Under the pieces are notes generated by a model. The model worked only from the letters and a program-made list of their open reading frames with translations, searched no databases and was not told the DNA's origin. 60,568 bases of DNA from a virus (Duplodnaviria > Caudoviricetes). Positions 1 to 60,568 of the stretch are shown here, piece by piece (positions within the stretch are counted from its first letter, which is position 1; each line of letters opens with the position of its first letter). Made by a program: the position numbers and the translations under genes. The stretch covers positions 1 through 60,568 of the IMG/VR virus record IMGVR_UViG_3300030060_006589; one strand, 5' to 3'.

Positions 1-1174
1 TCCACCCCGCAGACTCTATATTATTTATGTATTCTGTTATATATAACTCACCTTGATCAGACTGCCCCGTGATAGACCAATCTGTTGAATTATTTATTGC
101 ATCAGGCTCATTAGCATATCCTATTCCATCATCAACATCAGTTACTGATGGATTAAAAAAACGTGCAATTTCTCCTAGCGAGTTGTCAGTAAATAATGAT
201 CCTGTTATATTATCAGTTACCCCTGTATAAATAGGCTGTTCACTTGATGATCTTTTTATATCTACATAGAATAATCCTTCCTCATTCCCTAGTCCATCAG
301 TTGAATAGGCTCCTTCAAACAAAAGAGCATATGCCCAAACTTGACCAGGTGTATATTCTGGATGACTTGTTATATTGTTCAGGGCACCTTCACCGAAAAA
401 AAACTCATTGTTAAAATATGGACTATTATTATCTATAACAGTTACAGTTAATCCTAAAGCAGCTATATTAGCAGAATTTGCATTAACCCAAAAAGTTAGA
501 TAATTATACATGTCTGTAACTGTCTCTCCATTGTATGATATTTGAAAATTGTTAATAGGATCTTGCATTTCATTTAAAGAAAACCCTATAGATATATCAA
601 AAGTTAATAAACACGTATGTGGACGACCCAAGAGCTGGTAGGTTGAGTTTGGAGAAGAAGGAGCACAGGGTAGATCTCCAGCAACACTACTAAGTTCACC
701 TGTTGCGTAACGTTCTGGATAAGGATAAATTGTTTGCTCTTCATATATATCATATCCTAAAATATTTCCATTTATATCAACAGCAGGTGTTGTATCTATA
801 TACGTGAAAGGATCATTACAATCCCTCTCATGCCCATCAAAGTTTTCTACTACAACAGCTTGACCTATACCATCTGGATATTCCGTAGTAATGAAACTAG
901 GATCAAATAGTGAATATCCCCCATTATTAAACCAATAATTAAACCAAGGCATAAAAAGAGTTATTCTTCTTTTACCAGAGGTGGGAGGAACTGGAAAGTT
1001 GTAATTAACCTTTTTGTTTCCCTTTATATTTTCTATAACTCCCTCTGTATTAGCTTCTGAGGAAACGTTTCTTATATTTAAACCGTGGTGATAATCACCA
1101 TTCTTTAAAGCTCTAAGGTCAGTGTCCCTATCTAATCCACCGACAAATATTTTTTTAGACTGTGTACTAGGCAT
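1..1174 (-). CDS. Tail stabilisation/muzzle protein (P22 gp10-like, crAss-type), N-terminal part, runs off the left edge
   Basis: Not in the ORF track. ATG at 1174 reads MPSTQSKKIFVGGLDRDTDLRALKNGDYHHGLNIRNVSSEANTEGVIENIKGN, and I found no stop before base 1. The GGLDxD...GDYxxGLNIR...GVIENIKGN start is typical of these proteins. It follows the ring-protein genes. Confidence 0.75.
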   Translation of the reverse strand, partial: MPSTQSKKIFVGGLDRDTDLRALKNGDYHHGLNIRNVSSEANTEGVIENIKGNKKVNYNFPVPPTSGKRRITLFMPWFNYWFNNGGYSLFDPSFITTEYPDGIGQAVVVENFDGHERDCNDPFTYIDTTPAVDINGNILGYDIYEEQTIYPYPERYATGELSSVAGDLPCAPSSPNSTYQLLGRPHTCLLTFDISIGFSLNEMQDPINNFQISYNGETVTDMYNYLTFWVNANSANIAALGLTVTVIDNNSPYFNNEFFFGEGALNNITSHPEYTPGQVWAYALLFEGAYSTDGLGNEEGLFYVDIKRSSSEQPIYTGVTDNITGSLFTDNSLGEIARFFNPSVTDVDDGIGYANEPDAINNSTDWSITGQSDQGELYITEYINNIESAGW

Positions 1175-1178
1175 TTAA

Positions 1179-1904
1179 TTATAGTTTAGGAGCCTGCTTG
1201 AAAGCTTTTCTTGTAGTCTGCATAGCTTCTTGCTTATTGAACGACTGCATTCTAGCTCTCGCAAGTCTCTTTTGATTATAGTATTCTTTTTTAGCTAACA
1301 TCTTTTCATTCATGTTAATAGCTCTCTTTCTGTATATTGACTTCCAGTATATATATGACTTTAAAGCTTCTTCAGCAAAAGAGTGTATCTTTATTTCATC
1401 ACCCTCTAAATCAGTAGATCCATCAGAAATATATTCTATAATAACAGTTCCTGTTACATTAGAAAATTCAATAGTCTCCTCATCAAAATTCTCTCTGTAA
1501 TATCCATTAGCGTTGTTTCCTCCCCCCTGACCATATCTACCCCACAATCCATCTCCAGGAGTGTTGTCAGTAAATACTGGGTGTTGAGTTTTGTCTTCTA
1601 CATTTGTAGATGTAGCACCATGAACTAGATTTATTCTATCTCTAGCTCCCAAATAGTTTAATTCACCATTATCTCCAGAAGTAGCTATCTTTATATATGA
1701 AACATAATCGCTAGGTAAGCTAACAGTATTTTTATGATCTATAGTAAGCTCTATTGTTTTTATCTGTCTTACAGTGTCAAAATTAAGCTCTTTAAGACCA
1801 CTCATAGCTATATTAAAATACCTTAAATATTCATTTTCACTAGACTTACCTTCCTCTACAAGAAGGTTTTGTATTGCTTCCTCAACTGATATAAACTGTG
1901 CCAT
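1179..1904 (-). CDS. Virion tail/neck ring-type structural protein
   Basis: 241 aa, LPSDYVSYIKI motif, located between the tail tubular genes and the stabilisation gene. Confidence 0.6.
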   Translation of the reverse strand: MAQFISVEEAIQNLLVEEGKSSENEYLRYFNIAMSGLKELNFDTVRQIKTIELTIDHKNTVSLPSDYVSYIKIATSGDNGELNYLGARDRINLVHGATSTNVEDKTQHPVFTDNTPGDGLWGRYGQGGGNNANGYYRENFDEETIEFSNVTGTVIIEYISDGSTDLEGDEIKIHSFAEEALKSYIYWKSIYRKRAINMNEKMLAKKEYYNQKRLARARMQSFNKQEAMQTTRKAFKQAPKL

Positions 1905-1906
1905 TA

Positions 1907-3613
1907 TTAATCTATGTTATCGTTAGTCATATCATCACTAGCATTTTTCATTATCGTTAGTAATTCAACTAAATTTCTTATTATTATTTTTTCATAATCT
2001 GATGGTATAGGATATAGTACATGGTCTGAAAAATTGGTAGATGTACCTATATATTGAACCTTAACTAATTGTCCCCATCTAAGTGTAAAACTATCTAAAT
2101 CATATTTTTTATAAAAATATATTCCTGTACCTCTAGCTGTGTCTCCTGGTTGTGTAGCACCCGTTCCAGGAACGGTATTAACTGTTGGATTTTGATTTTC
2201 CAGATAGTAATATTGTCTACCTGATTTTCTAACAGTTTTATCATAAAGAGGGCTGTGCTCACCTCCATTGGGCATTCTAGTAAATATAGTTGGTTTCCAC
2301 CCTTTACCTCGTCTACCTGATGGTAAACCTTGAGATGCACCACTACCAGCTACATCAAGCGTTAAAGAAAAAGCATTACCTGGAGTGAAAGGCTGTATGT
2401 TAGCCCCTCCCAACGGGTATATCTCTTCAAATTCCACAACATAACCTAAAATAGTCTGTGTTCCTGGAGATTCTCCTGGACCATATTCAACTGACTTTCT
2501 GAGTATTAGATTTTGATCTCTAGATAACTTGTAAGCATGTTCTTGAACGAATAAATCTACCATCTGCTCATTGTCAATAACAGCTTGAGTCTTGTGGTTA
2601 ATAAACTCAGACGTATACATAGTATCATTTATCATAAAACCTATACCATGTGCATTGTCATTAGCTGTAATTAGAGCTTCTGCTGAGTTTTCACTTCCAC
2701 CTTTATTTTGTATTATCCAACCAAGACCTATGTCATTCAATATTTCAGATGAAAAATTAAAAGATGCTCCACCGTACTCATTGTCTGCACCATCATCTAG
2801 TCCGTTATCTCCCACCCCATTAATAGTAAAGTTATCTATTCTAGATCCGTAGTTTGTTTCTAGTGAAATAGCAGCTGTTTGATATGTTCCTACTGCATTA
2901 TCAAAAGTAAAATTGCTTGTTCCAAGATCAGGTATTCCATACTCAATATCAAAGTCTTTAATAAACTTTTTAAATCCAGGACTGTTTGTGAGTGCTTTTA
3001 AGAACTCAACATTTCTTTTTTCAAAACTATCAAAACCTGAGGTATCAATATTAAATTGTATTTTATGGGTTCTAACTCCAGCATATTGATGTGTTTCTGT
3101 AACCCCACCACTGTTTAGTGTTTTTGTTATATGGAAATCAAAAGAAATAGTGTATTTTTTATCCAAAACCTTAGGTCCATATCTAAATAAAATCTCTATA
3201 TCAGAAGTGTTGTAGGTTGTAGGATTTATTTGACCATTTACTACATATCTAGTTTTTTGTTTCGATGGAACTCTTATATCTGTGCTTTCCACCCTTTGTA
3301 TACCCATATCATTAGGTAAGGAAACGTAACTAAAATCTATTGGAGCGAAAATAACACCGTTCTTAACCTCGTCTCTTAAAAGAGGTAATACAGCAGTAGA
3401 TATCCATCCACCATTTATTTCTAATTCACCTTTAGCTGTTGTTGTAGATTTAGTGTATGACCAGTCCATTATTTCAGACTTTATAAGAGCGTCTCTTTCT
3501 TGATCGACTAAAAGCATAACTTCTCTTATATCTATAGAGCTATCTTCTGTTGGATCCCCACCATTTACTATTCTTAATACTTGTTCCGCTATTTTATATT
3601 TTGTTGTTGCCAT
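1907..3613 (-). CDS. Virion tail ring-type protein with a large internal insertion
   Basis: 568 aa. Helical N-terminus and C-terminal YPIPSDYEKIII resemble ring proteins and flank a long beta-rich segment. Confidence 0.5.
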   Translation of the reverse strand: MATTKYKIAEQVLRIVNGGDPTEDSSIDIREVMLLVDQERDALIKSEIMDWSYTKSTTTAKGELEINGGWISTAVLPLLRDEVKNGVIFAPIDFSYVSLPNDMGIQRVESTDIRVPSKQKTRYVVNGQINPTTYNTSDIEILFRYGPKVLDKKYTISFDFHITKTLNSGGVTETHQYAGVRTHKIQFNIDTSGFDSFEKRNVEFLKALTNSPGFKKFIKDFDIEYGIPDLGTSNFTFDNAVGTYQTAAISLETNYGSRIDNFTINGVGDNGLDDGADNEYGGASFNFSSEILNDIGLGWIIQNKGGSENSAEALITANDNAHGIGFMINDTMYTSEFINHKTQAVIDNEQMVDLFVQEHAYKLSRDQNLILRKSVEYGPGESPGTQTILGYVVEFEEIYPLGGANIQPFTPGNAFSLTLDVAGSGASQGLPSGRRGKGWKPTIFTRMPNGGEHSPLYDKTVRKSGRQYYYLENQNPTVNTVPGTGATQPGDTARGTGIYFYKKYDLDSFTLRWGQLVKVQYIGTSTNFSDHVLYPIPSDYEKIIIRNLVELLTIMKNASDDMTNDNID

Positions 3614-4551
3614 TATCTTCTTCTTCTTGGAGTTGGTGTAGATACTCTAGGTCTACCCGCAGATGGTGCAGGCACACTTTGTTCTTTAACTTTAGCTTCT
3701 GCGTAAGCCAGAGGCTCTTGATCCCTTAAGGATATACCTATATAAGAAAGCATTCTTTGAGCTATTTCCATATGAGTTTTAGTTGGTAAAGTTAGCTGAG
3801 TTGTGTTTGATGATGATGGATTATAAACATATTGATCATTAATTATTGTATATCCCCAGTGTGGTGCTGGCGGTTTACCTATGTAAACAAGAACGATTCC
3901 ATCGGTGTACTGACTTACTGTTTCATCTGTTATTTCTACAATTTCAGCAGCACCTCCCTGAATAGCTGATTGTGACTCATATCCATATATTTCAAATCCT
4001 CTATCAAACATTACAGCTACATAGTTGTGTTTATCAGGATAAAGGACCTCACTATGTAATCTATAGGATAATTGATCATGTGTAATAAGGTCTATCTTAC
4101 CCTTTATTAATTCTTTATTTTCACCCCTTTCAGTTTTATCACCTCCCTTATCATTAAGTGCTTCCTGTTCATAATAATAACCAGGCAACTCAACAGTACC
4201 TCTATAAAGTCTTAAGAAATGCAAATACTCCCCCTGTTCCTTTTTTGTTAGCTCATTAATTTCATTAATAGGATATTTCCAAACCCCGTAACCATTTTCA
4301 TCTGAATCATATGTTAGTTGCTCTTTCATAACTACACTTCTTATATCATCAAGAACAGAATGATTCTGAACCAAAACCCTGGAGCTTCTTCCAGCAGCCT
4401 CAGCCTCAGTCTTATATCTAGCCACCCTGTCGTGTATTAAGTCCAACTGAGCCTGTTGTGCTAAAATATCAAATTCTGAAGGTTTTATAAACCCTCTTTG
4501 CTCTTTGTTTGCTATAAGCTGTACAAACCTGTATAATTCATCTATCGTCAT
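3613..4551 (-). CDS. Tail tubular/head-tail connector ring protein (P22 gp4-like, crAss-type)
   Basis: MTIDELYRFVQLIANKEQRGFIKPSEFDILAQQAQ start, YIGKPPAPHWGY, and LSYIGISLRD near the end. Confidence 0.7.
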   Translation of the reverse strand: MTIDELYRFVQLIANKEQRGFIKPSEFDILAQQAQLDLIHDRVARYKTEAEAAGRSSRVLVQNHSVLDDIRSVVMKEQLTYDSDENGYGVWKYPINEINELTKKEQGEYLHFLRLYRGTVELPGYYYEQEALNDKGGDKTERGENKELIKGKIDLITHDQLSYRLHSEVLYPDKHNYVAVMFDRGFEIYGYESQSAIQGGAAEIVEITDETVSQYTDGIVLVYIGKPPAPHWGYTIINDQYVYNPSSSNTTQLTLPTKTHMEIAQRMLSYIGISLRDQEPLAYAEAKVKEQSVPAPSAGRPRVSTPTPRRRR

Positions 4552-4568
4552 TACTCGTTTATTTTAAA

Positions 4569-4576
4569 CAAATATA
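4569..4576 (-). promoter_or_regulatory. Bacteroidota sigma70-type -7 element (TATATTTG) upstream of the tail operon
   Basis: Exact TAnnTTTG match just downstream of a terminator and 17 nt before the ATG at 4551. Confidence 0.6.
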
Positions 4577-4578
4577 GC

Positions 4579-4614
4579 AAAAAAAAAGGAGGTAACAAAT
4601 CTGTAACCCCCTTT
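4579..4614 (-). terminator. Intrinsic terminator after the capsid operon
   Basis: Minus strand reads GGGGGTTACA-gatt-TGTTACCTCC followed by a T9 run. Confidence 0.75.
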
Positions 4615-4638
4615 AAATAGTATTATTAAATCTAATGA

Positions 4639-5535
4639 TTAATTCATAGATCCCATTTTTACTTTGATTTGGTCTATAATTCCACTTCCTCTGTCAGTCA
4701 TGCACATGTCTGCTAAGCAGTCTAAAGGCTTAACCCCTAAAGGAACATGAGTTATAACAGGACGTTGATTTCCTTGGACCCAAGTGATTTTTGAAGAGTC
4801 CCAATCTAATATACCAGCATCTTTACCTCTAAGTATAGTTTGTTTAATCTCCATTTTAGGATCATCTAGTCCAGCTATAAATTTAACAGGATCTTTTTCT
4901 GCCATAACTTTCATATCGTATCTTATCTCATCAGTAGATTTATCAATATTAATACCTAAAACCTGTGCATATCCCAACAATTTATTTAAAGGCATTTCAA
5001 ACACAGTTCTTAAAGCATCCATAGATTGAATTTCTTTTTCCATTTTTTCTTTAGCATCTTTTTCAAAATCTAATCTCTTAAATACGGGGGGTCCTTGAGA
5101 TATTCTATCAGGATTACTAGCGTTAGCATTACACATATCTAAATACTTCTTTAAAGTAGGATTGGTGTAATCAACCATTAATAAACCATTACTAAATGTT
5201 ATGGGAGATTTAACCATTGAGTCCTCTTTTTGTTCATCCTCAAATATAGAAGGCTCTCCAGGTATATATCTTATTTTTCTATTTATTCCCTTTTCTGAAT
5301 CATAAATAACGTCTTCTGCCTTTAACATGTGAACGATAGGGAATTTTGTCCTACCCGTTTTTCTATCTTTACGTTCTTTATATAATCTATATGTAGTTGG
5401 TTTTCTAGAATTTTTTTTACCTTGATTAAGGTTAGCAATACCATGGGTATTTGATTTAGTTGCTGTAGGAGTCTCAACAGTTTTCGTAACCACTGGCTCT
5501 ACAGTCTTTGTAGTTGTTGTTTTTTTCTTTGTCAT
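4639..5535 (-). CDS. Conserved phage morphogenesis-module protein
   Basis: 298 aa, directly downstream of the capsid genes, with RKIRYIPGEPSIFEDEQ. Function unknown. Confidence 0.5.
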   Translation of the reverse strand: MTKKKTTTTKTVEPVVTKTVETPTATKSNTHGIANLNQGKKNSRKPTTYRLYKERKDRKTGRTKFPIVHMLKAEDVIYDSEKGINRKIRYIPGEPSIFEDEQKEDSMVKSPITFSNGLLMVDYTNPTLKKYLDMCNANASNPDRISQGPPVFKRLDFEKDAKEKMEKEIQSMDALRTVFEMPLNKLLGYAQVLGINIDKSTDEIRYDMKVMAEKDPVKFIAGLDDPKMEIKQTILRGKDAGILDWDSSKITWVQGNQRPVITHVPLGVKPLDCLADMCMTDRGSGIIDQIKVKMGSMN

Positions 5536-5573
5536 TTCTAAAATTAAATTAAAATTATTATTAAGATACCTGT

Positions 5574-5597
5574 GGAGGGAGAAAAACTCCCCCTCCT
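5574..5597 (-). terminator. Stem-loop downstream of the capsid genes (terminator or attenuator)
   Basis: GGAGGGAG-aaaaa-CTCCCCTCC inverted repeat in the intergenic gap, without a strong U-tract. Confidence 0.45.
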
Positions 5598-5652
5598 TAG
5601 ATATGTTCTTTATACTGCCTGTATATCATTTCAAGACAGTTACTAATTAGAA

Positions 5653-6063
5653 TTAGTCAGCAGCCGCTATTTGATCTACAACATGGATTCCTGTAATATT
5701 GCTATCAACAGAAGCTCCAGTTACAGCATCATAAACAACGATAAAACCATTATCTCTTGCTATAGGCTCGTTAACAGCCTCAGCAATACTCATCATGATA
5801 TCTTTTGCGGTAAAATCACCACAATCCAATACCACAACATCTAAATGATCATCACCAGCATCTCCTTCAGCAGCAAATGCTTTTTTCATTGGCTTGAAAA
5901 ACAATGAGCATCTACCACTTGCACCAGTCACTGCACCAGCAGTTGATGAATCACCAACAACTAAGCCTTGAAAAGCACTAAGTGGGTACATAACTGAACC
6001 ATTAGCTGGGTCATCGTCATTAGCCAACGTACTGTCCTTTCTAAAATATAAATACTTTTCCAT
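5653..6063 (-). CDS. Probable capsid decoration/auxiliary virion protein
   Basis: 136 aa, Ala/Asp/Gly-rich, directly after the major capsid gene. Confidence 0.45.
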   Translation of the reverse strand: MEKYLYFRKDSTLANDDDPANGSVMYPLSAFQGLVVGDSSTAGAVTGASGRCSLFFKPMKKAFAAEGDAGDDHLDVVVLDCGDFTAKDIMMSIAEAVNEPIARDNGFIVVYDAVTGASVDSNITGIHVVDQIAAAD

Positions 6064-6090
6064 TTTATATAAAGTTTATAAGGTTAATAA

Positions 6091-7533
6091 TTAAGATTTC
6101 TTGATCAACATGTAACGGTTAGCCGCAAATCCTTCAAAACCTCTTTCACATCTGTAGTGCGATTGTAGCACGTCAGTTGTATTAGTTTTGTTTTGTAAGA
6201 CAGCAGAACCCGTTAACCAGTGCTCCATATCTCTCGAATAACCATTAGCCGCTTTATATCGTATTCTTAACGATGGAATACTTTCGCCAGACTTAGCATC
6301 TTTACGCATATCCATAGGAATGCAAACACCATATCCACCGTAGTTAAATCCAGTAGCACCTAATAATCTTGGGTGATTAAATAAATCATAAGTTTTCTTA
6401 TGGAATGTATAACCTCCTCTTGTGAAAGAATTAAACCCTAAGTTTAACGCCATGTTCTTGTTGTTTTGGAAAGTACCATAATTAGCACCACCAGCTGCAT
6501 AAGCACCTTGAGCAGCTAATAAATCATCTACATCTAAAGATAGATCGATACCAGCATACATAGCGTATTCTTTAGCTCCTCTATATTTATCTAATGATTT
6601 AATAACAGCATCAAAATCCGCCATTGTAATAGAAGCAGAACCTAAGTCCATAGACTGTCCATCTGTTTCTATCCAAGGAAGCAAACCTTGAGTTCCTCTT
6701 AATGTTGAGTTGTCTGTTTGATCACCACTTTTATAATGAACAGTCTCACCTAACAATGTAGAGTTGGTAATATCCTCACCTAACATCATCATAATCTCAG
6801 AGTAATCCATAAATCTCTTATAAGTATCTGATTCACCCTTTAAGTACCATACATATCCTGAGCCCATTTTTTCATTGTCAACTTTTACGTAAACAACGTT
6901 TGTAGCCTCAGAACCTGTTACTTCAAAAGATTCTTTTAAGATCATACACTTATTATTATATTCATGAATTAACGGAGATAAACTATCTGGCTGCTTACCA
7001 CCTTCTGGGTGAGCATTACCAATGATAGCAAATTCATATGCATCTGATGTTTTTACAACATTACCTCCATCAATAGAGTGAACTGTACATGTGTAGCCAG
7101 AACCTGTAGGGAAGTTTGATGAAGTAACATACCACATGTCACCATCTTTATCCCGTAAAATATCACCTGCTCTTACCGCAGCATACTCATCAGTTCCACC
7201 TGCAAAGTTTGCCTGGTATGAATCCGATGCTAGTGTTAGTGTTACCTCAGCAGAATTATTTACTGTTGTAGTTCCAAATGTTGCACTTACACTGTTGTGT
7301 CTGAACGCTTCTTCATAGTGTTCAAACGTTGTGTTAGAACTAGGAGCTTTTGAGCCCATTAGTTCCATAAGTCCCGTAATACCTTGTTCGCCATAACGCT
7401 TAACAAGTTTATCAGAGACATCTCTTTGACGTAAAGAGTTCGTAGTTAAGTTACTTACGTAGTTCTCGTTGGTTGCAACTTGAACCGCAGAAGGCTTAAT
7501 ATGAACTTGTCCGCCTAAACTTACTGTAGCCAT
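6091..7533 (-). CDS. Major capsid protein
   Basis: 480 aa, downstream of portal and scaffold. Motifs KRYGEQGITGLM, GTQGLL, LNLGFNSFTRGGYTFHK, LRIRYKA and HYRCERG match crAss-related Bacteroidota phage capsid proteins. Confidence 0.85.
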   Translation of the reverse strand: MATVSLGGQVHIKPSAVQVATNENYVSNLTTNSLRQRDVSDKLVKRYGEQGITGLMELMGSKAPSSNTTFEHYEEAFRHNSVSATFGTTTVNNSAEVTLTLASDSYQANFAGGTDEYAAVRAGDILRDKDGDMWYVTSSNFPTGSGYTCTVHSIDGGNVVKTSDAYEFAIIGNAHPEGGKQPDSLSPLIHEYNNKCMILKESFEVTGSEATNVVYVKVDNEKMGSGYVWYLKGESDTYKRFMDYSEIMMMLGEDITNSTLLGETVHYKSGDQTDNSTLRGTQGLLPWIETDGQSMDLGSASITMADFDAVIKSLDKYRGAKEYAMYAGIDLSLDVDDLLAAQGAYAAGGANYGTFQNNKNMALNLGFNSFTRGGYTFHKKTYDLFNHPRLLGATGFNYGGYGVCIPMDMRKDAKSGESIPSLRIRYKAANGYSRDMEHWLTGSAVLQNKTNTTDVLQSHYRCERGFEGFAANRYMLIKKS

Positions 7534-7566
7534 TTTTTAAAATTTTTTAACTATTAATTATTATTA

Positions 7567-8697
7567 TTATCTATTCCATATTGATCCTGTTCCATTCATC
7601 TGATCATCTAGTTCGTCTAAAATGTCTCTTTTACGTTCTGTATTTTGTCTAGGTTCGTTATTAAACGAAGGATTTTTAATATCCCTTACTACCTGCTCGG
7701 TTCCCTTTGACCTGTATTGATTAGCTACACTTCTTATTATATCTTGAAAATTTCTCAAAACAAACATATCAGTATTTAACTTATCAAAATTCCAGCCACC
7801 TTCTTCATCAACATATTGATTAAAGAAATCATTTAAGTTAGAATTTGCATCTACTAAATCACTCCTATGATCATCAGTTAAAGCGAATGTGAACTGTTCT
7901 CCAGAATCATTAATATCAAACGTTATAGACTCAACCTCACTAACCTCAGAAGACATATTATTAACCCAATCTTTCCTTACAGTTTCCTGCTCGGCTGAAT
8001 TATCATTACTTTCAACAGGCATTCTATATTTTTCCTGCATTTCCATAAGATTCTTCCTTGCGTCAGCAACATCCTTCTTTAGTTCAATTTTCCCAAGAGT
8101 TTTTTCACTATCACTGTATTTATCCTTGCCTAATTTGTATTTAGAGTCTATTAAAACATTTACTTCATCCATACTTAATTCTGGATTTTCTTGTTTTAAA
8201 GTTAGCCTCATAACATCTTCGTTAGACATTTTAGAATAATCAACAGCCTGAGTTCTGATATAGTCAGCTATAGACCTCCCTGTCTCACTTACAAAATTAT
8301 TCATCTTCTCTAACTGTTCGTTAGCAAAAGACGTTTTCTTAGTGGACAAAGCGTCACTAAAAGAATCAATAGAGTCAAATTCTTGTTTAAACTGTTCGTT
8401 TACGAATTTTAAAAACTCTTTTTTATTCTTTTCAATTACTTCAGCTTCTGTACCCTCCTGTTTAGGTTGATTACTAGATTCAGTATTTAAAGAACGATCA
8501 ACGTTATCTGATGATTCCGATACAGTCTCTTTTGGAGTCTCTACAGTTTCATCAGTTTTCTTTTCTGTTGTAGTTTCTGTTTGTGGTTCTGAACCTCCTG
8601 TTAAGTCTACAACTTCTTTTTGTAGCTCTTTAGGTTGCTCTTCTACAACACTACCACTTAGTTGTTCAGCGATTAAATCGCCCATTTCATCTGCCAT
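7567..8697 (-). CDS. Probable capsid scaffolding protein
   Basis: 376 aa, acidic, low-complexity N-terminus, helical, between portal and major capsid genes. Confidence 0.6.
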   Translation of the reverse strand: MADEMGDLIAEQLSGSVVEEQPKELQKEVVDLTGGSEPQTETTTEKKTDETVETPKETVSESSDNVDRSLNTESSNQPKQEGTEAEVIEKNKKEFLKFVNEQFKQEFDSIDSFSDALSTKKTSFANEQLEKMNNFVSETGRSIADYIRTQAVDYSKMSNEDVMRLTLKQENPELSMDEVNVLIDSKYKLGKDKYSDSEKTLGKIELKKDVADARKNLMEMQEKYRMPVESNDNSAEQETVRKDWVNNMSSEVSEVESITFDINDSGEQFTFALTDDHRSDLVDANSNLNDFFNQYVDEEGGWNFDKLNTDMFVLRNFQDIIRSVANQYRSKGTEQVVRDIKNPSFNNEPRQNTERKRDILDELDDQMNGTGSIWNR

Positions 8698-8726
8698 AAT
8701 AAATTAAATTAAATTAAACCTTGCTG

Positions 8727-8757
8727 CAAAAATATAACATTTACAGATATAATCAAA
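8727..8757 (-). promoter_or_regulatory. Bacteroidota sigma70-type promoter for the scaffold-capsid operon
   Basis: TTTG (8757-8754), 19 nt spacer, TATTTTTG (8734-8727). Confidence 0.7.
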
Positions 8758-8773
8758 TTATCTATAAGTTTTT

Positions 8774-11170
8774 TTACATTCCTAATTGTAAGTCTGGATC
8801 TTCTATAGGTCCTTCATTACCTTTTCTTTGCTCAATCATCTTAGATTGAAAGTGTGCACTTTTCTCTACTGTCTTCTCTCTAGACTCCCCTTGAGCTTGG
8901 TTAGCTGCCACTTTTCCAATGTTTCCAGCTTGTATTTCTTTTAATCTCCTAACATGAGAAGCTTCCTCAAACTGATTCTTTAACTGAAACTCCATTTGCA
9001 TCTTCTGCATTTCAAACTGAGAATCCATCTCTTTCATTTTAGCATCTATCTGAGCTTGCATCTGAACCTCTTGTTGCTTCATTTGTGCCGCCACAGCTGC
9101 CGCCTGTTGCTGTTGTTGAGAATTAGCTTGTGCCTGACCTTGAGCCATAGCCATCTGCTCTTGCTGATATTTCTTTCTTCTTAAAACAAGCATCTTAGAT
9201 CCTAGCTTAGGATTATTAATGTCTCTAATTGTAATAGCATCTTCTATTCTAAGCTCCTTTTGGGCTAAAGACATTTGTATAGCTTGTTCTAATTGAGCCT
9301 TTTCTTGTTCGTCTGGAGCTATTTCGATAGCAATACCAAAATCATGCAAAGAAACATTTTTATTAACCTCTATTGTTTTCATTACAGACTTGCCTAGTGC
9401 AGACATGTATCCTTTAACTGGTTTGTCATACTCAACTATATCCTGTAACTTCATACATATAGACTTAGCTAAGTTTTCAACCACCTTATTAAATCCATCA
9501 TCTATAGCTCTAGTAGCATTATTAGAAGCCATCAACTGCATTTTTTGAACACCTACAAGTGCTTCACTGGATGGTTTAGCACCATCTCTAGCTTCGTTTA
9601 CACCCGTCACATCTCGAATCATATTTAGATTGTGCTGATATATTTGTATAAGTTGCATCATATCTCTACCAATACCATTTTCAAGCTCCTGTATAGGCAA
9701 AGTGCTAGAAGCTACACCTTCATCATCTATACGTCTATAATATATATTACCAGTTTGATCATATATCTCCTGTAATTCTAATGGTGTAAAAGTACCACCA
9801 TCTCCTTTAGAAACATTCTCTAAAGATCCAATTTCAAAGGCAGCCCCTTTTGGTCTAGCTTTAGCTAAGACTTGTTGCATTTTTAAATGTGCTAGTTGTA
9901 TTTGATCAGCAAAAGGAGTCATTCTTTCAACTAAAGACACATTACGCATATTATTTAAATTAGGGCTGTATAGTATATATGATAACCTTGTTTCTGATAA
10001 ATTAGATTTAGGTCTAGACATATTTTTAGCCAACTCATAATCAAAGATATAGTCACTTCCAACAATGTATTTTCCGCTATACACAACTTTTACAGTGCTT
10101 TTTAACTGCTCTCTTTTATGTTTAGATTTTTTAGGTGGTTTATACCCCTTCTTTCTTTTACGAACAGAAAAACCTCCAAATGCGTTATCTTTCTTTTCAA
10201 AATTTAAATCGTAAGTCGACATAAACTCAGCATCCATTATTTGAATAGAGAACTTATCGTATTCATTAGCGTGAGAAGAGTAGTTTCCAAAAGATCTTCC
10301 ATACAGACTATCTTCATCTTTATTTTTAGTAGCGTAATTCTGAGCTATATCATCATACTCATCATCAGTAAACTGTTCTCCAGCCATTTGTTTTAATTGA
10401 GATATAGTCACTGTGTAAACTTCTCCAGCGTGTTGTATATTTCTATAGTCAGAAGTTTGAGAATGTGATGTTATTAAGTTTAAAGGATCTACATATCTTA
10501 TTTTTATACCTTCTGATGGATCTATATAAGTTTTTAAACCCGCTGTACCAACAACAACTAAATCTCTTATACATTTTTTCTTTATCTCATCAAAATCATT
10601 TTGTTGAAGAACAAACTCTACACCTCTCTCTATAGATATTTCATGTGCCTGTTTGTAGTTTAATGTCATAAACAGTTCTATCTCCTCCATGCTTTCAGGA
10701 ATAAAACCCTTTTTGTTAAAGTTAAAACCTGTAGACTTAGAGACTTTTTGTCTAATAGGAGCATTCATCATATCAGCAACCATCACCTTTTTATCCTTTC
10801 TTCTTTCGTCTGTAGACAACTTATCTATAGCGTTAGCTTTTATAGCAAACTCTCTGTTTGTCATGTCTCCACAAACCACATCTACAAATTTAGGTATTAT
10901 AGAAACTGGAGTCCAGTCTATATTCATATAGGAAGAATCTCCCTCAACATCTAATAAGTCTTTATACTTAGAAACACTTTGTGTTCCTTCAGCGTATGCT
11001 CTCATTTTATTGAAAGCTCTTTTTTTATCTTGGTAGGCTAATTCTGTGCTATTCTTCCAATCAGAGTACATAGTCTTAAAATATTGAAGACCATATTCTT
11101 TGGAAGCCTTTTCTTCGTTTGTTGCGAAAACAGTAGGATAACCCCCTATTAATTCAAATTCTTTTTTCAT
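8774..11170 (-). CDS. Portal protein
   Basis: 798 aa directly after the terminase, with IIPKFVDVV, RDVTGVNEARDG and a Gln-rich C-terminal coiled coil like P22/crAss portals. Confidence 0.88.
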   Translation of the reverse strand: MKKEFELIGGYPTVFATNEEKASKEYGLQYFKTMYSDWKNSTELAYQDKKRAFNKMRAYAEGTQSVSKYKDLLDVEGDSSYMNIDWTPVSIIPKFVDVVCGDMTNREFAIKANAIDKLSTDERRKDKKVMVADMMNAPIRQKVSKSTGFNFNKKGFIPESMEEIELFMTLNYKQAHEISIERGVEFVLQQNDFDEIKKKCIRDLVVVGTAGLKTYIDPSEGIKIRYVDPLNLITSHSQTSDYRNIQHAGEVYTVTISQLKQMAGEQFTDDEYDDIAQNYATKNKDEDSLYGRSFGNYSSHANEYDKFSIQIMDAEFMSTYDLNFEKKDNAFGGFSVRKRKKGYKPPKKSKHKREQLKSTVKVVYSGKYIVGSDYIFDYELAKNMSRPKSNLSETRLSYILYSPNLNNMRNVSLVERMTPFADQIQLAHLKMQQVLAKARPKGAAFEIGSLENVSKGDGGTFTPLELQEIYDQTGNIYYRRIDDEGVASSTLPIQELENGIGRDMMQLIQIYQHNLNMIRDVTGVNEARDGAKPSSEALVGVQKMQLMASNNATRAIDDGFNKVVENLAKSICMKLQDIVEYDKPVKGYMSALGKSVMKTIEVNKNVSLHDFGIAIEIAPDEQEKAQLEQAIQMSLAQKELRIEDAITIRDINNPKLGSKMLVLRRKKYQQEQMAMAQGQAQANSQQQQQAAAVAAQMKQQEVQMQAQIDAKMKEMDSQFEMQKMQMEFQLKNQFEEASHVRRLKEIQAGNIGKVAANQAQGESREKTVEKSAHFQSKMIEQRKGNEGPIEDPDLQLGM

Positions 11171-13195
11171 CTATATTTTCTTAGACATTAATCCTGTATT
11201 CCTATATTTTTTTACAAAGTTAAGGTTTATTTTTGGAATTTTCTTTTCAATTACATGTTTTTGTGCAGCCAAAAGTGCTAAGCTTGACGCAACTGTAGCA
11301 TCATACTTAGTTCTGTTAGTTGGTTCAAACCTACTCCAGTCATCTAGAAGCCTGTTAAAATAACATTTTCCCATCTCTTGAGTGTCTGTATTCATACCAA
11401 CGTAATCATACACATAGCTAGCTACCGCTTCTGTTTGTGCATTTAAAACAGCAACACCAGTGGAAGGTATACCTTTTGTTTTTTGCTTCCTACTATTGTC
11501 CGTATGCGTAGATTCTGGTCTGTCCATTAAATAATTATAATAACCTCTTCTTTCAAAATACTTTATTATTCCTATTTTATTATTTTCTATAAGTATAGGG
11601 CACCCGTAAAACACACAGGTTTTCAATACGTCCTCATAAAACATTTCTGCCTTAGGAGGTCTAGCTATATATTCACAAACAAACTGATTAGAAAAATCAT
11701 CTATCATACTAAACTTTTTGTAAACATAACAAGCAGCATCAGATCTTCTTCCGTCAGTAGTTGTGTCGTGATCGTAAGGGTCACATCCAGCTACCATCTC
11801 TATATCATTACCAGGAGCCTTTTTATTGTAAATCATTTTAGACTTGTTTCTTCTTTCTTCTGGAGGTATCCAAGAAACTCTCCATCTCCCTTGAGATCCT
11901 GGTTTCCACATTACGGAAGTATCTTTTTCTCCATTCTTCCAAATAAAGTCTCCTTTTACAATTAAGTTTCTAGCCTCTTCATTATAATCCATCTGTTGAT
12001 ATATTCTTTCAACATCAAAAGGACTGTATCTTGAGTCACTTCTAAAAGCTTCATCTATAGTAAAAGGTCTCTGTCTCTTTTCTTCTGAAAGCTTAGTAGT
12101 GTTCCCTTGATAAGCGTCTCTTATATTCTGTAAATATTCTCTAGCTCCTATATTTTTACCTGTAAACTTAGCCTGTTCTTTAGTTGGTTTGTCAACAACA
12201 GAAAATCCATATTCATCTATAAACCCCTCATACCCATCATAAGCTGGAGTAAAGTAAGAATACATTCCCGATCTAGTTCTTCCGTTAGCATCCCTTTCCT
12301 CTATGTTGCTATCAAACCATATATTCTTAAAATTCTCACCTCCAGAAACTTCCAGTTCATTAACAGTAGAAGGCATAAAGCATCTTCCTATTATTTTATC
12401 TCCCAGCGTTAAACATGATCTTACAACTTCCCAATTTTTTTCTACACTTGCCTCTGTCCACTTACCAGCCTCATCACATAAATACCTTATTAGCTTAACT
12501 GAGTCATATGAGTTTTCTCTAGTGTTTCTCCAATCTATCCTACTATTTAAAGCTTCTGACTTAGTAACCTTAGCGTAGTTCTTTGTTATCTTTTGTCCTG
12601 GAGTATTAAAACTAAGTGTACTCTTCGGATTATCGCTACCATCAATTATTGGTTGAAAAAAGAAAGGTAAACTTCTAAACATGTAAACCAACTTGTCTGT
12701 AAATAAAGACTTGGCATCAGCACCCGTTTTACTTGTTATGCCTCCATGAGAATTATATCTAGCTGTTATTTCATGTAGAAGCATAGCTGCCCCTTTATAA
12801 GAAGCTCCCTCTCTACGGTGTTTAACCATAATCATACCAAAACAATCAGGATCTTGTTTGCATATTTCCCAAAAGATAAAGAACCTCCTATCTCGATCTC
12901 TATACTCAGGATATCCAATATCCATCTTACACCAGTTTAAATAATAGTAATGCTCTCCTGTTATATAGGTGGGTTCTCCATTATTCATAAACCATACACC
13001 TTCATCTCTTCTTTTAAACTCTTGATCTATAAACCATGAATATTTAGGAACAGTATCCTCATTAAGCCCCTCAGGCATTTCAGTTCTTCTCCACTTCTGA
13101 TTCTTCTTTTTTAGATCTGAAAATAATATATCCTTTTTGCTAGGCTTAACAGGAAGCTTAAATTTTAAACCATTTACTTTTATATACCCTGTCAT
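11171..13195 (-). CDS. terL: Terminase large subunit
   Basis: KHRREGAS Walker A variant, YLCDEAGKW Walker B, GCDPYD and YDATVAS nuclease motifs. ATG 13195 preferred because a TATATTTG element at 13217-13224 overlaps the track's start at 13219. Confidence 0.92.
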   Translation of the reverse strand: MTGYIKVNGLKFKLPVKPSKKDILFSDLKKKNQKWRRTEMPEGLNEDTVPKYSWFIDQEFKRRDEGVWFMNNGEPTYITGEHYYYLNWCKMDIGYPEYRDRDRRFFIFWEICKQDPDCFGMIMVKHRREGASYKGAAMLLHEITARYNSHGGITSKTGADAKSLFTDKLVYMFRSLPFFFQPIIDGSDNPKSTLSFNTPGQKITKNYAKVTKSEALNSRIDWRNTRENSYDSVKLIRYLCDEAGKWTEASVEKNWEVVRSCLTLGDKIIGRCFMPSTVNELEVSGGENFKNIWFDSNIEERDANGRTRSGMYSYFTPAYDGYEGFIDEYGFSVVDKPTKEQAKFTGKNIGAREYLQNIRDAYQGNTTKLSEEKRQRPFTIDEAFRSDSRYSPFDVERIYQQMDYNEEARNLIVKGDFIWKNGEKDTSVMWKPGSQGRWRVSWIPPEERRNKSKMIYNKKAPGNDIEMVAGCDPYDHDTTTDGRRSDAACYVYKKFSMIDDFSNQFVCEYIARPPKAEMFYEDVLKTCVFYGCPILIENNKIGIIKYFERRGYYNYLMDRPESTHTDNSRKQKTKGIPSTGVAVLNAQTEAVASYVYDYVGMNTDTQEMGKCYFNRLLDDWSRFEPTNRTKYDATVASSLALLAAQKHVIEKKIPKINLNFVKKYRNTGLMSKKI

Positions 13196-13243
13196 AATAA
13201 ATTTTAGCCAATTATGCAAATATAATAAAATAAATTATACTCT

Positions 13244-13537
13244 CTATTTTTTAGCGTACTTTTCTGAGAAGCCAGCTCTGAAAGATTTTTCCTCTAATTC
13301 AGTTTGTTGATCGGCTGACACACCTTCGTTGATTTGATTTTGTATTTTATGTATAGCCATTAGAATATCTTGAGCGTCCATAAAACACTCTTTCTTTGCC
13401 TTCATAGCATTCCTAGCTTTATCGTCTTGCAATTCTGGATCTATAGGTTTCTTAACTTCCTCTAACAATAAATCAAATGCTTTATTCCCAGATTCTATTA
13501 GTCTCTCTAATTTTTTGCTTACATTTACTTCTTTCAT
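13244..13537 (-). CDS. Small helical protein, candidate terminase small subunit
   Basis: 97 aa directly upstream of terL, ending GFSEKYAKK. The call is positional only. Confidence 0.4.
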   Translation of the reverse strand: MKEVNVSKKLERLIESGNKAFDLLLEEVKKPIDPELQDDKARNAMKAKKECFMDAQDILMAIHKIQNQINEGVSADQQTELEEKSFRAGFSEKYAKK

Positions 13538-13775
13538 TTAATTTAATGTTTAATAATACTGCACACCTTTCGTAACACTCCATCTCTTCATAATATTCTA
13601 TCATAAAGTCTATGAATCCATCAAACACTTCTTGATCTAAATTTTCCTCTACCACGTTCCATAAAAAATATGGTTTCGATGAAGAGTCCAGTATGTCTTC
13701 TATAGACTTTCTACCAGTTAATAAATCGTAAGAATTTGAGACACATATGTCTATTATTTCTTGGGTATCTAACAT
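13482..13775 (-). CDS. Hypothetical protein with a UVR-like motif
   Basis: YYEEMECYERCAVL resembles the ExYExAA UVR helix pair. Confidence 0.4.
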   Translation of the reverse strand: MLDTQEIIDICVSNSYDLLTGRKSIEDILDSSSKPYFLWNVVEENLDQEVFDGFIDFMIEYYEEMECYERCAVLLNIKLNERSKCKQKIRETNRIWE

Positions 13776-14353
13776 TATTCGACTTTTGCTAATATATCAA
13801 AGTTACGCATTCTCAGTAATTTTTCACCCTCAATTATCATATCATATTCAGAATTTTCTGAAAAAACTACCTCGTCACCCCTTTTTACCCCTAATTTTTT
13901 AAGGTCGTCATTCATATATTCTACATATCCATGTAACTCTACATCTTCAGCTTCTGGCTTTAAATATATACCTGAGTCAGATACATAGTTAGATTCGTCT
14001 TCTACTTTCTGCTTAACAAAATTCCATTGATGTAACATTTTAAGCTTACCTTTTCTGACTCTAGCGTACATATAGGTCCAGTGTATGCTAAATACCTTTT
14101 CGTCATCATGGAACTTAACTCTGTTTTCTTCACTTGTCAAAAAGTGATGGCAGTATACTTTGTCTCCCACTTTAACATCTAACTTTAAACCTTTGGGTAA
14201 ACCTACAGGTAGTGCAACAACTGTGCCATACTGTCTAGCATGTTTTAACTCATCAAAGGAGGTGTCCATAAAAAGTTCCTTCCCGTTAACTATTATAGTA
14301 TCTTCGTGAATTTTTTCTACTTTGATAAAGTAGTAATCTCTTATTGGTCTCAT
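13775..14353 (-). CDS. GroES-like co-chaperonin with two tandem GroES-like domains
   Basis: MRPIRDYYFIKVEK...GTVVALP...DVKVGDKV, then FVKQ...SGIYL...GVKRGDEVVF...EGEKLLRMRNFDILA. Likely start is ATG 14353. Confidence 0.75.
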   Translation of the reverse strand: MRPIRDYYFIKVEKIHEDTIIVNGKELFMDTSFDELKHARQYGTVVALPVGLPKGLKLDVKVGDKVYCHHFLTSEENRVKFHDDEKVFSIHWTYMYARVRKGKLKMLHQWNFVKQKVEDESNYVSDSGIYLKPEAEDVELHGYVEYMNDDLKKLGVKRGDEVVFSENSEYDMIIEGEKLLRMRNFDILAKVE

Positions 14354-14354
14354 A

Positions 14355-14639
14355 TTAATTAACTTCGTATTGCTCCCTTTCTTGAATGTCAAATTCTATA
14401 GCTGTTGGTTGATCGAAAAACCTTTTCCAAGGTCTTGAAAACTCATCTCCCCTAGCTTTTACGTATACATCATAAACAACTTGCTGATGCTTATACCAAG
14501 CTGCTTCATCCTGTATAATTGCTGTTATTTCTATATTTCCAGCGTTCATTAGTTGACCCACTTTATATGTAAGTCCTTGTTTCAAATCCCCTATAGTTAT
14601 CTTTCTAATAATAGGATTTATAGATTCTATTTCACTCAT
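14355..14639 (-). CDS. Conserved phage hypothetical protein
   Basis: Likely start ATG 14639, with IRKITIGDLKQGLTYKVGQ. Confidence 0.5.
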   Translation of the reverse strand: MSEIESINPIIRKITIGDLKQGLTYKVGQLMNAGNIEITAIIQDEAAWYKHQQVVYDVYVKARGDEFSRPWKRFFDQPTAIEFDIQEREQYEVN

Positions 14640-14640
14640 T

Positions 14641-15042
14641 TTAAATTGAATTATTGTTATCCTCCGTCTCCATATCATAATGATACTTTAGATCTTCAAG
14701 GTTATCTATAGGAGTTCCACTTATATTGCAAAATCCTCCCATTTTTATTGATGTAGCCATCTCGTCATATTCATCATGCTTTTCTTTATGTAAAGCTACT
14801 TTAAGTAATATTAAGTAACCTATAAGGTCTGATACTGTATCTTCCGTCTTGTCATTTATACCTTTATTCTGTATACGCATAAGCTTATCATCTATACGTG
14901 CACATAAAGAATCTACTGGTGATCCTGAAGAAAATACATTTGATGGGTTAGTGGCTGAGTCGCCATAATCTCGGTTCTTCTGTATAAGAAGATCTTTCAT
15001 AGATTCGCACATCTCCTCTATGAGTTGTTCTGTGTTTTTCAT
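14641..15042 (-). CDS. Nucleotide-modification-associated domain 1 (DUF1599-like, all-alpha NTP-PPase-like) protein
   Basis: KNRDYGDS...RIDDKLMRI...EDTVSDLIGYLIL signature. Confidence 0.7.
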   Translation of the reverse strand: MKNTEQLIEEMCESMKDLLIQKNRDYGDSATNPSNVFSSGSPVDSLCARIDDKLMRIQNKGINDKTEDTVSDLIGYLILLKVALHKEKHDEYDEMATSIKMGGFCNISGTPIDNLEDLKYHYDMETEDNNNSI

Positions 15043-15086
15043 AATATTGTATTAAATTTAATTTCCACTAATATAGTGAAAAATTT

Positions 15087-16502
15087 TTATTCAAACAATA
15101 TCCTGCTAATTTTTTGGTAATGAACTGTTAAATCAGATGTTTTAGATCCTGCTTTTTGCTCTACTCCAATATAAGGTATTAGATCCTCATCGTCTTTTAA
15201 TGCTAGTGATTTTGTTGTTGTTGAACTTTGAGTTGCTCCACCAGCTGTTGCTGAGGTAACTAAACCATATTGAACATCATTTACAAATACAGAAACCTTT
15301 CTATTTACGTCTATTTCTATTCTAAGCCTATAAGTATTAGAGGCGGTTACCGCTATACCTAGGTCAGTAACATAATCAACAACAGATCCACTTGCATCTG
15401 TAGAATAAACAAAATGTAAATTAGCGTTTGTTGTTAATGTCCCATCTGTATCATCTGTGCAGAAAAGAAAATAAGCTTGATCAGTGTCAGTTGTGTATAA
15501 AGGATCTAGTGATGACTTTAGTCCAGCAAAAAAAGTATAGTCAGTTATAGTAGAACTTGTAGTAACAGCACACTGCCAATCTACTTGATTTTCAGTCCCC
15601 CATTTTATATGTGTCCAAGCTGATTGATTAGTATCTAGATGTGGAGCTATAATAACTTGATCACCATTTGCTCCGTCTGTAGTTAACACTATACCAGCAC
15701 GACTTCCTGACCACGTGACATCATCAGTAGAGGAGTTATGTCCAACTAACTCAAAGTCTGTATTAGCTATAGCTCTAGCTACAATAATAGCATCATTATC
15801 ACTATGACTAGCATCCGCATTTGTAAGAGGTGCTTGTAAAACAGAATTTGAAGCAGGTAATCTTTTAAAGAACTCTTCCAAGTAATATCTTTTAGAATTT
15901 GCTCTAAGGTTTCCTGTTCCCATTACCTCTACATCTGCATTAATACTAACTTTATCGTTAGTAGTATCTACAACAAATAAGCTTGTATTACCACTACGAG
16001 TAATTTTAAAAGCATCTGTGCTTGTTCCTAAAGAAAATAACGCTGTACCAGAATAATTTCCAACATGTAGAGTACAAGTAGGAACAGTTTGATTAATACC
16101 AAAGTAAGACGTTTTACTTGTTATTCTAGAACTAGAATCTTCCACATACAAATATGTATTATTTCCAGGAGAGCTAGGATCTATATCTCCAATCTTAGTG
16201 TTATACCCCCCTAAATTATCTCCAACATAAAACTTATTGTATCCATTAGTATTTTGAACTAATATAGACTGAGTAGAAGTTCCTATTATATGCAGGTTAG
16301 CTCTAGGAGTTGATGTAGTAGATAAGTTAAAAGATAAACTACCAACTATGTTAACTCTTGATTTCCCCAGAGATAAAGCACTTTGAACGCCATCTCCATC
16401 TTCTATTACAGTTGGAGTAGATCCGTTAAATCCTACTGTCGATTGAGTTTTTAATAGAGTTTTATAACTATCTTTTATACTTTGTCCTGTTAGTGTCGCC
16501 AT
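15087..16502 (-). CDS. Tail fibre/receptor-binding-type protein
   Basis: 471 aa, Thr/Ser/Gly-rich, with fibre-like GINQTVPTCTLHV segments and a C-terminal beta-sandwich-like region. Confidence 0.6.
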   Translation of the reverse strand: MATLTGQSIKDSYKTLLKTQSTVGFNGSTPTVIEDGDGVQSALSLGKSRVNIVGSLSFNLSTTSTPRANLHIIGTSTQSILVQNTNGYNKFYVGDNLGGYNTKIGDIDPSSPGNNTYLYVEDSSSRITSKTSYFGINQTVPTCTLHVGNYSGTALFSLGTSTDAFKITRSGNTSLFVVDTTNDKVSINADVEVMGTGNLRANSKRYYLEEFFKRLPASNSVLQAPLTNADASHSDNDAIIVARAIANTDFELVGHNSSTDDVTWSGSRAGIVLTTDGANGDQVIIAPHLDTNQSAWTHIKWGTENQVDWQCAVTTSSTITDYTFFAGLKSSLDPLYTTDTDQAYFLFCTDDTDGTLTTNANLHFVYSTDASGSVVDYVTDLGIAVTASNTYRLRIEIDVNRKVSVFVNDVQYGLVTSATAGGATQSSTTTKSLALKDDEDLIPYIGVEQKAGSKTSDLTVHYQKISRILFE

Positions 16503-16517
16503 TATATTTTATTATTA

Positions 16518-18869
16518 TTAAGTTACTGCTAGAGTTAATGTTGCTCCCCATAAATATTCATCGTCAGCTCCTAAATCCACCTTTATCAGTAAGTCTTGAG
16601 TAGCACCACCAGCTATAGTATTACTACTTAAAGCTTTATTTTCATTTCCATCGGCAGTTGTAGAAGTTACATTGTCAGTGGCACCAGTTTGATAATTATA
16701 AGACATTATAGTAACAGCACTAGAAATATTACTACTCATATGAACCTGAACATGCGTAACTGTGTGTCCAAAAGGTATTTCAATGTGAGCATACAATTCG
16801 TCACTAGCAGAATATTGATGTATACCCAACTTATTAGTTTGTTGATCTGCTGCAAACACAGGTCTTCCTGAGTCTCCATTTCCTATAAATTTATCAGGCA
16901 TAACCTTCATTGTAGTTGTTTGAACCACAACCTTACCATCTGATGAAGGCATAGAAGCAGAATTACCACCCTGTTCAAAAGTTATAGTTCCAGCAGCATC
17001 TAATATAATATTACCATCAGCGGCAAATTCAATGTGAGCAGCAGCAGCATTAGCATCTACAGTTGTAAAAGTAGCTTGACCATCAGCACCTATAGTTAAC
17101 TGTAAAAAATCATCTGTATTACCATTTGTATAAAAGAATGTATCACCTCCAGCATTGTCTATTTTAAGATCTCCATCTATATCAAGTGTTAAGTGAGCAA
17201 CAGTAGTGTCCGCATCCACCGTTGCTATGGTAGTAGCTCCTTCAGCACCTACAGCTATAGTAGCGTAATCATTTGGATTAGCAGAGCTTTTTATAATTAT
17301 ATCAGCACCAGCACCATTTGTAGCCGCTACATCTATACCGTAATTATTGGTTGCATCAGTAGATCGAAGGTATAAACAAGTGTTTGTATTGCTACCATTA
17401 GTATTTGCACTATCTACTGCTACTTCGATACCCGTTTGATTAACGGTACTATTAGCATCGTTACTTGTAGCTGAATCAGTGCAACTCATCTTAAAACCAA
17501 TGTATCTATGTATATTACCGTCACCAGTATCACCACTTTTAGTGTAATCCCAATCTCCAAAAACACCTTGTAGGTTGCTATAGTTAGCCGTTCCTGTTTT
17601 AGTAATATTAAAATCTGTCATAGATGCTGTTGTTAAATCATTAGCCACAACATCTATTACGGGGGCAGTTGTGTTAGCAGCATTTATATCTAGAGCTATT
17701 TGATCTGGATCAAAATTCTGAATCTGAACCGTTGGAGCTCCAGTAGCACCTGCACTAGCGTGACTAGCAACTTCAAGAATTCCATTTGGAGCATCTGAAG
17801 TGGCACCAATACTTATTCTATTGTTTCCTGCATCAAGGAAGAACATGTGTGTTTCATCGTCAGACTCTATTCTAAAGTCAGCATCTGCACTATCTTCATT
17901 AAATACCATAGCGGTACCATAACTTAAACTTAAAGTTCCTCCTGCTGTTATAGAAGTGTCTCCTGTAGAGTCAATATCTAATATACCAGCGTCAATATCT
18001 ACAATAGATCCAGCATCAGCATTTCCACTTATAAGAATAGCAGTTCCAGCTGTATGATCTGAGCCTAGTGTCAGTTGCCCATCAGCTGAAGTTGTTGACA
18101 CCATAACATTATCAGCTCCTCTGAACGTAGCATTATCTCCCGCTGTTATTGTTATATCGTCTACAGCGTCTATTGTTATACTGTCAGCTGAATCTATATC
18201 AATATTTCCGTCAATAACCATATTTAAGTGAGCTAATGCTGCATCAGCATCTACTGTTGTTAGAGTTGTTGCTCCATTAGCTTCTACATCTATAGTAAAA
18301 TAGTCAGCATTATTAGCACTACTCATAGCTTTAAAATCTGGACCCAAACCATTTGTTACTATAGTTTCTATTCCGCTAAGATTATCTCCACCTAAAACCT
18401 GTACATCCAAACCTTTATTAGTTACAGTTCCACTAGCATTTAAATTAACAACAGTGATCTTTTGACCTGTCATGTTCACAGTCGCACCAGCATTATTTGT
18501 GGCACCATCATAAATGTTAATTTGAGATCCTGTGATATCACTTGTTGCGGAAGCCCCTGTTACAGCAGTTTTATCAAAATCAATATTATGGATTACCTGA
18601 GTTACACTACTGGTTACAGATGTGTTATTAATATCAAGAAAAACAGCGTTACCTGTTGTAAGAGTAGAACTGGATATATCTATAATGTTAGCTGTTGTAT
18701 TATTAGCTTTTATATCTAACGCTATCTGATCTACATCAAGATTTGATATTGTAGCTGCAGCGGTGCCTCCGTCTGTTGGATTTTCTATGAATAGTTTTCC
18801 CCAGGATTTTGCTGCGGTTCCTAAACCTCCTTCCTGATCGGCTCTGGGTACTACGTTTGGTGTTGCCAT
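16518..18869 (-). CDS. Long tail fibre-type protein with internal duplications
   Basis: 783 aa, Ala/Thr/Asp/Gly-rich, with VFNEDSADADFRIESD and repeated DQIALDI and TVDAD..AH blocks. Confidence 0.65.
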   Translation of the reverse strand: MATPNVVPRADQEGGLGTAAKSWGKLFIENPTDGGTAAATISNLDVDQIALDIKANNTTANIIDISSSTLTTGNAVFLDINNTSVTSSVTQVIHNIDFDKTAVTGASATSDITGSQINIYDGATNNAGATVNMTGQKITVVNLNASGTVTNKGLDVQVLGGDNLSGIETIVTNGLGPDFKAMSSANNADYFTIDVEANGATTLTTVDADAALAHLNMVIDGNIDIDSADSITIDAVDDITITAGDNATFRGADNVMVSTTSADGQLTLGSDHTAGTAILISGNADAGSIVDIDAGILDIDSTGDTSITAGGTLSLSYGTAMVFNEDSADADFRIESDDETHMFFLDAGNNRISIGATSDAPNGILEVASHASAGATGAPTVQIQNFDPDQIALDINAANTTAPVIDVVANDLTTASMTDFNITKTGTANYSNLQGVFGDWDYTKSGDTGDGNIHRYIGFKMSCTDSATSNDANSTVNQTGIEVAVDSANTNGSNTNTCLYLRSTDATNNYGIDVAATNGAGADIIIKSSANPNDYATIAVGAEGATTIATVDADTTVAHLTLDIDGDLKIDNAGGDTFFYTNGNTDDFLQLTIGADGQATFTTVDANAAAAHIEFAADGNIILDAAGTITFEQGGNSASMPSSDGKVVVQTTTMKVMPDKFIGNGDSGRPVFAADQQTNKLGIHQYSASDELYAHIEIPFGHTVTHVQVHMSSNISSAVTIMSYNYQTGATDNVTSTTADGNENKALSSNTIAGGATQDLLIKVDLGADDEYLWGATLTLAVT

Positions 18870-18898
18870 ATTATTTCTTTTTTATATATTATTTATAT

Positions 18899-19249
18899 TT
18901 AACCTTCACTATTGTAAGGGTTAGGGAATACTGTAGCATCTATTGGTTGAACATCTCCTCCAGAGTCTACATTCCAATATCCCTCATCGTATGTTAATTC
19001 TAATTCATCATCAGGATCTTGCGGCATGTAATCATATACTCCATTAACTAATCCTGTAGCTGTGTCTAAATCCCAAGTATCATTAAAATCATACAAGGTT
19101 GGTATAGGTGTTACTGCGTCATATGTGCTTCCAGATAGAGTTGAGGTTGTTGCCTCCCACATGTAGTCTTCTATGACTACCGCTGTAGAAGAAGATCCAG
19201 CACCCGCTAAATCTCCAAAAACTAATGAAGCTCCTAACCCTAACGCCAT
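18899..19249 (-). CDS. Small acidic virion-type protein
   Basis: MALGLGASL start, located in the fibre gene cluster. Confidence 0.45.
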   Translation of the reverse strand: MALGLGASLVFGDLAGAGSSSTAVVIEDYMWEATTSTLSGSTYDAVTPIPTLYDFNDTWDLDTATGLVNGVYDYMPQDPDDELELTYDEGYWNVDSGGDVQPIDATVFPNPYNSEG

Positions 19250-19252
19250 ATC

Positions 19253-19618
19253 TTAATGTTTTGGTGCCAGGTAACATATTACTCCTCCATCAGCATCAGC
19301 AGCCTGCATTTTAAAAGTCGTCCATCTTCCGTATATTGTAAGACCTTTAGGGAATATTGTTCCAACTAAAATATCTTCTCCTCCTGTTCCTTCATCTCCT
19401 GTTCCCGCTGCGTGAGCATGGTTAGCTGTGTTTGGAAATATTCTAGATCCTGAAGCAGTATTCTCACAAGTCAAAGTATTTATAGTTGTGTCTGCCATAA
19501 ATGTTATAGCACATATAATCTTTGTTGAAGGTGGAGTTACTAGGTCTGTGTCGTTAACAAATATTGATCCATACTGTCCTAGAGTAGCTTCTTGAGCTTT
19601 TGTTCCTGATAATGCCAT
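19253..19618 (-). CDS. Small virion structural protein
   Basis: Likely start ATG 19618 (MALSG), with FPKGLTIYGRWT. Confidence 0.5.
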   Translation of the reverse strand: MALSGTKAQEATLGQYGSIFVNDTDLVTPPSTKIICAITFMADTTINTLTCENTASGSRIFPNTANHAHAAGTGDEGTGGEDILVGTIFPKGLTIYGRWTTFKMQAADADGGVICYLAPKH

Positions 19619-19644
19619 TTTATTTTCTTTTAAATTGTTCCGTA

Positions 19645-19691
19645 CAAATATAGTAATTAATTCCAAATATAAGAAATATTTAGTATATTTG
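19645..19691. promoter_or_regulatory. Divergent promoter region
   Basis: TATATTTG on the minus strand at 19645-19652 and 19664-19671, and on the plus strand at 19684-19691. Confidence 0.6.
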
Positions 19692-19716
19692 ATCTATTAT
19701 AATTAAATTTAAGGTT

Positions 19717-20046
19717 TTGGACAGGGATAATCCTCTTAAGTACTACAGGAATGTTTTATTTAAGTTTAGAGATAAATATGATCTTAAAGTGTCTGATATA
19801 GAGTTTTTATTCTTTGTATATGACATGGGGTTTTTTACAGGTTTAACTATAGCTAAAGACTACAAATGCTCTAATAGCTTTATAACTAGGAACCTTCCAG
19901 ACCTAATGAATAAAGGATATGTAAAAATATATCTCGAGAAAGCACACAATAGAGCTAGAAGATATATGATATCTCAAAGAGGAAAAATATTAGTTACTAA
20001 ATTTTATAGAGAACTAAAAGAATATAATTATGGCTTACATGAATAA
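19717..20046 (+). CDS. MarR-like winged-helix DNA-binding protein
   Basis: LKVSDIEFLFFVY...FITRNLPDLMNKGYV...RARRYMISQRGKILV follows the MarR wHTH pattern. Confidence 0.65.
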   Translation: MDRDNPLKYYRNVLFKFRDKYDLKVSDIEFLFFVYDMGFFTGLTIAKDYKCSNSFITRNLPDLMNKGYVKIYLEKAHNRARRYMISQRGKILVTKFYRELKEYNYGLHE

Positions 20047-22801
20047 AAAAAAGAAAAAGTATAAACTTAACAAAAACGTTAAAAAAGCTGTTGATGGACA
20101 AATAGTAGAAGACGTAGTGGAGGGGGTAGCAGACGCTCCTGAGGCTATTGCTGAATGGTTTATGGAGTTTCTAGAAAAACTCTTTACTGGAATAGCGGAG
20201 ATAGATCTTGGAGCAGGGCTTGATAGTATTGTAAACTTTTTAAGTGGTGGTGGCGGAAATAAAATCACCAGCAAAAGAGGAACTTCTGAAGGTGTGAATA
20301 TTAGTGGAAGATCTGGAGGAATAAATCCTAACACTTTTATGAGCTTTACTAATCTTCCAGGAATGGGGACAGAATGGTTTTCAAATGTTTACGAAACTGG
20401 AGATTGGAACCATGTACCAATGGGTACTGGTCCAGGATCTAAAATAGATTTTCCTGAAGGTGTATCAACCGATGAAATATCTCCTGACGCTTTTAATAGC
20501 TTACTTGATCAATTACATGGATATAATTACGACTACCAAGGAGATATAGATAAAAAAAATAGATGGAATCAGGGAAATTGGTCTAGACGTGCATCTCCTG
20601 TAGTAAGAAATTATGAAACAGAGGGTGGGGACACTCTAAGGTTTGACGAGGATTGGTTCCATAGAATAATAAATCTTCATCCTGAGGTTATAGCAATTCT
20701 AGATCAGATGCGATTTAACTTTCCTAAAAGAACAAACTATTCTAGTAAAAAGCTACAAGACAAATACAAGCTAAAAGATGGAAGGTTTAATACTTCTGAT
20801 AGAAGATTCCTTCAAGATATAGAACCGAAAGCTCTCATGGGATATATTAAAGATCTGCAAAAAGGTGCTAATAGATGGCTTAAACACCGTACTCCAGGAA
20901 GCCTACCTAAAGGAAACCCTCTTTTTGATTTATTTATTAGCCAAGCATTGTTTAATGATCCCAACATGACTCTTCAAGATGTCGATCAGGTGTCAGAACT
21001 TTTAAAAGGTGAGAAGGTTCAAGATGCCATAGCTGACAAGTATCCTGACTTTATTTCTGAAGGAAGCTTAGAATCGCTTGGACTTGGTAGTAGTGGTTAC
21101 TCTTTTAATCCTGGAGCTCAAGGAGGGGCTTATGAAATGAGAGGTGGTACGATTAGTGATGAATTTAAACAAAAAAGGGGACCAAATTATAAATTTGTCT
21201 CAGGTACTCCCCAAAGTTATATAGAGAACTTTGAGTTGGCTGGATTTGAAAACGAGAGCGATGTTAATGACATGTGGTTATATCTTCAGAATGTATCTAT
21301 GGGAGAAGATAAAAAAGATAATCTAGGAAAATTCGATGTAGCTCAAAAACTTTTAGAGAGCGATGATTTTTTTGTTAAGTTTAATGAAAAGTATCCAAAT
21401 ACTAAACAGGTGTTTGACGCTAGGAGAGATAAGAATATATTAAAGGGAGACGCTCAACTACAGCAGTGGATTAATTCGGATCAGATTCATTTTGATGCGG
21501 AATCGGGTAGACACTACAGAACTAATCAAAGAGGAGCAAATAGAATATTTTTAACACCAGATCAGGAAGGGGTTTATAGACAAGCTGCGATAGATAAGTG
21601 GTTTGATAATTCTGGATGGCAGAGTGCTATAGATCAACCTACTGAAAGTCTAGAGAAGATAGATTTAGGAATGGTTCCGTCTTCAGGGGTTGACAATTTA
21701 CAACTATCTAAGAAAAGACCTCTTTCATTTACAAGTGATGATTCTGTAGATGTTAGTGGTGATATAAACGATATAAACAATAATCAAGGTTCAACAAACA
21801 ATAATCAAAGTTCAGATTTTGCTGGTAGGCAAAAAAAATCTATTAACGCTATTCTATCTTCTGTTAAGAACCAGACACATGTAAAAACTGGAGAAGAATA
21901 TGGTGGGGGAGATCTAAAAAGAGATGCGAATATTATAAAAAAGGAATTTGGAGACGAAGCTTATGACTCTTTAATGAAACAGCTAGAAGACCTACCTTCA
22001 GTAAGGGAAACATCTTCATCTACCGTAGTTGAGGGGGGAGACGTAGATAATAGAGTAGATAATAGAATGGCTAATAGAGACAGGTCTAGAGTCAACAAAA
22101 ATAATAACAAACAACCCCTTGTCGCTTCAGCGGAAGGTGGTGAAGGTGGTGAAGGTGGTGATGCTGATAAGTCAGTAACAGAACAAATACAAAATATAAG
22201 GAATAGAAAAGTTGAGGGTGAAAATGAATTACCGACTAAAGAAGAGTTTGAGAAAGAGCAGAAAGAAAGAATAGAAAATCAAGAAAAACAATGGATGGCA
22301 TGGAATGCTGCTCAGCAAGCAAAGAATAAAAAACCTTGGTGGGCGGTGTCAGATGAATATGAGGCTTATACAGATTACACGCCAATTTTTGCTAAAGATG
22401 GAGCATTTGGACCGAAATACAAAAGCTTTAAATCATTTGAAAATGGAGGAACAGTAGATAATCCATTTAAATCTGCAGCTGACAAATTTAGAGGTAGAGG
22501 ATCTTCAGGATTTGGTTCTGGGTTTAAAATACCTACACTTTATGAGAGTAGAGAAGATACTACTAAAGCTGGAGAAATATATTTGGAGGCTAAGATAATA
22601 GGAATAGAGAATGAGATAGATAAGTTTAAGCAGATTATGGATGTAGATAGCGAAGAAGATAAAGCTAAGTTAGCAGCTATGCAAACAAGTCTTGAAGAAA
22701 CTAAAGAGGAGCTGTTTATGCTTAGAGGTGGTCAAGTTACTAGAACCAGTATAAACATGGAAAACAATAATAATAATGACGATAATTTATTAGAAGAATA
22801 A
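20030..22801 (+). CDS. Large hypothetical protein, possibly virion cargo
   Basis: 923 aa with low-complexity segments and KAVDG, AKDG and FENGG motifs like those of the ejection proteins. Confidence 0.45.
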   Translation: MAYMNKKKKKYKLNKNVKKAVDGQIVEDVVEGVADAPEAIAEWFMEFLEKLFTGIAEIDLGAGLDSIVNFLSGGGGNKITSKRGTSEGVNISGRSGGINPNTFMSFTNLPGMGTEWFSNVYETGDWNHVPMGTGPGSKIDFPEGVSTDEISPDAFNSLLDQLHGYNYDYQGDIDKKNRWNQGNWSRRASPVVRNYETEGGDTLRFDEDWFHRIINLHPEVIAILDQMRFNFPKRTNYSSKKLQDKYKLKDGRFNTSDRRFLQDIEPKALMGYIKDLQKGANRWLKHRTPGSLPKGNPLFDLFISQALFNDPNMTLQDVDQVSELLKGEKVQDAIADKYPDFISEGSLESLGLGSSGYSFNPGAQGGAYEMRGGTISDEFKQKRGPNYKFVSGTPQSYIENFELAGFENESDVNDMWLYLQNVSMGEDKKDNLGKFDVAQKLLESDDFFVKFNEKYPNTKQVFDARRDKNILKGDAQLQQWINSDQIHFDAESGRHYRTNQRGANRIFLTPDQEGVYRQAAIDKWFDNSGWQSAIDQPTESLEKIDLGMVPSSGVDNLQLSKKRPLSFTSDDSVDVSGDINDINNNQGSTNNNQSSDFAGRQKKSINAILSSVKNQTHVKTGEEYGGGDLKRDANIIKKEFGDEAYDSLMKQLEDLPSVRETSSSTVVEGGDVDNRVDNRMANRDRSRVNKNNNKQPLVASAEGGEGGEGGDADKSVTEQIQNIRNRKVEGENELPTKEEFEKEQKERIENQEKQWMAWNAAQQAKNKKPWWAVSDEYEAYTDYTPIFAKDGAFGPKYKSFKSFENGGTVDNPFKSAADKFRGRGSSGFGSGFKIPTLYESREDTTKAGEIYLEAKIIGIENEIDKFKQIMDVDSEEDKAKLAAMQTSLEETKEELFMLRGGQVTRTSINMENNNNNDDNLLEE

Positions 22802-23277
22802 TGGGAGAAACAATGATGGTAATAATAGAGGGTGTAAGTGATCACTCTAAAGAAATGAAAAGCAACGGTCATAGCGGTGAGATGGACGTAATGGGATATC
22901 AAACCAAAAACTTTCATATATGCCCAGGAGCACAAGAGTCTTTTGATGTAATGATAAAACAAGGACATAGAGGAGAAGATGCTGACGCTTTAGTTAACTT
23001 AGCCATGTTAGTTGATGAGTACCTAGGTATGGAAATAGAAGCATTAGAATCGGGAGCCAATCCTGGTTTAGTAAAAGGAATGATAGACAAAGGTAACAGT
23101 GCTATGTTTCACTTAGGATCTTTAGCTAATAAGCTAGGAGATGAAGCTATGATACAATTATTTGATTTTATGCCTGGTCACGTGCTTAAAGCTATGGGTA
23201 TGGAAGATGAATCTATATCTATGGAAGAAATGAATGAGGAGCCTATATCTATAGAGATGGGTGGAGGACCTTGTTAA
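22801..23277 (+). CDS. Hypothetical acidic, Met-rich protein
   Basis: 158 aa, start overlaps the upstream stop, contains GYQTKNFHICPGA. Confidence 0.5.
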   Translation: MGETMMVIIEGVSDHSKEMKSNGHSGEMDVMGYQTKNFHICPGAQESFDVMIKQGHRGEDADALVNLAMLVDEYLGMEIEALESGANPGLVKGMIDKGNSAMFHLGSLANKLGDEAMIQLFDFMPGHVLKAMGMEDESISMEEMNEEPISIEMGGGPC

Positions 23278-23657
23278 CTCCTTACTTTAGATCTGTTTTT
23301 TCTGTATTCACGCCTAGCGGCTTTACATCCTTCACATCGACACCCCTTTCTATACGCTGTAGTTGAAGGACATGGAGCCCCTTCTTTTACTCTAGCAGCC
23401 GCATAATTACAGGAGGCATGTGAAAAAGCTATATTATCTAAGCTAAAGAAATTACCTACAGGATCGTGAGTATCTAGCCATGGAGTCTTATGCTCTATAG
23501 TCATTCTCTTAGCTGTTTCTATTTCTGCACCACACTGATAGCACCAGTTAATTTTGAGACGCTTAGCTAAACTAAATAATAATTCCTTCTTTAATCTGTT
23601 TGATGCGGTACTGGGATTCATCCCTAGCTGTTTAGTTTTTTTAGTTTTAATACACAT
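23274..23657 (-). CDS. HNH endonuclease-like protein with a C-terminal Cys cluster
   Basis: CYQCG...TIEHKTPW...NIAFSHASCN, then CPSTTAYRKGCRCEGC. Confidence 0.7.
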   Translation of the reverse strand: MCIKTKKTKQLGMNPSTASNRLKKELLFSLAKRLKINWCYQCGAEIETAKRMTIEHKTPWLDTHDPVGNFFSLDNIAFSHASCNYAAARVKEGAPCPSTTAYRKGCRCEGCKAARREYRKNRSKVRS

Positions 23658-23658
23658 T

Positions 23659-25107
23659 TTAAAATTTTAATTTTCTACCTGGATTTAATTCTGTTTGTTT
23701 ATTTTCTGTTGGCATTTCAAAAAGTAAATTATTGTCTGACAACCAAGATATCCAATCCTCCTTTTTTTGCACACTAGCTGGAGCCATAGAAACTAAACTT
23801 CCTATTAAATTATTCATAATATCTTGAAAATGCTCTTTAGGCTTATTCTTATTAATAACTTCGTGGGCAATACCTAATATGTTAGTAGCTAAAGGTCCTA
23901 CCTTTTCCCCAGTATATAGTCCAGATAAAGTGTGTCTTAACGCATCTTCCTTGTCAAAATCACCAGGTCTTCCTTTTGTTTGCACGTCTGCTATAGATCT
24001 AGCTGTTTCAGAAGCCTTATCCATAGGTTTGTCTAGAAGGTTATCTATTGTATTTTCTAATTTATAAAGTTCTTCATACATTGTGTCACCCCTTTTATAC
24101 GTTTCACTGTCGTCTTCCACCAAGTTGTTACCCTCTTCCGTTTCTTTAGGGAGTGTAAAACCTCTATCCTCTTTAATCAAAGGCTCTTGCGTCTTACCAC
24201 CGTCTTCATAGTTTAGCAGTCCTCCAGTAGAAAACTCCCTCCCAATCGTATCATTAGAAGATCTAGATTCTAAAAACTTTCTGTATTCATTCTTCTTTCC
24301 CTCTATATCCTCCTCTGTAAAGTTAGGATTGCTATTGTAATTTCTATACCAGTAATCAACAACGGAGTCAATATCTGTATCAGGAAGTGGTTCGGGAGAA
24401 ATAGCGTATTTTATTCTCGCAGATAATGCAGATGCTATCTCGTCATTACCCTCTAGCAAACTTTCTAAATTACTTCTATCTGAGCTTATAGCTTCATACT
24501 TATTAAAGTAATCATTATAAACCTTGTCATACCTAGGAGATCTCTTTGTTACCAGATCACTTAAAAACCCATCATCTATAGACCAGTGTGAATTAGTATA
24601 GTCCCTGTTGTAAGCGTCCTCATTGGCTCCAAAGGAATTTTCTAAAAAGGCTGTAGCCTCCATTAAAACCCTTAGCTTATCTTTTTCTTCTGTAGCGTCC
24701 TTATCCACAACCCAGTTTATAGCGTCTTGAATACTCTTAGATCTTTTACCAGAAGGTACTGTGCCGCCCTTTTGAAACTTCTTAAGCATAGTAGCTCTAG
24801 CGGGGGGATATATAAGATCTAGAACTTCTTTTTCAATTATAATACCATCCTGAGCCTTTCTTGTATTATTCCTTTTTACATAACTACCTCTAGCGTTACG
24901 ATCCCCAGGAGTCCTGGTTTTATTACCCCTGTTCTTAGATGGGCTTTCTAATACTATAGATCCGTCAGACATATGAGAAACATCCTTACCGTCCCCATTA
25001 CCGTATGTACCCTTGTCCCTATTGATCTTGTTAAGCTTAGCACGCTTATTCTTAGCCTTAGGGCTGCTGTGAAACTTTTCGTATTCCTTTTTGTAATTTC
25101 TGGGCAT
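23659..25107 (-). CDS. Multi-domain protein with a basic, degenerate HNH-like N-terminus, possibly virion cargo
   Basis: Likely start ATG 25107 (MPRNYKKEY), with GDGKDVSH...ESPSKNRG. Segments are separated by KAQDG, FQKGG, FSTGG and YEDGG. Confidence 0.5.
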   Translation of the reverse strand: MPRNYKKEYEKFHSSPKAKNKRAKLNKINRDKGTYGNGDGKDVSHMSDGSIVLESPSKNRGNKTRTPGDRNARGSYVKRNNTRKAQDGIIIEKEVLDLIYPPARATMLKKFQKGGTVPSGKRSKSIQDAINWVVDKDATEEKDKLRVLMEATAFLENSFGANEDAYNRDYTNSHWSIDDGFLSDLVTKRSPRYDKVYNDYFNKYEAISSDRSNLESLLEGNDEIASALSARIKYAISPEPLPDTDIDSVVDYWYRNYNSNPNFTEEDIEGKKNEYRKFLESRSSNDTIGREFSTGGLLNYEDGGKTQEPLIKEDRGFTLPKETEEGNNLVEDDSETYKRGDTMYEELYKLENTIDNLLDKPMDKASETARSIADVQTKGRPGDFDKEDALRHTLSGLYTGEKVGPLATNILGIAHEVINKNKPKEHFQDIMNNLIGSLVSMAPASVQKKEDWISWLSDNNLLFEMPTENKQTELNPGRKLKF

Positions 25108-25111
25108 AGGG

Positions 25112-25119
25112 CAAATATA
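25112..25119 (-). promoter_or_regulatory. -7 element TATATTTG 4 nt before the ATG (likely leaderless transcript)
   Basis: Minus strand reads TATATTTG-ccct-ATG. Confidence 0.55.
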
Positions 25120-25635
25120 TAAAAAAAATGTGAGATAAGTGTAGGTTGGGGATAATAATATAATGTAACACACGTCCGAGCAATACCGAAACCGATATTT
25201 TTTAGGGGGGTAGGTCACTATATCTATGTATACACGATTTGAAACGTCGATTTTTGCAACTATTATCTAAATACATACATATAATATACACCACTACCCA
25301 CACCCCAAATAATAATATATATATATATACATACCCGAAGTCTGTTTGTGTTTTGTTTTGATTGTTCGACAAAGAATCCTAGCGATTGACTATGTTTTGT
25401 GTAACACGTTCAAGCAGGGGCTAACTCCCTTACCAATTTAATACATAATCTACCTAACATACTGAAATCAAATTTAAGCCACATTTTCTTACACCTAAGA
25501 AACTTTCTATCTATTGTGAAGCTCTACTATTAAAACTCTCTGTTTTTTCATTAGAATCAATCTACCTCTGATACCTCATATAGATATTTATTTACAACTT
25601 TTTTCCTCGAGAGAATGAAAATAATTTACATTTTA

Positions 25636-25668
25636 TTTGGAAGTTATTTGTTTTTTACTTTACATTTG
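25636..25668 (+). promoter_or_regulatory. Early promoter, Bacteroidota sigma70 consensus
   Basis: TTTG (25636-25639), 21 nt, TACATTTG (25661-25668), upstream of the first plus-strand early ORF. Confidence 0.75.
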
Positions 25669-25716
25669 TACCATACGATTGACACAAGGTTAATCACTAA
25701 CTAAAATTATACAACT

Positions 25717-25905
25717 ATGAAAAACTTAATGCAATATCTTGAACAAGAACTTGAAGAAACTTACAAATTTATTGGAGATGATTATCAAAAAATATCTAAC
25801 GAAACGGACTGTGATGAGGACATGATGAGAGCATATGATTTAGGTAGATTTGATACACTACAACGAATTAAACGATTATTAAATAACAAAAAAATTACTA
25901 ACTAA
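25717..25905 (+). CDS. Early hypothetical protein
   Basis: 62 aa, preceded by the repeated start motif. Confidence 0.7.
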   Translation: MKNLMQYLEQELEETYKFIGDDYQKISNETDCDEDMMRAYDLGRFDTLQRIKRLLNNKKITN

Positions 25906-25917
25906 AATTATACAACT

Positions 25918-26226
25918 ATGACTAATGAACAATTATTAAATAAGTATAGAAAGATACTTAATCAGATTGCTACAATAGGCGATACAGGTGGAACTCATAA
26001 CGATACTTGGCGATATAATTGGCTAGGAGCAAAAGAAGATTTTTATGACCTTGAAGATTCTATTGGAGAAGGTAATACTATTAATGGTATTCAAGTACAA
26101 GGTATAACAGATGGCTCTTGTATAAGTATAATGAAAAGATTAGATAAGGCACTAATTGTAGCAAAGACAATAAGCAAGATAGACAAACTTGAAGATATTC
26201 TAGATGAGAATATACAATACGGATAA
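25918..26226 (+). CDS. Early hypothetical protein
   Basis: 102 aa, preceded by the repeated start motif. Confidence 0.7.
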   Translation: MTNEQLLNKYRKILNQIATIGDTGGTHNDTWRYNWLGAKEDFYDLEDSIGEGNTINGIQVQGITDGSCISIMKRLDKALIVAKTISKIDKLEDILDENIQYG

Positions 26227-26255
26227 ACTAAATTACTAACTAAAATTATACAACT

Positions 26256-26408
26256 ATGAATGAATTAATCGCACAATTTGAAATGGAACAAGCTAACATG
26301 AGTACAAGTGTAAGCGACACAATCAACACTATCAACAAGGCTTTGACTCCGTTTAGCAATAAACAAGCACATATTGACATAATGAACAGTATTACTGACG
26401 AGGTCTAA
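26256..26408 (+). CDS. Early hypothetical protein (50 aa) whose 3' end overlaps hammerhead 1
   Basis: Not in the track. MNELIAQFEMEQANMSTSVSDTINTINKALTPFSNKQAHIDIMNSITDEV*, preceded by the 24-nt start repeat. Confidence 0.65.
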   Translation: MNELIAQFEMEQANMSTSVSDTINTINKALTPFSNKQAHIDIMNSITDEV

Positions 26409-26521
26409 TAGACCGAAACAAGTCCCACACTAACCCTCTGAGTATGATAATAAATACAGAGTATAAACAAACAAGAATTATCTGAAAGAAAGACAAAAAT
26501 AAAAGGGACTTGTCTAATACT
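26388..26521 (+). ncRNA. Type I hammerhead ribozyme with an extended stem III loop
   Basis: Stem I AGTATTA (26388-94)/TAATACT (26515-21), core CTGACGA (26395-401), stem II GGTC-taata-GACC, GAAA (26415-18), stem III CAAGTCCC (26419-26)/GGGACTTG (26505-12), GUC triplet with cut after C26514. Confidence 0.9.
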
Positions 26522-26541
26522 AATAACTAAAAACTATAACT

Positions 26542-26736
26542 ATGCACTTTTTAACAGATGAACAACAAGAACAAATCTTAATAATTAGCGACGTATTAAA
26601 CACCTCTAATGTATGGACAAAATTAGAACGAAGATTAGATATAGAACTAGATTGTAATAGCGATATATTTAGCGAGATTGAAGAATTTATCTTAAACAAA
26701 TTAGAGGAGATGCAAAGTATTACTGATGATTGCTAA
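26542..26736 (+). CDS. Early hypothetical protein whose 3' end overlaps hammerhead 2
   Basis: 64 aa ending MQSITDDC*, preceded by the start motif. Confidence 0.7.
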   Translation: MHFLTDEQQEQILIISDVLNTSNVWTKLERRLDIELDCNSDIFSEIEEFILNKLEEMQSITDDC

Positions 26737-26775
26737 TAGCATGAAATAGGGGACAATGTTCCCCTATATAATACT
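26716..26775 (+). ncRNA. Type I hammerhead ribozyme (compact)
   Basis: Stem I AGTATTA (26716-22)/TAATACT (26769-75), core CTGATGA (26723-29), stem II t-TGCT-aat-AGCA-t, GAAA (26743-46), stem III TAGGGGA/TCCCCTA, AUA triplet with cut after A26768. Confidence 0.85.
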
Positions 26776-26794
26776 AAAACTAAAGATTATAACT

Positions 26795-27001
26795 ATGAAA
26801 GCATACATATTAAAACTGAAATACCTATTTATTAATAACATTGGGAAACTAGATTTTCATGGGGAAGACTTTACAATACAACACATTGAGATGATGTTTA
26901 CAGATAGGTCTTTTCAAGATGTTATATTAAATAACTATTACAACGGAACGAGTGTACTAGAAACATACGAAGAACTAGCAGAAGGATTTATTACTAACTA
27001 A
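26795..27001 (+). CDS. Early hypothetical protein
   Basis: Start at ATG 26795 after ATTATAACT. The track's 26756 start lies inside the ribozyme. Confidence 0.65.
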   Translation: MKAYILKLKYLFINNIGKLDFHGEDFTIQHIEMMFTDRSFQDVILNNYYNGTSVLETYEELAEGFITN

Positions 27002-27012
27002 AAACTATAACT

Positions 27013-27285
27013 ATGAAAAGAACTAGGAAAAGAACTAGAGTAAAAAGTATAGAGGAACTAAAGACAATATGCTCAGATGATTACTTTCAAGATTTCTACA
27101 TATCTTTAGCCAACGGACTAGCGAGAAGTAGTAAAGAAATAAGATACAATAAAGAAGAAGACATATGGGAGATAATGAATGGTATTGATGGAATTTATTT
27201 AGAATACTCTACAACACAATTAGAATCCTATACTAATATAATCCAAGCAATAGATAACGGAAATTTAATCCACGAAAAATACTAA
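27013..27285 (+). CDS. Early hypothetical protein
   Basis: 90 aa, preceded by the start motif. Confidence 0.7.
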   Translation: MKRTRKRTRVKSIEELKTICSDDYFQDFYISLANGLARSSKEIRYNKEEDIWEIMNGIDGIYLEYSTTQLESYTNIIQAIDNGNLIHEKY

Positions 27286-27301
27286 CTAAATAACTATAAC
27301 T

Positions 27302-27610
27302 ATGAATACAATAAAACTAACAGACAGAGAACTAGAACTAATAAAAGATATGTTAATTGAAAAAATAAGATACAAAGGGGTACAGAAATTAATGGTCAAG
27401 ATCCAAAATCAACTACAACAACAACTTGTGTACAGGGACACCGATTATGGATATATATTTGAAACAGATGAACAACTTGTAAAGTATTTAAGAGGACTAA
27501 CACTAGATGATGAATACAACGATTGTACAGATGAATTTCTAATAGCTGAATCACTAGAACATAATTGGGTAAAGCAAATAAAACGAAGTGAATTAACAGA
27601 TACAGAATAA
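27302..27610 (+). CDS. Early hypothetical protein
   Basis: 102 aa, preceded by the start motif. Confidence 0.7.
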   Translation: MNTIKLTDRELELIKDMLIEKIRYKGVQKLMVKIQNQLQQQLVYRDTDYGYIFETDEQLVKYLRGLTLDDEYNDCTDEFLIAESLEHNWVKQIKRSELTDTE

Positions 27611-27626
27611 AATAAAGTGAAAATAA

Positions 27627-27658
27627 TTTGCATATATGAAATATAATTCGTATGTTTG
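27627..27658 (+). promoter_or_regulatory. Early promoter, Bacteroidota sigma70 consensus
   Basis: TTTG (27627-30), 20 nt, TATGTTTG (27651-58). Confidence 0.75.
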
Positions 27659-27681
27659 TAAAACAATCAACAACTAAAACT

Positions 27682-27918
27682 ATGAGAACAAGAATGAAAG
27701 TAGACTATTACCCGTGTATTGATGAATTTGCAGAAGAACTATATCATAAAAGATTAGATAATGCAATTCCTAAAAGAATAACAAAGAAATTTTGCTTAGA
27801 AATTCTGAAGTTTATGTCCTTTAAATATGTTGGACTTGGTGGTTGCGACTACCAAACTACTCACGATGAAGAAGATTATAAACTTGCAGATGAACTAATA
27901 GATAAATATAACTTATAA
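27682..27918 (+). CDS. Early hypothetical protein
   Basis: Likely start ATG 27682 (MRTRMK) after AACTAAAACT. The track's start lies within the promoter. Confidence 0.6.
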   Translation: MRTRMKVDYYPCIDEFAEELYHKRLDNAIPKRITKKFCLEILKFMSFKYVGLGGCDYQTTHDEEDYKLADELIDKYNL

Positions 27919-27930
27919 AACTAACTAACT

Positions 27931-28056
27931 ATGAAAAAGGATATAAATTTTTACAGAGAATGTCTAAGGATAGAATTAGCAAAACCTCTACACCAAACAG
28001 ATTTTATGTATATGAGACACTTAGATAATATAATAAATGAACTTAAAACTAAATAG
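27931..28056 (+). CDS. Small early protein (41 aa)
   Basis: Not in the track. MKKDINFYRECLRIELAKPLHQTDFMYMRHLDNIINELKTK*, after AACTAACTAACT. Confidence 0.55.
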   Translation: MKKDINFYRECLRIELAKPLHQTDFMYMRHLDNIINELKTK

Positions 28057-28058
28057 CT

Positions 28059-28295
28059 ATGACTAATAAAGAATTTACATGTTTCAACGAATGGAAGAAA
28101 CAACTAATAGAATACAAATCTAAAATACATTGGATAGATAAGAATGGAAAGAATCATTACTTATGGTCTAAGAAACCAACACTCGATAAAAATGGTAATG
28201 TAGATTATAGAAAACTATCTTACACTAACAAAGTAAACAGTATAAATACATATCGTTGGATATGTGAAAATAAACCTAAATTATTAATAAAATAG
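28059..28295 (+). CDS. Early hypothetical protein
   Basis: 78 aa basic ORF within the operon. Confidence 0.6.
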   Translation: MTNKEFTCFNEWKKQLIEYKSKIHWIDKNGKNHYLWSKKPTLDKNGNVDYRKLSYTNKVNSINTYRWICENKPKLLIK

Positions 28296-28364
28296 TAGTG
28301 TGTAGTTTTTAGTTTGATTTGGGGGGAGAACTTTCTCCCTCTTAATCATCAACTAACACCACTA
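28296..28364 (+). other. Long imperfect intergenic hairpin
   Basis: Nested pairings TAGTG/CACTA, TTAGTT/AACTAA, TGATT/AATCA and GGGAGA/TCTCCC. Confidence 0.55.
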
Positions 28365-28404
28365 TCATCAACTAAAACAATTACTAACTTAAAAATATAA
28401 AACT

Positions 28405-28665
28405 ATGAAAGAAAGAAAAAGTTTCGACTTATATAAATCAATTACAAGAAAAAGAGATATAGTAGATTACATAATGGACTACGAGTCTGGAAATATGTCC
28501 GATCTAGATATATTAAGAATGTTTAGCGAACTTATTAAAAATGGGATGGCTTGGAGTTTACAAGGACATTATGGAAGAACTGCAAATAGTCTAATTGAAA
28601 GCGAATACCTGTTAGCTAATGGAGATATTAATGAGGGGAAACTAGAAGATATAGGTATCCTTTGA
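28405..28665 (+). CDS. Conserved phage hypothetical protein
   Basis: IMDYESG...FSELIKNGMAWSLQGHYGRTANSLIE, a motif I recognise from diverse phages. Function unknown. Confidence 0.65.
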   Translation: MKERKSFDLYKSITRKRDIVDYIMDYESGNMSDLDILRMFSELIKNGMAWSLQGHYGRTANSLIESEYLLANGDINEGKLEDIGIL

Positions 28666-28831
28666 TACAAATAGCTACTAACATTAAAGAAGTAGGAGTA
28701 GAAGTAGAAGATAAGAGATATATATATTTTTATATAAAAATTATATAACTAACATAATTATCTACTAATAATGGTCGGAAGGTACAAGAAAAAAATGAGA
28801 ATGTCAAGTATTAACAAAAAAAAATAAAATT

Positions 28832-28933
28832 ATGGAAAATAAAAAAGAATTATACACAATAAATGGAATTAAAATATGGGCTTATTCAAAAGAAGATGCA
28901 AAGGAGAATTATGAAAGAATAATGCGAATATAA
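28832..28933 (+). CDS. Small early protein (33 aa)
   Basis: Not in the track. MENKKELYTINGIKIWAYSKEDAKENYERIMRI*, after TAAAATT. Confidence 0.5.
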   Translation: MENKKELYTINGIKIWAYSKEDAKENYERIMRI

Positions 28934-28945
28934 ATAAATAAAATT

Positions 28946-29071
28946 ATGAACAATTACGATAGAGAGCCATACCAAGATCAAGTGGATCAGACTCCATGTA
29001 AATTCTGTGGGGAAGATACTAACTATGACTTTTGTTCTACCTCATGTAGTAGAGCGTTCTTCAACGATTGA
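28946..29071 (+). CDS. Small Cys4 zinc-finger protein (41 aa)
   Basis: Not in the track. Contains CKFCGEDTNYDFCSTSC. Confidence 0.6.
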   Translation: MNNYDREPYQDQVDQTPCKFCGEDTNYDFCSTSCSRAFFND

Positions 29072-29103
29072 TTTGCATAAGTGAAAATTATTTACTATGT
29101 TAG
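29072..29103 (+). promoter_or_regulatory. Promoter, near-consensus
   Basis: TTTG (29072-75), 20 nt, TATGTTAG (29096-29103). Confidence 0.6.
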
Positions 29104-29120
29104 CAACAACTTATTAAATA

Positions 29121-29203
29121 GAAATGGGGAGTGTGAAAGGTAGCGTTACTAGTGAAAAGTGTGAATAAAACCTAACGCATCACACCCTACACTCCCTTAT
29201 TTC
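29121..29203 (+). ncRNA. Candidate structured leader RNA/ncRNA with pseudoknot potential
   Basis: Closing stem GAAATGGGGAGTGT/ACACTCCCTTATTTC encloses crossing pairings GCGTTA/TAACGC and GTGTGA/TCACAC. Confidence 0.55.
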
Positions 29204-29233
29204 TTTAAACTAAAACTAATTAAAACTAAAATT

Positions 29234-29422
29234 ATGGACAAGAAAAAAACTGCTTATCAAGATATAGTGGACAAGATTCACTACTATATAAACAACCCAC
29301 ACAAAAACCCTTATGATGTATTTGATTACGAGGGAGATGAGGTTATACTAGACTCAAATGGAGATCGGGTTGCTGGTAATAACTTAAATAAAAAGAATTG
29401 GTATTATAATAAAAACAAATAA
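29234..29422 (+). CDS. Hypothetical protein
   Basis: 62 aa after TAAAACTAAAATT. Confidence 0.6.
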   Translation: MDKKKTAYQDIVDKIHYYINNPHKNPYDVFDYEGDEVILDSNGDRVAGNNLNKKNWYYNKNK

Positions 29423-29426
29423 AATT

Positions 29427-29636
29427 ATGAAACAAACACCATACGATTTAAACGATTTAGATTACGCAAATTCTCAACCAAATGAGAATGAATTAACAAT
29501 AAAATCTTCAACAAACACATTGTTGGGTAAGCAATTAGCTTGGTTTAATCACTTTGTTGACTATGTCAATCAAGTAGATCCAAACATATATAACGAAGCA
29601 TGTGAATACTCTGATAATGCAGAGGAAAGTGTATAA
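29427..29636 (+). CDS. Hypothetical protein
   Basis: 69 aa ORF within the operon. Confidence 0.6.
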   Translation: MKQTPYDLNDLDYANSQPNENELTIKSSTNTLLGKQLAWFNHFVDYVNQVDPNIYNEACEYSDNAEESV

Positions 29637-29653
29637 CAATTAAAACTAAAATT

Positions 29654-29797
29654 ATGTCAGATAAAACAAATCATATATACGAAGATACATTTAAAGTAGA
29701 TATTAAGTATACATACGATAGGAAACACAACAAGGTTTACGATATAGATTCTGCTGTTAAAGAATTTAATACACTAATAAAAAAATTAATGAAATAG
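29654..29797 (+). CDS. Small hypothetical protein (47 aa)
   Basis: Not in the track. MSDKTNHIYEDTFKVDIKYTYDRKHNKVYDIDSAVKEFNTLIKKLMK*. Confidence 0.55.
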   Translation: MSDKTNHIYEDTFKVDIKYTYDRKHNKVYDIDSAVKEFNTLIKKLMK

Positions 29798-29801
29798 AAT
29801 T

Positions 29802-29951
29802 ATGGATATATTTATAACAATAACAATGTCTTTTATAGCTTTGTATTTATGTTTATTTCTAACTATATTTAGTTTCGTTTTTATATTAGGAATATATACG
29901 GAGATTGTACAACCTATCTTAAGACTCATTAAAAAATTACATCATGGATAG
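29802..29951 (+). CDS. Small single-pass membrane protein (49 aa)
   Basis: Not in the track. MDIFITITMSFIALYLCLFLTIFSFVFILGIY is strongly hydrophobic. Confidence 0.5.
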   Translation: MDIFITITMSFIALYLCLFLTIFSFVFILGIYTEIVQPILRLIKKLHHG

Positions 29952-30273
29952 TATAGTTTTTAGAAAAACACATAACTTAAATTTTGCTATAGAAAAAATA
30001 GGTAAGAAATCTAAATCTTGTAACGATTATGTGCAAGAAAAGAAATTACAAAGAATAATAAAGCAAAGTTTAAAAGATCAAGAAACAATAAAAGATCTGA
30101 TCGGTGTAAAAGGTTTTGGCAAAACAGAAGAATCAGTAATTGAGAACATAAAAGTAGTTATTCAAGATAAGATACTAGCATTGAACGGTAAAGAGATCAA
30201 ACATTACATTGAACAATTACAGAAGGTGCCAGTCTCATATTGTATTAAACAGATTAGAAAAAAATACTCATAA
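29944..30273 (+). CDS. Hypothetical basic protein
   Basis: 109 aa. GVKGFGKT could be an HhH-like turn. Confidence 0.55.
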   Translation: MDSIVFRKTHNLNFAIEKIGKKSKSCNDYVQEKKLQRIIKQSLKDQETIKDLIGVKGFGKTEESVIENIKVVIQDKILALNGKEIKHYIEQLQKVPVSYCIKQIRKKYS

Positions 30274-30363
30274 CCCTGATCTTGAAAAAAACTTTCAGAA
30301 ATAGTAGGATAAGTGAAACTTATTTACTAAATTGCAATTAAAATTAACTTAAATTAAATTAAA

Positions 30364-30873
30364 ATGACTAAACTTAAAACAATAAACATCAAAGGAAAGA
30401 AGTATGTAGAAGTCAACGAAAGACTTAAATACTTTAGATCAAACTACCCTAACTATTCATTAGTGTCTGAGATAACTCATATTGATTCAGAAATGGTAGT
30501 GGTAAAATCAGATATACTAGACTCAGAAGGTAATAGGCTAGCAACTGGACACGCACATGAAGAAAAGTCTGCTAGTTTTATAAACAAGACAAGCTACGTG
30601 GAAAACTGTGAAACATCATCATGGGGTAGATGTTTAGCTAATTTTGGTATAGGGATTGACGAGTCTGTAGCTTCAGCTAACGAAGTAGATATAGCTATTA
30701 AAAAACAGAACATGAAATCTACAGCAAAGAAGATGACTATAGAAGTTTATCAAGCTATGATGAAGTCTATCAAAGACGGTAATAAAGATCTTGTTACTGA
30801 GCATATGAATAAATATGATATGACTAAGGCTCAGAAAGATGCAATAACTAAAGCTATTAACGAAACAGCATAA
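30364..30873 (+). CDS. Single-strand annealing protein (Rad52/Sak-like)
   Basis: KGKKYVEVNERL...ATGHAHE...VENCETSSWGRCLANFGIG...ASANEV, next to an exonuclease gene. Confidence 0.7.
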   Translation: MTKLKTINIKGKKYVEVNERLKYFRSNYPNYSLVSEITHIDSEMVVVKSDILDSEGNRLATGHAHEEKSASFINKTSYVENCETSSWGRCLANFGIGIDESVASANEVDIAIKKQNMKSTAKKMTIEVYQAMMKSIKDGNKDLVTEHMNKYDMTKAQKDAITKAINETA

Positions 30874-30878
30874 TAATT

Positions 30879-31652
30879 ATGGATGAGATAATAAAAAAGT
30901 TTGCCTCTGACGAGGTTTACTACAGCGACTATTCTTTTGTAACTAACTCACAGCTAGGATTAATTAAACGTAGCCCAGCAACCTATCAACATTATAGGGA
31001 CAATCCTAGTGATCGACCTATTACTAAGGCACTTAATTTTGGTAGAGCGTTTCATATGTGTATGCTTGAGCATGATAAATATGAGAAAGAAGTTGTGGTA
31101 GAGCCAGATGTGAACAAAAGAACTAAAGCTGGTAAAGAGGAATACCAAAAGTTTTTAGATCTACACAGTGGAATGACAATACTATCGCATGATGAGGATG
31201 AGTCTTTAACTGGCATGAGAAAAAAGTTAACATCCTCTGTTGAAGCTATGGAATTATTATCTGGTGGGTTAGCTGAACAAGTTAATGTATGGAATGATCC
31301 AGACACTAAAATAGCGTGTAAAGGAAAGGCTGACTACTGGAATAAAGACAGGAATATTCTTGTGGATATAAAGACAACTCAAGACTCTAGCCCTGATGGC
31401 TTCAGAAAGTCAGCTTATAAGTATGGATATGACAGGCAAGCCTCTTTTTATTTAGATGGGTTTGGTGTAGACCAGTTTTGGTTTATAGTTATAGAAAAGT
31501 CGGCTCCATATAACATGGCTATATATAATTGCAGTGAGGAATTTATAGATGAGGGTAGAATGAAGTACAAAAAACTATTAGACACATATAGCTTATACTT
31601 TATTCAACAACTCTTTGATCCATACGAACATGTATATACAGGAACTTTATAA
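30879..31652 (+). CDS. RecE/exonuclease VIII-like PD-(D/E)xK nuclease (DUF3799-like)
   Basis: TNSQL, FGRAFH, KGKADY, LVDIKTT, YGYDRQASFY, FIVIEK. Confidence 0.85.
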   Translation: MDEIIKKFASDEVYYSDYSFVTNSQLGLIKRSPATYQHYRDNPSDRPITKALNFGRAFHMCMLEHDKYEKEVVVEPDVNKRTKAGKEEYQKFLDLHSGMTILSHDEDESLTGMRKKLTSSVEAMELLSGGLAEQVNVWNDPDTKIACKGKADYWNKDRNILVDIKTTQDSSPDGFRKSAYKYGYDRQASFYLDGFGVDQFWFIVIEKSAPYNMAIYNCSEEFIDEGRMKYKKLLDTYSLYFIQQLFDPYEHVYTGTL

Positions 31653-31663
31653 AAATTAAAATT

Positions 31664-31870
31664 ATGACTAAATTATTTAAAACATTAAAACAAAACAAGG
31701 TAACTAAAAATAAAGTAGGAGAGATAACAGGATTGTCTATACCTACAGTTAGGAAATACCTTAAAAACCCAGACTTATTCTCTGTGGGAGATGGTAAGAA
31801 TATTGTAAAACACTTAAACAAACAAGATTATGAGTACACTTTTGGAGAACTATTTAACATTAAAGAATAG
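31664..31870 (+). CDS. Small HTH DNA-binding protein (Cro/XRE-like)
   Basis: TKNKVGEITGLSIPTVRKYLKNP is an HTH pattern. Confidence 0.65.
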   Translation: MTKLFKTLKQNKVTKNKVGEITGLSIPTVRKYLKNPDLFSVGDGKNIVKHLNKQDYEYTFGELFNIKE

Positions 31871-32285
31871 TTTTAGAGATAGATCTTTTGGTAACACACT
31901 TCTTTTAATCACTGGAACATTTAAAATAACACCTAATCAAATTATGGCTAGTGGAGGTAGAAAAAGAAAACTTGTACAAGCTAGAAACATGTTATGCTAC
32001 ATGATGTATAACAAAATGGACTATAGATTAGAAGACGTGGCTGAAAGAATCGGATACAGAAATCACACCTCTGTAATGCATGCTTTAAACATGCATGATG
32101 TTGATCTTAAATTTGATATGTCATATGCAGAAAAATACCAAATAGTTGTGGATGGTCTAAAGATAGAAGATCCTCACGAAACTGGTGTTGACTTCGGAAA
32201 CACCGAAGGAACTTTAAAGTCTTTTCACTACAAAATATTAGTAATAGAGAGTAGAATGGAAGCTTTAGAGAAGTTTATTAATTAA
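31830..32285 (+). CDS. DnaA domain IV-like HTH protein
   Basis: RKRKLVQARNMLCYM...LEDVAERIGYRNHTSVMHA matches the DnaA C-terminal R..ARQ.AMYL...IG...RDHTTV.HA pattern. Confidence 0.75.
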   Translation: MSTLLENYLTLKNSFRDRSFGNTLLLITGTFKITPNQIMASGGRKRKLVQARNMLCYMMYNKMDYRLEDVAERIGYRNHTSVMHALNMHDVDLKFDMSYAEKYQIVVDGLKIEDPHETGVDFGNTEGTLKSFHYKILVIESRMEALEKFIN

Positions 32286-32309
32286 TTAACTAACTAAAAT
32301 TATTTTATT

Positions 32310-32576
32310 ATGAATAATGAGAACATTTACTGCGGAAGCGGTACAGAGAAAGTCTTCGATGAAGGAAGATCTCTTGTTAACTTTTCACTGGATCTAGCTA
32401 AGCTAAAGGATCATGTGTATGAGTATAATGGCAAGAAATATGTTAACCTTACTATTGGTGCCAACAGAGACGGTGCTAATGAGTACGGAAAAACTCACTA
32501 TGTTAAGATAAATACGTTTAAGCCAGAGCCTCAGTCTGAGTCGAAAGAGAAGAAAGAGGAAGCTTTACCGTTTTAA
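32310..32576 (+). CDS. Probable single-stranded DNA-binding protein
   Basis: 88 aa beta-rich protein with NGKKYVNLTI and an acidic C-terminal EEALPF tail. Confidence 0.6.
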   Translation: MNNENIYCGSGTEKVFDEGRSLVNFSLDLAKLKDHVYEYNGKKYVNLTIGANRDGANEYGKTHYVKINTFKPEPQSESKEKKEEALPF

Positions 32577-32588
32577 CTTAACACTTAT

Positions 32589-32618
32589 GGAGGGGGATAT
32601 AGGGGTATGTCCCTCTCT
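32589..32618 (+). terminator. Stem-loop after the SSB gene
   Basis: GGAGGGGGATATA-gggg-TATGTCCCTCTCT inverted repeat with a weak U-tract. Confidence 0.45.
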
Positions 32619-32635
32619 ATATAAAAAACTAAACT

Positions 32636-33136
32636 ATGTATTTAAAAATATCTGAACATACGTCTATTGATAGCAATTCTGTTGCTGGGTTTTCTTGCGA
32701 AGGAAGAATACTTTATATAATAAGAAAAAACCAAGACAAGCCTTTAGATATTATATATGATACAGAAGAAGAATGTAGTAAAATATTTCAAAACCTAAAT
32801 AATCATTTTAAAAGTAAAGATCTAGTCACACCACTATCATCAGTTACAAAAACAAAAGAGGACAGAGAAGTAAAATTAGCTATGTTTAAAGCCTTTTGGA
32901 ATCTGTATAACAAAAAGACTGGTATGCAGAAATGTCAGGATAAATTTCTTAAGTATGGGTTAGCTACAATGCAGACCATAATAGACGCTGTACCCACATA
33001 TGTAAAAGAAACTCCTGATCCAAAATTTAGAAAGCACCCACTTACTTGGTTGAATGGAGAATATTGGAAAGATGAAAAAGTAAAAGAGGAAGAGAAAAAG
33101 AAACAAGAATTTAATGTAAACGATTTATTTAAATGA
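32636..33136 (+). CDS. Replication initiator/replisome-organiser-like protein
   Basis: C-terminal FKAFWNLYNKK...KFRKHPLTWLNGEYWKDE, directly upstream of the helicase. Confidence 0.6.
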   Translation: MYLKISEHTSIDSNSVAGFSCEGRILYIIRKNQDKPLDIIYDTEEECSKIFQNLNNHFKSKDLVTPLSSVTKTKEDREVKLAMFKAFWNLYNKKTGMQKCQDKFLKYGLATMQTIIDAVPTYVKETPDPKFRKHPLTWLNGEYWKDEKVKEEEKKKQEFNVNDLFK

Positions 33137-34923
33137 GCCTAAATAATGATAGAATACGTATTAATAAAACACAAGGGGAGGTAAGACATATATGTTATAA
33201 TTGTTCTGGAGATCGCAAGAAATCTAATGAGAAATGTCTAGCTATAAATGCGGAAACTGGAGCGTACTTGTGTCATCACTGCGGAGACAGTGGTATTATT
33301 AATCAATATAAAACATACGAAAAACGAAAGGATATAGAATATTCTAGACCTGAAATGCACAATTCTACTGGATTGTCAGATGAGATGGTAGACTGGTTTA
33401 GATCAAGAGGTATATCTCAAAAGGTTTTAGTTAAGAATAAAATAACACAAAAAAAGGAATATATGCCACAAGTGTCTTCAAATAGAAACGTAATATGCTT
33501 TAATTACTTTAGGGATGGAGAACTTGTGAATGTAAAATACAGGGACGGAGAAAAGAATTTTAAGCAACATAAAGACGCTGAGAAAATATTCTACGGTCTA
33601 GATGATATAAAAGATCACAAGGATGTATATATAGTAGAAGGAGAAATGGATAAGCTATCTTTAAACGAAATAGGAATAGAGAACTGTGTATCTGTACCTG
33701 ATGGGGCACCTAATCCTGGTACTAAAAACTATGATAATAAATTCTCTTATCTAGATAACTGCTGGGAATATTTTCAAAATATGGAGAAGATATATATATG
33801 TTCAGATAATGATGCAAACGGAAGAGTTTTGCTAGAAGAACTTAGCAGAAGAATAGGAAGAGAAAGATGTTTTATAGTTAAGTTTCCTGATGAAATAAAA
33901 GATGCTAATCAAATGCTTGTAGATCAAGGTGTATTAGCTTTAGAAAAAATATTAAAAGACGCTGAACCGTATCCAGTAGATGGTATTTTTACTGTTAAGT
34001 CTGAGCAAGACTACATGATAGATGTATTCAACAACGGTAAAAAGAAAGGACTAACTACAGGATATCAAGTATTAGACAATCACTATACCCTCAGAACTTC
34101 AGAACTAGATGTGTGGACAGGTATTCCAGGCTCAGGTAAAACAATGATGGCTATGCAGATAATGCTAAATGCCTCTGTTTTATATGGGTGGAAGTGGGGA
34201 ATATTTTCTCCAGAAAACTACCCAGTGGGGGACCTGTTCGACACTCTAGCTGAAATGTATATAGGCAACACATCTGATGTAGATGTAAATGATAGAATGA
34301 GTATATATGAATACGAGAAAGCTATAGAATTTTTAAACGATCATTTCTTTGCTATATATCCTGAAGATGATTTTAGTCTTGATAATATATTGTCTAAATT
34401 TAAACATTTAGTGTTAAGACACGGTATAAAAGGTTGTTTACTGGACCCATTTAATCAGCTGGATCATAAGTTTGCTGGTAAAGATGAAACAACATACATA
34501 GGTGAATGCCTTACTCAGATAAGAAGGTTTGAGCAGGTTAATGATCTTAAGTTTATTATTATAGCACACCCAAGAAAGATGGACAGAGATGATCAAGGTG
34601 GTTATAAAAAACCTACAGCGTATGACATTAGTGGTAGTCAGAACTGGTTTAATAAAGCGGACAATGTTATATGTATACATAGAGATGATGCTATGGATAT
34701 AAACAATACTTCAGTAGCCTTTAGTGTGCAAAAAGTTAAGTTTCAAAAGCTTGTGGGTGTTCCAGGAGAAGAGTCTTTAAAATATGATAGAAGGTCTGGT
34801 AGATATTTAGATCACCAAATGAGTTGCCCGCTAGATGGTGTTAGCCAAACACATAGTTTATGGAGGGAGAAAACTACATACTCACCAGAACAGGAATGGA
34901 TAACTAGAAAAGATTTAGAATGA
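33133..34923 (+). CDS. Primase-helicase (T7 gp4/Twinkle-like)
   Basis: Zn finger CYNC...CHHCG, TOPRIM IVEGEMDKLS and DNDANG, Walker A TGIPGSGKT, LLDPFNQL, IAHPRK, DISGS. Confidence 0.93.
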   Translation: MSLNNDRIRINKTQGEVRHICYNCSGDRKKSNEKCLAINAETGAYLCHHCGDSGIINQYKTYEKRKDIEYSRPEMHNSTGLSDEMVDWFRSRGISQKVLVKNKITQKKEYMPQVSSNRNVICFNYFRDGELVNVKYRDGEKNFKQHKDAEKIFYGLDDIKDHKDVYIVEGEMDKLSLNEIGIENCVSVPDGAPNPGTKNYDNKFSYLDNCWEYFQNMEKIYICSDNDANGRVLLEELSRRIGRERCFIVKFPDEIKDANQMLVDQGVLALEKILKDAEPYPVDGIFTVKSEQDYMIDVFNNGKKKGLTTGYQVLDNHYTLRTSELDVWTGIPGSGKTMMAMQIMLNASVLYGWKWGIFSPENYPVGDLFDTLAEMYIGNTSDVDVNDRMSIYEYEKAIEFLNDHFFAIYPEDDFSLDNILSKFKHLVLRHGIKGCLLDPFNQLDHKFAGKDETTYIGECLTQIRRFEQVNDLKFIIIAHPRKMDRDDQGGYKKPTAYDISGSQNWFNKADNVICIHRDDAMDINNTSVAFSVQKVKFQKLVGVPGEESLKYDRRSGRYLDHQMSCPLDGVSQTHSLWREKTTYSPEQEWITRKDLE

Positions 34924-35192
34924 GAAAACAGATATACGTATTAACTATTGAGTGTTCTTACCAGAATGTAAATAAAAATAAGGTAGGGAAAAAGGTGGTA
35001 AGTAAAAATATAAACCATATAACTATACATAATGTTTTTACAGAAAATACCATTGAAGGCTTGCAAAATTGTGAGAGATCTATGAAGAAAATAGAACGTG
35101 AAATAAAGAAAAGAAACAAAAAAGAAGTAAAAATAAAAGTAGATAAAATTTTAGACTCACTGCCAGTTGGTATGAGTAACGATATATATTAA
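34920..35192 (+). CDS. Hypothetical basic protein
   Basis: 90 aa, start overlaps the helicase stop. Confidence 0.55.
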   Translation: MRKQIYVLTIECSYQNVNKNKVGKKVVSKNINHITIHNVFTENTIEGLQNCERSMKKIEREIKKRNKKEVKIKVDKILDSLPVGMSNDIY

Positions 35193-35207
35193 CCAAAATT
35201 ACTAATT

Positions 35208-35627
35208 ATGAAGAAGATATTTTTTATTGCGTTGATGCTGACGGGTCAGCTATTCGCACAAATTGAAAGTGGTTTATATTACTCTGAAGATGTATATATG
35301 TCTGACGTTGATGATTTTATGCCCTATAACACTGTAAAAATAGAACCAACTCAATATTTAGATATAACAAATGACGGTATAAGAATATTTCCCCAAAACA
35401 CTTTTGGAGTGTATCACGCATGGAAACATATAGGAATGTTCGCTGGCTATGACACATATATATTAACCAATAACACAAAAGTCTGTCATGTGCCAGAAGA
35501 GAGTATTATATACTATTTTTATGAATATGAATATGATCACTTTGAGTTTAAAAGACTTATAGAATTTCGTAACGTAACACGAATCTCAGACTCCGTAAGT
35601 GGTAATTATTTAATGGAACTAGAATGA
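35208..35627 (+). CDS. Exported hypothetical protein
   Basis: Signal peptide MKKIFFIALMLTGQLFA followed by Q. Confidence 0.6.
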   Translation: MKKIFFIALMLTGQLFAQIESGLYYSEDVYMSDVDDFMPYNTVKIEPTQYLDITNDGIRIFPQNTFGVYHAWKHIGMFAGYDTYILTNNTKVCHVPEESIIYYFYEYEYDHFEFKRLIEFRNVTRISDSVSGNYLMELE

Positions 35628-36160
35628 AAAGAAAAAGAAAATATAATAAAAAAGTAAGGAATGCTACAGCCACCACATTTAATGGCGTTAAATTTAAATC
35701 AAAGTTAGAGAAGTTTACATACCAATGCCTTAAGGTGGCTGGCATACCTTTTAAGTACGAAGAAGATAGGTTTATTTTAATAGACAAGTTTATATATGAA
35801 GGAGAATGTATTGAGAAAAAGAAAAGCAAAGGAAAGAATGTGTTTGTAAGATCCTCTGAAAACATATCTCAAGCCACTTATCTTCCTGACTTTACCAATC
35901 TTGAGCAAGGATGGATCATAGAATGTAAAGGTTTAAGAACAGAGGCGTTTAATCTTAGATGGAAATTATTTAAAAACATGCTTGCAAAAGAGAAAAAAAG
36001 TTACGATCTTTACATGCCAGGGACACAGAAACAAATAATGGAGGTTGTTGAAAAACTTAAGTTAAAAAACAATGATTTCAAAGGAAGACAAAGCAAGGTC
36101 GGACAAAAAAATAAGAAGAGAGTCCCAGTTGGAAGCAGAAAAAAACGGAATGGATCTTAG
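35624..36160 (+). CDS. PD-(D/E)xK endonuclease, T7 endonuclease I-like resolvase
   Basis: FKSKLE...FKYEE...TYLPDF...IIECKG. Confidence 0.75.
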   Translation: MKRKRKYNKKVRNATATTFNGVKFKSKLEKFTYQCLKVAGIPFKYEEDRFILIDKFIYEGECIEKKKSKGKNVFVRSSENISQATYLPDFTNLEQGWIIECKGLRTEAFNLRWKLFKNMLAKEKKSYDLYMPGTQKQIMEVVEKLKLKNNDFKGRQSKVGQKNKKRVPVGSRKKRNGS

Positions 36161-36227
36161 ATCTAAACCGTATAAGAATAAAAAGAAATATACAAGAAAG
36201 AATAAACATGTTAAAGACAGTTTTTAA
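36072..36227 (+). CDS. Small basic protein (51 aa) with an ArfA-like motif
   Basis: Not in the track. MISKEDKARSDKKIRRESQLEAEKNGMDLRSKPYKNKKKYTRKNKHVKDSF*, overlapping both neighbours. Confidence 0.45.
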   Translation: MISKEDKARSDKKIRRESQLEAEKNGMDLRSKPYKNKKKYTRKNKHVKDSF

Positions 36228-36609
36228 ATCACTATTAGGAGACGCTTCAAAGATTATTGATGAAGTTGTAACAACTAAAGAGGAGAAACTAACCTTAAAG
36301 TTACAGATGAAACAAATGATTGAGAACGCTAAAGCTAGTGCTCAAGAACAGGTAACTAGAAGATGGGAGGCTGATGCTAAAGCTGGATGGTTGCCAGCCA
36401 ATATTAGACCTTTGACTCTAGCTTTTTTAACTGTTATGCTGGTGGTTATGTCTTTCTTTGATGGTAATGTAGGGGAGTTTAAAATGAATCCAATGTACGG
36501 TCCAATTTATACCCAGCTCCTACTTGTAGTATACTCAGCGTACTTCGCTGGTAGATCAATCGAGAAAATAAAAAATAATAATAATAAAATTAAAGACAAT
36601 GGAAAATAA
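36208..36609 (+). CDS. Holin (GTA 3TM holin-like)
   Basis: RWEAD...WLPANIRPLTL, two hydrophobic segments, AYFAGRSIEK. Confidence 0.75.
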   Translation: MLKTVFKSLLGDASKIIDEVVTTKEEKLTLKLQMKQMIENAKASAQEQVTRRWEADAKAGWLPANIRPLTLAFLTVMLVVMSFFDGNVGEFKMNPMYGPIYTQLLLVVYSAYFAGRSIEKIKNNNNKIKDNGK

Positions 36610-36892
36610 AAAACTAGAAGAAAAAGAAATCAAAGAACTTCAGGAATTAAACGCTGAAAAAAATACACTAACTGTAAACTTCGGAAGATTAAAAACAGAC
36701 ATGATCTTAGTAGATGCTAAGATGAAAGAACTTATCAAGATGGAGGAAGATATGGTTGCTAAATTTAAAGGTAACGAAACCAAAGGTAAGAAGATGATGG
36801 AAAAAATGAATAAGAAGTATGGTGACGGAACAATTAATATAGACAACGGAACATTCACTCCGACAGCTAAAACAGAAGATGGGAAAAGCTAA
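36599..36892 (+). CDS. Coiled-coil hypothetical protein
   Basis: 97 aa ending KYGDGTINIDNGTFTP. Confidence 0.55.
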   Translation: MENKKLEEKEIKELQELNAEKNTLTVNFGRLKTDMILVDAKMKELIKMEEDMVAKFKGNETKGKKMMEKMNKKYGDGTINIDNGTFTPTAKTEDGKS

Positions 36893-37025
36893 TGCTAGAA
36901 ATAAAGCTAAAAGAAAAAAGCTAACAGAATTAACAGCACTACATAAGAAAATGAACAAGTGCAAAGATGAGTCTGATAAGAATAGTATTCGGATGAAAAT
37001 TAATTCAATAAAGTCTAAGCTGTAA
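36879..37025 (+). CDS. Small basic protein (48 aa)
   Basis: Not in the track. MGKANARNKAKRKKLTEL...; last plus-strand ORF of the arm. Confidence 0.45.
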   Translation: MGKANARNKAKRKKLTELTALHKKMNKCKDESDKNSIRMKINSIKSKL

Positions 37026-37052
37026 ACAATAAACCCATCGGAGAGATGGGCT
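37024..37052 (-). terminator. Intrinsic terminator where the two transcription arms converge
   Basis: Minus strand CCCATC-tctcc-GATGGG-TTTATTGTTT. Confidence 0.65.
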
Positions 37053-37153
37053 TATCGAAACTTAAAACTAAAACTATGTAAACACGAATGTGTAACACAC
37101 ACTCAATATACAAATATTTGTTCGGTTTTTCTAAATTTATTTAAGAAATTTTA

Positions 37154-37624
37154 TTAACAATCGTGATCGTAATAGGTTATAGTAACGTCTTCACCGTCTT
37201 TTATAGCTTGTGCTATCTCAGGATATATACGCATGTAAGCTCTTGTTGATGATCCTACAAAACCGTTCTTCTTGATTTGGTTATTTTCCTGGGAGTCCCC
37301 CACAAGTAAGCACCCAGCGGTGTCTTCATCAGTATTTCCACAATGAATAAGTATATACTCAAAACCAGGAACGTTAAGAACGTGAAGCATGCCAATATGA
37401 ATATCAGCAAAACGACCAGAATACTTTTTATGATACCCACCAACGGTTCTAAGACCAAGTTTATAGGTACCCGCAGGTATTCTAGTTTCTCCATATTCCT
37501 TAACGTCTCTTTGTTCATCCTCTAAAGTGTAGCATAAGAAGTTTCTCTTCTCGTCCTCTACAGAAAATAAAAGACCATTAGTAGAATCAGCTTCACTAGA
37601 GAACCTTATTACCTCAAGTTTCAT
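37154..37624 (-). CDS. DUF5675-family protein, probable endolysin
   Basis: CYTLED...TRIPAGTY...VPGFEYILIHCGN...DTAGCLLVG; the HxGN...GC motif is L,D-transpeptidase-like. Confidence 0.75.
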   Translation of the reverse strand: MKLEVIRFSSEADSTNGLLFSVEDEKRNFLCYTLEDEQRDVKEYGETRIPAGTYKLGLRTVGGYHKKYSGRFADIHIGMLHVLNVPGFEYILIHCGNTDEDTAGCLLVGDSQENNQIKKNGFVGSSTRAYMRIYPEIAQAIKDGEDVTITYYDHDC

Positions 37625-38038
37625 TTACGCAGATATGAATAACATATACTCTATAGTCATAGTAGTTGATACGCTTGGTTGAATTTTGATATCGTTTGTA
37701 TCAGCAGTAGCACCCCAAGGTATAAACATCCAGTCTCCAGCGTATAGTCTACCTATACCCTCAGAATTAATTTCAACAGTTACATATTCTGATCTAGTTG
37801 TAGAACAGTTTTTAATATAAACTTTGTGAGCTTTATTAGCTCCATAAGTTGTAGATGGTGTACCATCAAAAAGTACATATTGAGAAGCAGAAGTAGTTGT
37901 TTTTCTAGATAATCCTTCAGTTTGAGTAATACCTGTTGTTGTTCCAGCATCATACAAAGTAGCTGTCGTAGTTAAACTCAAAGAATCTGTTAATAGATCA
38001 CTAGACGATAACGTAATTTGTGCAGTTGTTGTTGCCAT
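37625..38038 (-). CDS. Virion-type hypothetical protein
   Basis: 137 aa, Thr-rich, with VYIKN...LYAGDWMFIPW. TATATTTG lies upstream at 38074-38081. Confidence 0.5.
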   Translation of the reverse strand: MATTTAQITLSSSDLLTDSLSLTTTATLYDAGTTTGITQTEGLSRKTTTSASQYVLFDGTPSTTYGANKAHKVYIKNCSTTRSEYVTVEINSEGIGRLYAGDWMFIPWGATADTNDIKIQPSVSTTMTIEYMLFISA

Positions 38039-38087
38039 TTATTTTTATTTTAAATTGTTAACTAATTTTTTACCAAATATAATCATT

Positions 38088-38270
38088 TTATATCTCAAAA
38101 CCAAAGTTAAGGATCATAAATCTAAATCTTTTGCAGCTACCTTTTTTGTTCTCGCAAACTAAGCAGGGGCAAAACATTAACTCAAATACAGTAAGTGTAC
38201 TTATTCTGAATGTTAATTCGTATTTATCTTTTTTATTTCCTGATGTCCAGGAGTTAATCCAATTAATCAT
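38088..38270 (-). CDS. Hypothetical protein
   Basis: 60 aa ORF in the minus-strand operon. Confidence 0.5.
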   Translation of the reverse strand: MINWINSWTSGNKKDKYELTFRISTLTVFELMFCPCLVCENKKGSCKRFRFMILNFGFEI

Positions 38271-38291
38271 ATTATTTGTTTTTAATTATTA

Positions 38292-38726
38292 CTAGTCTCC
38301 AAAAGGAACGTCTTCATTCAAATCAGATGCCTCTTGTTCTACCTTTTTTTTAACCTTTTTACCACCATTGTACTCAACAGCGTGACCTTCACTAACTAAT
38401 GTTTCATTAACATTAATGGGTAAATCTAAGTTGTCAGGATATACAGTTAGAACCCCTAATACCCTACCATATTTACCAACCTCTTTACTTTCTACAACTA
38501 AACTACCTTGATCTAAAATCTCATTCAATCTATACTTTGCTGCCAAACCTCTTTTCTTTTCTTCTAAGTCTCTAGTTCTAGACTCTGGAGTATCTATCCC
38601 CGCTAATCTAACTCTTTTATGAACAGTGATATCAAAACCTAGATCTATATTAACATCTATGGTGTCTCCATCGACCACCCTGTCTAATTTTGCTTTATAA
38701 GTATACATATTAGTTGAATTTTGCAA
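38292..38726 (-). CDS. Thermonuclease (SNase-like)
   Basis: RVVDGDTID...VRLAGIDTPE...GKYGRVLG...LVSEGHA. Confidence 0.88.
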   Translation of the reverse strand: MQNSTNMYTYKAKLDRVVDGDTIDVNIDLGFDITVHKRVRLAGIDTPESRTRDLEEKKRGLAAKYRLNEILDQGSLVVESKEVGKYGRVLGVLTVYPDNLDLPINVNETLVSEGHAVEYNGGKKVKKKVEQEASDLNEDVPFGD

Positions 38727-39102
38727 GCATAATATTGTCTATGCTTTTTTGAACTTTCTTTTTGTCAGCGTCTAATTGAAACATTATATTGGCTTTGAAC
38801 CTTTCCTTTTCATCACCGCTTTCAAATATTATGACTGTGGGTATGCAAGTTATATTATACTCCTTCTGAAGATTAGGATACTTACCTATATCAACTCTGT
38901 ACTTTGAGCAGTCACTTAAACTAGATAGATCCGCAAACTCATTAGAAGAGTTCCAGTCTACCCAAAATTCTACAGCTACAATGTCTTTAGCTATTTTATC
39001 ATTAAAGTTGTCAGAATTTATAAACTCTTGACCTGAAGCTTTAGAGCCAATAATAAGGACTAATATAAATATTAGTAATAATTTTAAATCCATATATTTC
39101 AT
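38710..39102 (-). CDS. Exported thioredoxin-fold protein lacking CxxC
   Basis: Signal peptide then Q. VAVEFWVDWN replaces WCxxC, and YRVDI...YNITCIPTVIIF keeps the cis-Pro loop. Confidence 0.7.
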   Translation of the reverse strand: MKYMDLKLLLIFILVLIIGSKASGQEFINSDNFNDKIAKDIVAVEFWVDWNSSNEFADLSSLSDCSKYRVDIGKYPNLQKEYNITCIPTVIIFESGDEKERFKANIMFQLDADKKKVQKSIDNIMLAKFN

Positions 39103-39380
39103 TGTAGTCTATCTATTTTATCTCTAAGGTACTTCATGTCCTCTTTTATTTCTTTAACATCTTCCTGAGTTGAATAAATTGAGGCTCTTATATTTTCGTC
39201 CTTCATTTTGAACTCCATTTGAGTAACCTCTGGATCAGGTGGAACAGGTAGAAGTTTAGCTTCTTCAATATCAGCTTGTAGTGTAAACCACATACCAACT
39301 AATGTAGCTATTAAAAATCCTATACCGCCTAATGTTTTTAGACTAACCTCAAATTTAGAATCTTCAGATATTTCTTTCAT
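39099..39380 (-). CDS. Single-pass membrane protein with a C-terminal coiled coil
   Basis: LGGIGFLIATLVGMWFTL followed by heptad repeats. Confidence 0.6.
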   Translation of the reverse strand: MKEISEDSKFEVSLKTLGGIGFLIATLVGMWFTLQADIEEAKLLPVPPDPEVTQMEFKMKDENIRASIYSTQEDVKEIKEDMKYLRDKIDRLQ

Positions 39381-39382
39381 GA

Positions 39383-39667
39383 CTATTTCTTTTTTTTGTT
39401 AACTCTACATTTCCATTTTCTAAGTGCTAAAGCTTTTCTTGTTGGTTTCCCTTTTTTATCTTTCATGGGACCTTTCATTCCGCTCATTCTAGCACAAAAA
39501 GACTTACGTCTCTTAGCATCTTTACTTCCCCTCTTAACTTTACCAGTAACAGGAGCCGCTAATTTACTTCCAGGGTTTTCTCTTTTGTAAGAGTCTCTAC
39601 CCTTTTTATTTAATCCTCCAGTAGGATTCTTACCCTCCTTTCTTTTCCATGCAGCTGACTTCGCCAT
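39383..39667 (-). CDS. Small basic conserved phage protein (DUF6321-like)
   Basis: AWKRKEGKNPTGGLN...RRKSFCARM...ALRKWKC. Confidence 0.7.
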   Translation of the reverse strand: MAKSAAWKRKEGKNPTGGLNKKGRDSYKRENPGSKLAAPVTGKVKRGSKDAKRRKSFCARMSGMKGPMKDKKGKPTRKALALRKWKCRVNKKKK

Positions 39668-39668
39668 A

Positions 39669-39965
39669 TTATTTTCCTACCTTTTTCATAGCTATACTAT
39701 GAGCCTCATCAAATGTCTTTCCACTTTGCATAAGCTCAATCATCATTTTCATATGTTCATCACTGTGATGCTCTTTATGGTTTTCTAGTTTTTTCTTTTG
39801 ACTATCTGTCAACTCTCTTTTTTTCTTATTGAGCTTCATTCCCTTTTCACCTTTAGGGAATCCCCTTTTCATATCATCGTAAGCTTCTGGACTTATTGTA
39901 GAATCTTTTTTAGATCTACTCGTTCCAGCTTTTTTTCTCCTATTTATGTTAGCATACAAACTCAT
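39669..39965 (-). CDS. Small basic phage protein
   Basis: SLYANINRRKKAG segment fused to a His-rich HKEHHSDEHM...EAH segment. Confidence 0.6.
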   Translation of the reverse strand: MSLYANINRRKKAGTSRSKKDSTISPEAYDDMKRGFPKGEKGMKLNKKKRELTDSQKKKLENHKEHHSDEHMKMMIELMQSGKTFDEAHSIAMKKVGK

Positions 39966-40174
39966 TTCTTAGCAAATTTTTCTACGCCACTGATCCCAAA
40001 ACAACCCAATACACACCAGACGAAGCTGTCGTATACGAATTTATTTATGACAAGATCTTTTCCAACCCAGCCAGTAACTAGATCAGCGACCATTATTATA
40101 CACATTATTATAAAAGCTATAAAACCAACTATAGCCTTCTCATTCCAATCATTATTGTTTTTGAATATGTTCAT
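39962..40174 (-). CDS. Two-TM membrane protein, possible holin
   Basis: Two hydrophobic helices and a C-terminal GCFGISGVEKFAKK. Confidence 0.55.
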   Translation of the reverse strand: MNIFKNNNDWNEKAIVGFIAFIIMCIIMVADLVTGWVGKDLVINKFVYDSFVWCVLGCFGISGVEKFAKK

Positions 40175-40737
40175 TATTCCATAAATTTAGGTCGACCCGC
40201 TTCTCCCTCGGCACCTGTCATTATTTCTCCCTTCCTTCCTTTTTCCTGCATTTCCCTGCTATACATTTCTTTCAGCATCGCTTCAAACTGATTAGGATAT
40301 TGTCTCGCAAAATTATCCATACTTTCCATGTACATTATCAACTCTCTTTGTTTTTGATCTGCTCCTTGCTCTGCTGCCTCTTCCATTCTGTTTTCTTTAG
40401 CCATCTCTTCATCATCTGTCTCCTTCAATCTTGACTCTCCTATTGGCATTTCTGATCCCACCTGAGGAATTGTTTTCTTTTTTAATGGTACTCCTCCGTC
40501 TTCATACTGCTGTGCCCCTGAGTAGCTTCTAGATCTAAAAACTGGAGATGCAGGTGGTGCACCTTCAAATTGAAATCTTTCACCTCCTCCTCCACCAGAA
40601 CCAGAACCAGAACTAGAACCAGAATCATCATCACTACCAAATAAAAGATCATCTATGAAACCAATTACTCCACCACCATTATATGTAGCAGGCTTTTTAT
40701 TAAGACCTCCGCCCATGTATTTTTTATTTATTTTCAT
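40174..40737 (-). CDS. Low-complexity protein with YxxGG motifs, possibly virion cargo
   Basis: KYMGGG, TYNGGG, QYEDGG and a Ser/Gly linker. Confidence 0.5.
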   Translation of the reverse strand: MKINKKYMGGGLNKKPATYNGGGVIGFIDDLLFGSDDDSGSSSGSGSGGGGGERFQFEGAPPASPVFRSRSYSGAQQYEDGGVPLKKKTIPQVGSEMPIGESRLKETDDEEMAKENRMEEAAEQGADQKQRELIMYMESMDNFARQYPNQFEAMLKEMYSREMQEKGRKGEIMTGAEGEAGRPKFME

Positions 40738-41402
40738 TTTATAAAGTATTTAATTTTACCATTTTCTATATATATATCTTCAGGCTTTCTAATAACTTGA
40801 CCTTGCAGATTGTATAATAATCCAGATCCTTTTGATTTGTCTAACACCTCTTCAATGCCTGAATTGCAAGGTAGACCACTATCACAATCTATATACTCAG
40901 TTATAAACTCTGTCTCTACTATCGTATCTGTAACATATATCTCAACATATTCTATAACATCTATAAACATAGTATCTAAAACATCTGCATACACAGTATC
41001 TGTTACATATATGTATTCTGTCTCTATTACCGTTTCTATTACTGTCTCTACTATCGTATCAGTCTCATATATATATTCATACTCAATTACAGGTATTTCT
41101 ACATATACTGTATCACAATCTTCTGATGGAGGTGGTCCACACTCTTCAGGAGAAGTAGGCTCTGTGTCTTGCTCATCGCTTCCATCAGCACAATCTTCCC
41201 ACCCATCGTTAAGATAAAAAAGTCCACCCTCTCCATTAGGAACACATCCATTAGGAGAATATTGAGTCCAGTTTGCTGGATCGTCTCCACAGAAAAAACC
41301 ATTTTGCTCTACACAATCTAAACACAGTTGTTGAAAGTCATAACCTTGAGAAAAGGAAAATGAGCTTATAAACGTAACAAATAAAAATATCAACCTATTC
41401 AT
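40734..41402 (-). CDS. Exported Cys-rich protein with an LDL-receptor class A-like motif and a T9SS-CTD-like C-terminus
   Basis: Signal peptide then Q, NDGWEDCADGSDE, DTV/DTI-rich acidic repeats, and GIEEV...LYNLQGQVI...IYIENGKIKYFIK. Confidence 0.65.
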   Translation of the reverse strand: MNRLIFLFVTFISSFSFSQGYDFQQLCLDCVEQNGFFCGDDPANWTQYSPNGCVPNGEGGLFYLNDGWEDCADGSDEQDTEPTSPEECGPPPSEDCDTVYVEIPVIEYEYIYETDTIVETVIETVIETEYIYVTDTVYADVLDTMFIDVIEYVEIYVTDTIVETEFITEYIDCDSGLPCNSGIEEVLDKSKGSGLLYNLQGQVIRKPEDIYIENGKIKYFIK

Positions 41403-41404
41403 AA

Positions 41405-42478
41405 TTAAAATATTAAATAATTAAAACCAAACTTCACTTCATATACTGGCTTCATCCAGTAACGCATGTGAGTTCCCTCTACAAACATTCCTAAGTGCTT
41501 AGTTACTCTAGATCCAAACACTAAACCAGCATCCCACTCTAAATTATCCCAATCTTCAACTCCATACTCAAAAGAATATTCATCTAAACCGTAATGAAAA
41601 GGCATGCAATTAGCCCAAACATGTAACCATAACTTATCTGTATACTTATAATATGCTAATCCTATAACAGCACTTAATTCTTTTTGAAGTCCAAGATTTT
41701 CTAATTCTCTTTCATTGTATGTTGCAACTGCATCTCCGAAGTAGTGGTTGAAGAACTCATCATTTGAGGTAGCTACTAAAACGGAGTCTCCACCACTAAC
41801 ATCGTACCAATTCTGGTTCACGTAAAAACCTTGAACCCATTGTTCTGGAGCATACCCAAAGTCTTGAGCCAGTTGTTGAAAACTAGACTCGCCAGGCACC
41901 CAGAAGTCTTCTATAGGGGTAACACCATATACTGGATGTAAACGAAAGACTCCACCTAATGTAAAGTCCCAATTACCTTTATTTATTCTAAACCTAGTAT
42001 CAAACGATGCATATCGTAAGTTAACTCTCTGATTGTCAGTGAATTGAGCTTTTGTAACGCAACTATTACCTAAGTATCTTAACCATAGTTTTTGATCAAC
42101 AAATTTCTCACCTCTATTTCTTATAAAAGAAAAGTTAAGTAAATATTCCCATCCTACAGCGTTACCTAAAGTAACATTGTCAGCTACAGCTTTTTCAGTT
42201 CCGTAATACCAAGTCTTCACTTTATACTCATAATCAAATCTAGCAATTTTTCTGAGTCCTACGGTTAAATTATAATCATAAGGGTGAACAGTAGTAACAT
42301 CTTCATAACCTTTATCTTGAGCTGTGTAGTCTCCCCTTTCAGTAAAAGAGGTATTCATAGTCATTGAAGTGTAGAAAGTTGAGTATTTAAAAAAGTCTCC
42401 CTGACCGAAAGCGGTAGAAACACAAAATACTACAATCATCATTATTATGTATAATATTTTACTTATATCTTTTTTCAT
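41405..42478 (-). CDS. Probable outer-membrane beta-barrel protein
   Basis: Signal peptide then Q, many alternating amphipathic aromatic-rich strands, and a C-terminal YEVKFGFNYLIF resembling a BAM beta-signal. Confidence 0.65.
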   Translation of the reverse strand: MKKDISKILYIIMMIVVFCVSTAFGQGDFFKYSTFYTSMTMNTSFTERGDYTAQDKGYEDVTTVHPYDYNLTVGLRKIARFDYEYKVKTWYYGTEKAVADNVTLGNAVGWEYLLNFSFIRNRGEKFVDQKLWLRYLGNSCVTKAQFTDNQRVNLRYASFDTRFRINKGNWDFTLGGVFRLHPVYGVTPIEDFWVPGESSFQQLAQDFGYAPEQWVQGFYVNQNWYDVSGGDSVLVATSNDEFFNHYFGDAVATYNERELENLGLQKELSAVIGLAYYKYTDKLWLHVWANCMPFHYGLDEYSFEYGVEDWDNLEWDAGLVFGSRVTKHLGMFVEGTHMRYWMKPVYEVKFGFNYLIF

Positions 42479-42499
42479 TATGTAAATATAGTTATTTTT

Positions 42500-45400
42500 T
42501 TAATTATTACCTCTAATACGTTTTAATTTTTCTTCATCAGCTGCTGACCACATTCTCATCATATACAGAACTTCTGGGTTTTCCATTATATTTTCTATAT
42601 ATTCAGGATCTTCTTTTTCATATCTTTTTCCATTACTATCTCTACCTTCCAATGTGTGTCTCAAGTCTGTCTGCTGCTGTTCATTTAATCCTGTTTTACC
42701 ATTTTTTAACATCCACATCATATAAGCTGCTGTCATTGGGTTTCCTTGTTTATAATCTGTAATAGCTTGCTGCACATCAGAACTAGCTGTTGAGTAATTC
42801 CAATTCATAATAACCATTCTATTTATTCTCTTTTTTATTTCTCCCCTATTCCACATCAGGTCATCTATTACCTCATCTTCTCCAAGTCTACCACGCAGCT
42901 CCTCCTCTACCTTATTTATTATTTCGTTTGATCTAGAAAGGAACATTTCCGCAGGGTCAAGATATCCATCCCCATCTAAATCTGAAAGACGCATAGTTTT
43001 ACCCTCAGAATCTATCCATTCATTTGTGTCAGGATCTTGTCTTACATTCATTTCTTTCATAACAGCATCATAAGAAAGTTTTAAATTGGCTTGGAACCTC
43101 TCTTCTGTTTTTCTTACATGATCCGCTTCAGATTGTAGTTTTGACTTTTTGTTTCTAAGAAGGTCAATGTCCCCAACATATCTTTTTGTTGCTGGACCTA
43201 AAAAGTCATTCATAAATAAATTCATTTGATTACCATACTTCTCCTTTTCAGTGTCACTTAATCCTCCTTGACTAGCCACATACATATGGTTAATAGCGGC
43301 ATACCAGGGGTTTCTATCCATATTAGTAAATAAAGATCCTAAAGCTGACTTTGTAGTTGTAACTGGAATACCACCCTCAGCTAATCCTATTTTGTCAAAC
43401 CCTTTAGAAATATCTTTTAAAATTCTATCTTCATATGAATCAGACAACCCTCTGTATTGATTGTAACCATTTTCTGCTTCAAATTTATCTGACCAAACAG
43501 GTTTATTGTAGAAAGCATCATAGTTCCATAAAACTTTTGCAGTTGCATTTAAAAGAGGATTTGAAGCCATTAAATCTCTAGGATTACCAGCACCAGTAGG
43601 TATAGCTTTCTGTAGTATTCTACCGTAAGAATTTTTATCCTCACCTCTACCCCAAGGAGTATATGAGAAAACATCTTTTCCTAAATTTCTAAAATCTGAC
43701 CCCGTTACATGTTTAAACATCATGTCTTCAGTTATAGCTCTAAACACATTCATTCTAGCATCACTAGGTATTTTAAAGTATCTAGGAGTTATAATTTTAT
43801 TGTCAGATAACTGTTCTTTTATTTCAGCTATTCTAGCATCTCTTTCTGGACCTACCTCCATGCTTTTAGCTATTCTAAGTTGATCTTGTAAAGCTGTTTC
43901 TTTTTCTTGACTAATTATATCTGTAACCTTACCAGGTAGTATTACGCAGTGGTAATTCTCTAAGTCATAATCATTTATATGATTAATAAAATATCTTCTA
44001 TTTTCGTATAACTTTTGTCTTATTTCCTTTTCTGACTCAGTATCACCATTAGCTATAGCTTGATTTAAATTCTCTTGTAATCTCTCTTCTTCATCTTCAT
44101 CTAATATATCAAAATACTGTAAGTTATAAGCCATAAGACCAGCTCCAAATGTAAGAGCCCATTGTGCTGTATCCCAAGCAAATTGAGCGGGGTTTTCAGA
44201 AACATATCTAACACTCTTGTCTAACACCTGTGACGCAGCATTAAGATAAGCAAAACCCATAGCGTCAACAGCCTTGATAGCAGTTCCTCCATTATTAAAG
44301 TTAGCGTAATCAACAGCGTTAGCTACAGCTCTTTTCTTGATAGCTATAAGATCTTCTCCTGTAGGCTCTTGACCATCATTCTTATCTTTGTATTCTTGTA
44401 CATATTTTTTAGTCCATCTTTTGTAATTAGCTAATCTACCTGTCATCTCAGATGTTGAGTTTGGAGCAGAAATAAATCTTTTAAATATATCCCAACCACT
44501 CTTAGTGTTAGGATTTACATAAGGAGCCTCATCTCCATACAAACTATTCACCTGTTCTCTTGCAGCTTGTTGTCTAGCGTCAAACTCAGGGAGTTTATTT
44601 GCGGGATCTGCCATTATTTCTCTAACTCTCTTTTCTAATTGAACCTCATCAATAGCTGTATCTTCTACATAATCCATCAAACCGTATCTCGTCATAAACT
44701 CTAAAGATCCTCCAAGCATCTTATACTCTTGACTAAGTGGACCGTTTGTTGCTGCATCTATCATAACAGACAGCCAGTCTTTTCCTGCTACCGCAAATTT
44801 TGTAGCTAAAGTTGATCCATACCACTTACCATTATAAGTGTCTGTAAATATAACTTGTTGAGCGAAGTCGTAGAAAATATTAGCAATAAAAAATGCAGGA
44901 GCACCAACACCAGTAGCAAACACCTTAAGTATACTTCCAGCACGCCTAAGAGGACTAAGAGCTTTTCTTGCCCACCCAGATGTAGGAATCCCGTCTCTAG
45001 GATTAGCAAATAAGCTTTTATAAGCAGCATTTTTCATAGCAAATCTTATATTCTTTCCATTCTCACTGTAGCTCATTTCAATGTGACCATCTGCAACTTG
45101 CTCACCATCTTTTAATATGTAGCCAATATCTTCACCTTTAAGCTTTAGTCCATTTATATATTCAAAACCCTGACTAGCTATAGCAGATATCATATTGTAT
45201 ATACCTTTTCTAACTTCATTTTCAGCTCTTAATTTAGCTCCTATAGCTAATGTATTCTGAAGAAGCTTAACAGGATCCATATATAAAACTTGATCACTAC
45301 CCTGCTTTAAGGTTTTTATAGGAGACTGCATATGATCTCCCTTCTCAGATCTTCCTGACCTTCTTTGACTAATTATATCTCTCTCAGCGAATATTACATG

Positions 45401-48400
45401 GTCAACAAATTTTCTAGGATTATATTTTAAATTTTTAAGCTCATTATAAGTTGCTTCATCTATAAGACCAGCTTCAAAGTTTCTTTTTAACTCATTACGA
45501 TACTCTTCAAAAAGTTTGTCAGTAGTTTCTCTTATTATATTAAATCTATCGCCCTGTTCTTCCTTCATTGAGTCTATCATACCTTGTGCAAGCTCTTTGT
45601 TCATCATCATGTAACCTTCACCTTTAGGGTTTTTAGTTTCAGGATGTTTTAGTCTCCAAGGGAACTTTTTCTTCTTAGTAGTTGGGTCTAGCACTGGTTT
45701 AATTCCAGGTTTCATTCTTTCACTAATGTCTTTACCATCCTTATCTTTAGTTAAATATTCTAAATAATAACCTGAACCATCCTCATTTTTCTTAATATTA
45801 ATATTAGAGTTGTCTTTATATATGTTATCTAATTCACTCTCAGCTTGTTTTATTGCTTCTTTTATAGCAGATTTCTGATCTTTTTTAGCTTTACCAAGTT
45901 TTTTAGATAAAGAATTTAAGTTTTTAATAATAGCATCAGCTGCTGACTTTTGAGCATCATATAAATTATCAATCTCTATTATTCTCTCTAATGTAGATAG
46001 TTGACCCACTAGTTTTATTTGAGCTGAAGATAAAGTTCCCCATATTCTTTTATTAGCCTGGTCTATAAATTCTTTAGCTGTTCCTGGAACTGTTAACCAT
46101 AAAGTTATAGAAGCGAGAGCGTTAGAAGCTGTCTCTCCAAGGTTTAAATCCTTGCCAATGTTTCTGATAGATCTTTTTATTCTATACTTACTATCTACTG
46201 TAAGCTCTTTTAAAGCAACAAACTTATCATCTAAAGTTTTTCTAAAGTTCTTTAGTCTTCCAAAGAAATTATCTTTACCTCTTGAGAATGCCGCATCCTG
46301 ATCTTTCTGTAAATTAGATAGAGCTTCAGCATAATCTTGTAGAGTCCAATCCTTAGTGTCAACTTCTGAGTTTGAAGAATCTTCTATTTGATCCTGTTCT
46401 TCTCTAGTTTTTTCTAAGTGTTCATCTAGTTCATCTAATTTAGATGCTTCTTCTTCTGTCAGCTCAGTTTCTCCAGCCATATTGGATTGTTTAGGATTGA
46501 ATAACCCTTCTTGAGTTGATAAAAAGTCTCTAAATAATTCTCTTATCTCAGCTTCTTGATTGGGGACAAATTTATCTCCCTCAGCCTGAGCTTTCTTTAA
46601 GTAATCTATAGCTGCATCTATAGCTGTAGCAACACTAGAAGTGGCTCTAAGAGTAAGAGAAGCTGTTTTTAAGGCAGCCCTAATAATAGGTACAGACATA
46701 AATGGATCTGCATAAGCATTACCACCTAAGTCTTTATATATCTGATCTAGTTTATCTGCAAAGTCTGTTAAGATTTGAAAACGCTGAACGCTTCTGCTAG
46801 AATACTCATCTCCTGTTCTGAGATCTGAGATGTCCTGGGCGTTGTCCCCGCTATTAATAGCTCTTTGCCTTCTGGCAAGCTCTCTATTGATGTCTGTGTC
46901 AAACGACTTTTCTTGTCTTGTAGTTGTTTCGTATTCCCCATTTGTAAAAACTTTTGTATTAATATAACCAAATTCTACGGTATTAAAAATATCATCACCG
47001 TATTTTTCTTGTATTTCTCTTATTGCTTTATTTACTCCTTCAGTCCATTTAGAACCAAGGTTATCTATATTTTCCATCGTTAAACCCTCACCCATTGGCT
47101 CCATAAGATACTCAGGAACAAATTGCATTGACATGCCTACAACCTCTGCTTGTTGATTATAGTTAAGAGTTAAACCCTCCACGCCATTAGGACCAAAATG
47201 CTCATTAGCAAACTCTCTAGCTTCAGTAAGAGTCATAGGCTCAGAAAATTCTATTCTTCTAAAAGGTCTAGCATTAGGATCTTGCTCTGTTGTAACCTTA
47301 GATATAAATACAGATTCTTGCTCATTATTGATAGCTGTAGTTAACAACTCATCAACTAAAGGAGATATATCTGTTCCAGCATCAACTAGCATTTCTAAGT
47401 TTATAGTATCTTCTGTTTGATTCATATATATACCTTCTGACTGATATGGTCTACCCATAGCACCTAACTGCTTAACTATAGCGTCTAAGTTCTGAAGTGC
47501 TTGATCCATTCTAATAGACCCTTGCATAGTTTCAGCTATGACAGCAGCAATTTCTTCATCGGTAGCATTTCTTTCTAAAGCCTTTTGAACAGCTCTAGCC
47601 GCAGCACTATATATTCTGTTTTTCTGTTCTGGACTTGTATTCCCTATAAATGTACTAGCACCTATCATAACTCTATCTGTTATGTCAGCAGACCTAACAG
47701 CATTTTCCATAGTTGACTGCTCTTTAGCTCTCACATCCCCAGTAAATCCAGACTCGTTATATATTTGTTTTTCTATAAACCACATAGAAGCCTGTAGATC
47801 GTCAGGGTTTAAGTTTAACTTCTTAGCAGCTATAGCGTATACACTTTGTGCAAAAGCAAAATCTTTATTACCTACTGTTGTTTCTTGAGACTGTCTTCTT
47901 CTAAATGGTACAAACCCTCCTTGAGAATATAATATTCTTCTCATATTTCTAGCAGCCCAAACATCAATAGTAGCACTTCTATCTCTTAAAGATAAGTTAT
48001 TGTAAAACTGTCCTGTTTTATTAGCTGGATTATTAGATAACCAATTACCATATAAAACCCTAACAATACCTGAAGTAACTACTGGAAGACCGAATGATTT
48101 CCCGTTTTTCTTTTTTATAGCAGCTACAACATCTTGATCAGAAGAAGCCTGTCTTATAAGTTCTTTAGCTTTAAATAAAGCTTTTTTGCCTGTACCAAAA
48201 ACACCTTGATCATACTGAGCCATTATATCTTTAACTTTTGCATCGTACACTTCTAAAGACTCGTCAAACTTACCCTCTGAGTAAGATCTTAAAACTTCAG
48301 TAGACTTTCTAAAGATAACCTGAGGCGGTGCCTGTGGAGATGTAACACCTAGCAACTCAAAGAATATTGGTGCATTTCCACCAAACTTCTGTTGTATTAA

Positions 48401-51400
48401 GTCTTTTGTTTTACTGTACCACCCTGTAGCCTTTTCTAAATCTATTTTAGAACTATTAACGTTAAAGTCTTGAATAAGTAAATTTGAAGCTAATTCTATC
48501 TTTTGTTGCTCTGACATACCCGCAAATATAGGTGCTGCTCCAAAATTAAAAGAAAGAGTTTTTATTACAGGTTTGCCATTCTTCAACACCACAAAACCTC
48601 CATCAAATAATATTTGCATAGGATCTGACAAGCTAGGGTCGTTTTTCATGTCAACATTATTATGCTGATCTATTTTTCTCTGTAAGTTATCTATTTGTTT
48701 AAGTTCATTTTTAGTATAATTACCTCTAACAACTTTAGGGTTAACTCTTTGTTTAGCTATTTTATATATCTCTTTAGCTTCTATCTCATTATACTGATCT
48801 GGATACCTTTCTTGTAAAGCTTCAAAGAATTTAGCTCCAGTCACTTTATTAGTTATGGCTTCCTCAGCAAACTTAACAACCCCATCATTATTAAATAAGA
48901 ATCTTTTTTTAAGAGACTCTATACTTTCATCTTTTACTTCATCTAATCCCTTTATAGACTCAACAGCATTATTGAAAGCTACAGAAATAGCCTGTCCCGC
49001 TTTTAAGCTTGCTTTTAGGGTTTTTAAGAAGGTTTCCCACGCCACTGGTCCTAGACCCATGGTGATATCCATATATAGGTTTTTGCCTTTATTTCGGTTT
49101 ATTCTATCTAATTCTGAGTCAATACCTCTAATTGTTCTATCTACAAGAGTCTCTGTGTTTTCTGCTGATTTTATATTTGGATCAAGATCAGATTCATGTG
49201 GGTTTGTAGATGCGTTTATTAAGTCTATTACACCAGCTAAATCTTCTGTTATCTGATCGGTAGAAGCCATTAGATCCATAACTGGAAGACCCTGCATAGA
49301 TACTTTTAAAGTTTTTATAGCTTCCTTTTTTGTTCTTCCTAATAATGTGCCAGAAGTTGATTCAACCCATTCTTGTTTTCCGTATTTCTTAGATAAAGAA
49401 AAAGGTCTTCCATTTACAGTTCCTTCGTATAATTTAGTAGATCTATTGTATTTAAATGGAGTGTCTTGAACAATTTCAGCTCCCGCTTCTGTATCTACCT
49501 CTGCTTTTGCTGGTTGTTGGAATACAAACTCATCAGGAAGTAATCCTATTTTTTGATCTGCAAAAGGTCTATCTTGAGGTCTTACATAATCAGGATCCCC
49601 CTTCTGAGGAATACTACCGTCCTCTCTTCTTAAACTTTGATTAAAATTAACCCATGAGTTTTGACCTCTAGTTTCTGTTGTCATAGCTCTCCTAGCGTCA
49701 TGACTAAACATTCTAGAATGATTAAGCCAAGCATTTTCTTCCCCCTTAACACCAAAACCATTACCTAATTCTGTATGACCAAAAAAGTCGTGAACAGCTC
49801 TAAATAAATCGTTAACTAATAAAGGTTCTCCATTAACATCAGTAAATTCAGTTCCTTGTAATAAAGGGTTTTCTTCTCTCATTTGATCTGATATCTGCTC
49901 CTGACCAAACCCAGCCTCTGTTCCAAATATATATAAATGCTTATTATCTCTAACATCCTTTATCATTTCATCGCTATTAGCATACGGTTCTCCTTTACCC
50001 TTATACACTTCTATAGTATACCCAGCATTAATAAGAGACTGATACTGCATAGTTGTTTCATTAGCTAGAGCTGTGTAAGCTTTTTTAACTTTTGGATCGT
50101 TAGGATTATTTTCCATAGACTCATAAGCGTCAGCTATATTTTTAGAATTTTGCTCATTAATCTCAGTAACTGGCTGAGGATCAGAATGCTGTATACCTAG
50201 TTGAGGGGAATTAGTATTTATATAGTTTCTTGTTATTGAAGAAGTTTCTGGATTAGGATCATTAAACAATCTATTACCAGGATTTACAGAGCTTGTATTA
50301 CCAGCAGAACTTCTTACTGACTCATCTTCAAATAAAGTTAACTGTCTACCACCAGAAGCTGGCATAGGACTTGTTATTCTTGAAATTAAATCACTTAACT
50401 CTTGATCATTATTAATAGATAAATTTACTTTACCAGATTTTATATCTTCCACCACAGAAGGGTTACTCAACATGCTTAATACTTCATTTTTAGATATAGA
50501 TGTTCCAAAGTCTGCATCAGCCCCACTAATAACATATAAAGGTTTTTTGTCACGTTCATCATCTTTAACTGTAGGCAAACCTCCAGGACCTTCTCCAATA
50601 TTAAAAGCAGGACCTCCAGGAGTATCTCCTCCGTCATCATCACCGCCATCTAAAGCACTTAAGTGATCTGGAGTTTCACTTACCATGTTATCCCAATCTT
50701 CATCCCCCCATAATCTTAATTGTTCTCCTTGAGGCGACTTTTTGTAATCATCCATAACACCTAAGAAGTCTTGAACTAATTTAGTATCTTCAGGATTTAA
50801 ACTACCTGAGTCTAACATATCTTGAAAGTTCTGCTCTATACTGTTAGCTGTCAATAATGTAAAACCACTAGATAACCCTACACAAATAATAGCTGTAGTC
50901 ATTAACTTATTTATTCTCTCGTCTTTTGATTGACCAACAGTCTGCATTAAAGCTTCCTCCCAGTTAAAACCCATATTAGTTAAGTTCTCAACAAACTCAC
51001 CTGAATACTCAGCTAATAACTCAGCACCACCACCCGCAAGTATTCTTGGAGGTAGAGTAGTGATTTTAACTCCTGGTTTACCAAAGTTTCTATATAATGT
51101 TAATAACCCTCTAGTTACAGGAGTTCTTTTAAATAAAGAGTTTACAATTTGTTCTGTTGCTCCCTCAGCAGCACCCATTCTCCATGTAGCCTGATCACCT
51201 GATGTCATCTCAAAAGCTACAGCTCCACGAACTACATTCTCACTAAAATTCCACCAAAATTTACCTACATCTGTAGTCTTAGCAGCAACCATAACATTCT
51301 TAATCATAGGCACCTTGGTAAGAGTTTTTAACCCAGCACCAGCTATAGGCATAGTAGCAATCATCTCAATCATAATAGGAAGTGTAGTACCCACACCTTG

Positions 51401-54208
51401 AGCCACCATATCATTTAAGCTTATTTCTCCAGCAGCCTTTTGCTCATCTGTCAACTCTATTCCATAAGCATTAGCTATATCATCATAATAATTAATCATG
51501 TCATCTTCAGTGTGAACATGTCTTTTATGTACAGCGTGACCAAAACTTTCTACAGCTTGTCTTAAAAATAATCCTGTGCCTGTTTTTTCTGACCACTCCT
51601 TTCCTGGATCAACATTGAATGTTAATACATTAGATATAGCTACTAGCTGAGTTTGATTTTCATAATATCTAGCTTTAAAGTTTTTAAGAACTTCTATCAT
51701 AAACTCAGCGTCTTCTTTAGGTCCTTCCCCAAAGTTTTTAGCTACAAATAAAGGGATTGATTTATCTATTGTTCTTAGCTGCTGTCTAACTCCGATAACA
51801 CCAGTGTTTCTTTCAGACTCAGAATCAAACTTTTCTCTTAAAGCTCTTGCTCCAAAATCTAAATTTGCACTGTATAATGTTTCTCCACCTGGTCCTAATA
51901 CATCACCTGACTGAACCTGTATAAAGCTATACATTTCTTCTAGAGTCATTTTTTTACCACTAGGAAGAGTCATCTTTTCATTCTTCCATATATCCTGATT
52001 CATTAACTCAGTCGAGTATAAACCATCTTGAGCTCTCATTAATTGATCAACAAATGAACCGTAGTCATCAGCTTGATTTAAAGCCTGAATAAATTGACTC
52101 TCTTTATTTGTTATTTGTTGTTGTATTATTTTATCTTCTTGTGTAGCGGTAGGTCCTTCTATTCTTTCTCCAGACTGATCAAACATTTCAGTTCCCTTTT
52201 CGTAACCTCTTTTCTGTCTATTTTCTTCTGTTTTATTTCTAAGAATAGTTATTTCTTGATTTAATTTAGTTGACTGCTCTATATACTCCTCTTCATCGAT
52301 CTTTTCATTTTGCCTTTGCAGTTCTAAATTTTGAAGTTTTTTAGTTTTATCTTTTAAAGCGTTGTTTAGTTTTAACTGAGTCTTATAAGTTTCTGCATTT
52401 TGCCAATCTATATCAGCAATAGTCATGTTAATATTACTTAACCTGGAATTTTCCATATCAGACACCATGTTCATAAACACTTTGTCATTAAGCATTTCTT
52501 CTGTGCTCTTAAACTTAACTCCTCTATTACTCTGGTAATTATTTAATACTTTTTTGTATTCAGTGTCAACAGAAAATTGATCACTTAAATCTTGCTGTAT
52601 TTCGCTTTTAATCTCTCCTATAACCAGATTCATTTGGTAACTCTCAGATCTATCTATACTTGCATTTATTTGATCGTTACTGCTATTATAAAAAGCTACT
52701 CTTTGTTCGTGAGTCTTTAAACCTCCATAGGCTGTTTTAACATCATTCACACCATGCTTGTTAGAAGAGGATAATATTTGTGATGTCAACTTCTTCTTAG
52801 CTAGTTTTATATTTTCTATCTTATTTGTTAACTCCTCATACTTAGTTTTCTGATCTTCATTAAGATTATTATAATTTACATTTCCAAGTATAGTTTTCTG
52901 TTCCACCCCCTCTTCATATACAGCTTCTGGTCTTTTAAATTTATTCTTCTTTTGCTCCTTGTATAAGTGCTTACCACCAATAAGCTCACTTCTTTCACCT
53001 AGCAAACTAGCCATATGGTTATCCATGTTCAAGATAGTCTCATACTGAGCCAAACCATCAGCATCTAAAGATTGGTATAATTGCTCCTCATCTTCTATTG
53101 ATAACCCAGAGTCTACTCCGTATTCTGATAATATTTCCTCGTTTTGACCTCCCCCTAAAGGAACTTCATACATGTACGTATTATTATTAGCATTAAGACC
53201 AGAAAGTAGATCTTTACCATTTTCAGATATAGATGTTGTTAAGGGGATCTCTAACCCCTCATAATTAATCATACCTCCGTCTTCCACATTCTCTAGTAAG
53301 AATTGAAAATTTTCAGGGTTTTGACCATACAAATCTACAGCTTTGTAAAAATTAGAATCTCCTTCTACTCCGTAAAATTGTTCAAAATTTTGATTAAACT
53401 CTACCTTTTTTAACTCTGCTTGAATCTCAGCATCATTTCTAGATTTTTCTCTTTTTTGAAGGTCATGTTGATTTTGTATATCTATTTTTAGATCTGCCAT
53501 TATATTGACAGGAACCTCTGACGGATCTACAGGTGATCCATTTTTAGTAAAAGTCTTTAGTATATAGTCATAGTCCCAAGTGTCTTGGTCCTCGTTTATA
53601 ATTGGCTCGTCAGGAACTATGGCTCCATTTTGAGCTTTGAATGGTTTATTTGTTGGGATTTCTACAACCTTAGAAGCTGGCGATGTTGTCATTTTACCTC
53701 CAGGTTTCAATACGCCCTGGTACCCACCGTCTGCATAAACATGTATAGGATAATTTTGTCTACCCTCTAATGATCTAGGTTTTTTACCTTTAAAATTAAG
53801 AGTAGCTGAGGTCCCAGGCTTTGCCCCTTCTAATCCTTTATACAACTCTTCATCTGTGCTTAAATTAAGATCAGTTACAAAGGCTCCATCTTCAGCTGTA
53901 AAACCCTTATTATTTTCGCTTATTTCTAATTGCTCCGATTCTCCAGTTTCCGATTCTAATAAACCATTTGCCGAATCTTTTTTTTTTAAGGCGTAACGGT
54001 TAACTACACTTGTTATGTCACTATCACTAGGTGTGTATTCTGTTAGTGCACCGTAAATGTCTTTAACCATGGTTTCATAATCACCATCGTACTGGGCAAA
54101 TATCGAGTCAATCTCAACTTGAGTCAACCTATGATCAGGTTTAAACTTCTTGTAGAAATCTATTACGAATTTAATAGCGTTTTTATCTTTTTGATATACT
54201 ACTGCCAT
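42500..54208 (-). CDS. Giant (3902 aa) polyvalent/internal virion (ejection) protein
   Basis: Last of three large genes after the tail stabilisation gene. Contains a RAVHDFFGH...TETRGQNSWVNF domain, an HhH-glycosylase-like domain, GGNAYADP-type linkers and an LPD38-like C-terminal region. Confidence 0.7.
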   Translation of the reverse strand: MAVVYQKDKNAIKFVIDFYKKFKPDHRLTQVEIDSIFAQYDGDYETMVKDIYGALTEYTPSDSDITSVVNRYALKKKDSANGLLESETGESEQLEISENNKGFTAEDGAFVTDLNLSTDEELYKGLEGAKPGTSATLNFKGKKPRSLEGRQNYPIHVYADGGYQGVLKPGGKMTTSPASKVVEIPTNKPFKAQNGAIVPDEPIINEDQDTWDYDYILKTFTKNGSPVDPSEVPVNIMADLKIDIQNQHDLQKREKSRNDAEIQAELKKVEFNQNFEQFYGVEGDSNFYKAVDLYGQNPENFQFLLENVEDGGMINYEGLEIPLTTSISENGKDLLSGLNANNNTYMYEVPLGGGQNEEILSEYGVDSGLSIEDEEQLYQSLDADGLAQYETILNMDNHMASLLGERSELIGGKHLYKEQKKNKFKRPEAVYEEGVEQKTILGNVNYNNLNEDQKTKYEELTNKIENIKLAKKKLTSQILSSSNKHGVNDVKTAYGGLKTHEQRVAFYNSSNDQINASIDRSESYQMNLVIGEIKSEIQQDLSDQFSVDTEYKKVLNNYQSNRGVKFKSTEEMLNDKVFMNMVSDMENSRLSNINMTIADIDWQNAETYKTQLKLNNALKDKTKKLQNLELQRQNEKIDEEEYIEQSTKLNQEITILRNKTEENRQKRGYEKGTEMFDQSGERIEGPTATQEDKIIQQQITNKESQFIQALNQADDYGSFVDQLMRAQDGLYSTELMNQDIWKNEKMTLPSGKKMTLEEMYSFIQVQSGDVLGPGGETLYSANLDFGARALREKFDSESERNTGVIGVRQQLRTIDKSIPLFVAKNFGEGPKEDAEFMIEVLKNFKARYYENQTQLVAISNVLTFNVDPGKEWSEKTGTGLFLRQAVESFGHAVHKRHVHTEDDMINYYDDIANAYGIELTDEQKAAGEISLNDMVAQGVGTTLPIMIEMIATMPIAGAGLKTLTKVPMIKNVMVAAKTTDVGKFWWNFSENVVRGAVAFEMTSGDQATWRMGAAEGATEQIVNSLFKRTPVTRGLLTLYRNFGKPGVKITTLPPRILAGGGAELLAEYSGEFVENLTNMGFNWEEALMQTVGQSKDERINKLMTTAIICVGLSSGFTLLTANSIEQNFQDMLDSGSLNPEDTKLVQDFLGVMDDYKKSPQGEQLRLWGDEDWDNMVSETPDHLSALDGGDDDGGDTPGGPAFNIGEGPGGLPTVKDDERDKKPLYVISGADADFGTSISKNEVLSMLSNPSVVEDIKSGKVNLSINNDQELSDLISRITSPMPASGGRQLTLFEDESVRSSAGNTSSVNPGNRLFNDPNPETSSITRNYINTNSPQLGIQHSDPQPVTEINEQNSKNIADAYESMENNPNDPKVKKAYTALANETTMQYQSLINAGYTIEVYKGKGEPYANSDEMIKDVRDNKHLYIFGTEAGFGQEQISDQMREENPLLQGTEFTDVNGEPLLVNDLFRAVHDFFGHTELGNGFGVKGEENAWLNHSRMFSHDARRAMTTETRGQNSWVNFNQSLRREDGSIPQKGDPDYVRPQDRPFADQKIGLLPDEFVFQQPAKAEVDTEAGAEIVQDTPFKYNRSTKLYEGTVNGRPFSLSKKYGKQEWVESTSGTLLGRTKKEAIKTLKVSMQGLPVMDLMASTDQITEDLAGVIDLINASTNPHESDLDPNIKSAENTETLVDRTIRGIDSELDRINRNKGKNLYMDITMGLGPVAWETFLKTLKASLKAGQAISVAFNNAVESIKGLDEVKDESIESLKKRFLFNNDGVVKFAEEAITNKVTGAKFFEALQERYPDQYNEIEAKEIYKIAKQRVNPKVVRGNYTKNELKQIDNLQRKIDQHNNVDMKNDPSLSDPMQILFDGGFVVLKNGKPVIKTLSFNFGAAPIFAGMSEQQKIELASNLLIQDFNVNSSKIDLEKATGWYSKTKDLIQQKFGGNAPIFFELLGVTSPQAPPQVIFRKSTEVLRSYSEGKFDESLEVYDAKVKDIMAQYDQGVFGTGKKALFKAKELIRQASSDQDVVAAIKKKNGKSFGLPVVTSGIVRVLYGNWLSNNPANKTGQFYNNLSLRDRSATIDVWAARNMRRILYSQGGFVPFRRRQSQETTVGNKDFAFAQSVYAIAAKKLNLNPDDLQASMWFIEKQIYNESGFTGDVRAKEQSTMENAVRSADITDRVMIGASTFIGNTSPEQKNRIYSAAARAVQKALERNATDEEIAAVIAETMQGSIRMDQALQNLDAIVKQLGAMGRPYQSEGIYMNQTEDTINLEMLVDAGTDISPLVDELLTTAINNEQESVFISKVTTEQDPNARPFRRIEFSEPMTLTEAREFANEHFGPNGVEGLTLNYNQQAEVVGMSMQFVPEYLMEPMGEGLTMENIDNLGSKWTEGVNKAIREIQEKYGDDIFNTVEFGYINTKVFTNGEYETTTRQEKSFDTDINRELARRQRAINSGDNAQDISDLRTGDEYSSRSVQRFQILTDFADKLDQIYKDLGGNAYADPFMSVPIIRAALKTASLTLRATSSVATAIDAAIDYLKKAQAEGDKFVPNQEAEIRELFRDFLSTQEGLFNPKQSNMAGETELTEEEASKLDELDEHLEKTREEQDQIEDSSNSEVDTKDWTLQDYAEALSNLQKDQDAAFSRGKDNFFGRLKNFRKTLDDKFVALKELTVDSKYRIKRSIRNIGKDLNLGETASNALASITLWLTVPGTAKEFIDQANKRIWGTLSSAQIKLVGQLSTLERIIEIDNLYDAQKSAADAIIKNLNSLSKKLGKAKKDQKSAIKEAIKQAESELDNIYKDNSNINIKKNEDGSGYYLEYLTKDKDGKDISERMKPGIKPVLDPTTKKKKFPWRLKHPETKNPKGEGYMMMNKELAQGMIDSMKEEQGDRFNIIRETTDKLFEEYRNELKRNFEAGLIDEATYNELKNLKYNPRKFVDHVIFAERDIISQRRSGRSEKGDHMQSPIKTLKQGSDQVLYMDPVKLLQNTLAIGAKLRAENEVRKGIYNMISAIASQGFEYINGLKLKGEDIGYILKDGEQVADGHIEMSYSENGKNIRFAMKNAAYKSLFANPRDGIPTSGWARKALSPLRRAGSILKVFATGVGAPAFFIANIFYDFAQQVIFTDTYNGKWYGSTLATKFAVAGKDWLSVMIDAATNGPLSQEYKMLGGSLEFMTRYGLMDYVEDTAIDEVQLEKRVREIMADPANKLPEFDARQQAAREQVNSLYGDEAPYVNPNTKSGWDIFKRFISAPNSTSEMTGRLANYKRWTKKYVQEYKDKNDGQEPTGEDLIAIKKRAVANAVDYANFNNGGTAIKAVDAMGFAYLNAASQVLDKSVRYVSENPAQFAWDTAQWALTFGAGLMAYNLQYFDILDEDEEERLQENLNQAIANGDTESEKEIRQKLYENRRYFINHINDYDLENYHCVILPGKVTDIISQEKETALQDQLRIAKSMEVGPERDARIAEIKEQLSDNKIITPRYFKIPSDARMNVFRAITEDMMFKHVTGSDFRNLGKDVFSYTPWGRGEDKNSYGRILQKAIPTGAGNPRDLMASNPLLNATAKVLWNYDAFYNKPVWSDKFEAENGYNQYRGLSDSYEDRILKDISKGFDKIGLAEGGIPVTTTKSALGSLFTNMDRNPWYAAINHMYVASQGGLSDTEKEKYGNQMNLFMNDFLGPATKRYVGDIDLLRNKKSKLQSEADHVRKTEERFQANLKLSYDAVMKEMNVRQDPDTNEWIDSEGKTMRLSDLDGDGYLDPAEMFLSRSNEIINKVEEELRGRLGEDEVIDDLMWNRGEIKKRINRMVIMNWNYSTASSDVQQAITDYKQGNPMTAAYMMWMLKNGKTGLNEQQQTDLRHTLEGRDSNGKRYEKEDPEYIENIMENPEVLYMMRMWSAADEEKLKRIRGNN

Positions 54209-54226
54209 ATTTAATTAATTTTAATT

Positions 54227-56284
54227 TTATGCCATGGATCCAGGAAAATTCCATTCTCCATCTATTATATTATCTTCACCCATAGCAAACTCTTTTCTAT
54301 TGCCATCCTCTATTACAACTTTCTTAATTTTCTTTAAATTATCAAGACCACCCTGGTAAGATTTTAATTCTTCTGAACTAAACAGTGAATTATTTACAGG
54401 GAAGAATCCCGCTATACCATCATCATTATTTAATATTTGATCTATAGTTTCTGACTTCCAATTCTCTCCTACATATAGTTTCCTAACGTCATCACTTTCT
54501 TTAGGCTTCCAGTACCCTTCAACACCAAACACTACTAATCCATTTTCTGCCGATTCAGCATCTGCAAATATAAATGAATTTGTATCCTTATCCCATGAAG
54601 TGTTTGCCATTAATTCACCAGTTCTTTTATCTATAACTCTATAACCCATCTTTCCTGCGGACAAATTACCTTGGACTCCACCCTTTTGAAGAATTTTAGT
54701 TAAGGTATTATCATAAGCTACGAATCCAATATCATTTTGGCTATTTAAATTATTAATATCTGTTTTTTGCCACGCTCTTTCTTTATTTTTAAGATCTTTA
54801 GTTAAAGTCAGCTGTCCACCTATATCGTTAGTTGCAGTTACCTTTTCATTAGTATTTTCATCGTAATCAATAACATACGTTAGCGTATCAGAAGTAGCAT
54901 TGTTCCAATCCCATATCTCAGATCCAGTTTGAGTCACAGTGCTTGGGGCTTTAATATTAACACTAGCATGTCTAGACTTCCACTGAGACAAGATCATTTC
55001 ATTCATGTAATCCTGATAAGTTTCTATTTTTTTACCTGGAGCGTATTTACTAGATCCTTTTAAAGACTCTGGCAATTCTCCTAGTAACTTTTCTGTATCA
55101 TTAGGGTCTTGAGAGTCACCTAATTGTATTAGTCTAACAACTTCATCTAAAGCTTCTGGGCTAGGATTTAAATTACCTTGTTGCTTTAATATCTCCTCTG
55201 CCGCCATTCTAGAAGCTATATTTCCATAGTTAGTCATCCAACCACCTTTCCCTTGATTTAAGGTTCTATTCCATCTTGAATTTTCATTTGCTTGATCCCA
55301 CAGACCATTCATAGCTTCAGCAGTTATATAAGAATTAGTTCCTCCAACAGCCTCATCTCTTATTAAATCAAACTGTAATCCCTCAGATATCTTAATAATT
55401 CCATTTGTAGAGTATTTATTTTTATCTAATTGAGTAAAGTCTCTACTCCAGTAGTCATGAAAAGCAACCTCACTACCTTCTTCACCATACACTATATTAC
55501 CTTTGACATCAAACTTTAATAAAAGAGGATTGTACTCTTGATTGTAGATAGACTCAAATTTATACTTTCCTGATTTTGCTTTAACAACCTGATTATTTCC
55601 ATCTAATCCATACGCCACGAGAGGCTTACCATCGGAGCTTAATAAATACTGCTCCCCATTAGGACCTGTTTCATATTGATATTCACCATTTACTTTAAGT
55701 GCTGTTTGTTGTCCTGAACCATCGTCATTAGCTGTACCCTCAGCGTTCCACATCCAGCTGTATTGATCCATATTTTCTCCATCACCCATTTTCTCCTCAA
55801 CCATCTCTTTAGTCAGCAATACATCATCCTGCTCTAATAGATCTATATTATAAGTGTGACCACCGAACTCATCTACGTCATATACTTTATCGTAAAAAGC
55901 TTTGTAGTCGGTAACATATCCTGAAGTATGATCTGCAAAATGACCTACCTGACGTAGCATATTTTCATATATAGTGTTTATAGCATCATTATATTCTCCC
56001 TCTATATCGTCAGTAGCTGTGTTTTTATGATTAAGTTCGTTAGCGTATCTAGCAGCAAATGCATCTAGTTGCCTAAATAGCTCTTCCTGTCCAGGCATGA
56101 ATTTTTCAGCAAACGTAGGATTTATTTCTGTTTTTCTAACAGCAGATTGTTTCATCTCATCACCCTCCTTTCCCTGTCTTTGATTAATCTGTCTCTCTCT
56201 GAGTCTTAGTTCTTGCTTCTTTAATCTGTGACCAGCAAAGTCAAATATATTAGGGTTAAAACCACTAGTAAATCCTCCAGCCAT
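54227..56284 (-). CDS. Probable ejection/internal virion protein
   Basis: 685 aa, positioned between the small cargo gene and the giant gene. Confidence 0.55.
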   Translation of the reverse strand: MAGGFTSGFNPNIFDFAGHRLKKQELRLRERQINQRQGKEGDEMKQSAVRKTEINPTFAEKFMPGQEELFRQLDAFAARYANELNHKNTATDDIEGEYNDAINTIYENMLRQVGHFADHTSGYVTDYKAFYDKVYDVDEFGGHTYNIDLLEQDDVLLTKEMVEEKMGDGENMDQYSWMWNAEGTANDDGSGQQTALKVNGEYQYETGPNGEQYLLSSDGKPLVAYGLDGNNQVVKAKSGKYKFESIYNQEYNPLLLKFDVKGNIVYGEEGSEVAFHDYWSRDFTQLDKNKYSTNGIIKISEGLQFDLIRDEAVGGTNSYITAEAMNGLWDQANENSRWNRTLNQGKGGWMTNYGNIASRMAAEEILKQQGNLNPSPEALDEVVRLIQLGDSQDPNDTEKLLGELPESLKGSSKYAPGKKIETYQDYMNEMILSQWKSRHASVNIKAPSTVTQTGSEIWDWNNATSDTLTYVIDYDENTNEKVTATNDIGGQLTLTKDLKNKERAWQKTDINNLNSQNDIGFVAYDNTLTKILQKGGVQGNLSAGKMGYRVIDKRTGELMANTSWDKDTNSFIFADAESAENGLVVFGVEGYWKPKESDDVRKLYVGENWKSETIDQILNNDDGIAGFFPVNNSLFSSEELKSYQGGLDNLKKIKKVVIEDGNRKEFAMGEDNIIDGEWNFPGSMA

Positions 56285-56286
56285 TA

Positions 56287-57519
56287 TTATATATATTTTA
56301 TTTTTGATTTAGGTTTGTAGTGCATTTTGGCTCCACCCATAGCTACTTGATCTAAGTTTTTTTCTCTATGTGCTTGAGCTGCCTGCTCCCATTTAGCAAA
56401 TAATCCTTTTAATTTATTAAAGACAGCATCCTTATCTCCTTCAGCTAAAAGATTTTCAAACTCAGCAACATCTTTAGGAGGCACAATAGCCTCACCTCCA
56501 GTCATTTCTCCTATTTTTTCACCTTCCTGAACTATATCAATAGGATTCTCTTCGTGAGAAAACTTTCCTGGTGTAACATCAGCTTTTTCAGCTGGCACAA
56601 TATTTTGTTTTTCTCCCTCTTCATATTCCACTTCTTTATCTTCAGAATTTGTTAATTCTTTCTTTTTTTCAACCTTCATACCTTCTTCCCCAAATGGATC
56701 AATAAGACCTACAACAGTATCTATACCAGCAGAAATAAAATCTGACCAGGCAGCTAGTTCTTGCCCTTCTAGCTCAATTAATCCTGCTATCGCTGATGCT
56801 GATAAATCACCTCCTGCTGCTGCTGACTGAGCCGCTAAATCTCCTGCTAAATCAAACATAGACTGGTCTGCACCAAACTGCTGCTGAGCCTGTTGACCAA
56901 CTAACTGACTTGTTTGCCCTGTTTCAAACTTTTCTATGTCTGTTAACTGTTGTTGATATCTTTCATCCATGGCAGCACCTTTCTCTTGAGCCTGTATAAG
57001 AGCTTGATCTGTAGATCCTAAAACATCTTTTATACCTGTCATCTTACCTGTTCTACCTATATCACTTAATACTCCTGTTGTTTGCTGACCTATACTATCT
57101 TTTATACCTTCCATAAATTCAGTAGAAGTTTTCTTAGGTCTAGCTATACCTATATTATCAATCTGATCTTGAAGTGTTTGATAGGATGCTAGATCATCGG
57201 GGTCAGAACTAAAGCCTGTATTTGTTGCAACTTGATTAGCTAAATTATATCCTGTAGTTCCAGCACCTAATTGTTGATCTACACCCATTTGATATAAACC
57301 TCCAGCACCTGTAAATGTGTCTTCCCATTCCTCTCCCCCCAGTATTTCTTGCATACTACCAATCCCAAATAAATTAACAAGAGGGTTTATAATGGGGCTT
57401 ATAAGTCCATATTGAGCTTTATAATGTTTGCCATCAGATTTATAAGACTTTTTCTTATTTTTTCCTCCTTTGCCATATTTTACGGAAGATGTGGGCTTAT
57501 ATGTATATTTTTTCTTCAT
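56287..57519 (-). CDS. Probable ejection/pilot protein
   Basis: 410 aa, Gly/Ala/Gln-rich helical region, TPGKFSHEENPI...EMTGGEAI segment, KYGKGG and KAQYG motifs. Confidence 0.6.
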   Translation of the reverse strand: MKKKYTYKPTSSVKYGKGGKNKKKSYKSDGKHYKAQYGLISPIINPLVNLFGIGSMQEILGGEEWEDTFTGAGGLYQMGVDQQLGAGTTGYNLANQVATNTGFSSDPDDLASYQTLQDQIDNIGIARPKKTSTEFMEGIKDSIGQQTTGVLSDIGRTGKMTGIKDVLGSTDQALIQAQEKGAAMDERYQQQLTDIEKFETGQTSQLVGQQAQQQFGADQSMFDLAGDLAAQSAAAGGDLSASAIAGLIELEGQELAAWSDFISAGIDTVVGLIDPFGEEGMKVEKKKELTNSEDKEVEYEEGEKQNIVPAEKADVTPGKFSHEENPIDIVQEGEKIGEMTGGEAIVPPKDVAEFENLLAEGDKDAVFNKLKGLFAKWEQAAQAHREKNLDQVAMGGAKMHYKPKSKIKYI

Positions 57520-57524
57520 TTTTA

Positions 57525-57532
57525 CAAATATA
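57525..57532 (-). promoter_or_regulatory. -7 element TATATTTG 5 nt before the ATG of the ejection-protein operon
   Basis: Minus strand reads TATATTTG-taaaa-ATG. Confidence 0.55.
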
Positions 57533-57556
57533 TTTATTATTTTTCACTTCTACAAG

Positions 57557-60500
57557 TTAGTCATCACTTAACTCACTATTAAATATTGTAGCACTACCAC
57601 TGAATATTTCCAGTAGCTGCTTGGACTTTTTCTTCATTTTCACCTCCATGTACCTACCTTTCATTCTATCTCCCTCAGCAAAACCGCTTCTCTTGATAAA
57701 TAAAAACTCATTAGCAAAAGGATTCGCATCTTCATTTAATACAATTTCTGTACTACTATTTAATTCAGATATAGTACCTACAAGGACATCGTTAGTTCCA
57801 TCACTATAAAATAACTGGTCCCCATAAGAGTCAGATGTTACATCAGAAGAAGTTCCTAATATAATGTTTGAGGATCCAAAACTCGTATCGGTTCCCGTTA
57901 CAGTTGTTAAAGATTCCTCTAAAATTTGACCATTACCTAGTCCTATAATCTCTGACCCCGTGCTACCACCTGTAACAAAAGGTATTTGTGTATATTGTTT
58001 ATTTTCTCTCTGATCAAAATTATGTCTATCAATAGAAGTTTCTGTCATATCAGTAATTAAAGTGATATCATAAGAGGTGTTTTCAGTTTCTTCTACTCCT
58101 TGATCATCTACCTCAAAAGCTTGATTAGCTTCTAAAGTTATAGACTTAAATCCTTTTACTGTTGATGGCATATCGTTTATAGAGAAGTCTAGCTCAGTAT
58201 TGTAAGTTATACCATAGAAAGTGTTATAATTTTCATCATCAATATCATGCAGATATAGACTACCACCATCCCAAGAAACAAACAGTCTATTTATCTTACA
58301 ATAATATTCAGCAATATGAGAATAAAAACTTGTCCATCTCTTCTGCTTATCTCTCCAAGCTGCTACTGAACCATCAATAAAGTTTAATCCATGTGCCACC
58401 GCTTCCTCCCACTGCTCAAAACTTTCCCACTGGTCTGAATTTTGATCAAACGTTTTTCTTGAGTGAGGTATAGGGTCTGTTTGAACTAAATATTCTTCAT
58501 GCTTAGGATTAAATCCACCTTTTATTCTAAAATATTTATGTTCACCTGAAATCATTGATCCATTTATAGAACCATAATTACTACTCCAATTATACTGAGG
58601 ATCATAAGTTCTATATTCCTCCTCTTTATCTCTAAAGTAATCATGCATCTTAGCATCAGATATAGGAGTTATACCATCTCCAGAAAGTCTCAATACAGCT
58701 CCTCTTCGTATATCTGTCCAATATAACACCATTCCATTAGCTACAAATGACTCAGGGTTTCTGCTAATACCGTAATTACCAGCAAATGGTATCATAGGGT
58801 TTAAAACTTTATTAGAAACACCAACAGTGCCTTGACCATCAGCACTAAGAAGTATATCTCTTTGAACAGGTATTTTATAGGTAGCATCTTCCTGTATCAT
58901 CACTATGTCAGTCTCTCTATAGAATAATTTTTGTATAGTTCCATATATCCTACTATAATCTTCCCAGTTTCCTAAATTGTAATCAAAGGTGCTAAGACCA
59001 TTAAAATTAGTTGCTGGCTGATAAACATCAGAATATGTTATAGAGGCTTCTTTGTCAATTTGCTTATAAAATGCTGAATACACATTAGCCCTACCTATAC
59101 TAACATGATTACTATCTGTGTAGTCGTTTAAGAAATAGTCTTCTACATAAAATTCTTCAAACCCTCTAGTTCCAGAGTTAAAATTCTGCATTCTTCTTTT
59201 CTTGTAATACACATCGCCAAATAAAAACTCTCCTGTAGCAGGGTCAGCAAATGTAGAGTTTCCAAAAGCATCTGTAGTAACAACTCCCCCCTGATTCGAC
59301 AAGGGACCTAAATGCACACCTCCACTGGTGCTTATATTATATAACTCACTAAACTCAAAATACAGAAGCTCTCCTGGATCTGCGTCTGGTTTAGGTTTGT
59401 ATATTTCAACTACCGCCTGCTCTAATAAATCACTGTTTGCAGCAACAGAAGCTGCGGAGTAGTTAGCTAAAGGGTTTCCATTCGTGTCTAATAATTGGTC
59501 TATAACTAGGTACCATCCATCTTCTGAGCCATCATTTTCAAGTGCATTTAATCCGTCAATATCCCTTATAGGTATATTAGGATTGTTTTGAGCATAAAAC
59601 TCAAACCCCGAAACTCTAGCGTCTATATATTCTGTTAAAAAAGTATCACCAGTAAATGCTGTTGTGGTTTGACTACCTCCAGTTATAATCCTTACCCTAT
59701 CACCTTTTGTAAATTCATAATCTAAGATGCTTATATCAGGATTTGGAACTGCGTTAGGATCTAGCTCAGCGTTTGTTATATATGAGTCATCAGAACCTTT
59801 TAAACCCCTTAAACTTAAGAATATTCTATTATCATCAGAAGCTGGATCTTGATTATTAAAGGCGTGTAATACTCTAAACTGAACAAATTCATCTACAGTG
59901 TTGTTTCTAGAGTAGAACCATCTATAGTATTTAGCCCAATCAGGAGCTTGATGGTGTATTTCCCATTTCATTGTTACAGCTCCAGTAAGATCAGCGGTTA
60001 CACCAGTGGGAACGTCACCACTTACCCTCTCTGTAGGAAACTTTACGTAACACTTAGACGTGTCATCGGTTAACACTGTAGAACACCTACCCTTTTCATC
60101 GTAATAAGCTATACCAAAACTATGATAAGCTCCACTTTTAAAAGAAGGCACTGCATCTCCTGTTTCAAATGTTACTAGATTTTGATATGTGGCTCCACCA
60201 TATAAACCCGCTTGACTATGTCCATACTGAGGAGCAACATTTAATGACACTTTAGGCACATCAAAAGCTTCAGTGTAGTTACCATATGCTAATCTATTGT
60301 TTCCTAATATTGTTTGTGTATGTGCAGATCTAGGCACAGCATCAAATAACCTTTCTCCTTCTCCCGCCTGAACAATAGGATATGCTTGGTCATTGTAAAA
60401 AGTTATTTGTTGTTCTGACTCATCATTTAATTGCCAAGCACTGAAATCATTATCTAATGTAGCAATTAAAGAATATGGACCTCTATTACCTCTACTTGTA

Positions 60501-60568
60501 ATTCCCAAATCTTTACACTTTCTTCCAGCTATCTCTATTTTTTTAACTATACCTGATGAGTTTTTTAC
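57557..60568 (-). CDS. Tail stabilisation/muzzle protein, C-terminal part, open to the right edge
   Basis: The frame stays open to 60568 (VKNSSGIVKKIEIAGRKCKDLG). Motifs FDAVPRSAHTQTILGNNRLAYGNY, FGIAYYDEKGR, YGTIQKL, YGISRNPESF and RGAVLRLSGDGITPISDAKMHDYFRD. Confidence 0.8.
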   Translation of the reverse strand, partial: VKNSSGIVKKIEIAGRKCKDLGITSRGNRGPYSLIATLDNDFSAWQLNDESEQQITFYNDQAYPIVQAGEGERLFDAVPRSAHTQTILGNNRLAYGNYTEAFDVPKVSLNVAPQYGHSQAGLYGGATYQNLVTFETGDAVPSFKSGAYHSFGIAYYDEKGRCSTVLTDDTSKCYVKFPTERVSGDVPTGVTADLTGAVTMKWEIHHQAPDWAKYYRWFYSRNNTVDEFVQFRVLHAFNNQDPASDDNRIFLSLRGLKGSDDSYITNAELDPNAVPNPDISILDYEFTKGDRVRIITGGSQTTTAFTGDTFLTEYIDARVSGFEFYAQNNPNIPIRDIDGLNALENDGSEDGWYLVIDQLLDTNGNPLANYSAASVAANSDLLEQAVVEIYKPKPDADPGELLYFEFSELYNISTSGGVHLGPLSNQGGVVTTDAFGNSTFADPATGEFLFGDVYYKKRRMQNFNSGTRGFEEFYVEDYFLNDYTDSNHVSIGRANVYSAFYKQIDKEASITYSDVYQPATNFNGLSTFDYNLGNWEDYSRIYGTIQKLFYRETDIVMIQEDATYKIPVQRDILLSADGQGTVGVSNKVLNPMIPFAGNYGISRNPESFVANGMVLYWTDIRRGAVLRLSGDGITPISDAKMHDYFRDKEEEYRTYDPQYNWSSNYGSINGSMISGEHKYFRIKGGFNPKHEEYLVQTDPIPHSRKTFDQNSDQWESFEQWEEAVAHGLNFIDGSVAAWRDKQKRWTSFYSHIAEYYCKINRLFVSWDGGSLYLHDIDDENYNTFYGITYNTELDFSINDMPSTVKGFKSITLEANQAFEVDDQGVEETENTSYDITLITDMTETSIDRHNFDQRENKQYTQIPFVTGGSTGSEIIGLGNGQILEESLTTVTGTDTSFGSSNIILGTSSDVTSDSYGDQLFYSDGTNDVLVGTISELNSSTEIVLNEDANPFANEFLFIKRSGFAEGDRMKGRYMEVKMKKKSKQLLEIFSGSATIFNSELSDD

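Follow-up and report, generated by a model that had tools for sequence, protein, structure and literature searches.

A type I hammerhead motif with a 78-nt loop III at a gene junction of a marine phage operon

The early genes of phage T7 are separated by intercistronic sites at which the RNA is cut by RNase III, a host protein enzyme. Processing of polycistronic RNA has also been proposed for clustered prophage hammerhead ribozymes, which cleave in vitro (Perreault et al. 2011, PMC3088659). In that report, candidates were accepted if Watson-Crick pairs were present beside the core, at positions 10.1-11.1 and 1.1-2.1 (PMC3088659). Pistol ribozymes have likewise been described as sitting near phage genes and other ribozymes (PMC4604425). 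A discontinuous hammerhead is known from mammalian Clec2 3′ UTRs (Martick et al. 2008, as presented in the review PMC6765202), and the same review still describes the biological role of bacterial and phage hammerheads as undefined.

The window, which designates here the whole stretch of DNA that was analysed, is an entire IMG/VR virus record of 60.6 kb rated complete. It encodes a portal, a capsid-like protein, a primase/helicase and a RecE-like exonuclease. The portal is 30-34% identical to the portals of Cellulophaga, Maribacter, Tenacibaculum and Flavobacterium phages; the phage is distantly related to Flavobacteriia phages and, judging from these sequences, presumably has a Flavobacteriia host. 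A run of small rightward ORFs, presumably an early operon, starts at about position 25717 and carries on its sense strand two hammerhead motifs, HH1 and HH2, with a spacing of 328 nt. None of the 7 small ORFs around these ribozymes matched a PHROG family, blastn of positions 25500-29500 against the phage collection gave no match and a tRNA scan of the window found no tRNA. The features of the two motifs and of their surroundings are as follows.

26256-26408, plus strand: upstream ORF of 50 aa with no assigned function; its last 7 codons and stop overlap HH1
26388-26394, plus strand: stem I 5′ strand, AGTATTA (AGUAUUA), paired with 26515-26521 over 7 bp; family covariation
26395-26401, plus strand: catalytic core C3 to A9, CTGACGA (CUGACGA); read from the sequence
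26402-26414, plus strand: stem-loop II, GGTCT-AAT-AGACC (GGUCU-AAU-AGACC), 5 bp including G10.1-C11.1; family covariation
26402-26406 and 26410-26414, plus strand: the stem II strands GGTCT and AGACC, with the loop AAT between them; read from the sequence
26415-26418, plus strand: core G12, A13, A14 and A15.1 (GAAA); read from the sequence
26419-26426, plus strand: stem III 5′ strand, CAAGTCCC (CAAGUCCC), 8 bp with 26505-26512; fold and pair probabilities
26427-26504, plus strand: loop III, 78 nt between the stem III strands; mostly single-stranded by prediction
26505-26512, plus strand: stem III 3′ strand, GGGACTTG (GGGACUUG), partner of 26419-26426; fold and pair probabilities
26513-26514, plus strand: U16.1 and C17 (T26513/C26514); predicted scissile bond 26514/26515, from the position relative to the core
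26515-26521, plus strand: stem I 3′ strand, TAATACT (UAAUACU); predicted 5′ end of the downstream product, overlapping a conserved junction motif
26522-26736, plus strand: A-rich leader of 20 nt and downstream ORF of 64 aa, with its ATG at 26542, 27 nt past the predicted cut
26716-26775, plus strand: HH2, with the same stem I, the core CUGAUGA, a stem III of 7 bp with a 6-nt loop and a predicted cut after A26768

The region 26388-26521 of the plus strand is a complete type I hammerhead. Stem I is open, stems II and III are closed by loops, and every invariant position is intact, including G10.1-C11.1, A15.1-U16.1 (A26418-T26513) and the GUC triplet, which places the predicted scissile bond after C26514. 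Both Watson-Crick pairs that flank the core are present in HH1 (G26402-C26414 at 10.1-11.1 and A26394-T26515 at 1.1-2.1); HH2 has a U.U mismatch at 10.1/11.1, which the core-flank rule of Perreault 2011 does not accept. A previous sequence-only reading of this DNA had described a perfect core, a stem I of 7 bp, a stem II of 4-5 bp and a stem III of 8 bp, in agreement with the present assignment (stem II being of 5 bp), and the intact-core hammerhead that it proposed is now also backed by a covarying family of relatives. We considered HH1 as a discontinuous hammerhead of the Clec2 type and rejected this candidate, the insertion being in loop III and the stem I strands forming the open ends. At physiological Mg2+, natural hammerheads cleave fast only if stem I and loop II make a tertiary contact. 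A partner for this contact was sought in HH1 and none was identified; stem I has no bulge. Loop II and its closing pairs (C-U-N-A-U-A-G) are conserved in the family alignment beyond what pairing needs.

The minimum free energy structure calculated with ViennaRNA for the 134-nt HH1 is exactly the expected three-way junction (-26.1 kcal/mol, z -2.98), and 2 of 200 shuffled sequences fold as well. With 40-nt flanks included, stems II and III are predicted to pair with a probability above 0.8, above 0.9 for stem III itself. In the same context the stem I made only of A and U reaches a probability of about 0.3 in HH1 and 0.03 in HH2. We searched the 60.6-kb window with a home-made type I descriptor that allows loop III to extend up to 600 nt. 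Two matches were obtained, HH2 and HH1, the latter scored I=7, II=5 and III=8, while 200 dinucleotide shuffles of the window gave a mean of 0.075 matches. A stem I of at least 6, a stem II of at least 4 and a stem III of at least 6 were found together in none of these 200 shuffles, showing that the complete core and three helices of HH1 are far beyond chance. A descriptor search tolerating long loops had been suggested along with the original reading, and it does recover HH1.

Relatives of HH1 were collected by pattern scans of IMG/VR and one exact 20-mer scan of metagenome contigs, followed by the descriptor filter. The first IMG/VR pattern scan, for stem I, core and GAAA, returned at least 115 stretches, most of them due to chance, and few passed the descriptor. 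Long-range descriptor matches in L035 and L111 and a 429-nt alternative in L158 were discarded as false positives, on account of their 3-bp stems or of a neighbouring hammerhead. The window and the scanned loci contain 27 distinct hammerheads of the HH1 architecture according to the descriptor, so that the family has at least 27 members. They share a stem I of 6-7 bp, mostly AGUAWUA/UAWUACU, and a stem II of 4-5 bp closed by a loop of 3-4 nt; stem III is variable. The descriptor detected 12 further type I hammerheads outside this set, eleven belonging to a subfamily with a GGUUUA stem I and one found in L189. The sequence of stem III differs in nearly all members and is paired in 27 of the 27 descriptor matches, although this pairing is a search criterion and thus constitutes weaker support.

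Covariation was analysed with a covariance model, R1, built from 13 short members. In 46 loci, R1 gave 28 matches at E≤0.1; a pair of duplicate contigs and two weak matches at E 0.029 are counted among them. In the R1 alignment, which is fitted to the model and hence biased toward structure, 93.9% of the cells are paired and 10 of the 14 pairs have changed on both sides. The margin is nevertheless large: these values were reached by none of 500 shuffles, and sliding the partner strand by 1-3 columns left 27-40% of cells paired. Applied to the window with filters off, R1 detected HH2 (61.3 bits) and HH1 (46.6 bits), the next match having an E value of 1.3. The strong covariation within these related phage contigs indicates that HH1 belongs to a genuine RNA family.

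Comparison of HH1 with Rfam 15 gave no match at gathering score; the best one was a partial match of its 5′ half to Hammerhead_3, at 15.6 bits. R1 itself misaligns HH1, to positions 26388-26451 (46.6 bits). It had been proposed that the long insert hides HH1 from covariance searches. This is true insofar as Rfam misses HH1 and R1 misaligns it, but short-loop relatives are also below threshold: Hammerhead_HH9, whose gathering score is 52, gives them 26.1 and 24.4 bits (E 5e-4 and 2e-3, search of 901 nt), and 6 loci compared with Rfam showed no hammerhead at gathering score. The insert is thus not the sole reason why HH1 escapes detection. The gathering score is a threshold of the database model and not a property of the RNA; by all the sequence and structure criteria that can be tested HH1 is a type I hammerhead, and only the Rfam score thresholds say otherwise. 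Since a whole family of canonical hammerheads lies below these thresholds, ribozyme counts in marine viromes are likely to be underestimates.

The position of HH1 relative to the neighbouring genes was compared with that of its relatives. The stop codon of the upstream ORF (TAA, 26406-26408) lies within stem-loop II and is followed by an in-frame TAG, and the downstream 64-aa ORF terminates in turn inside HH2. In the window, each hammerhead overlaps the seven final codons of the ORF upstream of it in the same frame, and this ORF stops in loop II. The 5′ strand of stem I of HH1 doubles as Ser-Ile-Thr... codons of its upstream ORF, orthologues of which were found in L102 (68% aa) and L164. For 24 of the 28 hammerheads, an ORF of at least 30 aa ends between -7 and +21 nt from the first base of the ribozyme, the remaining 4 having no such upstream ORF within the sequence covered. 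These ends fall at -7 to +5 in 19 cases, which means that the ribozyme sequence is usually not translated, and at +20/+21 in the other 5. A downstream ORF of at least 30 aa is present for 27 of the 28 hammerheads. Its ATG is located at a median distance of 26 nt from the predicted cut, within 20-39 nt in 22 of the 27 cases, with outliers at 1, 8, 50, 118 and 122 nt. A leader motif, TACTAA...AAAA.TATAACT-ATG, is common to the ribozyme junctions and to the junctions of the window that carry no ribozyme.

Several sense-strand ribozymes thus stand between adjacent ORFs of one operon, two in the window and eight in the relative L154, forming intercistronic arrays. The eight successive junctions of L154 carry 5 hammerhead and 3 pistol ribozymes, and the latter pass the Rfam gathering score of 34.5 with 54.4, 40.7 and 40.6 bits. 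The presence of both classes at successive junctions shows that they are interchangeable at the same place.

Loop III contains 43 A out of 78 nt (55%), compared with 44% A in the surrounding region 25717-30000, and corresponds to the long A-rich loop previously noticed at 26427-26504. Folded alone, it reaches -5.0 kcal/mol (z -0.92), a value equalled by 36 of 200 shuffles. The inner hairpin proposed in the sequence-only reading (CTCTG 26436-26440...AGAG 26458-26461) is present but does not exceed chance level (z -0.92). The loop also holds a micro-ORF of 13 codons, from ATG to TGA (26444-26485), and a 12-nt mimic of the GUH triplet and stem I 3′ strand (26440-26451), which attracts the covariance model; both are probably fortuitous. 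Comparison of the loop with Rfam at E≤10 revealed no second ribozyme, no aptamer and no other family. Neither a terminator-like site nor a sigma-70-like promoter was found at 26427-26504, Bacteroidetes-type promoters being outside the coverage of the tool, and the promoter-like count of the region (32) is not above that of shuffles (35.1). The sequence-only reading had suggested that the insert could delay folding or bind a regulator. Transcribing the roughly 86 additional nucleotides takes about 2 s, and a loop closes much faster than a hammerhead cleaves, the half-times of cleavage being seconds to minutes. The added time for transcription and the slower closure of a long loop are both small relative to these half-times, which makes a pure folding delay by loop III physically weak as an explanation, although a bound factor could alter this.

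Other alleles exist at the same junction. In L102, the hammerhead that comes after the orthologue of the upstream ORF has stems I and II identical to those of HH1, and its 7-bp stem III is closed by a 4-nt loop. In L119 (2523-2574), stems I and II are again identical and a 4-bp stem III with a GCGA loop precedes the orthologue of the downstream gene. A short stem III allele also occupies this junction in a DNA contig of run X4, from a genome without ORF 26256-26408. X4 is one of the four DNA runs that contain most of the phage; the contigs of two others, X2 and X3, display the unchanged region with the long form, and X5 covers little of it. No RNA run was among the 23 runs listed for the phage. 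These short-stem orthologues indicate that the long form is a stem III replacement in one lineage and not a requirement. The predicted pairing of stems II and III is equally high with and without loop III, so the loop is dispensable for the fold as modelled.

The same stem III and loop were found in two metagenome contigs, L164 and L165, with 0 substitutions over 94 nt and one extra A in L164. Compared with the window, both contigs have one G-C pair of stem II swapped to C-G, an A to G change in the loop of this stem and a different N7. Between the window and L164 there are 4 substitutions within the ribozyme, none of them in stem III. L164 is syntenic with the window, and its upstream gene, orthologous to ORF 26256-26408, differs by 22 substitutions over 131 aligned nt in addition to indels; at this divergence, the probability of observing no substitution in 78 nt is about 6e-7. 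In L165, unrelated genes flank the block on both sides. The loop has therefore been either under selection or very recently copied between hammerheads, and three near-identical copies are too few and too alike to separate selection from recombination. Stem II and stem III types are freely combined across the family, which, together with short homologies in the flanking ribozyme and leader sequences, favours recombination as the route by which the loop has spread. Searches for further copies returned only unrelated sequences: a 16-mer across the stem III/loop border had 4 and 14 matches in IMG/VR, none of them related by blastn, a 17-mer of the 3′ border of the loop had 6 chance matches in coding sequence in IMG/VR, and a 20-mer of the loop had 2 chance coding matches in species-representative bacterial genomes. 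Blastn and nhmmer of the loop against 197 loci found none beyond L164 and L165, and the window itself contains no further copy above 13-16 nt.

Taken together, these data make it likely that HH1 is a functional self-cleaving type I hammerhead that processes intercistronic mRNA in a marine phage operon, loop III being an accessory or passenger segment. It is possible, though somewhat doubtful, that the loop is instead a functional module, in which stem III and the A-rich single-stranded loop would form an accessory RNA domain while the ribozyme still works. Such a domain could recruit a host or phage RNA-binding protein, ribosomal protein S1, the 30S subunit or an endonuclease, and could make cleavage conditional or influence the stability of the upstream message, which would retain the loop at its 3′ end after the cut. 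The conservation of the block fits this proposal: across three genomes, with flanks either 17% diverged or of unrelated sequence, its 94 nt show 0 substitutions and one 1-nt indel. The block is also found beside two versions of stem II and ahead of three different downstream genes, as would be expected of a piece retained or transferred whole, and a loop of 55% A that is predicted to be unstructured would suit single-strand binders. However, three near-identical copies provide neither covariation nor graded conservation, and recent gene conversion explains their identity equally well. Moreover, no further copy was found in IMG/VR, in the 197 loci, elsewhere in the window or among species-representative bacterial genomes, the loop has no Rfam match, and a tetraloop suffices for close relatives at the same junction. 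We regard as unlikely the stronger proposal that the 94-nt unit moves between hammerheads and that a trans-acting factor (ribosome, S1, phage protein or nuclease) controls cleavage or the fate of the upstream message; if true, a phage operon would contain a natural hammerhead under the control of a factor. Allosteric hammerheads are characterised by a structured sensor domain attached to a stem, the state of which directs the folding of the core; in HH1, the loop folded alone has a z of -0.92, matches no Rfam aptamer and offers no covariation in its three copies.

The activity of HH1 itself could also be questioned. That it is a disabled relic, its folding blocked by the long loop or by competing pairings such as those of the mimic (26440-26451) and its junction left unprocessed, appears quite improbable. 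R1 does prefer the alignment that includes the mimic (26388-26451, 46.6 bits), stem I is weak in context, and very long non-hairpin insertions have been rejected as implausible candidates by other workers (PMC10085705). Yet all core positions are intact and G10.1-C11.1 is retained, stem III is the joint-longest perfect helix in this architecture with a predicted probability above 0.9, and use of the mimic would reduce stem III to one G-C pair and mismatches. The long form is moreover intact in three genomes, with a compensatory G-C to C-G change in stem II, which argues for selection acting on the ribozyme in the lineage with the long loop. Hardly credible is a conservation that owes nothing to RNA catalysis, the sequence either encoding a protein C-terminus (…SITDE/D) or serving in the DNA as a signal for recombination or for the junction, with no more than a resemblance to a hammerhead. 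In the window, the final codons of the upstream ORF are indeed read in one and the same frame in both hammerheads, up to a stop in loop II, and a motif also present at ribozyme-free junctions overlaps the 3′ strand of stem I. But the upstream ORF ends inside the ribozyme (+20/+21) in only 5 of 24 cases, the other 19 ending at -7 to +5; the compensatory double changes in stems I, II and III fit RNA pairing and not a coding or DNA site; and pistol ribozymes occupy the same position in L154.

If HH1 acts as an intercistronic self-cleaving hammerhead, transcription through the operon would produce a polycistronic RNA and, when both stem III and the 3′ stem I strand are complete, this RNA would cut itself after C26514, as we infer from established hammerhead chemistry. 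The upstream piece would end with a 2′,3′-cyclic phosphate just behind the stable hairpins of stems II and III, and the downstream piece would start with a 5′-OH, 27 nt ahead of the next ATG, in an unstructured A-rich leader. By analogy with the RNase III sites of T7, the outcome would be single-gene messages, with the stability and translation of neighbouring cistrons uncoupled. A ribosome terminating at the upstream stop, which is situated within the ribozyme or immediately ahead of it, would sit on the 5′ strand of stem I, stem II and the core, so that upstream translation and ribozyme folding should compete. Loop III would represent a lineage-specific substitute for the usual short stem III, and the 8-bp helix that closes it, with 5 G-C pairs, would be the reason why it is tolerated. 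Most probably it is an accessory or passenger segment that has spread by recombination among hammerhead copies and is not needed for catalysis. Three observations count against the self-cleavage part of this explanation, namely that no contact between stem I and loop II was identified, that the all-A-U stem I is predicted to be only marginally stable and that Rfam does not score HH1 as a hammerhead. The absence of substitutions over 94 nt and the presence of the same block between unrelated genes in L165 count against a passenger loop.

A hammerhead that processes intercistronic mRNA belongs to a kind already known, and HH1 is not new in kind. What is new is in the detail: a marine phage family below detection thresholds with a very regular junction geometry, a natural pair of long and short alleles, and a loop block without substitution in different contexts. 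Searches of open-access text turned up no earlier description of these points, neither for hammerheads with a long loop III nor for arrays of hammerhead and pistol ribozymes in marine Flavobacteriia phages. This phage group constitutes an unusually clean case, with ribozymes at exact junctions, a fixed 26-nt leader and interchange of hammerhead and pistol ribozymes. The long-loop and short-loop alleles at one junction also provide a ready-made test of whether peripheral insertions tune a ribozyme in vivo.

The closest described systems are the clusters of Perreault 2011, which share with this locus a canonical core, several coding-strand ribozymes between small phage genes and the proposed cutting of polycistronic RNA into gene-length messages (PMC3088659). 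An association with another ribozyme class, pistol, is likewise a property of known phage ribozyme clusters (PMC4604425). In contrast to the clusters as described by Perreault 2011, the present ones are found in a marine, Flavobacteriia-type, lytic-looking phage, the HH1 family lies wholly below Rfam gathering thresholds, and the upstream stop is at or inside the ribozyme, with a regular 26-nt leader to the ATG. HH1 differs further by its 78-nt loop III, the comparison being with the main text of that report. The Clec2 hammerhead resembles HH1 in that its helices are joined across a long non-conserved insertion and that it cuts just past a stop codon (PMC6765202). According to the same review, however, the Clec2 insertion is of several hundred nt and splits the substrate and enzyme strands of a eukaryotic mRNA, whereas that of HH1 is of 78 nt, lies within loop III and belongs to a phage operon. 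Among Rfam models, Hammerhead_HH9 (RF02275), also of type I, has the same topology and core and scores best for the short-loop relatives; neither hammerhead of the window is matched by HH9, and the extended stem I with internal loop of HH9 is absent here. The predicted processing also recalls the RNase III sites of T7, where cutting leaves the upstream message with a 3′-terminal hairpin and releases the leader of the following gene. In T7 a host protein makes the cut, whereas the RNA of HH1 is predicted to cut itself, leaving 2′,3′-cyclic phosphate and 5′-OH ends.

The long loop III of hammerhead 1 (HH1, type I, 26388-26521 on the plus strand) contains a short segment, GAGUAUGAUAAU (26440-26451, plus strand), that mimics the G-U-H triplet and the 3′ strand of stem I. 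This segment is complementary to the 5′ strand of stem I (26388-26394) at 6 of 7 positions, and the family covariance model, built from 13 short hammerhead members, places its HH1 alignment on it. The mimic is possibly a folding decoy, or the remnant of an older 3′ half. Also lying entirely within loop III is an ATG...TGA frame of 13 codons (26444-26485, plus strand). The frame is the same in two metagenome contigs with an HH1-type stem III and loop (L164 and L165), because the loop is identical there; as a translated ORF it is only putative.

A contig from DNA sequencing run X4, representing a co-occurring related genome, carries a short-stem allele of this junction. The equivalent of window position 26225 is joined straight to that of 26388, and the ORF at 26256-26408 is therefore absent from that genome. 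From 26419 onward, stem III has 4 bp and a GUGA loop instead of the long form.

A near-identical motif of about 24-27 nt (…TTACTAACTAAAAnTATAnAACT-ATG) recurs at the junctions and leaders 5′ of many small ORFs of the window. The motif overlaps the stop codons of the preceding ORFs and is similar in sequence to the hammerhead stem I 3′ strand together with its leader. The copies, and the large reverse-strand ORFs of the window, are as follows.

Junction/leader motifs and large reverse-strand ORFs
25690-25716, junction/leader motif
25891-25917, junction/leader motif
26229-26255, junction/leader motif
5′ of the ATGs at 27013, 27302 and 28405, similar motifs
42500-54208, minus strand, 3902-aa ORF, weak DUF7178 match only
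57557-60508, minus strand, 983-aa ORF, crAss-type muzzle C-terminal domain (29.7 bits; cut-off 27 bits)

The motif could be a translation-initiation region in a host that does not use Shine-Dalgarno sequences, a phage promoter or a gene-cassette recombination site. The top sigma-70-like site of the region (25679-25707, plus strand; TTGACA-17-TAAAAT, 11/12 match) stops 9 nt short of the first small ORF (ATG at 25717), so that a nearly leaderless first message would result. The total number of sigma-70-like sites in the region does not exceed that in shuffled sequence.

At the next gene junction downstream of HH1, hammerhead 2 (HH2, 26716-26775, plus strand) has a U.U mismatch at 10.1/11.1, a stem II formed by TTGCT/AGCAT and UA as the predicted cleavage dinucleotide. 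Its stem I has a predicted pairing probability of only 0.03 when the sequence context is included. Under the acceptance rule of Perreault 2011 (PMC3088659), HH2 would be rejected, or would be expected to cleave slowly.

Among the IMG/VR loci L182-L197, 11 contigs carry a separate type I hammerhead subfamily, in which stem I is GGUUUA/UAAACC, stem-loop II is 13 nt long and stem III is interrupted; it scores 31-37 bits against the family covariance model. In the related locus L154, one predicted self-cleaving ribozyme lies at each of eight successive gene junctions (3509-6813): five hammerheads and three pistol ribozymes, the latter with Rfam scores of 54.4, 40.7 and 40.6 bits. To our knowledge, this array is among the densest ribozyme arrays known.

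Follow-up and report, generated by a model that had tools for sequence, protein, structure and literature searches.

Two type I hammerhead motifs, here called HH1 and HH2, occupy consecutive gene junctions in the early region of a marine phage, where they probably act as ribozymes that cleave themselves during transcription and thereby separate the early messages from one another. The window analysed is the whole viral record of 60,568 bases, which is complete. Judged by comparative analysis, both are genuine hammerhead motifs whose structure is under selection. The two-junction layout reported in the earlier note, including its cut sites, the distances of 27 and 26 nt from these to the next ATG, and the 254-nt piece between them, was confirmed, with one correction to the pairing in HH2 stem II.

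From 25,700 to about 36,000, the plus strand of the window carries a series of small ORFs and, after these, replication genes, one of them a primase-helicase gene (33133-34923). The closest matches to the primase-helicase are found in phages of Riemerella, Tenacibaculum, Cellulophaga and Flavobacterium (32-41% identity), and the sequencing runs that contain DNA of this record are marine metagenomes. These observations point to a marine phage whose host probably belongs to the Bacteroidota. A nucleotide search with positions 24000-30000 against the phage record collection gave no matches. The features of the early region that are relevant to the two ribozyme candidates are the following.

25679-25707, plus strand: sigma-70-like promoter match TTGACA-17-TAAAAT, 11 of 12 positions matching, where the early transcript may start.
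26256-26408, plus strand: early ORF of 50 amino acids (ORF50) ending in SITDEV*, with its last six codons and stop over stem I, the CUGACGA core and the 5' side of stem II of HH1.
26542-26736, plus strand: early ORF of 64 amino acids ending in SITDDC*, located between both ribozymes, with its end over HH2.
26795-27001, plus strand: next early ORF of 68 amino acids, with its ATG at 26795 preceded by the junction consensus.

An alternative ATG for the last of these ORFs, at 26756, falls inside the loop of HH2 stem III. The promoter match is the strongest in positions 25100-29000 and sits directly before the first early ORF, and its sequence is also found in the relative L117. However, promoter-like sites are no more frequent here than in shuffled sequences, and this site is therefore only a candidate. 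No terminator-like site was found in 25100-29000, both stem III hairpins included, and a terminator role for stem III was rejected on these grounds. Together, the one strong promoter match and the lack of terminator-like sites fit a long early transcript. Because the small early-type genes are also co-oriented, cutting of a polycistronic early RNA is the natural reading of the arrangement.

Structurally, both motifs have type I topology, in which three helices surround the core, stems II and III are closed by loops, and stem I is open. All core positions of the consensus (C3-U4-G5-A6-N7-G8-A9, G12-A13-A14, A15.1-U16.1, and an H17 that is not G) are present in HH1 (CUGACGA / GAAA / U-C) and in HH2 (CUGAUGA / GAAA / U-A).

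26388-26521, plus strand: HH1, type I hammerhead with full consensus core, G10.1-C11.1, and stems of 7/5/9 bp.
26427-26504, plus strand: distal insert of 78 nt in HH1 stem III, near-identical in L164 and L168.
26514/26515, plus strand: predicted HH1 cleavage site, 3' of C17, placed from the motif position.
26716-26775, plus strand: HH2, type I hammerhead with consensus core, U10.1-U11.1, H17 = A, and stems of 7/4(+mismatch)/8 bp.
26768/26769, plus strand: predicted HH2 cleavage site, 3' of A17, placed from the motif position.

In HH1, stem I pairs AGUAUUA (26388-26394) with UAAUACU (26515-26521). The core (26395-26401) is followed by stem II, GGUCU-AAU-AGACC (26402-26414), by GAAA (26415-26418), and by a 9-bp stem III (26418-26426 with 26505-26513) that encloses the insert. 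HH1 scores 57.8 bits with covariance model R1 and has Watson-Crick pairs at all three positions next to the core (10.1-11.1, 1.1-2.1 and 15.1-16.1). HH1 is expected to be fully active, and the long insert, which its orthologues in L164 and L168 share, could slow its folding. The stem I of HH2 (26716-26722 with 26769-26775) is identical in sequence to that of HH1. Its core (26723-26729) is followed by stem II, U-UGCU-AAU-AGCA-U (26730-26742), by GAAA (26743-26746), and by an 8-bp stem III (26746-26753 with 26760-26767), and its score with the same model is 63.2 bits.

We scanned both strands of the window for the full type I motif with our own script. Exactly two sites were returned, HH1 and HH2, both on the sense strand of the genes. 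Among 300 dinucleotide-preserving shuffles, three gave one loose match, none gave two, and none gave a match of equal quality. The expected chance rate of the full motif is about 0.01 per window, against the two observed. For both stretches, the minimum-free-energy fold is the hammerhead three-way junction (z values of -3.78 and -3.84). The bare CUGANGA...GAAA word is not enriched in the window (8 observed versus 5.2 expected) and has no diagnostic value by itself.

The Rfam hammerhead models, which had been put forward as a check on these motifs, do not recognize them, since no model reaches its threshold on the window. A search of the whole window at gathering thresholds gave no matches, and a search of positions 26200-26900 at E ≤ 10 gave only a partial match to Hammerhead_3 (15.6 bits and E 3.1, versus a threshold of 48.5) and two implausible sRNA matches. 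The models RF03152 and RF02275 left the window copies unmatched even at E ≤ 10. Compact relatives reach 24-26 bits with Hammerhead_HH9 (RF02275; cut-off 52), and L165 reaches 38.6 bits with the RAGATH-1 hammerhead (RF03152; cut-off 56.3) in an alignment from which the hairpin stem is deleted. These two models, the best Rfam scorers on the relatives, share with our motifs the type I topology, the identical core, and a short stem I. Unlike RAGATH-1, the family described here has no 5' accessory hairpin, and its scores fall under the gathering cut-offs. Current Rfam hammerhead models therefore miss the compact type I form of marine phages. In addition, no partner was identified for a loop II-stem I tertiary contact of the kind that gives fast cleavage at low Mg2+, an absence that we count against the ribozyme reading. 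Loop II is a conserved U-N-N-Y-A-like pentaloop or a triloop in most family members.

Relatives were collected by several routes. A loose-pattern scan of the sequence collection returned 115 loci, mostly chance matches, four of which contain a total of five full hammerheads; among them is L100, a complete relative of 62,996 bases. With the neighbouring 482-amino-acid protein as the query, 29 loci were recovered, and the close relatives L116 and L117 held three hammerheads. A covariance model built from nine hammerhead copies found no additional copies in the window or in the whole records of five relatives. Finally, as the fairest test, a pattern in which the core and stem II were fixed and stems I and III were left free gave 37 matches (one in the window, seven in viral contigs and 29 in metagenome contigs), several of which come from contigs present in two collections. 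Stems I and III are perfect in 33 of these 37 matches. Contig ends truncate two of the others, and the remaining two, L167 and L178, have no partner strands within 140 nt.

At early-gene junctions of related viral and metagenome contigs this ribozyme recurs, with compensatory changes in all three stems, which upholds the earlier proposal that the stems are selected for structure. Among 28 distinct hammerheads there are eight versions of stem I, 12 of stem II and 17 of stem III around an invariant core. In an alignment of 13 sequences, 95.4% of the cells are paired and both sides have changed in nine of the 15 pairs, although these covariation counts lean towards structure because alignment A2 was made to fit the model and a scanner that accepts only perfect helices supplied part of the sequences. 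None of 500 shuffles reached the result of the 13-sequence alignment, and slid controls paired in 23-41%. For stems I and III, the pattern with fixed core and stem II is free of that bias. The lack of Rfam matches at thresholds and the unenriched core word with GAAA could be accommodated by chance matches, or by hairpins that act at the DNA level as promoter or terminator elements and not as ribozymes. Nevertheless, such an origin is extremely improbable in view of two full motifs where 0.01 are expected, covariation in three stems, core positions that are conserved in all 28 members, and stem III hairpins that do not score as terminator-like.

The earlier observation that the stems of HH1 and HH2 differ in sequence yet stay paired holds with the exception of HH2 stem II, in which positions 10.1 and 11.1, next to the core, are U-U and not a Watson-Crick pair. 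An assembly error of the record does not account for this mismatch, since contigs X2 and X3 from two other studies are letter-identical to it over 26165-27046 (X2 from 26126). There is some possibility, smaller than that of two working ribozymes, that only HH1 functions, HH2 being a copy in decay or one that acts very slowly, such that no discrete 254-nt unit is produced and the tandem cassette fails at this point. HH2 is the only one of the 28 family members with unpaired 10.1/11.1 and also the only one with H17 = A. Moreover, its U is not forced by coding, since G at 10.1 would give Glu instead of Asp. Mispairing next to the core has served as a rejection criterion, and phage hammerheads with core variants had low activity, according to the accessible text of a study of bacterial hammerheads (PMC3088659). 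Against decay, the remainder of HH2 is perfect, with its core, 7-bp stem I and 8-bp stem III intact, and its sequence is unchanged in the contigs of the two other studies. The U-U variant is also kept in L183, where a 1-nt change in stem III retains pairing, and a U-U pair is able to stack inside a helix. We favour two ribozymes, of which HH2 may be the slower owing to the U-U next to its core.

Each hammerhead is joined to a leader that is shared by the early genes, including genes at junctions without a ribozyme.

26229-26255, plus strand: ribozyme-free junction with the same leader consensus; a hammerhead is present at the homologous junction in L117 and in a variant in run X4.
26515-26541, plus strand: leader of the 64-amino-acid ORF, 27 nt, whose first 7 nt are the 3' strand of HH1 stem I.
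26769-26794, plus strand: leader of the 68-amino-acid ORF, 26 nt, consisting of the 3' strand of HH2 stem I and the junction consensus.

The leader consensus, (A)TTACTAACTAAAA-N-TATAACTATG, precedes at least nine early ATGs in the window, and the 3' strand of stem I (UAAUACU or UAUUACU) opens the leader in every hammerhead junction. Thus, the ribozyme is a module of about 45 nt or more that is placed ahead of a standard leader and uses it as the substrate strand. In 30 distinct contexts, the distance from the cut site to the ATG, taken as the first one downstream, is 20-38 nt, and it is 24-28 nt in 21 of them.

The ribozyme precedes more than 20 different downstream genes, and hammerhead positions vary among close relatives. 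After the gene ending in YG*, for example, there is a plain junction in the window and a hammerhead in L117, and the homologue of ORF50 in L164 has a hammerhead on both sides. Two hammerheads each are present in L117, L164, L165 and L169, with stem I versions that differ within the pairs, and L163 has three hammerheads within 700 nt that flank single genes and have identical stem I sequences. In the window, the two predicted cuts lie 254 nt apart around the single 64-amino-acid ORF, which is the same clustered arrangement.

Presumably, each ribozyme would fold during synthesis of the long early transcript. Stem I would form between a strand just past or overlapping the end of the upstream gene and the opening 7 nt of the leader that follows, and stems II and III would form as local hairpins, after which the RNA would cut itself 3' of position 17. 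Hammerhead cleavage leaves 2',3'-cyclic phosphate and 5'-OH ends. The 3' end of the upstream message would accordingly be structured and bear a 2',3'-cyclic phosphate, and the downstream message would start at a 5'-OH, followed by the uniform leader of about 26 nt. For the phage RNA itself, cleavage and any effects on message stability or translation are projected from the chemistry of the class and from the behaviour of prophage hammerheads.

The statement in the earlier note that no characterized system of this kind was known to its author has to be revised, because clustered prophage hammerheads that flank single genes were published in 2011. In the accessible part of that work, hundreds of bacterial hammerheads are reported near prophage genes, and in some cases several ribozymes surround a single gene, the identity of which varies from case to case (Perreault et al. 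2011, PMC3088659). Polycistronic RNAs of about 2 kb were cleaved in vitro, one arrangement was cleaved in E. coli, and it was proposed that long phage transcripts are converted into gene-length mRNAs (PMC3088659). Like the prophages of Clostridium scindens, Azorhizobium caulinodans and Agrobacterium tumefaciens described there, our phage has several close hammerheads on one strand that flank single genes or short blocks of varying identity, and the transcript-cutting role proposed is the same (PMC3088659). As far as the accessible text describes those prophages, the phage differs in that the ribozymes lie in the early operon of a marine phage that looks lytic and is no integrated prophage, are compact type I hammerheads in which the AGUAWUA of stem I hardly varies, have a stem I 3' strand that starts the leader common to all early genes and, in the window, contain the termination sites of the upstream ORFs (PMC3088659).

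The same source describes a halovirus hammerhead 13 nt ahead of the start codon of an early gene, and for HHphage in haloviruses HF1 and HF2 it gives a mapped transcript 5' end near the cleavage site (PMC3088659). However, HHphage, a structural variant, requires high Mg2+ and is placed at the head of a polycistronic transcript and not between genes (PMC3088659). The accessible text of a 2019 review regards the role of bacterial and phage hammerheads as largely unresolved (PMC6765202). Literature searches on the processing of phage early genes by hammerheads, and on hammerheads in crAss-like phages or phages of Flavobacterium or Cellulophaga, gave nothing among the papers listed beyond PMC3088659 and PMC6765202.

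Tandem phage hammerheads thus belong to a known kind, and the present find is real and well supported. What it adds is the substrate strand within a shared leader, the fixed spacing from cut to start, the series of junctions with and without a ribozyme, the hybrid ribozyme of L183 described below, and a compact type I form that escapes the current Rfam models. The relatives form a natural series in which a given junction between the same early genes may have or lack a ribozyme, with one to three ribozymes per genome. The series further offers the fixed cut-to-start distance, the core-adjacent variant of HH2, and translation that runs into the ribozyme. Such contrasts could be used to test whether message stability, translation or gene dosage is set by cleavage.

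The RNA between the two cuts (26515-26768), which contains the 64-amino-acid ORF, has ends whose chemistry, established for the class, is compatible with circularization of the 5'-OH and the 2',3'-cyclic phosphate. Because stem I is identical in HH1 and HH2, the excised ends could re-form a hybrid hammerhead, and the three hammerheads of L163 likewise share one stem I sequence. Even so, a circular product is very unlikely here. Stem I versions differ between the paired hammerheads of the four relatives that have two, and the 7-bp stem I is weak and A/U-rich with a single G-C pair, which would favour product release over ligation. Neither RtcB (PF01139) nor an RNA_ligase family member (PF09414) was found in the whole 60,568-base record, although a host ligase is possible. 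For tandem prophage hammerheads, spliced or circular products were suggested and sought, and none could be detected according to the accessible text (PMC3088659).

In both upstream ORFs, the TAA stop is made up of the final U on the 5' side of stem II and the first two bases of the loop. The earlier note had treated this overlap as part of the design, a view that is not sustained because the overlap is a minority state among the relatives. Across the 30 distinct contexts, the upstream stop lies between 8 nt before and 2 nt inside stem I in 23, falls in loop II in four (the two of the window, L010 and L057), and is ambiguous in three. A fifth loop II case, L183 (SITDDC*), stands outside this count. 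Homologues of ORF50 in L100 and L164 stop before stem I and have unlike C-terminal tails, and homologues of the 64-amino-acid ORF in L117 and L164 end in NEDTN* with no ribozyme following. The pattern that had been named as contrary evidence, in which relatives keep the peptide ends and lose the stems and core, failed to appear, as relatives keep the ribozyme while their peptide ends differ. Within the conserved ribozyme, translation in one frame gives S-I-T-D-E/D-x-stop, and a second frame runs into the UGA of the core. An ORF that loses its own stop will usually end in the motif because two of the three frames stop there.

These findings bear on the idea that translation gates cleavage, whereby a ribosome on the last codons would unfold stem I, the core and stem II, and the RNA would be cut only while untranslated or once its translation is over. 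Loop II stops in both upstream ORFs of the window fit this idea, as do the equal +18 arrangement of L183 with its SITDDC* end and an independent case, ending in SITDEE*, in the unrelated Shine-Dalgarno-using phage lineage of L010 and L057. Nonetheless, gating is improbable when loop II stops are found in only four of 30 contexts, homologues of the upstream gene stop ahead of the ribozyme, the peptide tails are not conserved as protein, and loss of the upstream stop yields the overlap for free. Ribosome gating may thus be conceivable in the window, where it has a small chance of applying, and is no trait of the family. Overlap of ORFs, including start and stop codons, with hammerheads is also described in the accessible text on zeta viruses and betaviroid-like RNAs (10.64898/2026.09.16.752053). 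However, those replicons have small circular RNA genomes with type III hammerheads and rolling-circle replication (10.64898/2026.09.16.752053). In contrast to such coding circular RNAs, as far as that text describes them, the overlap here is a six-codon tail on the mRNA of a dsDNA phage.

Evidence for exchange at the junctions comes from L183, which has a hybrid ribozyme with the HH1-type core CUGACGA and HH2-type stems II and III. This hybrid directly follows the homologue of ORF50; the 64-amino-acid gene is missing and a different gene is next. Likewise, variants in run X4 are jointed at ribozyme borders, for example from 26225 to 26388. On the basis of the L183 hybrid and the X4 joints, repeats of ribozyme and leader mark cassette boundaries in this phage group. 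It might be argued that hammerheads are retained chiefly as movable modules at junctions, whose repeated sequence promotes the gain, loss and exchange of early-gene cassettes, with cleavage being secondary, given the hybrid that has lost the gene between, the X4 joints, the differing hammerhead positions in close relatives, and the more than 20 different genes that follow the ribozyme. A strict catalytic core and compensatory stem changes indicate selection on the RNA fold beyond repeat identity, and recombination between repeats could be a by-product, making this order of priorities rather unlikely.

A related and similarly tentative proposal, to which we give a low probability, is that the hammerhead and its leader of about 26 nt form a portable punctuation module for early genes. 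With the substrate strand already present in the shared leader, an insertion of about 45 nt could make any junction self-cutting, and the repeated modules might drive cassette exchange between phages, of which the L183 hybrid without the intervening gene would be an example. In lineages where the upstream ORF extends into the ribozyme, terminating ribosomes might compete with folding, and the share of RNA that is cut would then report the translation load of the upstream gene. At plain junctions, early ORFs often end in ITN* through the leader sequence ATT ACT AAC TAA.

The hammerhead at L183:12945-13003, in one of the viral and metagenome loci compared with the window, is a hybrid carrying an HH1-type core with HH2-type stems II and III, where HH1 and HH2 are the type I hammerheads at 26388-26521 and 26716-26775 of the window. 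It is located directly 3ˊ of a homologue of ORF50, the 50-aa early ORF upstream of HH1, and this homologue ends in SITDDC*. The 64-aa gene found between HH1 and HH2 is missing from L183, and a different gene lies downstream of the hybrid, which looks, from its sequence, like the product of recombination between two ribozymes. Rearrangement is also seen in a related strain co-occurring in sequencing run X4, where the early region (window 25500-28500) contains several cassette-level joints. These joints indicate that early-gene content is mosaic within the population.

Cassette-level joints in the X4 strain (window coordinates)
26225>26388
26282>26714
26700>27916

Stem III of HH1 includes an A-rich 78-nt insert (window 26427-26504), near-identical copies of which occur in L164 and L168, although stem II of these loci is unlike that of HH1. 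In L163, three hammerheads with an identical stem I (AGUUAUA/UAUAACU) are present within 700 nt on the reverse strand. Similar type I hammerheads are found at gene junctions in a separate phage lineage (L010 and L057) with higher G+C and clear Shine-Dalgarno sites, and at one of them the upstream ORF again terminates in loop II, as SITDEE*.

Hammerheads in other loci
L163:78-136, 426-482 and 713-773, reverse strand, each flanking one small gene
L010:303-377, gene junction
L010:1319-1395, gene junction
L057:11734-11808, gene junction

A pattern fixing only the core and stem II also matched L167 (~8550, reverse strand) and L178:951-976 perfectly in both elements, with no stem I or stem III partner strands detectable within 140 nt. 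These matches could be relics or hammerheads carrying very long inserts.

At least nine early ATGs in the window follow a leader motif, (A)TTACTAACTAAAA-N-TATAACTATG, that is strongly conserved and whose window copies lack a Shine-Dalgarno sequence. Its ATT ACT AAC TAA encodes the ...ITN* C-terminus of many early ORFs. The motif may signal translation, mark a site of processing or act as a promoter.

Leader motif copies upstream of early ATGs (window)
25696-25716
25897-25917
26235-26255
26526-26541
26773-26794
26993-27012
27281-27301
28383-28404
and others

A sigma-70-like site, TTGACA-17-TAAAAT (25679-25707), is located immediately upstream of the first early ORF, is also conserved in L117, and has a −10 element that overlaps the leader motif. 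Such a match would be odd if the host is a member of the Bacteroidota, whose promoter consensus differs.

Elsewhere in the window, a 3902-aa minus-strand ORF (42500-54208), whose only family matches, to DUF7178 and phrog_3170, are weak, may encode a giant virion protein.

Follow-up and report, generated by a model that had tools for sequence, protein, structure and literature searches.

The locus and its genes

The DNA analysed here, called the window throughout, is an entire IMG/VR virus record of 60,568 nt with 34% G+C, rated 100% complete. Among its products are a portal protein, virion proteins, a primase/helicase and an exonuclease, and a single ORF of 3,902 aa occupies positions 42500-54208 on the minus strand. 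The portal protein is 30-34% identical to the portals of Cellulophaga, Maribacter and Flavobacterium phages, and from this likeness we infer a host among the Flavobacteriia for this tailed, marine-type phage. A same-strand run of small ORFs begins at 25717, 3' of a divergent intergenic region of 0.5 kb, and two hammerhead motifs lie inside this run (Table 1). The intergenic region carries at 25634-25668 (+) a box similar to TAnnTTTG, preceded at about 23 nt by a TTTG, which we take to resemble the Bacteroidota promoter consensus. When positions 25700-28700 were compared with GenBank phages by blastn in its distant mode, no match was found. Searches of Pfam and PHROG with 10 small neighbouring ORFs gave no family for genes A, B and C.

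Table 1. Features of the hammerhead region (window positions)
Feature	Position	Strand	Basis
Gene A, 50 aa, 3' end overlapping hammerhead 1	26256-26408	+	ORF list, homologues
Hammerhead 1	26388-26521	+	Descriptor; model R1 28.6 bits with stem III mis-closed; Rfam partial
Gene B, 64 aa, last 6 codons and stop forming the 5' half of hammerhead 2	26542-26736	+	ORF list, homologue
Hammerhead 2, whole type-I motif, 60 nt	26716-26775	+	Sequence, MFE fold, descriptor, model R1 44.1 bits
Stem I 5' strand, 7 nt, A/U apart from one G	26716-26722	+	Perfect complement of 26769-26775
Core C3-A9, CUGAUGA	26723-26729	+	Sequence
Stem II and loop II	26730-26742	+	Four standard pairs inside a U-U, 3-nt loop
Core G12 A13 A14	26743-26745	+	Sequence
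Stem III hairpin, A15.1 (26746) to U16.1 (26767), 8 bp, 6-nt loop	26746-26767	+	Sequence, fold, subfamily alignment all paired
A17, predicted scissile bond 26768/26769	26768	+	Position within motif
Stem I 3' strand, would be the 5' end of the downstream RNA	26769-26775	+	Sequence, fold
A-rich leader, ending in the gene-start motif and the gene C ATG	26776-26797	+	Motif count, subfamily identity 81%
Gene C, 68 aa, first gene on the predicted 3' cleavage product	26795-27001	+	91% homologue

The two hammerheads are interlocked with the genes around them. Genes A and B each take their last codons from the stem I and core of a hammerhead, and each ends with a TAA-TAG double stop in loop II. In the case of gene B, positions 26716-26722 also encode C-terminal residues, and the stops TAA (26734-26736) and TAG (26737-26739) fall within 26730-26742. 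Between the predicted cut of hammerhead 1 and the start codon of gene B there are 27 nt, and between that of hammerhead 2 and the ATG of gene C there are 26 nt; the latter ATG is found 19 nt past stem I of hammerhead 2. A 10-nt gene-start motif, which ends in the start codon, occurs four times in the window against 0.35 expected (at 26535, 26788, 27006 and 27295, all on the plus strand). It precedes four consecutive small genes; a hammerhead is present at two of these junctions and absent from the other two. This motif is probably a shared leader for translation initiation that works without a Shine-Dalgarno sequence.

Hammerhead 1 has the core CUGACGA, a canonical stem II starting with G10.1-C11.1, the same loop II as hammerhead 2, and a GUC triplet with C17 at 26514. 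Its stem III has 9 bp, and the loop on top is a 78-nt insert with a hairpin of its own; the insert is conserved in a related contig, L278. The stems I of the two hammerheads are identical and stand 328 nt apart. Because of this identity, the 254-nt piece between the two predicted cuts (26515-26768) could re-form hammerhead 2 by using its own 5' end, and a circular RNA was considered. The idea was rejected: the MFE fold of the piece leaves its 5' end unpaired, and in relatives stem I sometimes differs between tandem hammerheads.

Structure of hammerhead 2

The initial annotation described a compact fold with CUGAUGA, GAAA, a 7-bp stem I and a 7-bp stem III, and these elements can be read directly from 26716-26775, except that the count for stem III holds only if the pair A15.1-U16.1 is left out; with that pair the stem has 8 bp. 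The core is complete, comprising C3 U4 G5 A6 N7 G8 A9, G12 A13 A14, A15.1-U16.1 and H17 (26723-26729, 26743-26746, 26767-26768). Three helices leave this core in both the MFE and the centroid structure of the 60-mer, namely stem I of 7 bp, stem II of 4 bp and stem III of 8 bp. At the start of stem II, U10.1 (26730) and U11.1 (26742) form an unpaired U-U, just as had been noted at the outset, and the cleavage-site triplet is indeed AUA, with A17 at 26768.

How well does the RNA fold into this shape? For the isolated 60-mer, the MFE and centroid structures are both the hammerhead junction, at -16 kcal/mol with z = -3.0, and 2 of 200 shuffled sequences fold as well. In the MFE structure of a 180-nt context, stem III and part of stem II are kept, and the 5' strand of stem I is paired elsewhere. 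Stem I contains a single G-C pair. Inspection by eye for a tertiary contact or pseudoknot between the flank of stem I and loop II revealed no consistent complementarity.

According to the available part of Perreault 2011 (PMC3088659), G10.1-C11.1 is the most conserved stem pair of the hammerhead, and the screen reported there discarded mispairs adjacent to the core unless activity was shown. The same text reports that stem II of natural hammerheads can begin with U10.1-U11.1, and that in earlier mutagenesis U-U is the most active and best-tolerated mispair. With U26730 facing U26742, hammerhead 2 falls outside the standard-pair criterion for 10.1-11.1 in that screen; a standard pair at this place is a screening rule and no catalytic requirement. 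A literature search on hammerhead position 10.1-11.1 returned no paper. As for the triplet, the accessible portion of Carbonell 2006 (PMC1636495) reports that, of four triplets compared in the ELVd(+) hammerhead, AUA was slowest at 10 and at 50 uM Mg; natural AUA hammerheads demonstrably cleave. The expectation in the initial annotation that these changes would alter the rate thus agrees with what these parts of the literature say on AUA (PMC1636495) and on U-U (PMC3088659). Since both features are already published there, neither the U-U nor the AUA is new in itself.

Test against chance and model scores

Could the motif be a chance resemblance in A/T-rich coding sequence? The bare core pattern offers some ground for this suspicion, as its 3 occurrences in the window, where 1.34 are expected, are not significant: a count of 3 was reached by 16 of 100 shuffles. 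Nor does Rfam help: with Rfam 15, nothing reached the gathering score over the whole window, and over 26000-27500 at E <= 10 nothing was reported for hammerhead 2, the sole match in that interval being a partial one of Hammerhead_3 to hammerhead 1 (15.6 bits).

A descriptor of the type-I hammerhead was then used, which asks for the core, a stem II of at least 3 bp (the first pair may be a mismatch), a stem III of at least 4 bp, H17 and a stem I of at least 4 bp. It has two matches in the window, both on the plus strand, starting at 26388 and 26716. In 300 dinucleotide shuffles searched on both strands, the same descriptor gave 8 loose matches, and 0 in which stems I and III both have at least 6 bp. 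Further, 13 canonical relatives served to build a covariance model, R1, from which hammerhead 2, hammerhead 1 and the closest homologue, L101, were excluded. Run with filters off, R1 places hammerhead 2 as the top match in the window, at E ~2e-10 by a rough calibration, and the best unrelated match in the window scores 12.9 bits. The only pair of hammerhead 2 that R1 flags as non-standard is 10.1-11.1. Moreover, the intact motif is present on 8 other contigs, as described below. Thus the shuffles, the R1 score and the recurrence on other contigs refute a chance resemblance, to which we assign a negligible probability. Hammerhead 2 is a genuine hammerhead motif.

Canonical type-I hammerheads in related contigs

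To what family does this motif belong? Two pattern scans of IMG/VR were carried out. The first, keyed on stem I and the core, yielded at least 6 full type-I hammerheads by the descriptor among 114 loci listed, and the second, keyed on both strands of stem I, at least 11 full hammerheads among 114 loci listed; most matches of both scans, among those listed, are due to chance. A search anchored on a neighbouring protein of 482 aa gave 29 loci and new hammerheads in L232 and L247 only. At least 20 distinct canonical type-I sequences are recognized by the descriptor, and all of them combine G10.1-C11.1 with GUC. R1 adds three canonical members, two in the contig G007 and one in a cultured phage; over 162 loci it found nothing beyond the descriptor matches, and loci L003-L090 were scanned by the descriptor only.

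In the alignment of 13 members, 95.6% of the cells are paired and 15 of 18 pairs are changed on both sides, which none of 500 shuffles matches, while slid controls give 25-42%. This covariation is partly circular, because the members were filtered for pairing beforehand. An ATG follows stem I at a distance of 16-30 nt in 20 of 22 family members, among the matches listed. Hammerhead 2 shares these family features, having a significant R1 score and the same ATG spacing within a same-strand run of small ORFs. Overlap of an ORF with the hammerhead is not universal in the family.

Two members deserve separate mention. The cultured Flavobacterium phage vB_FspP_elemoA_5-9B (MT497111.1; L287/L288) has an unannotated canonical type-I hammerhead at 27357-27416 on the minus strand, scoring 47.2 bits with R1. 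It sits between small minus-strand genes, and an annotated plus-strand CDS, 27343-27450, overlies it; this CDS is probably spurious. The other is G007 (the contig of L209, a fragment), where six type-I hammerheads lie within 3 kb (54-2932, plus strand), each before a small gene. This array is the densest among the contigs examined. A literature search on Flavobacterium and Cellulophaga phages with a hammerhead or ribozyme found no mention of a hammerhead.

The U-U subfamily

The initial annotation proposed to survey the U-U variant in viral metagenomes. The pattern used for this comprises the 5' core, U at both 10.1 and 11.1, a loop and GAAA; it fixes 19 of 60 positions, most of the core included, and because of this, decayed copies are invisible to it. 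In viral contigs the pattern has 2 matches, both of them full hammerheads, and in metagenome contigs 6 of 21 matches are full hammerheads. The variant does recur: counting the window, 9 contigs carry it, in 7 distinct sequences.

Six of the seven forms are compact. Among these, N7 is U or C, loop III is variable, the pair 10.2/11.2 is either U-A or A-U and so changed on both sides, and one base of stem III varies, giving G-C or G-U; there are no other differences. When the six compact forms are aligned (7 distinct rows), all 133 of 133 cells are standard pairs, and the core, U16.1, H17 and the 19 stem pairs are intact. The 41 hammerhead columns that are free of the search pattern have a mean pairwise identity of 89% across the subfamily, compared with 43% in the upstream flank, 38% in the downstream coding sequence and 81% in the leader; the genes on either side could not be aligned. 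Covariation is thin: one pair is changed on both sides, and 256 of 500 shuffles reach that number. The support for the U-U subfamily is conservation, not covariation.

The seventh form, L278 (267-425, minus strand), has a U-U stem II together with a long insert in stem III, a homologue of the insert in hammerhead 1. At its base, stem III has a different sequence that is fully compensated; the descriptor accepts this form, with a single A-G mismatch in the stem. Its site is GUA, which keeps A17. A further scan keyed on stem III and stem I, with the core left free, recovered just the 2 viral contigs known before, whose cores are intact, and the same scan of bacterial and archaeal genomes gave 0 matches. 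Among the matches listed, A17 accompanies U10.1-U11.1 in 7 of 7 distinct sequences, and C17 accompanies G10.1-C11.1 in 20 of 20. This association may reflect descent.

Is the U-U form then a dead or nearly dead derivative, kept as a hairpin and leader element or as a target of a host RNase? The hairpin and leader would in that case protect an mRNA end or serve translation. The closing pair of stem II is lost, R1 scores of 44 and 40 bits compare with 50-76 for canonical relatives, and the 180-nt context fold loses stem I; also the leader is itself conserved (81%) and stands before genes that have no hammerhead. A relic would hardly be expected, however, to keep the core, U16.1, H17 and every stem pair of the compact alignment, or to re-compensate stem III as L278 has done. 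The changes observed are confined to positions that are free in a working hammerhead. In addition, natural hammerheads with U-U and, separately, with AUA are reported in the available parts of PMC3088659 and PMC1636495, and those with AUA cleave. We therefore consider a relic improbable, though it keeps some weight.

Exchange of hammerhead forms at the same gene junctions

The gene neighbourhoods of the two forms were compared by tblastn. Homologues of gene A lie directly 5' of a U-U hammerhead in L101, L278, L263, L260, L273, L266 and L276, and gene A lies 5' of a canonical hammerhead in the window (hammerhead 1) and in L054. Altogether, gene A homologues precede hammerheads on 8 related contigs at 10 loci, two of which are duplicates of one contig. 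On the other side, a gene C homologue with 91% identity is directly 3' of the U-U hammerhead in L260 and L273, and a gene B homologue with 48% identity comes right after the canonical hammerhead in L100. Thus the order in the window is gene A, hammerhead 1, gene B, hammerhead 2, gene C, and in L260 and L273 it is gene A, U-U hammerhead, gene C. The same junctions can carry either hammerhead form, and the conserved blocks mark the joints of a small-gene mosaic.

Mosaics are seen inside the ribozymes as well. L101 matches the window at 85-94% identity and carries one hammerhead (12945-13003), whose 5' part, with C at N7, aligns with hammerhead 1 and whose remainder aligns with hammerhead 2. To judge from such alignments, the mosaic hammerheads of L101 and L278 suggest recombination inside the conserved ribozyme blocks. 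This raises an alternative at the DNA level, in which the block of hammerhead and leader, 60-85 bp long, would function as a recombination junction for early-gene cassettes and RNA activity would be secondary. Both the gene orders of the window and of L260 and L273 and the composite hammerhead of L101 are in accordance with it, and at least 6 different gene starts directly follow the U-U module across its 9 contigs. But recombination at any conserved repeat yields the same pattern even if it is not what selection acts on, and the complete ribozyme core with its compensated stems is left unexplained. A primary function at the DNA level is very improbable.

How many hammerheads a phage carries also differs. 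The U-U form is the sole R1 match in G006, a record of 64 kb with a completeness rating of 100%; elsewhere, the complete record G001 has one R1 match, a canonical one, and the fragment G007 has six within 3 kb. The result for G006 bears on a proposal of the initial annotation, that the two ribozymes of the window may be tuned differently. In its stronger form, U-U and A17 would have been selected to lower the rate, making hammerhead 2 a slow or conditional ribozyme whose cleavage would either compete with ribosomes that terminate in loop II or depend on the Mg2+ level, and would set the ratio of linked to separated gene B-gene C mRNA differently from hammerhead 1. AUA is the slowest of the four triplets at low Mg in ELVd(+), as far as the available text of PMC1636495 goes, and the mispair affects what the accessible part of PMC3088659 calls the most conserved stem pair; the stop of the upstream ORF lies within loop II in both window hammerheads, and, among the matches listed, the mispair and the base at position 17 are associated without exception (U-U with A17 in 7 of 7, G-C with C17 in 20 of 20). 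Yet the association can be explained by common descent, and the overlap with an ORF is not universal in the family. Moreover, the U-U form stands at a junction where relatives have the canonical one and is the sole hammerhead of G006, so no fast partner is specifically coupled to it. For the same reason, the U-U form is better seen as an interchangeable allele than as one half of a tuned pair. On these sequence comparisons, a tuning of hammerhead 2 relative to hammerhead 1 is not favoured, although a difference in rate is plausible, and selection for a slow ribozyme appears unlikely.

Proposed function of hammerhead 2

What, then, does hammerhead 2 do? In our judgement it is likely an active type-I ribozyme, which would cut an early polycistronic phage RNA after 26768. 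The RNA would fold into the three-way junction and cleave itself after A26768. The upstream product would be the mRNA of gene B, whose 3' end would comprise the hairpins of stems II and III and carry a 2',3'-cyclic phosphate, and the downstream product would be the mRNA of gene C, with a 5'-hydroxyl and a 26-nt A-rich leader before the start codon. Ends of this kind, a 2',3'-cyclic phosphate and a 5'-OH, alter the sensitivity of RNA to 3' exonucleases and to RNases that depend on the 5' end, and hammerhead cleavage uncouples neighbouring cistrons. The combination of U10.1-U11.1 with A17 would represent a conserved allele class with the role that canonical G-C/GUC hammerheads have at the corresponding junctions in related phages. 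The rate of hammerhead 2 is probably somewhat below that of its canonical relatives. The motif, its departure from chance, its family and the pattern of conservation are established by the comparisons above, and the cleavage itself, the chemistry of the ends, the rate and any effect on mRNA stability or translation are what we infer. Several points should be counted against an active ribozyme: stem I is weak, the context fold loses it, no contact between stem I and loop II was seen by eye, Rfam has no match, covariation in the subfamily is thin, and both stem I and stem II have to be opened by ribosomes as they complete gene B. In addition, the N7 of G10.1 is a ligand of the A9/G10.1 metal site, and U10.1 cannot supply it.

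A more elaborate reading goes further and supposes that U-U and A17 are functionally coupled. The A9/10.1 metal site and the environment of the scissile phosphate might have been remodelled by them, the hammerhead might act as a switch that senses translation, and the blocks might double as junctions for the shuffling of cassettes among marine phages. Because the upstream stop codon lies within loop II, cleavage under this reading would occur only when ribosome traffic on gene B is low, and the switch would decide whether gene C remains linked to gene B. A different ion dependence or a lower rate would be expected. We regard this combination as quite unlikely.

A U-U subfamily that replaces the canonical form at the same junction is a ready-made in vivo test of the 10.1-11.1 pair, and the overlap of ribozyme and stop codon is a simple system for the competition between translation and self-cleavage. 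As for annotation, a whole set of short type-I hammerheads in phages of the Flavobacteriia type escapes Rfam at its present thresholds.

Comparison with known hammerheads

Compared with the type-I hammerhead of Rfam (RF00163, clan CL00010), hammerhead 2 has the same C3-A9, G12-A14, A15.1-U16.1 and H17, and likewise stem I is open and stems II and III are capped. It differs in its short, open, A/U-rich stem I of 7 bp, which has no internal loop, and in the U-U at 10.1-11.1. RAGATH-1 (RF03152) and Hammerhead_HH9 (RF02275) give best partial scores for canonical relatives and none for hammerhead 2. The best Rfam scores of those relatives all stay below gathering (Hammerhead_1 27.4 against 34, RAGATH-1 34.3 against 56.3, HH9 26.1 against 52). 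What is new here is a conserved U-U/A17 subfamily of type-I phage hammerheads below the Rfam thresholds.

With the U10.1-U11.1 hammerheads in the available part of PMC3088659, hammerhead 2 shares the mispair and its place, while here the mispair is fixed in 7 sequences and always occurs with A17. With the ELVd(+), sCYDV-RPV(+) and cscRNA(-) hammerheads, as described in the accessible text of PMC1636495, it shares AUA and a U15.2-A16.2 pair that replaces C-G. Those belong to viroid or satellite RNAs and serve rolling-circle processing, whereas hammerhead 2 is of type I and lies in the mRNA of a DNA phage.

Parallels to the proposed function are found among prophages and haloviruses. Clustered prophage hammerheads flank genes and cleave in vitro within 2-kb transcripts, and the haloviruses HF1/HF2 have a variant hammerhead, 13 nt ahead of a start codon, which coincides with a mapped 5' end, according to PMC3088659. 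As in the window, several of these hammerheads bracket single small genes and have the cleavage site just before a start codon, and the role proposed for them in that text is the cutting of polycistronic RNA, as we propose for hammerhead 2. Unlike the prophage and HF1/HF2 hammerheads as far as they are described there, hammerhead 2 has a 5' half that is made of the last codons and stop of the upstream ORF, and it belongs to a different phage lineage.
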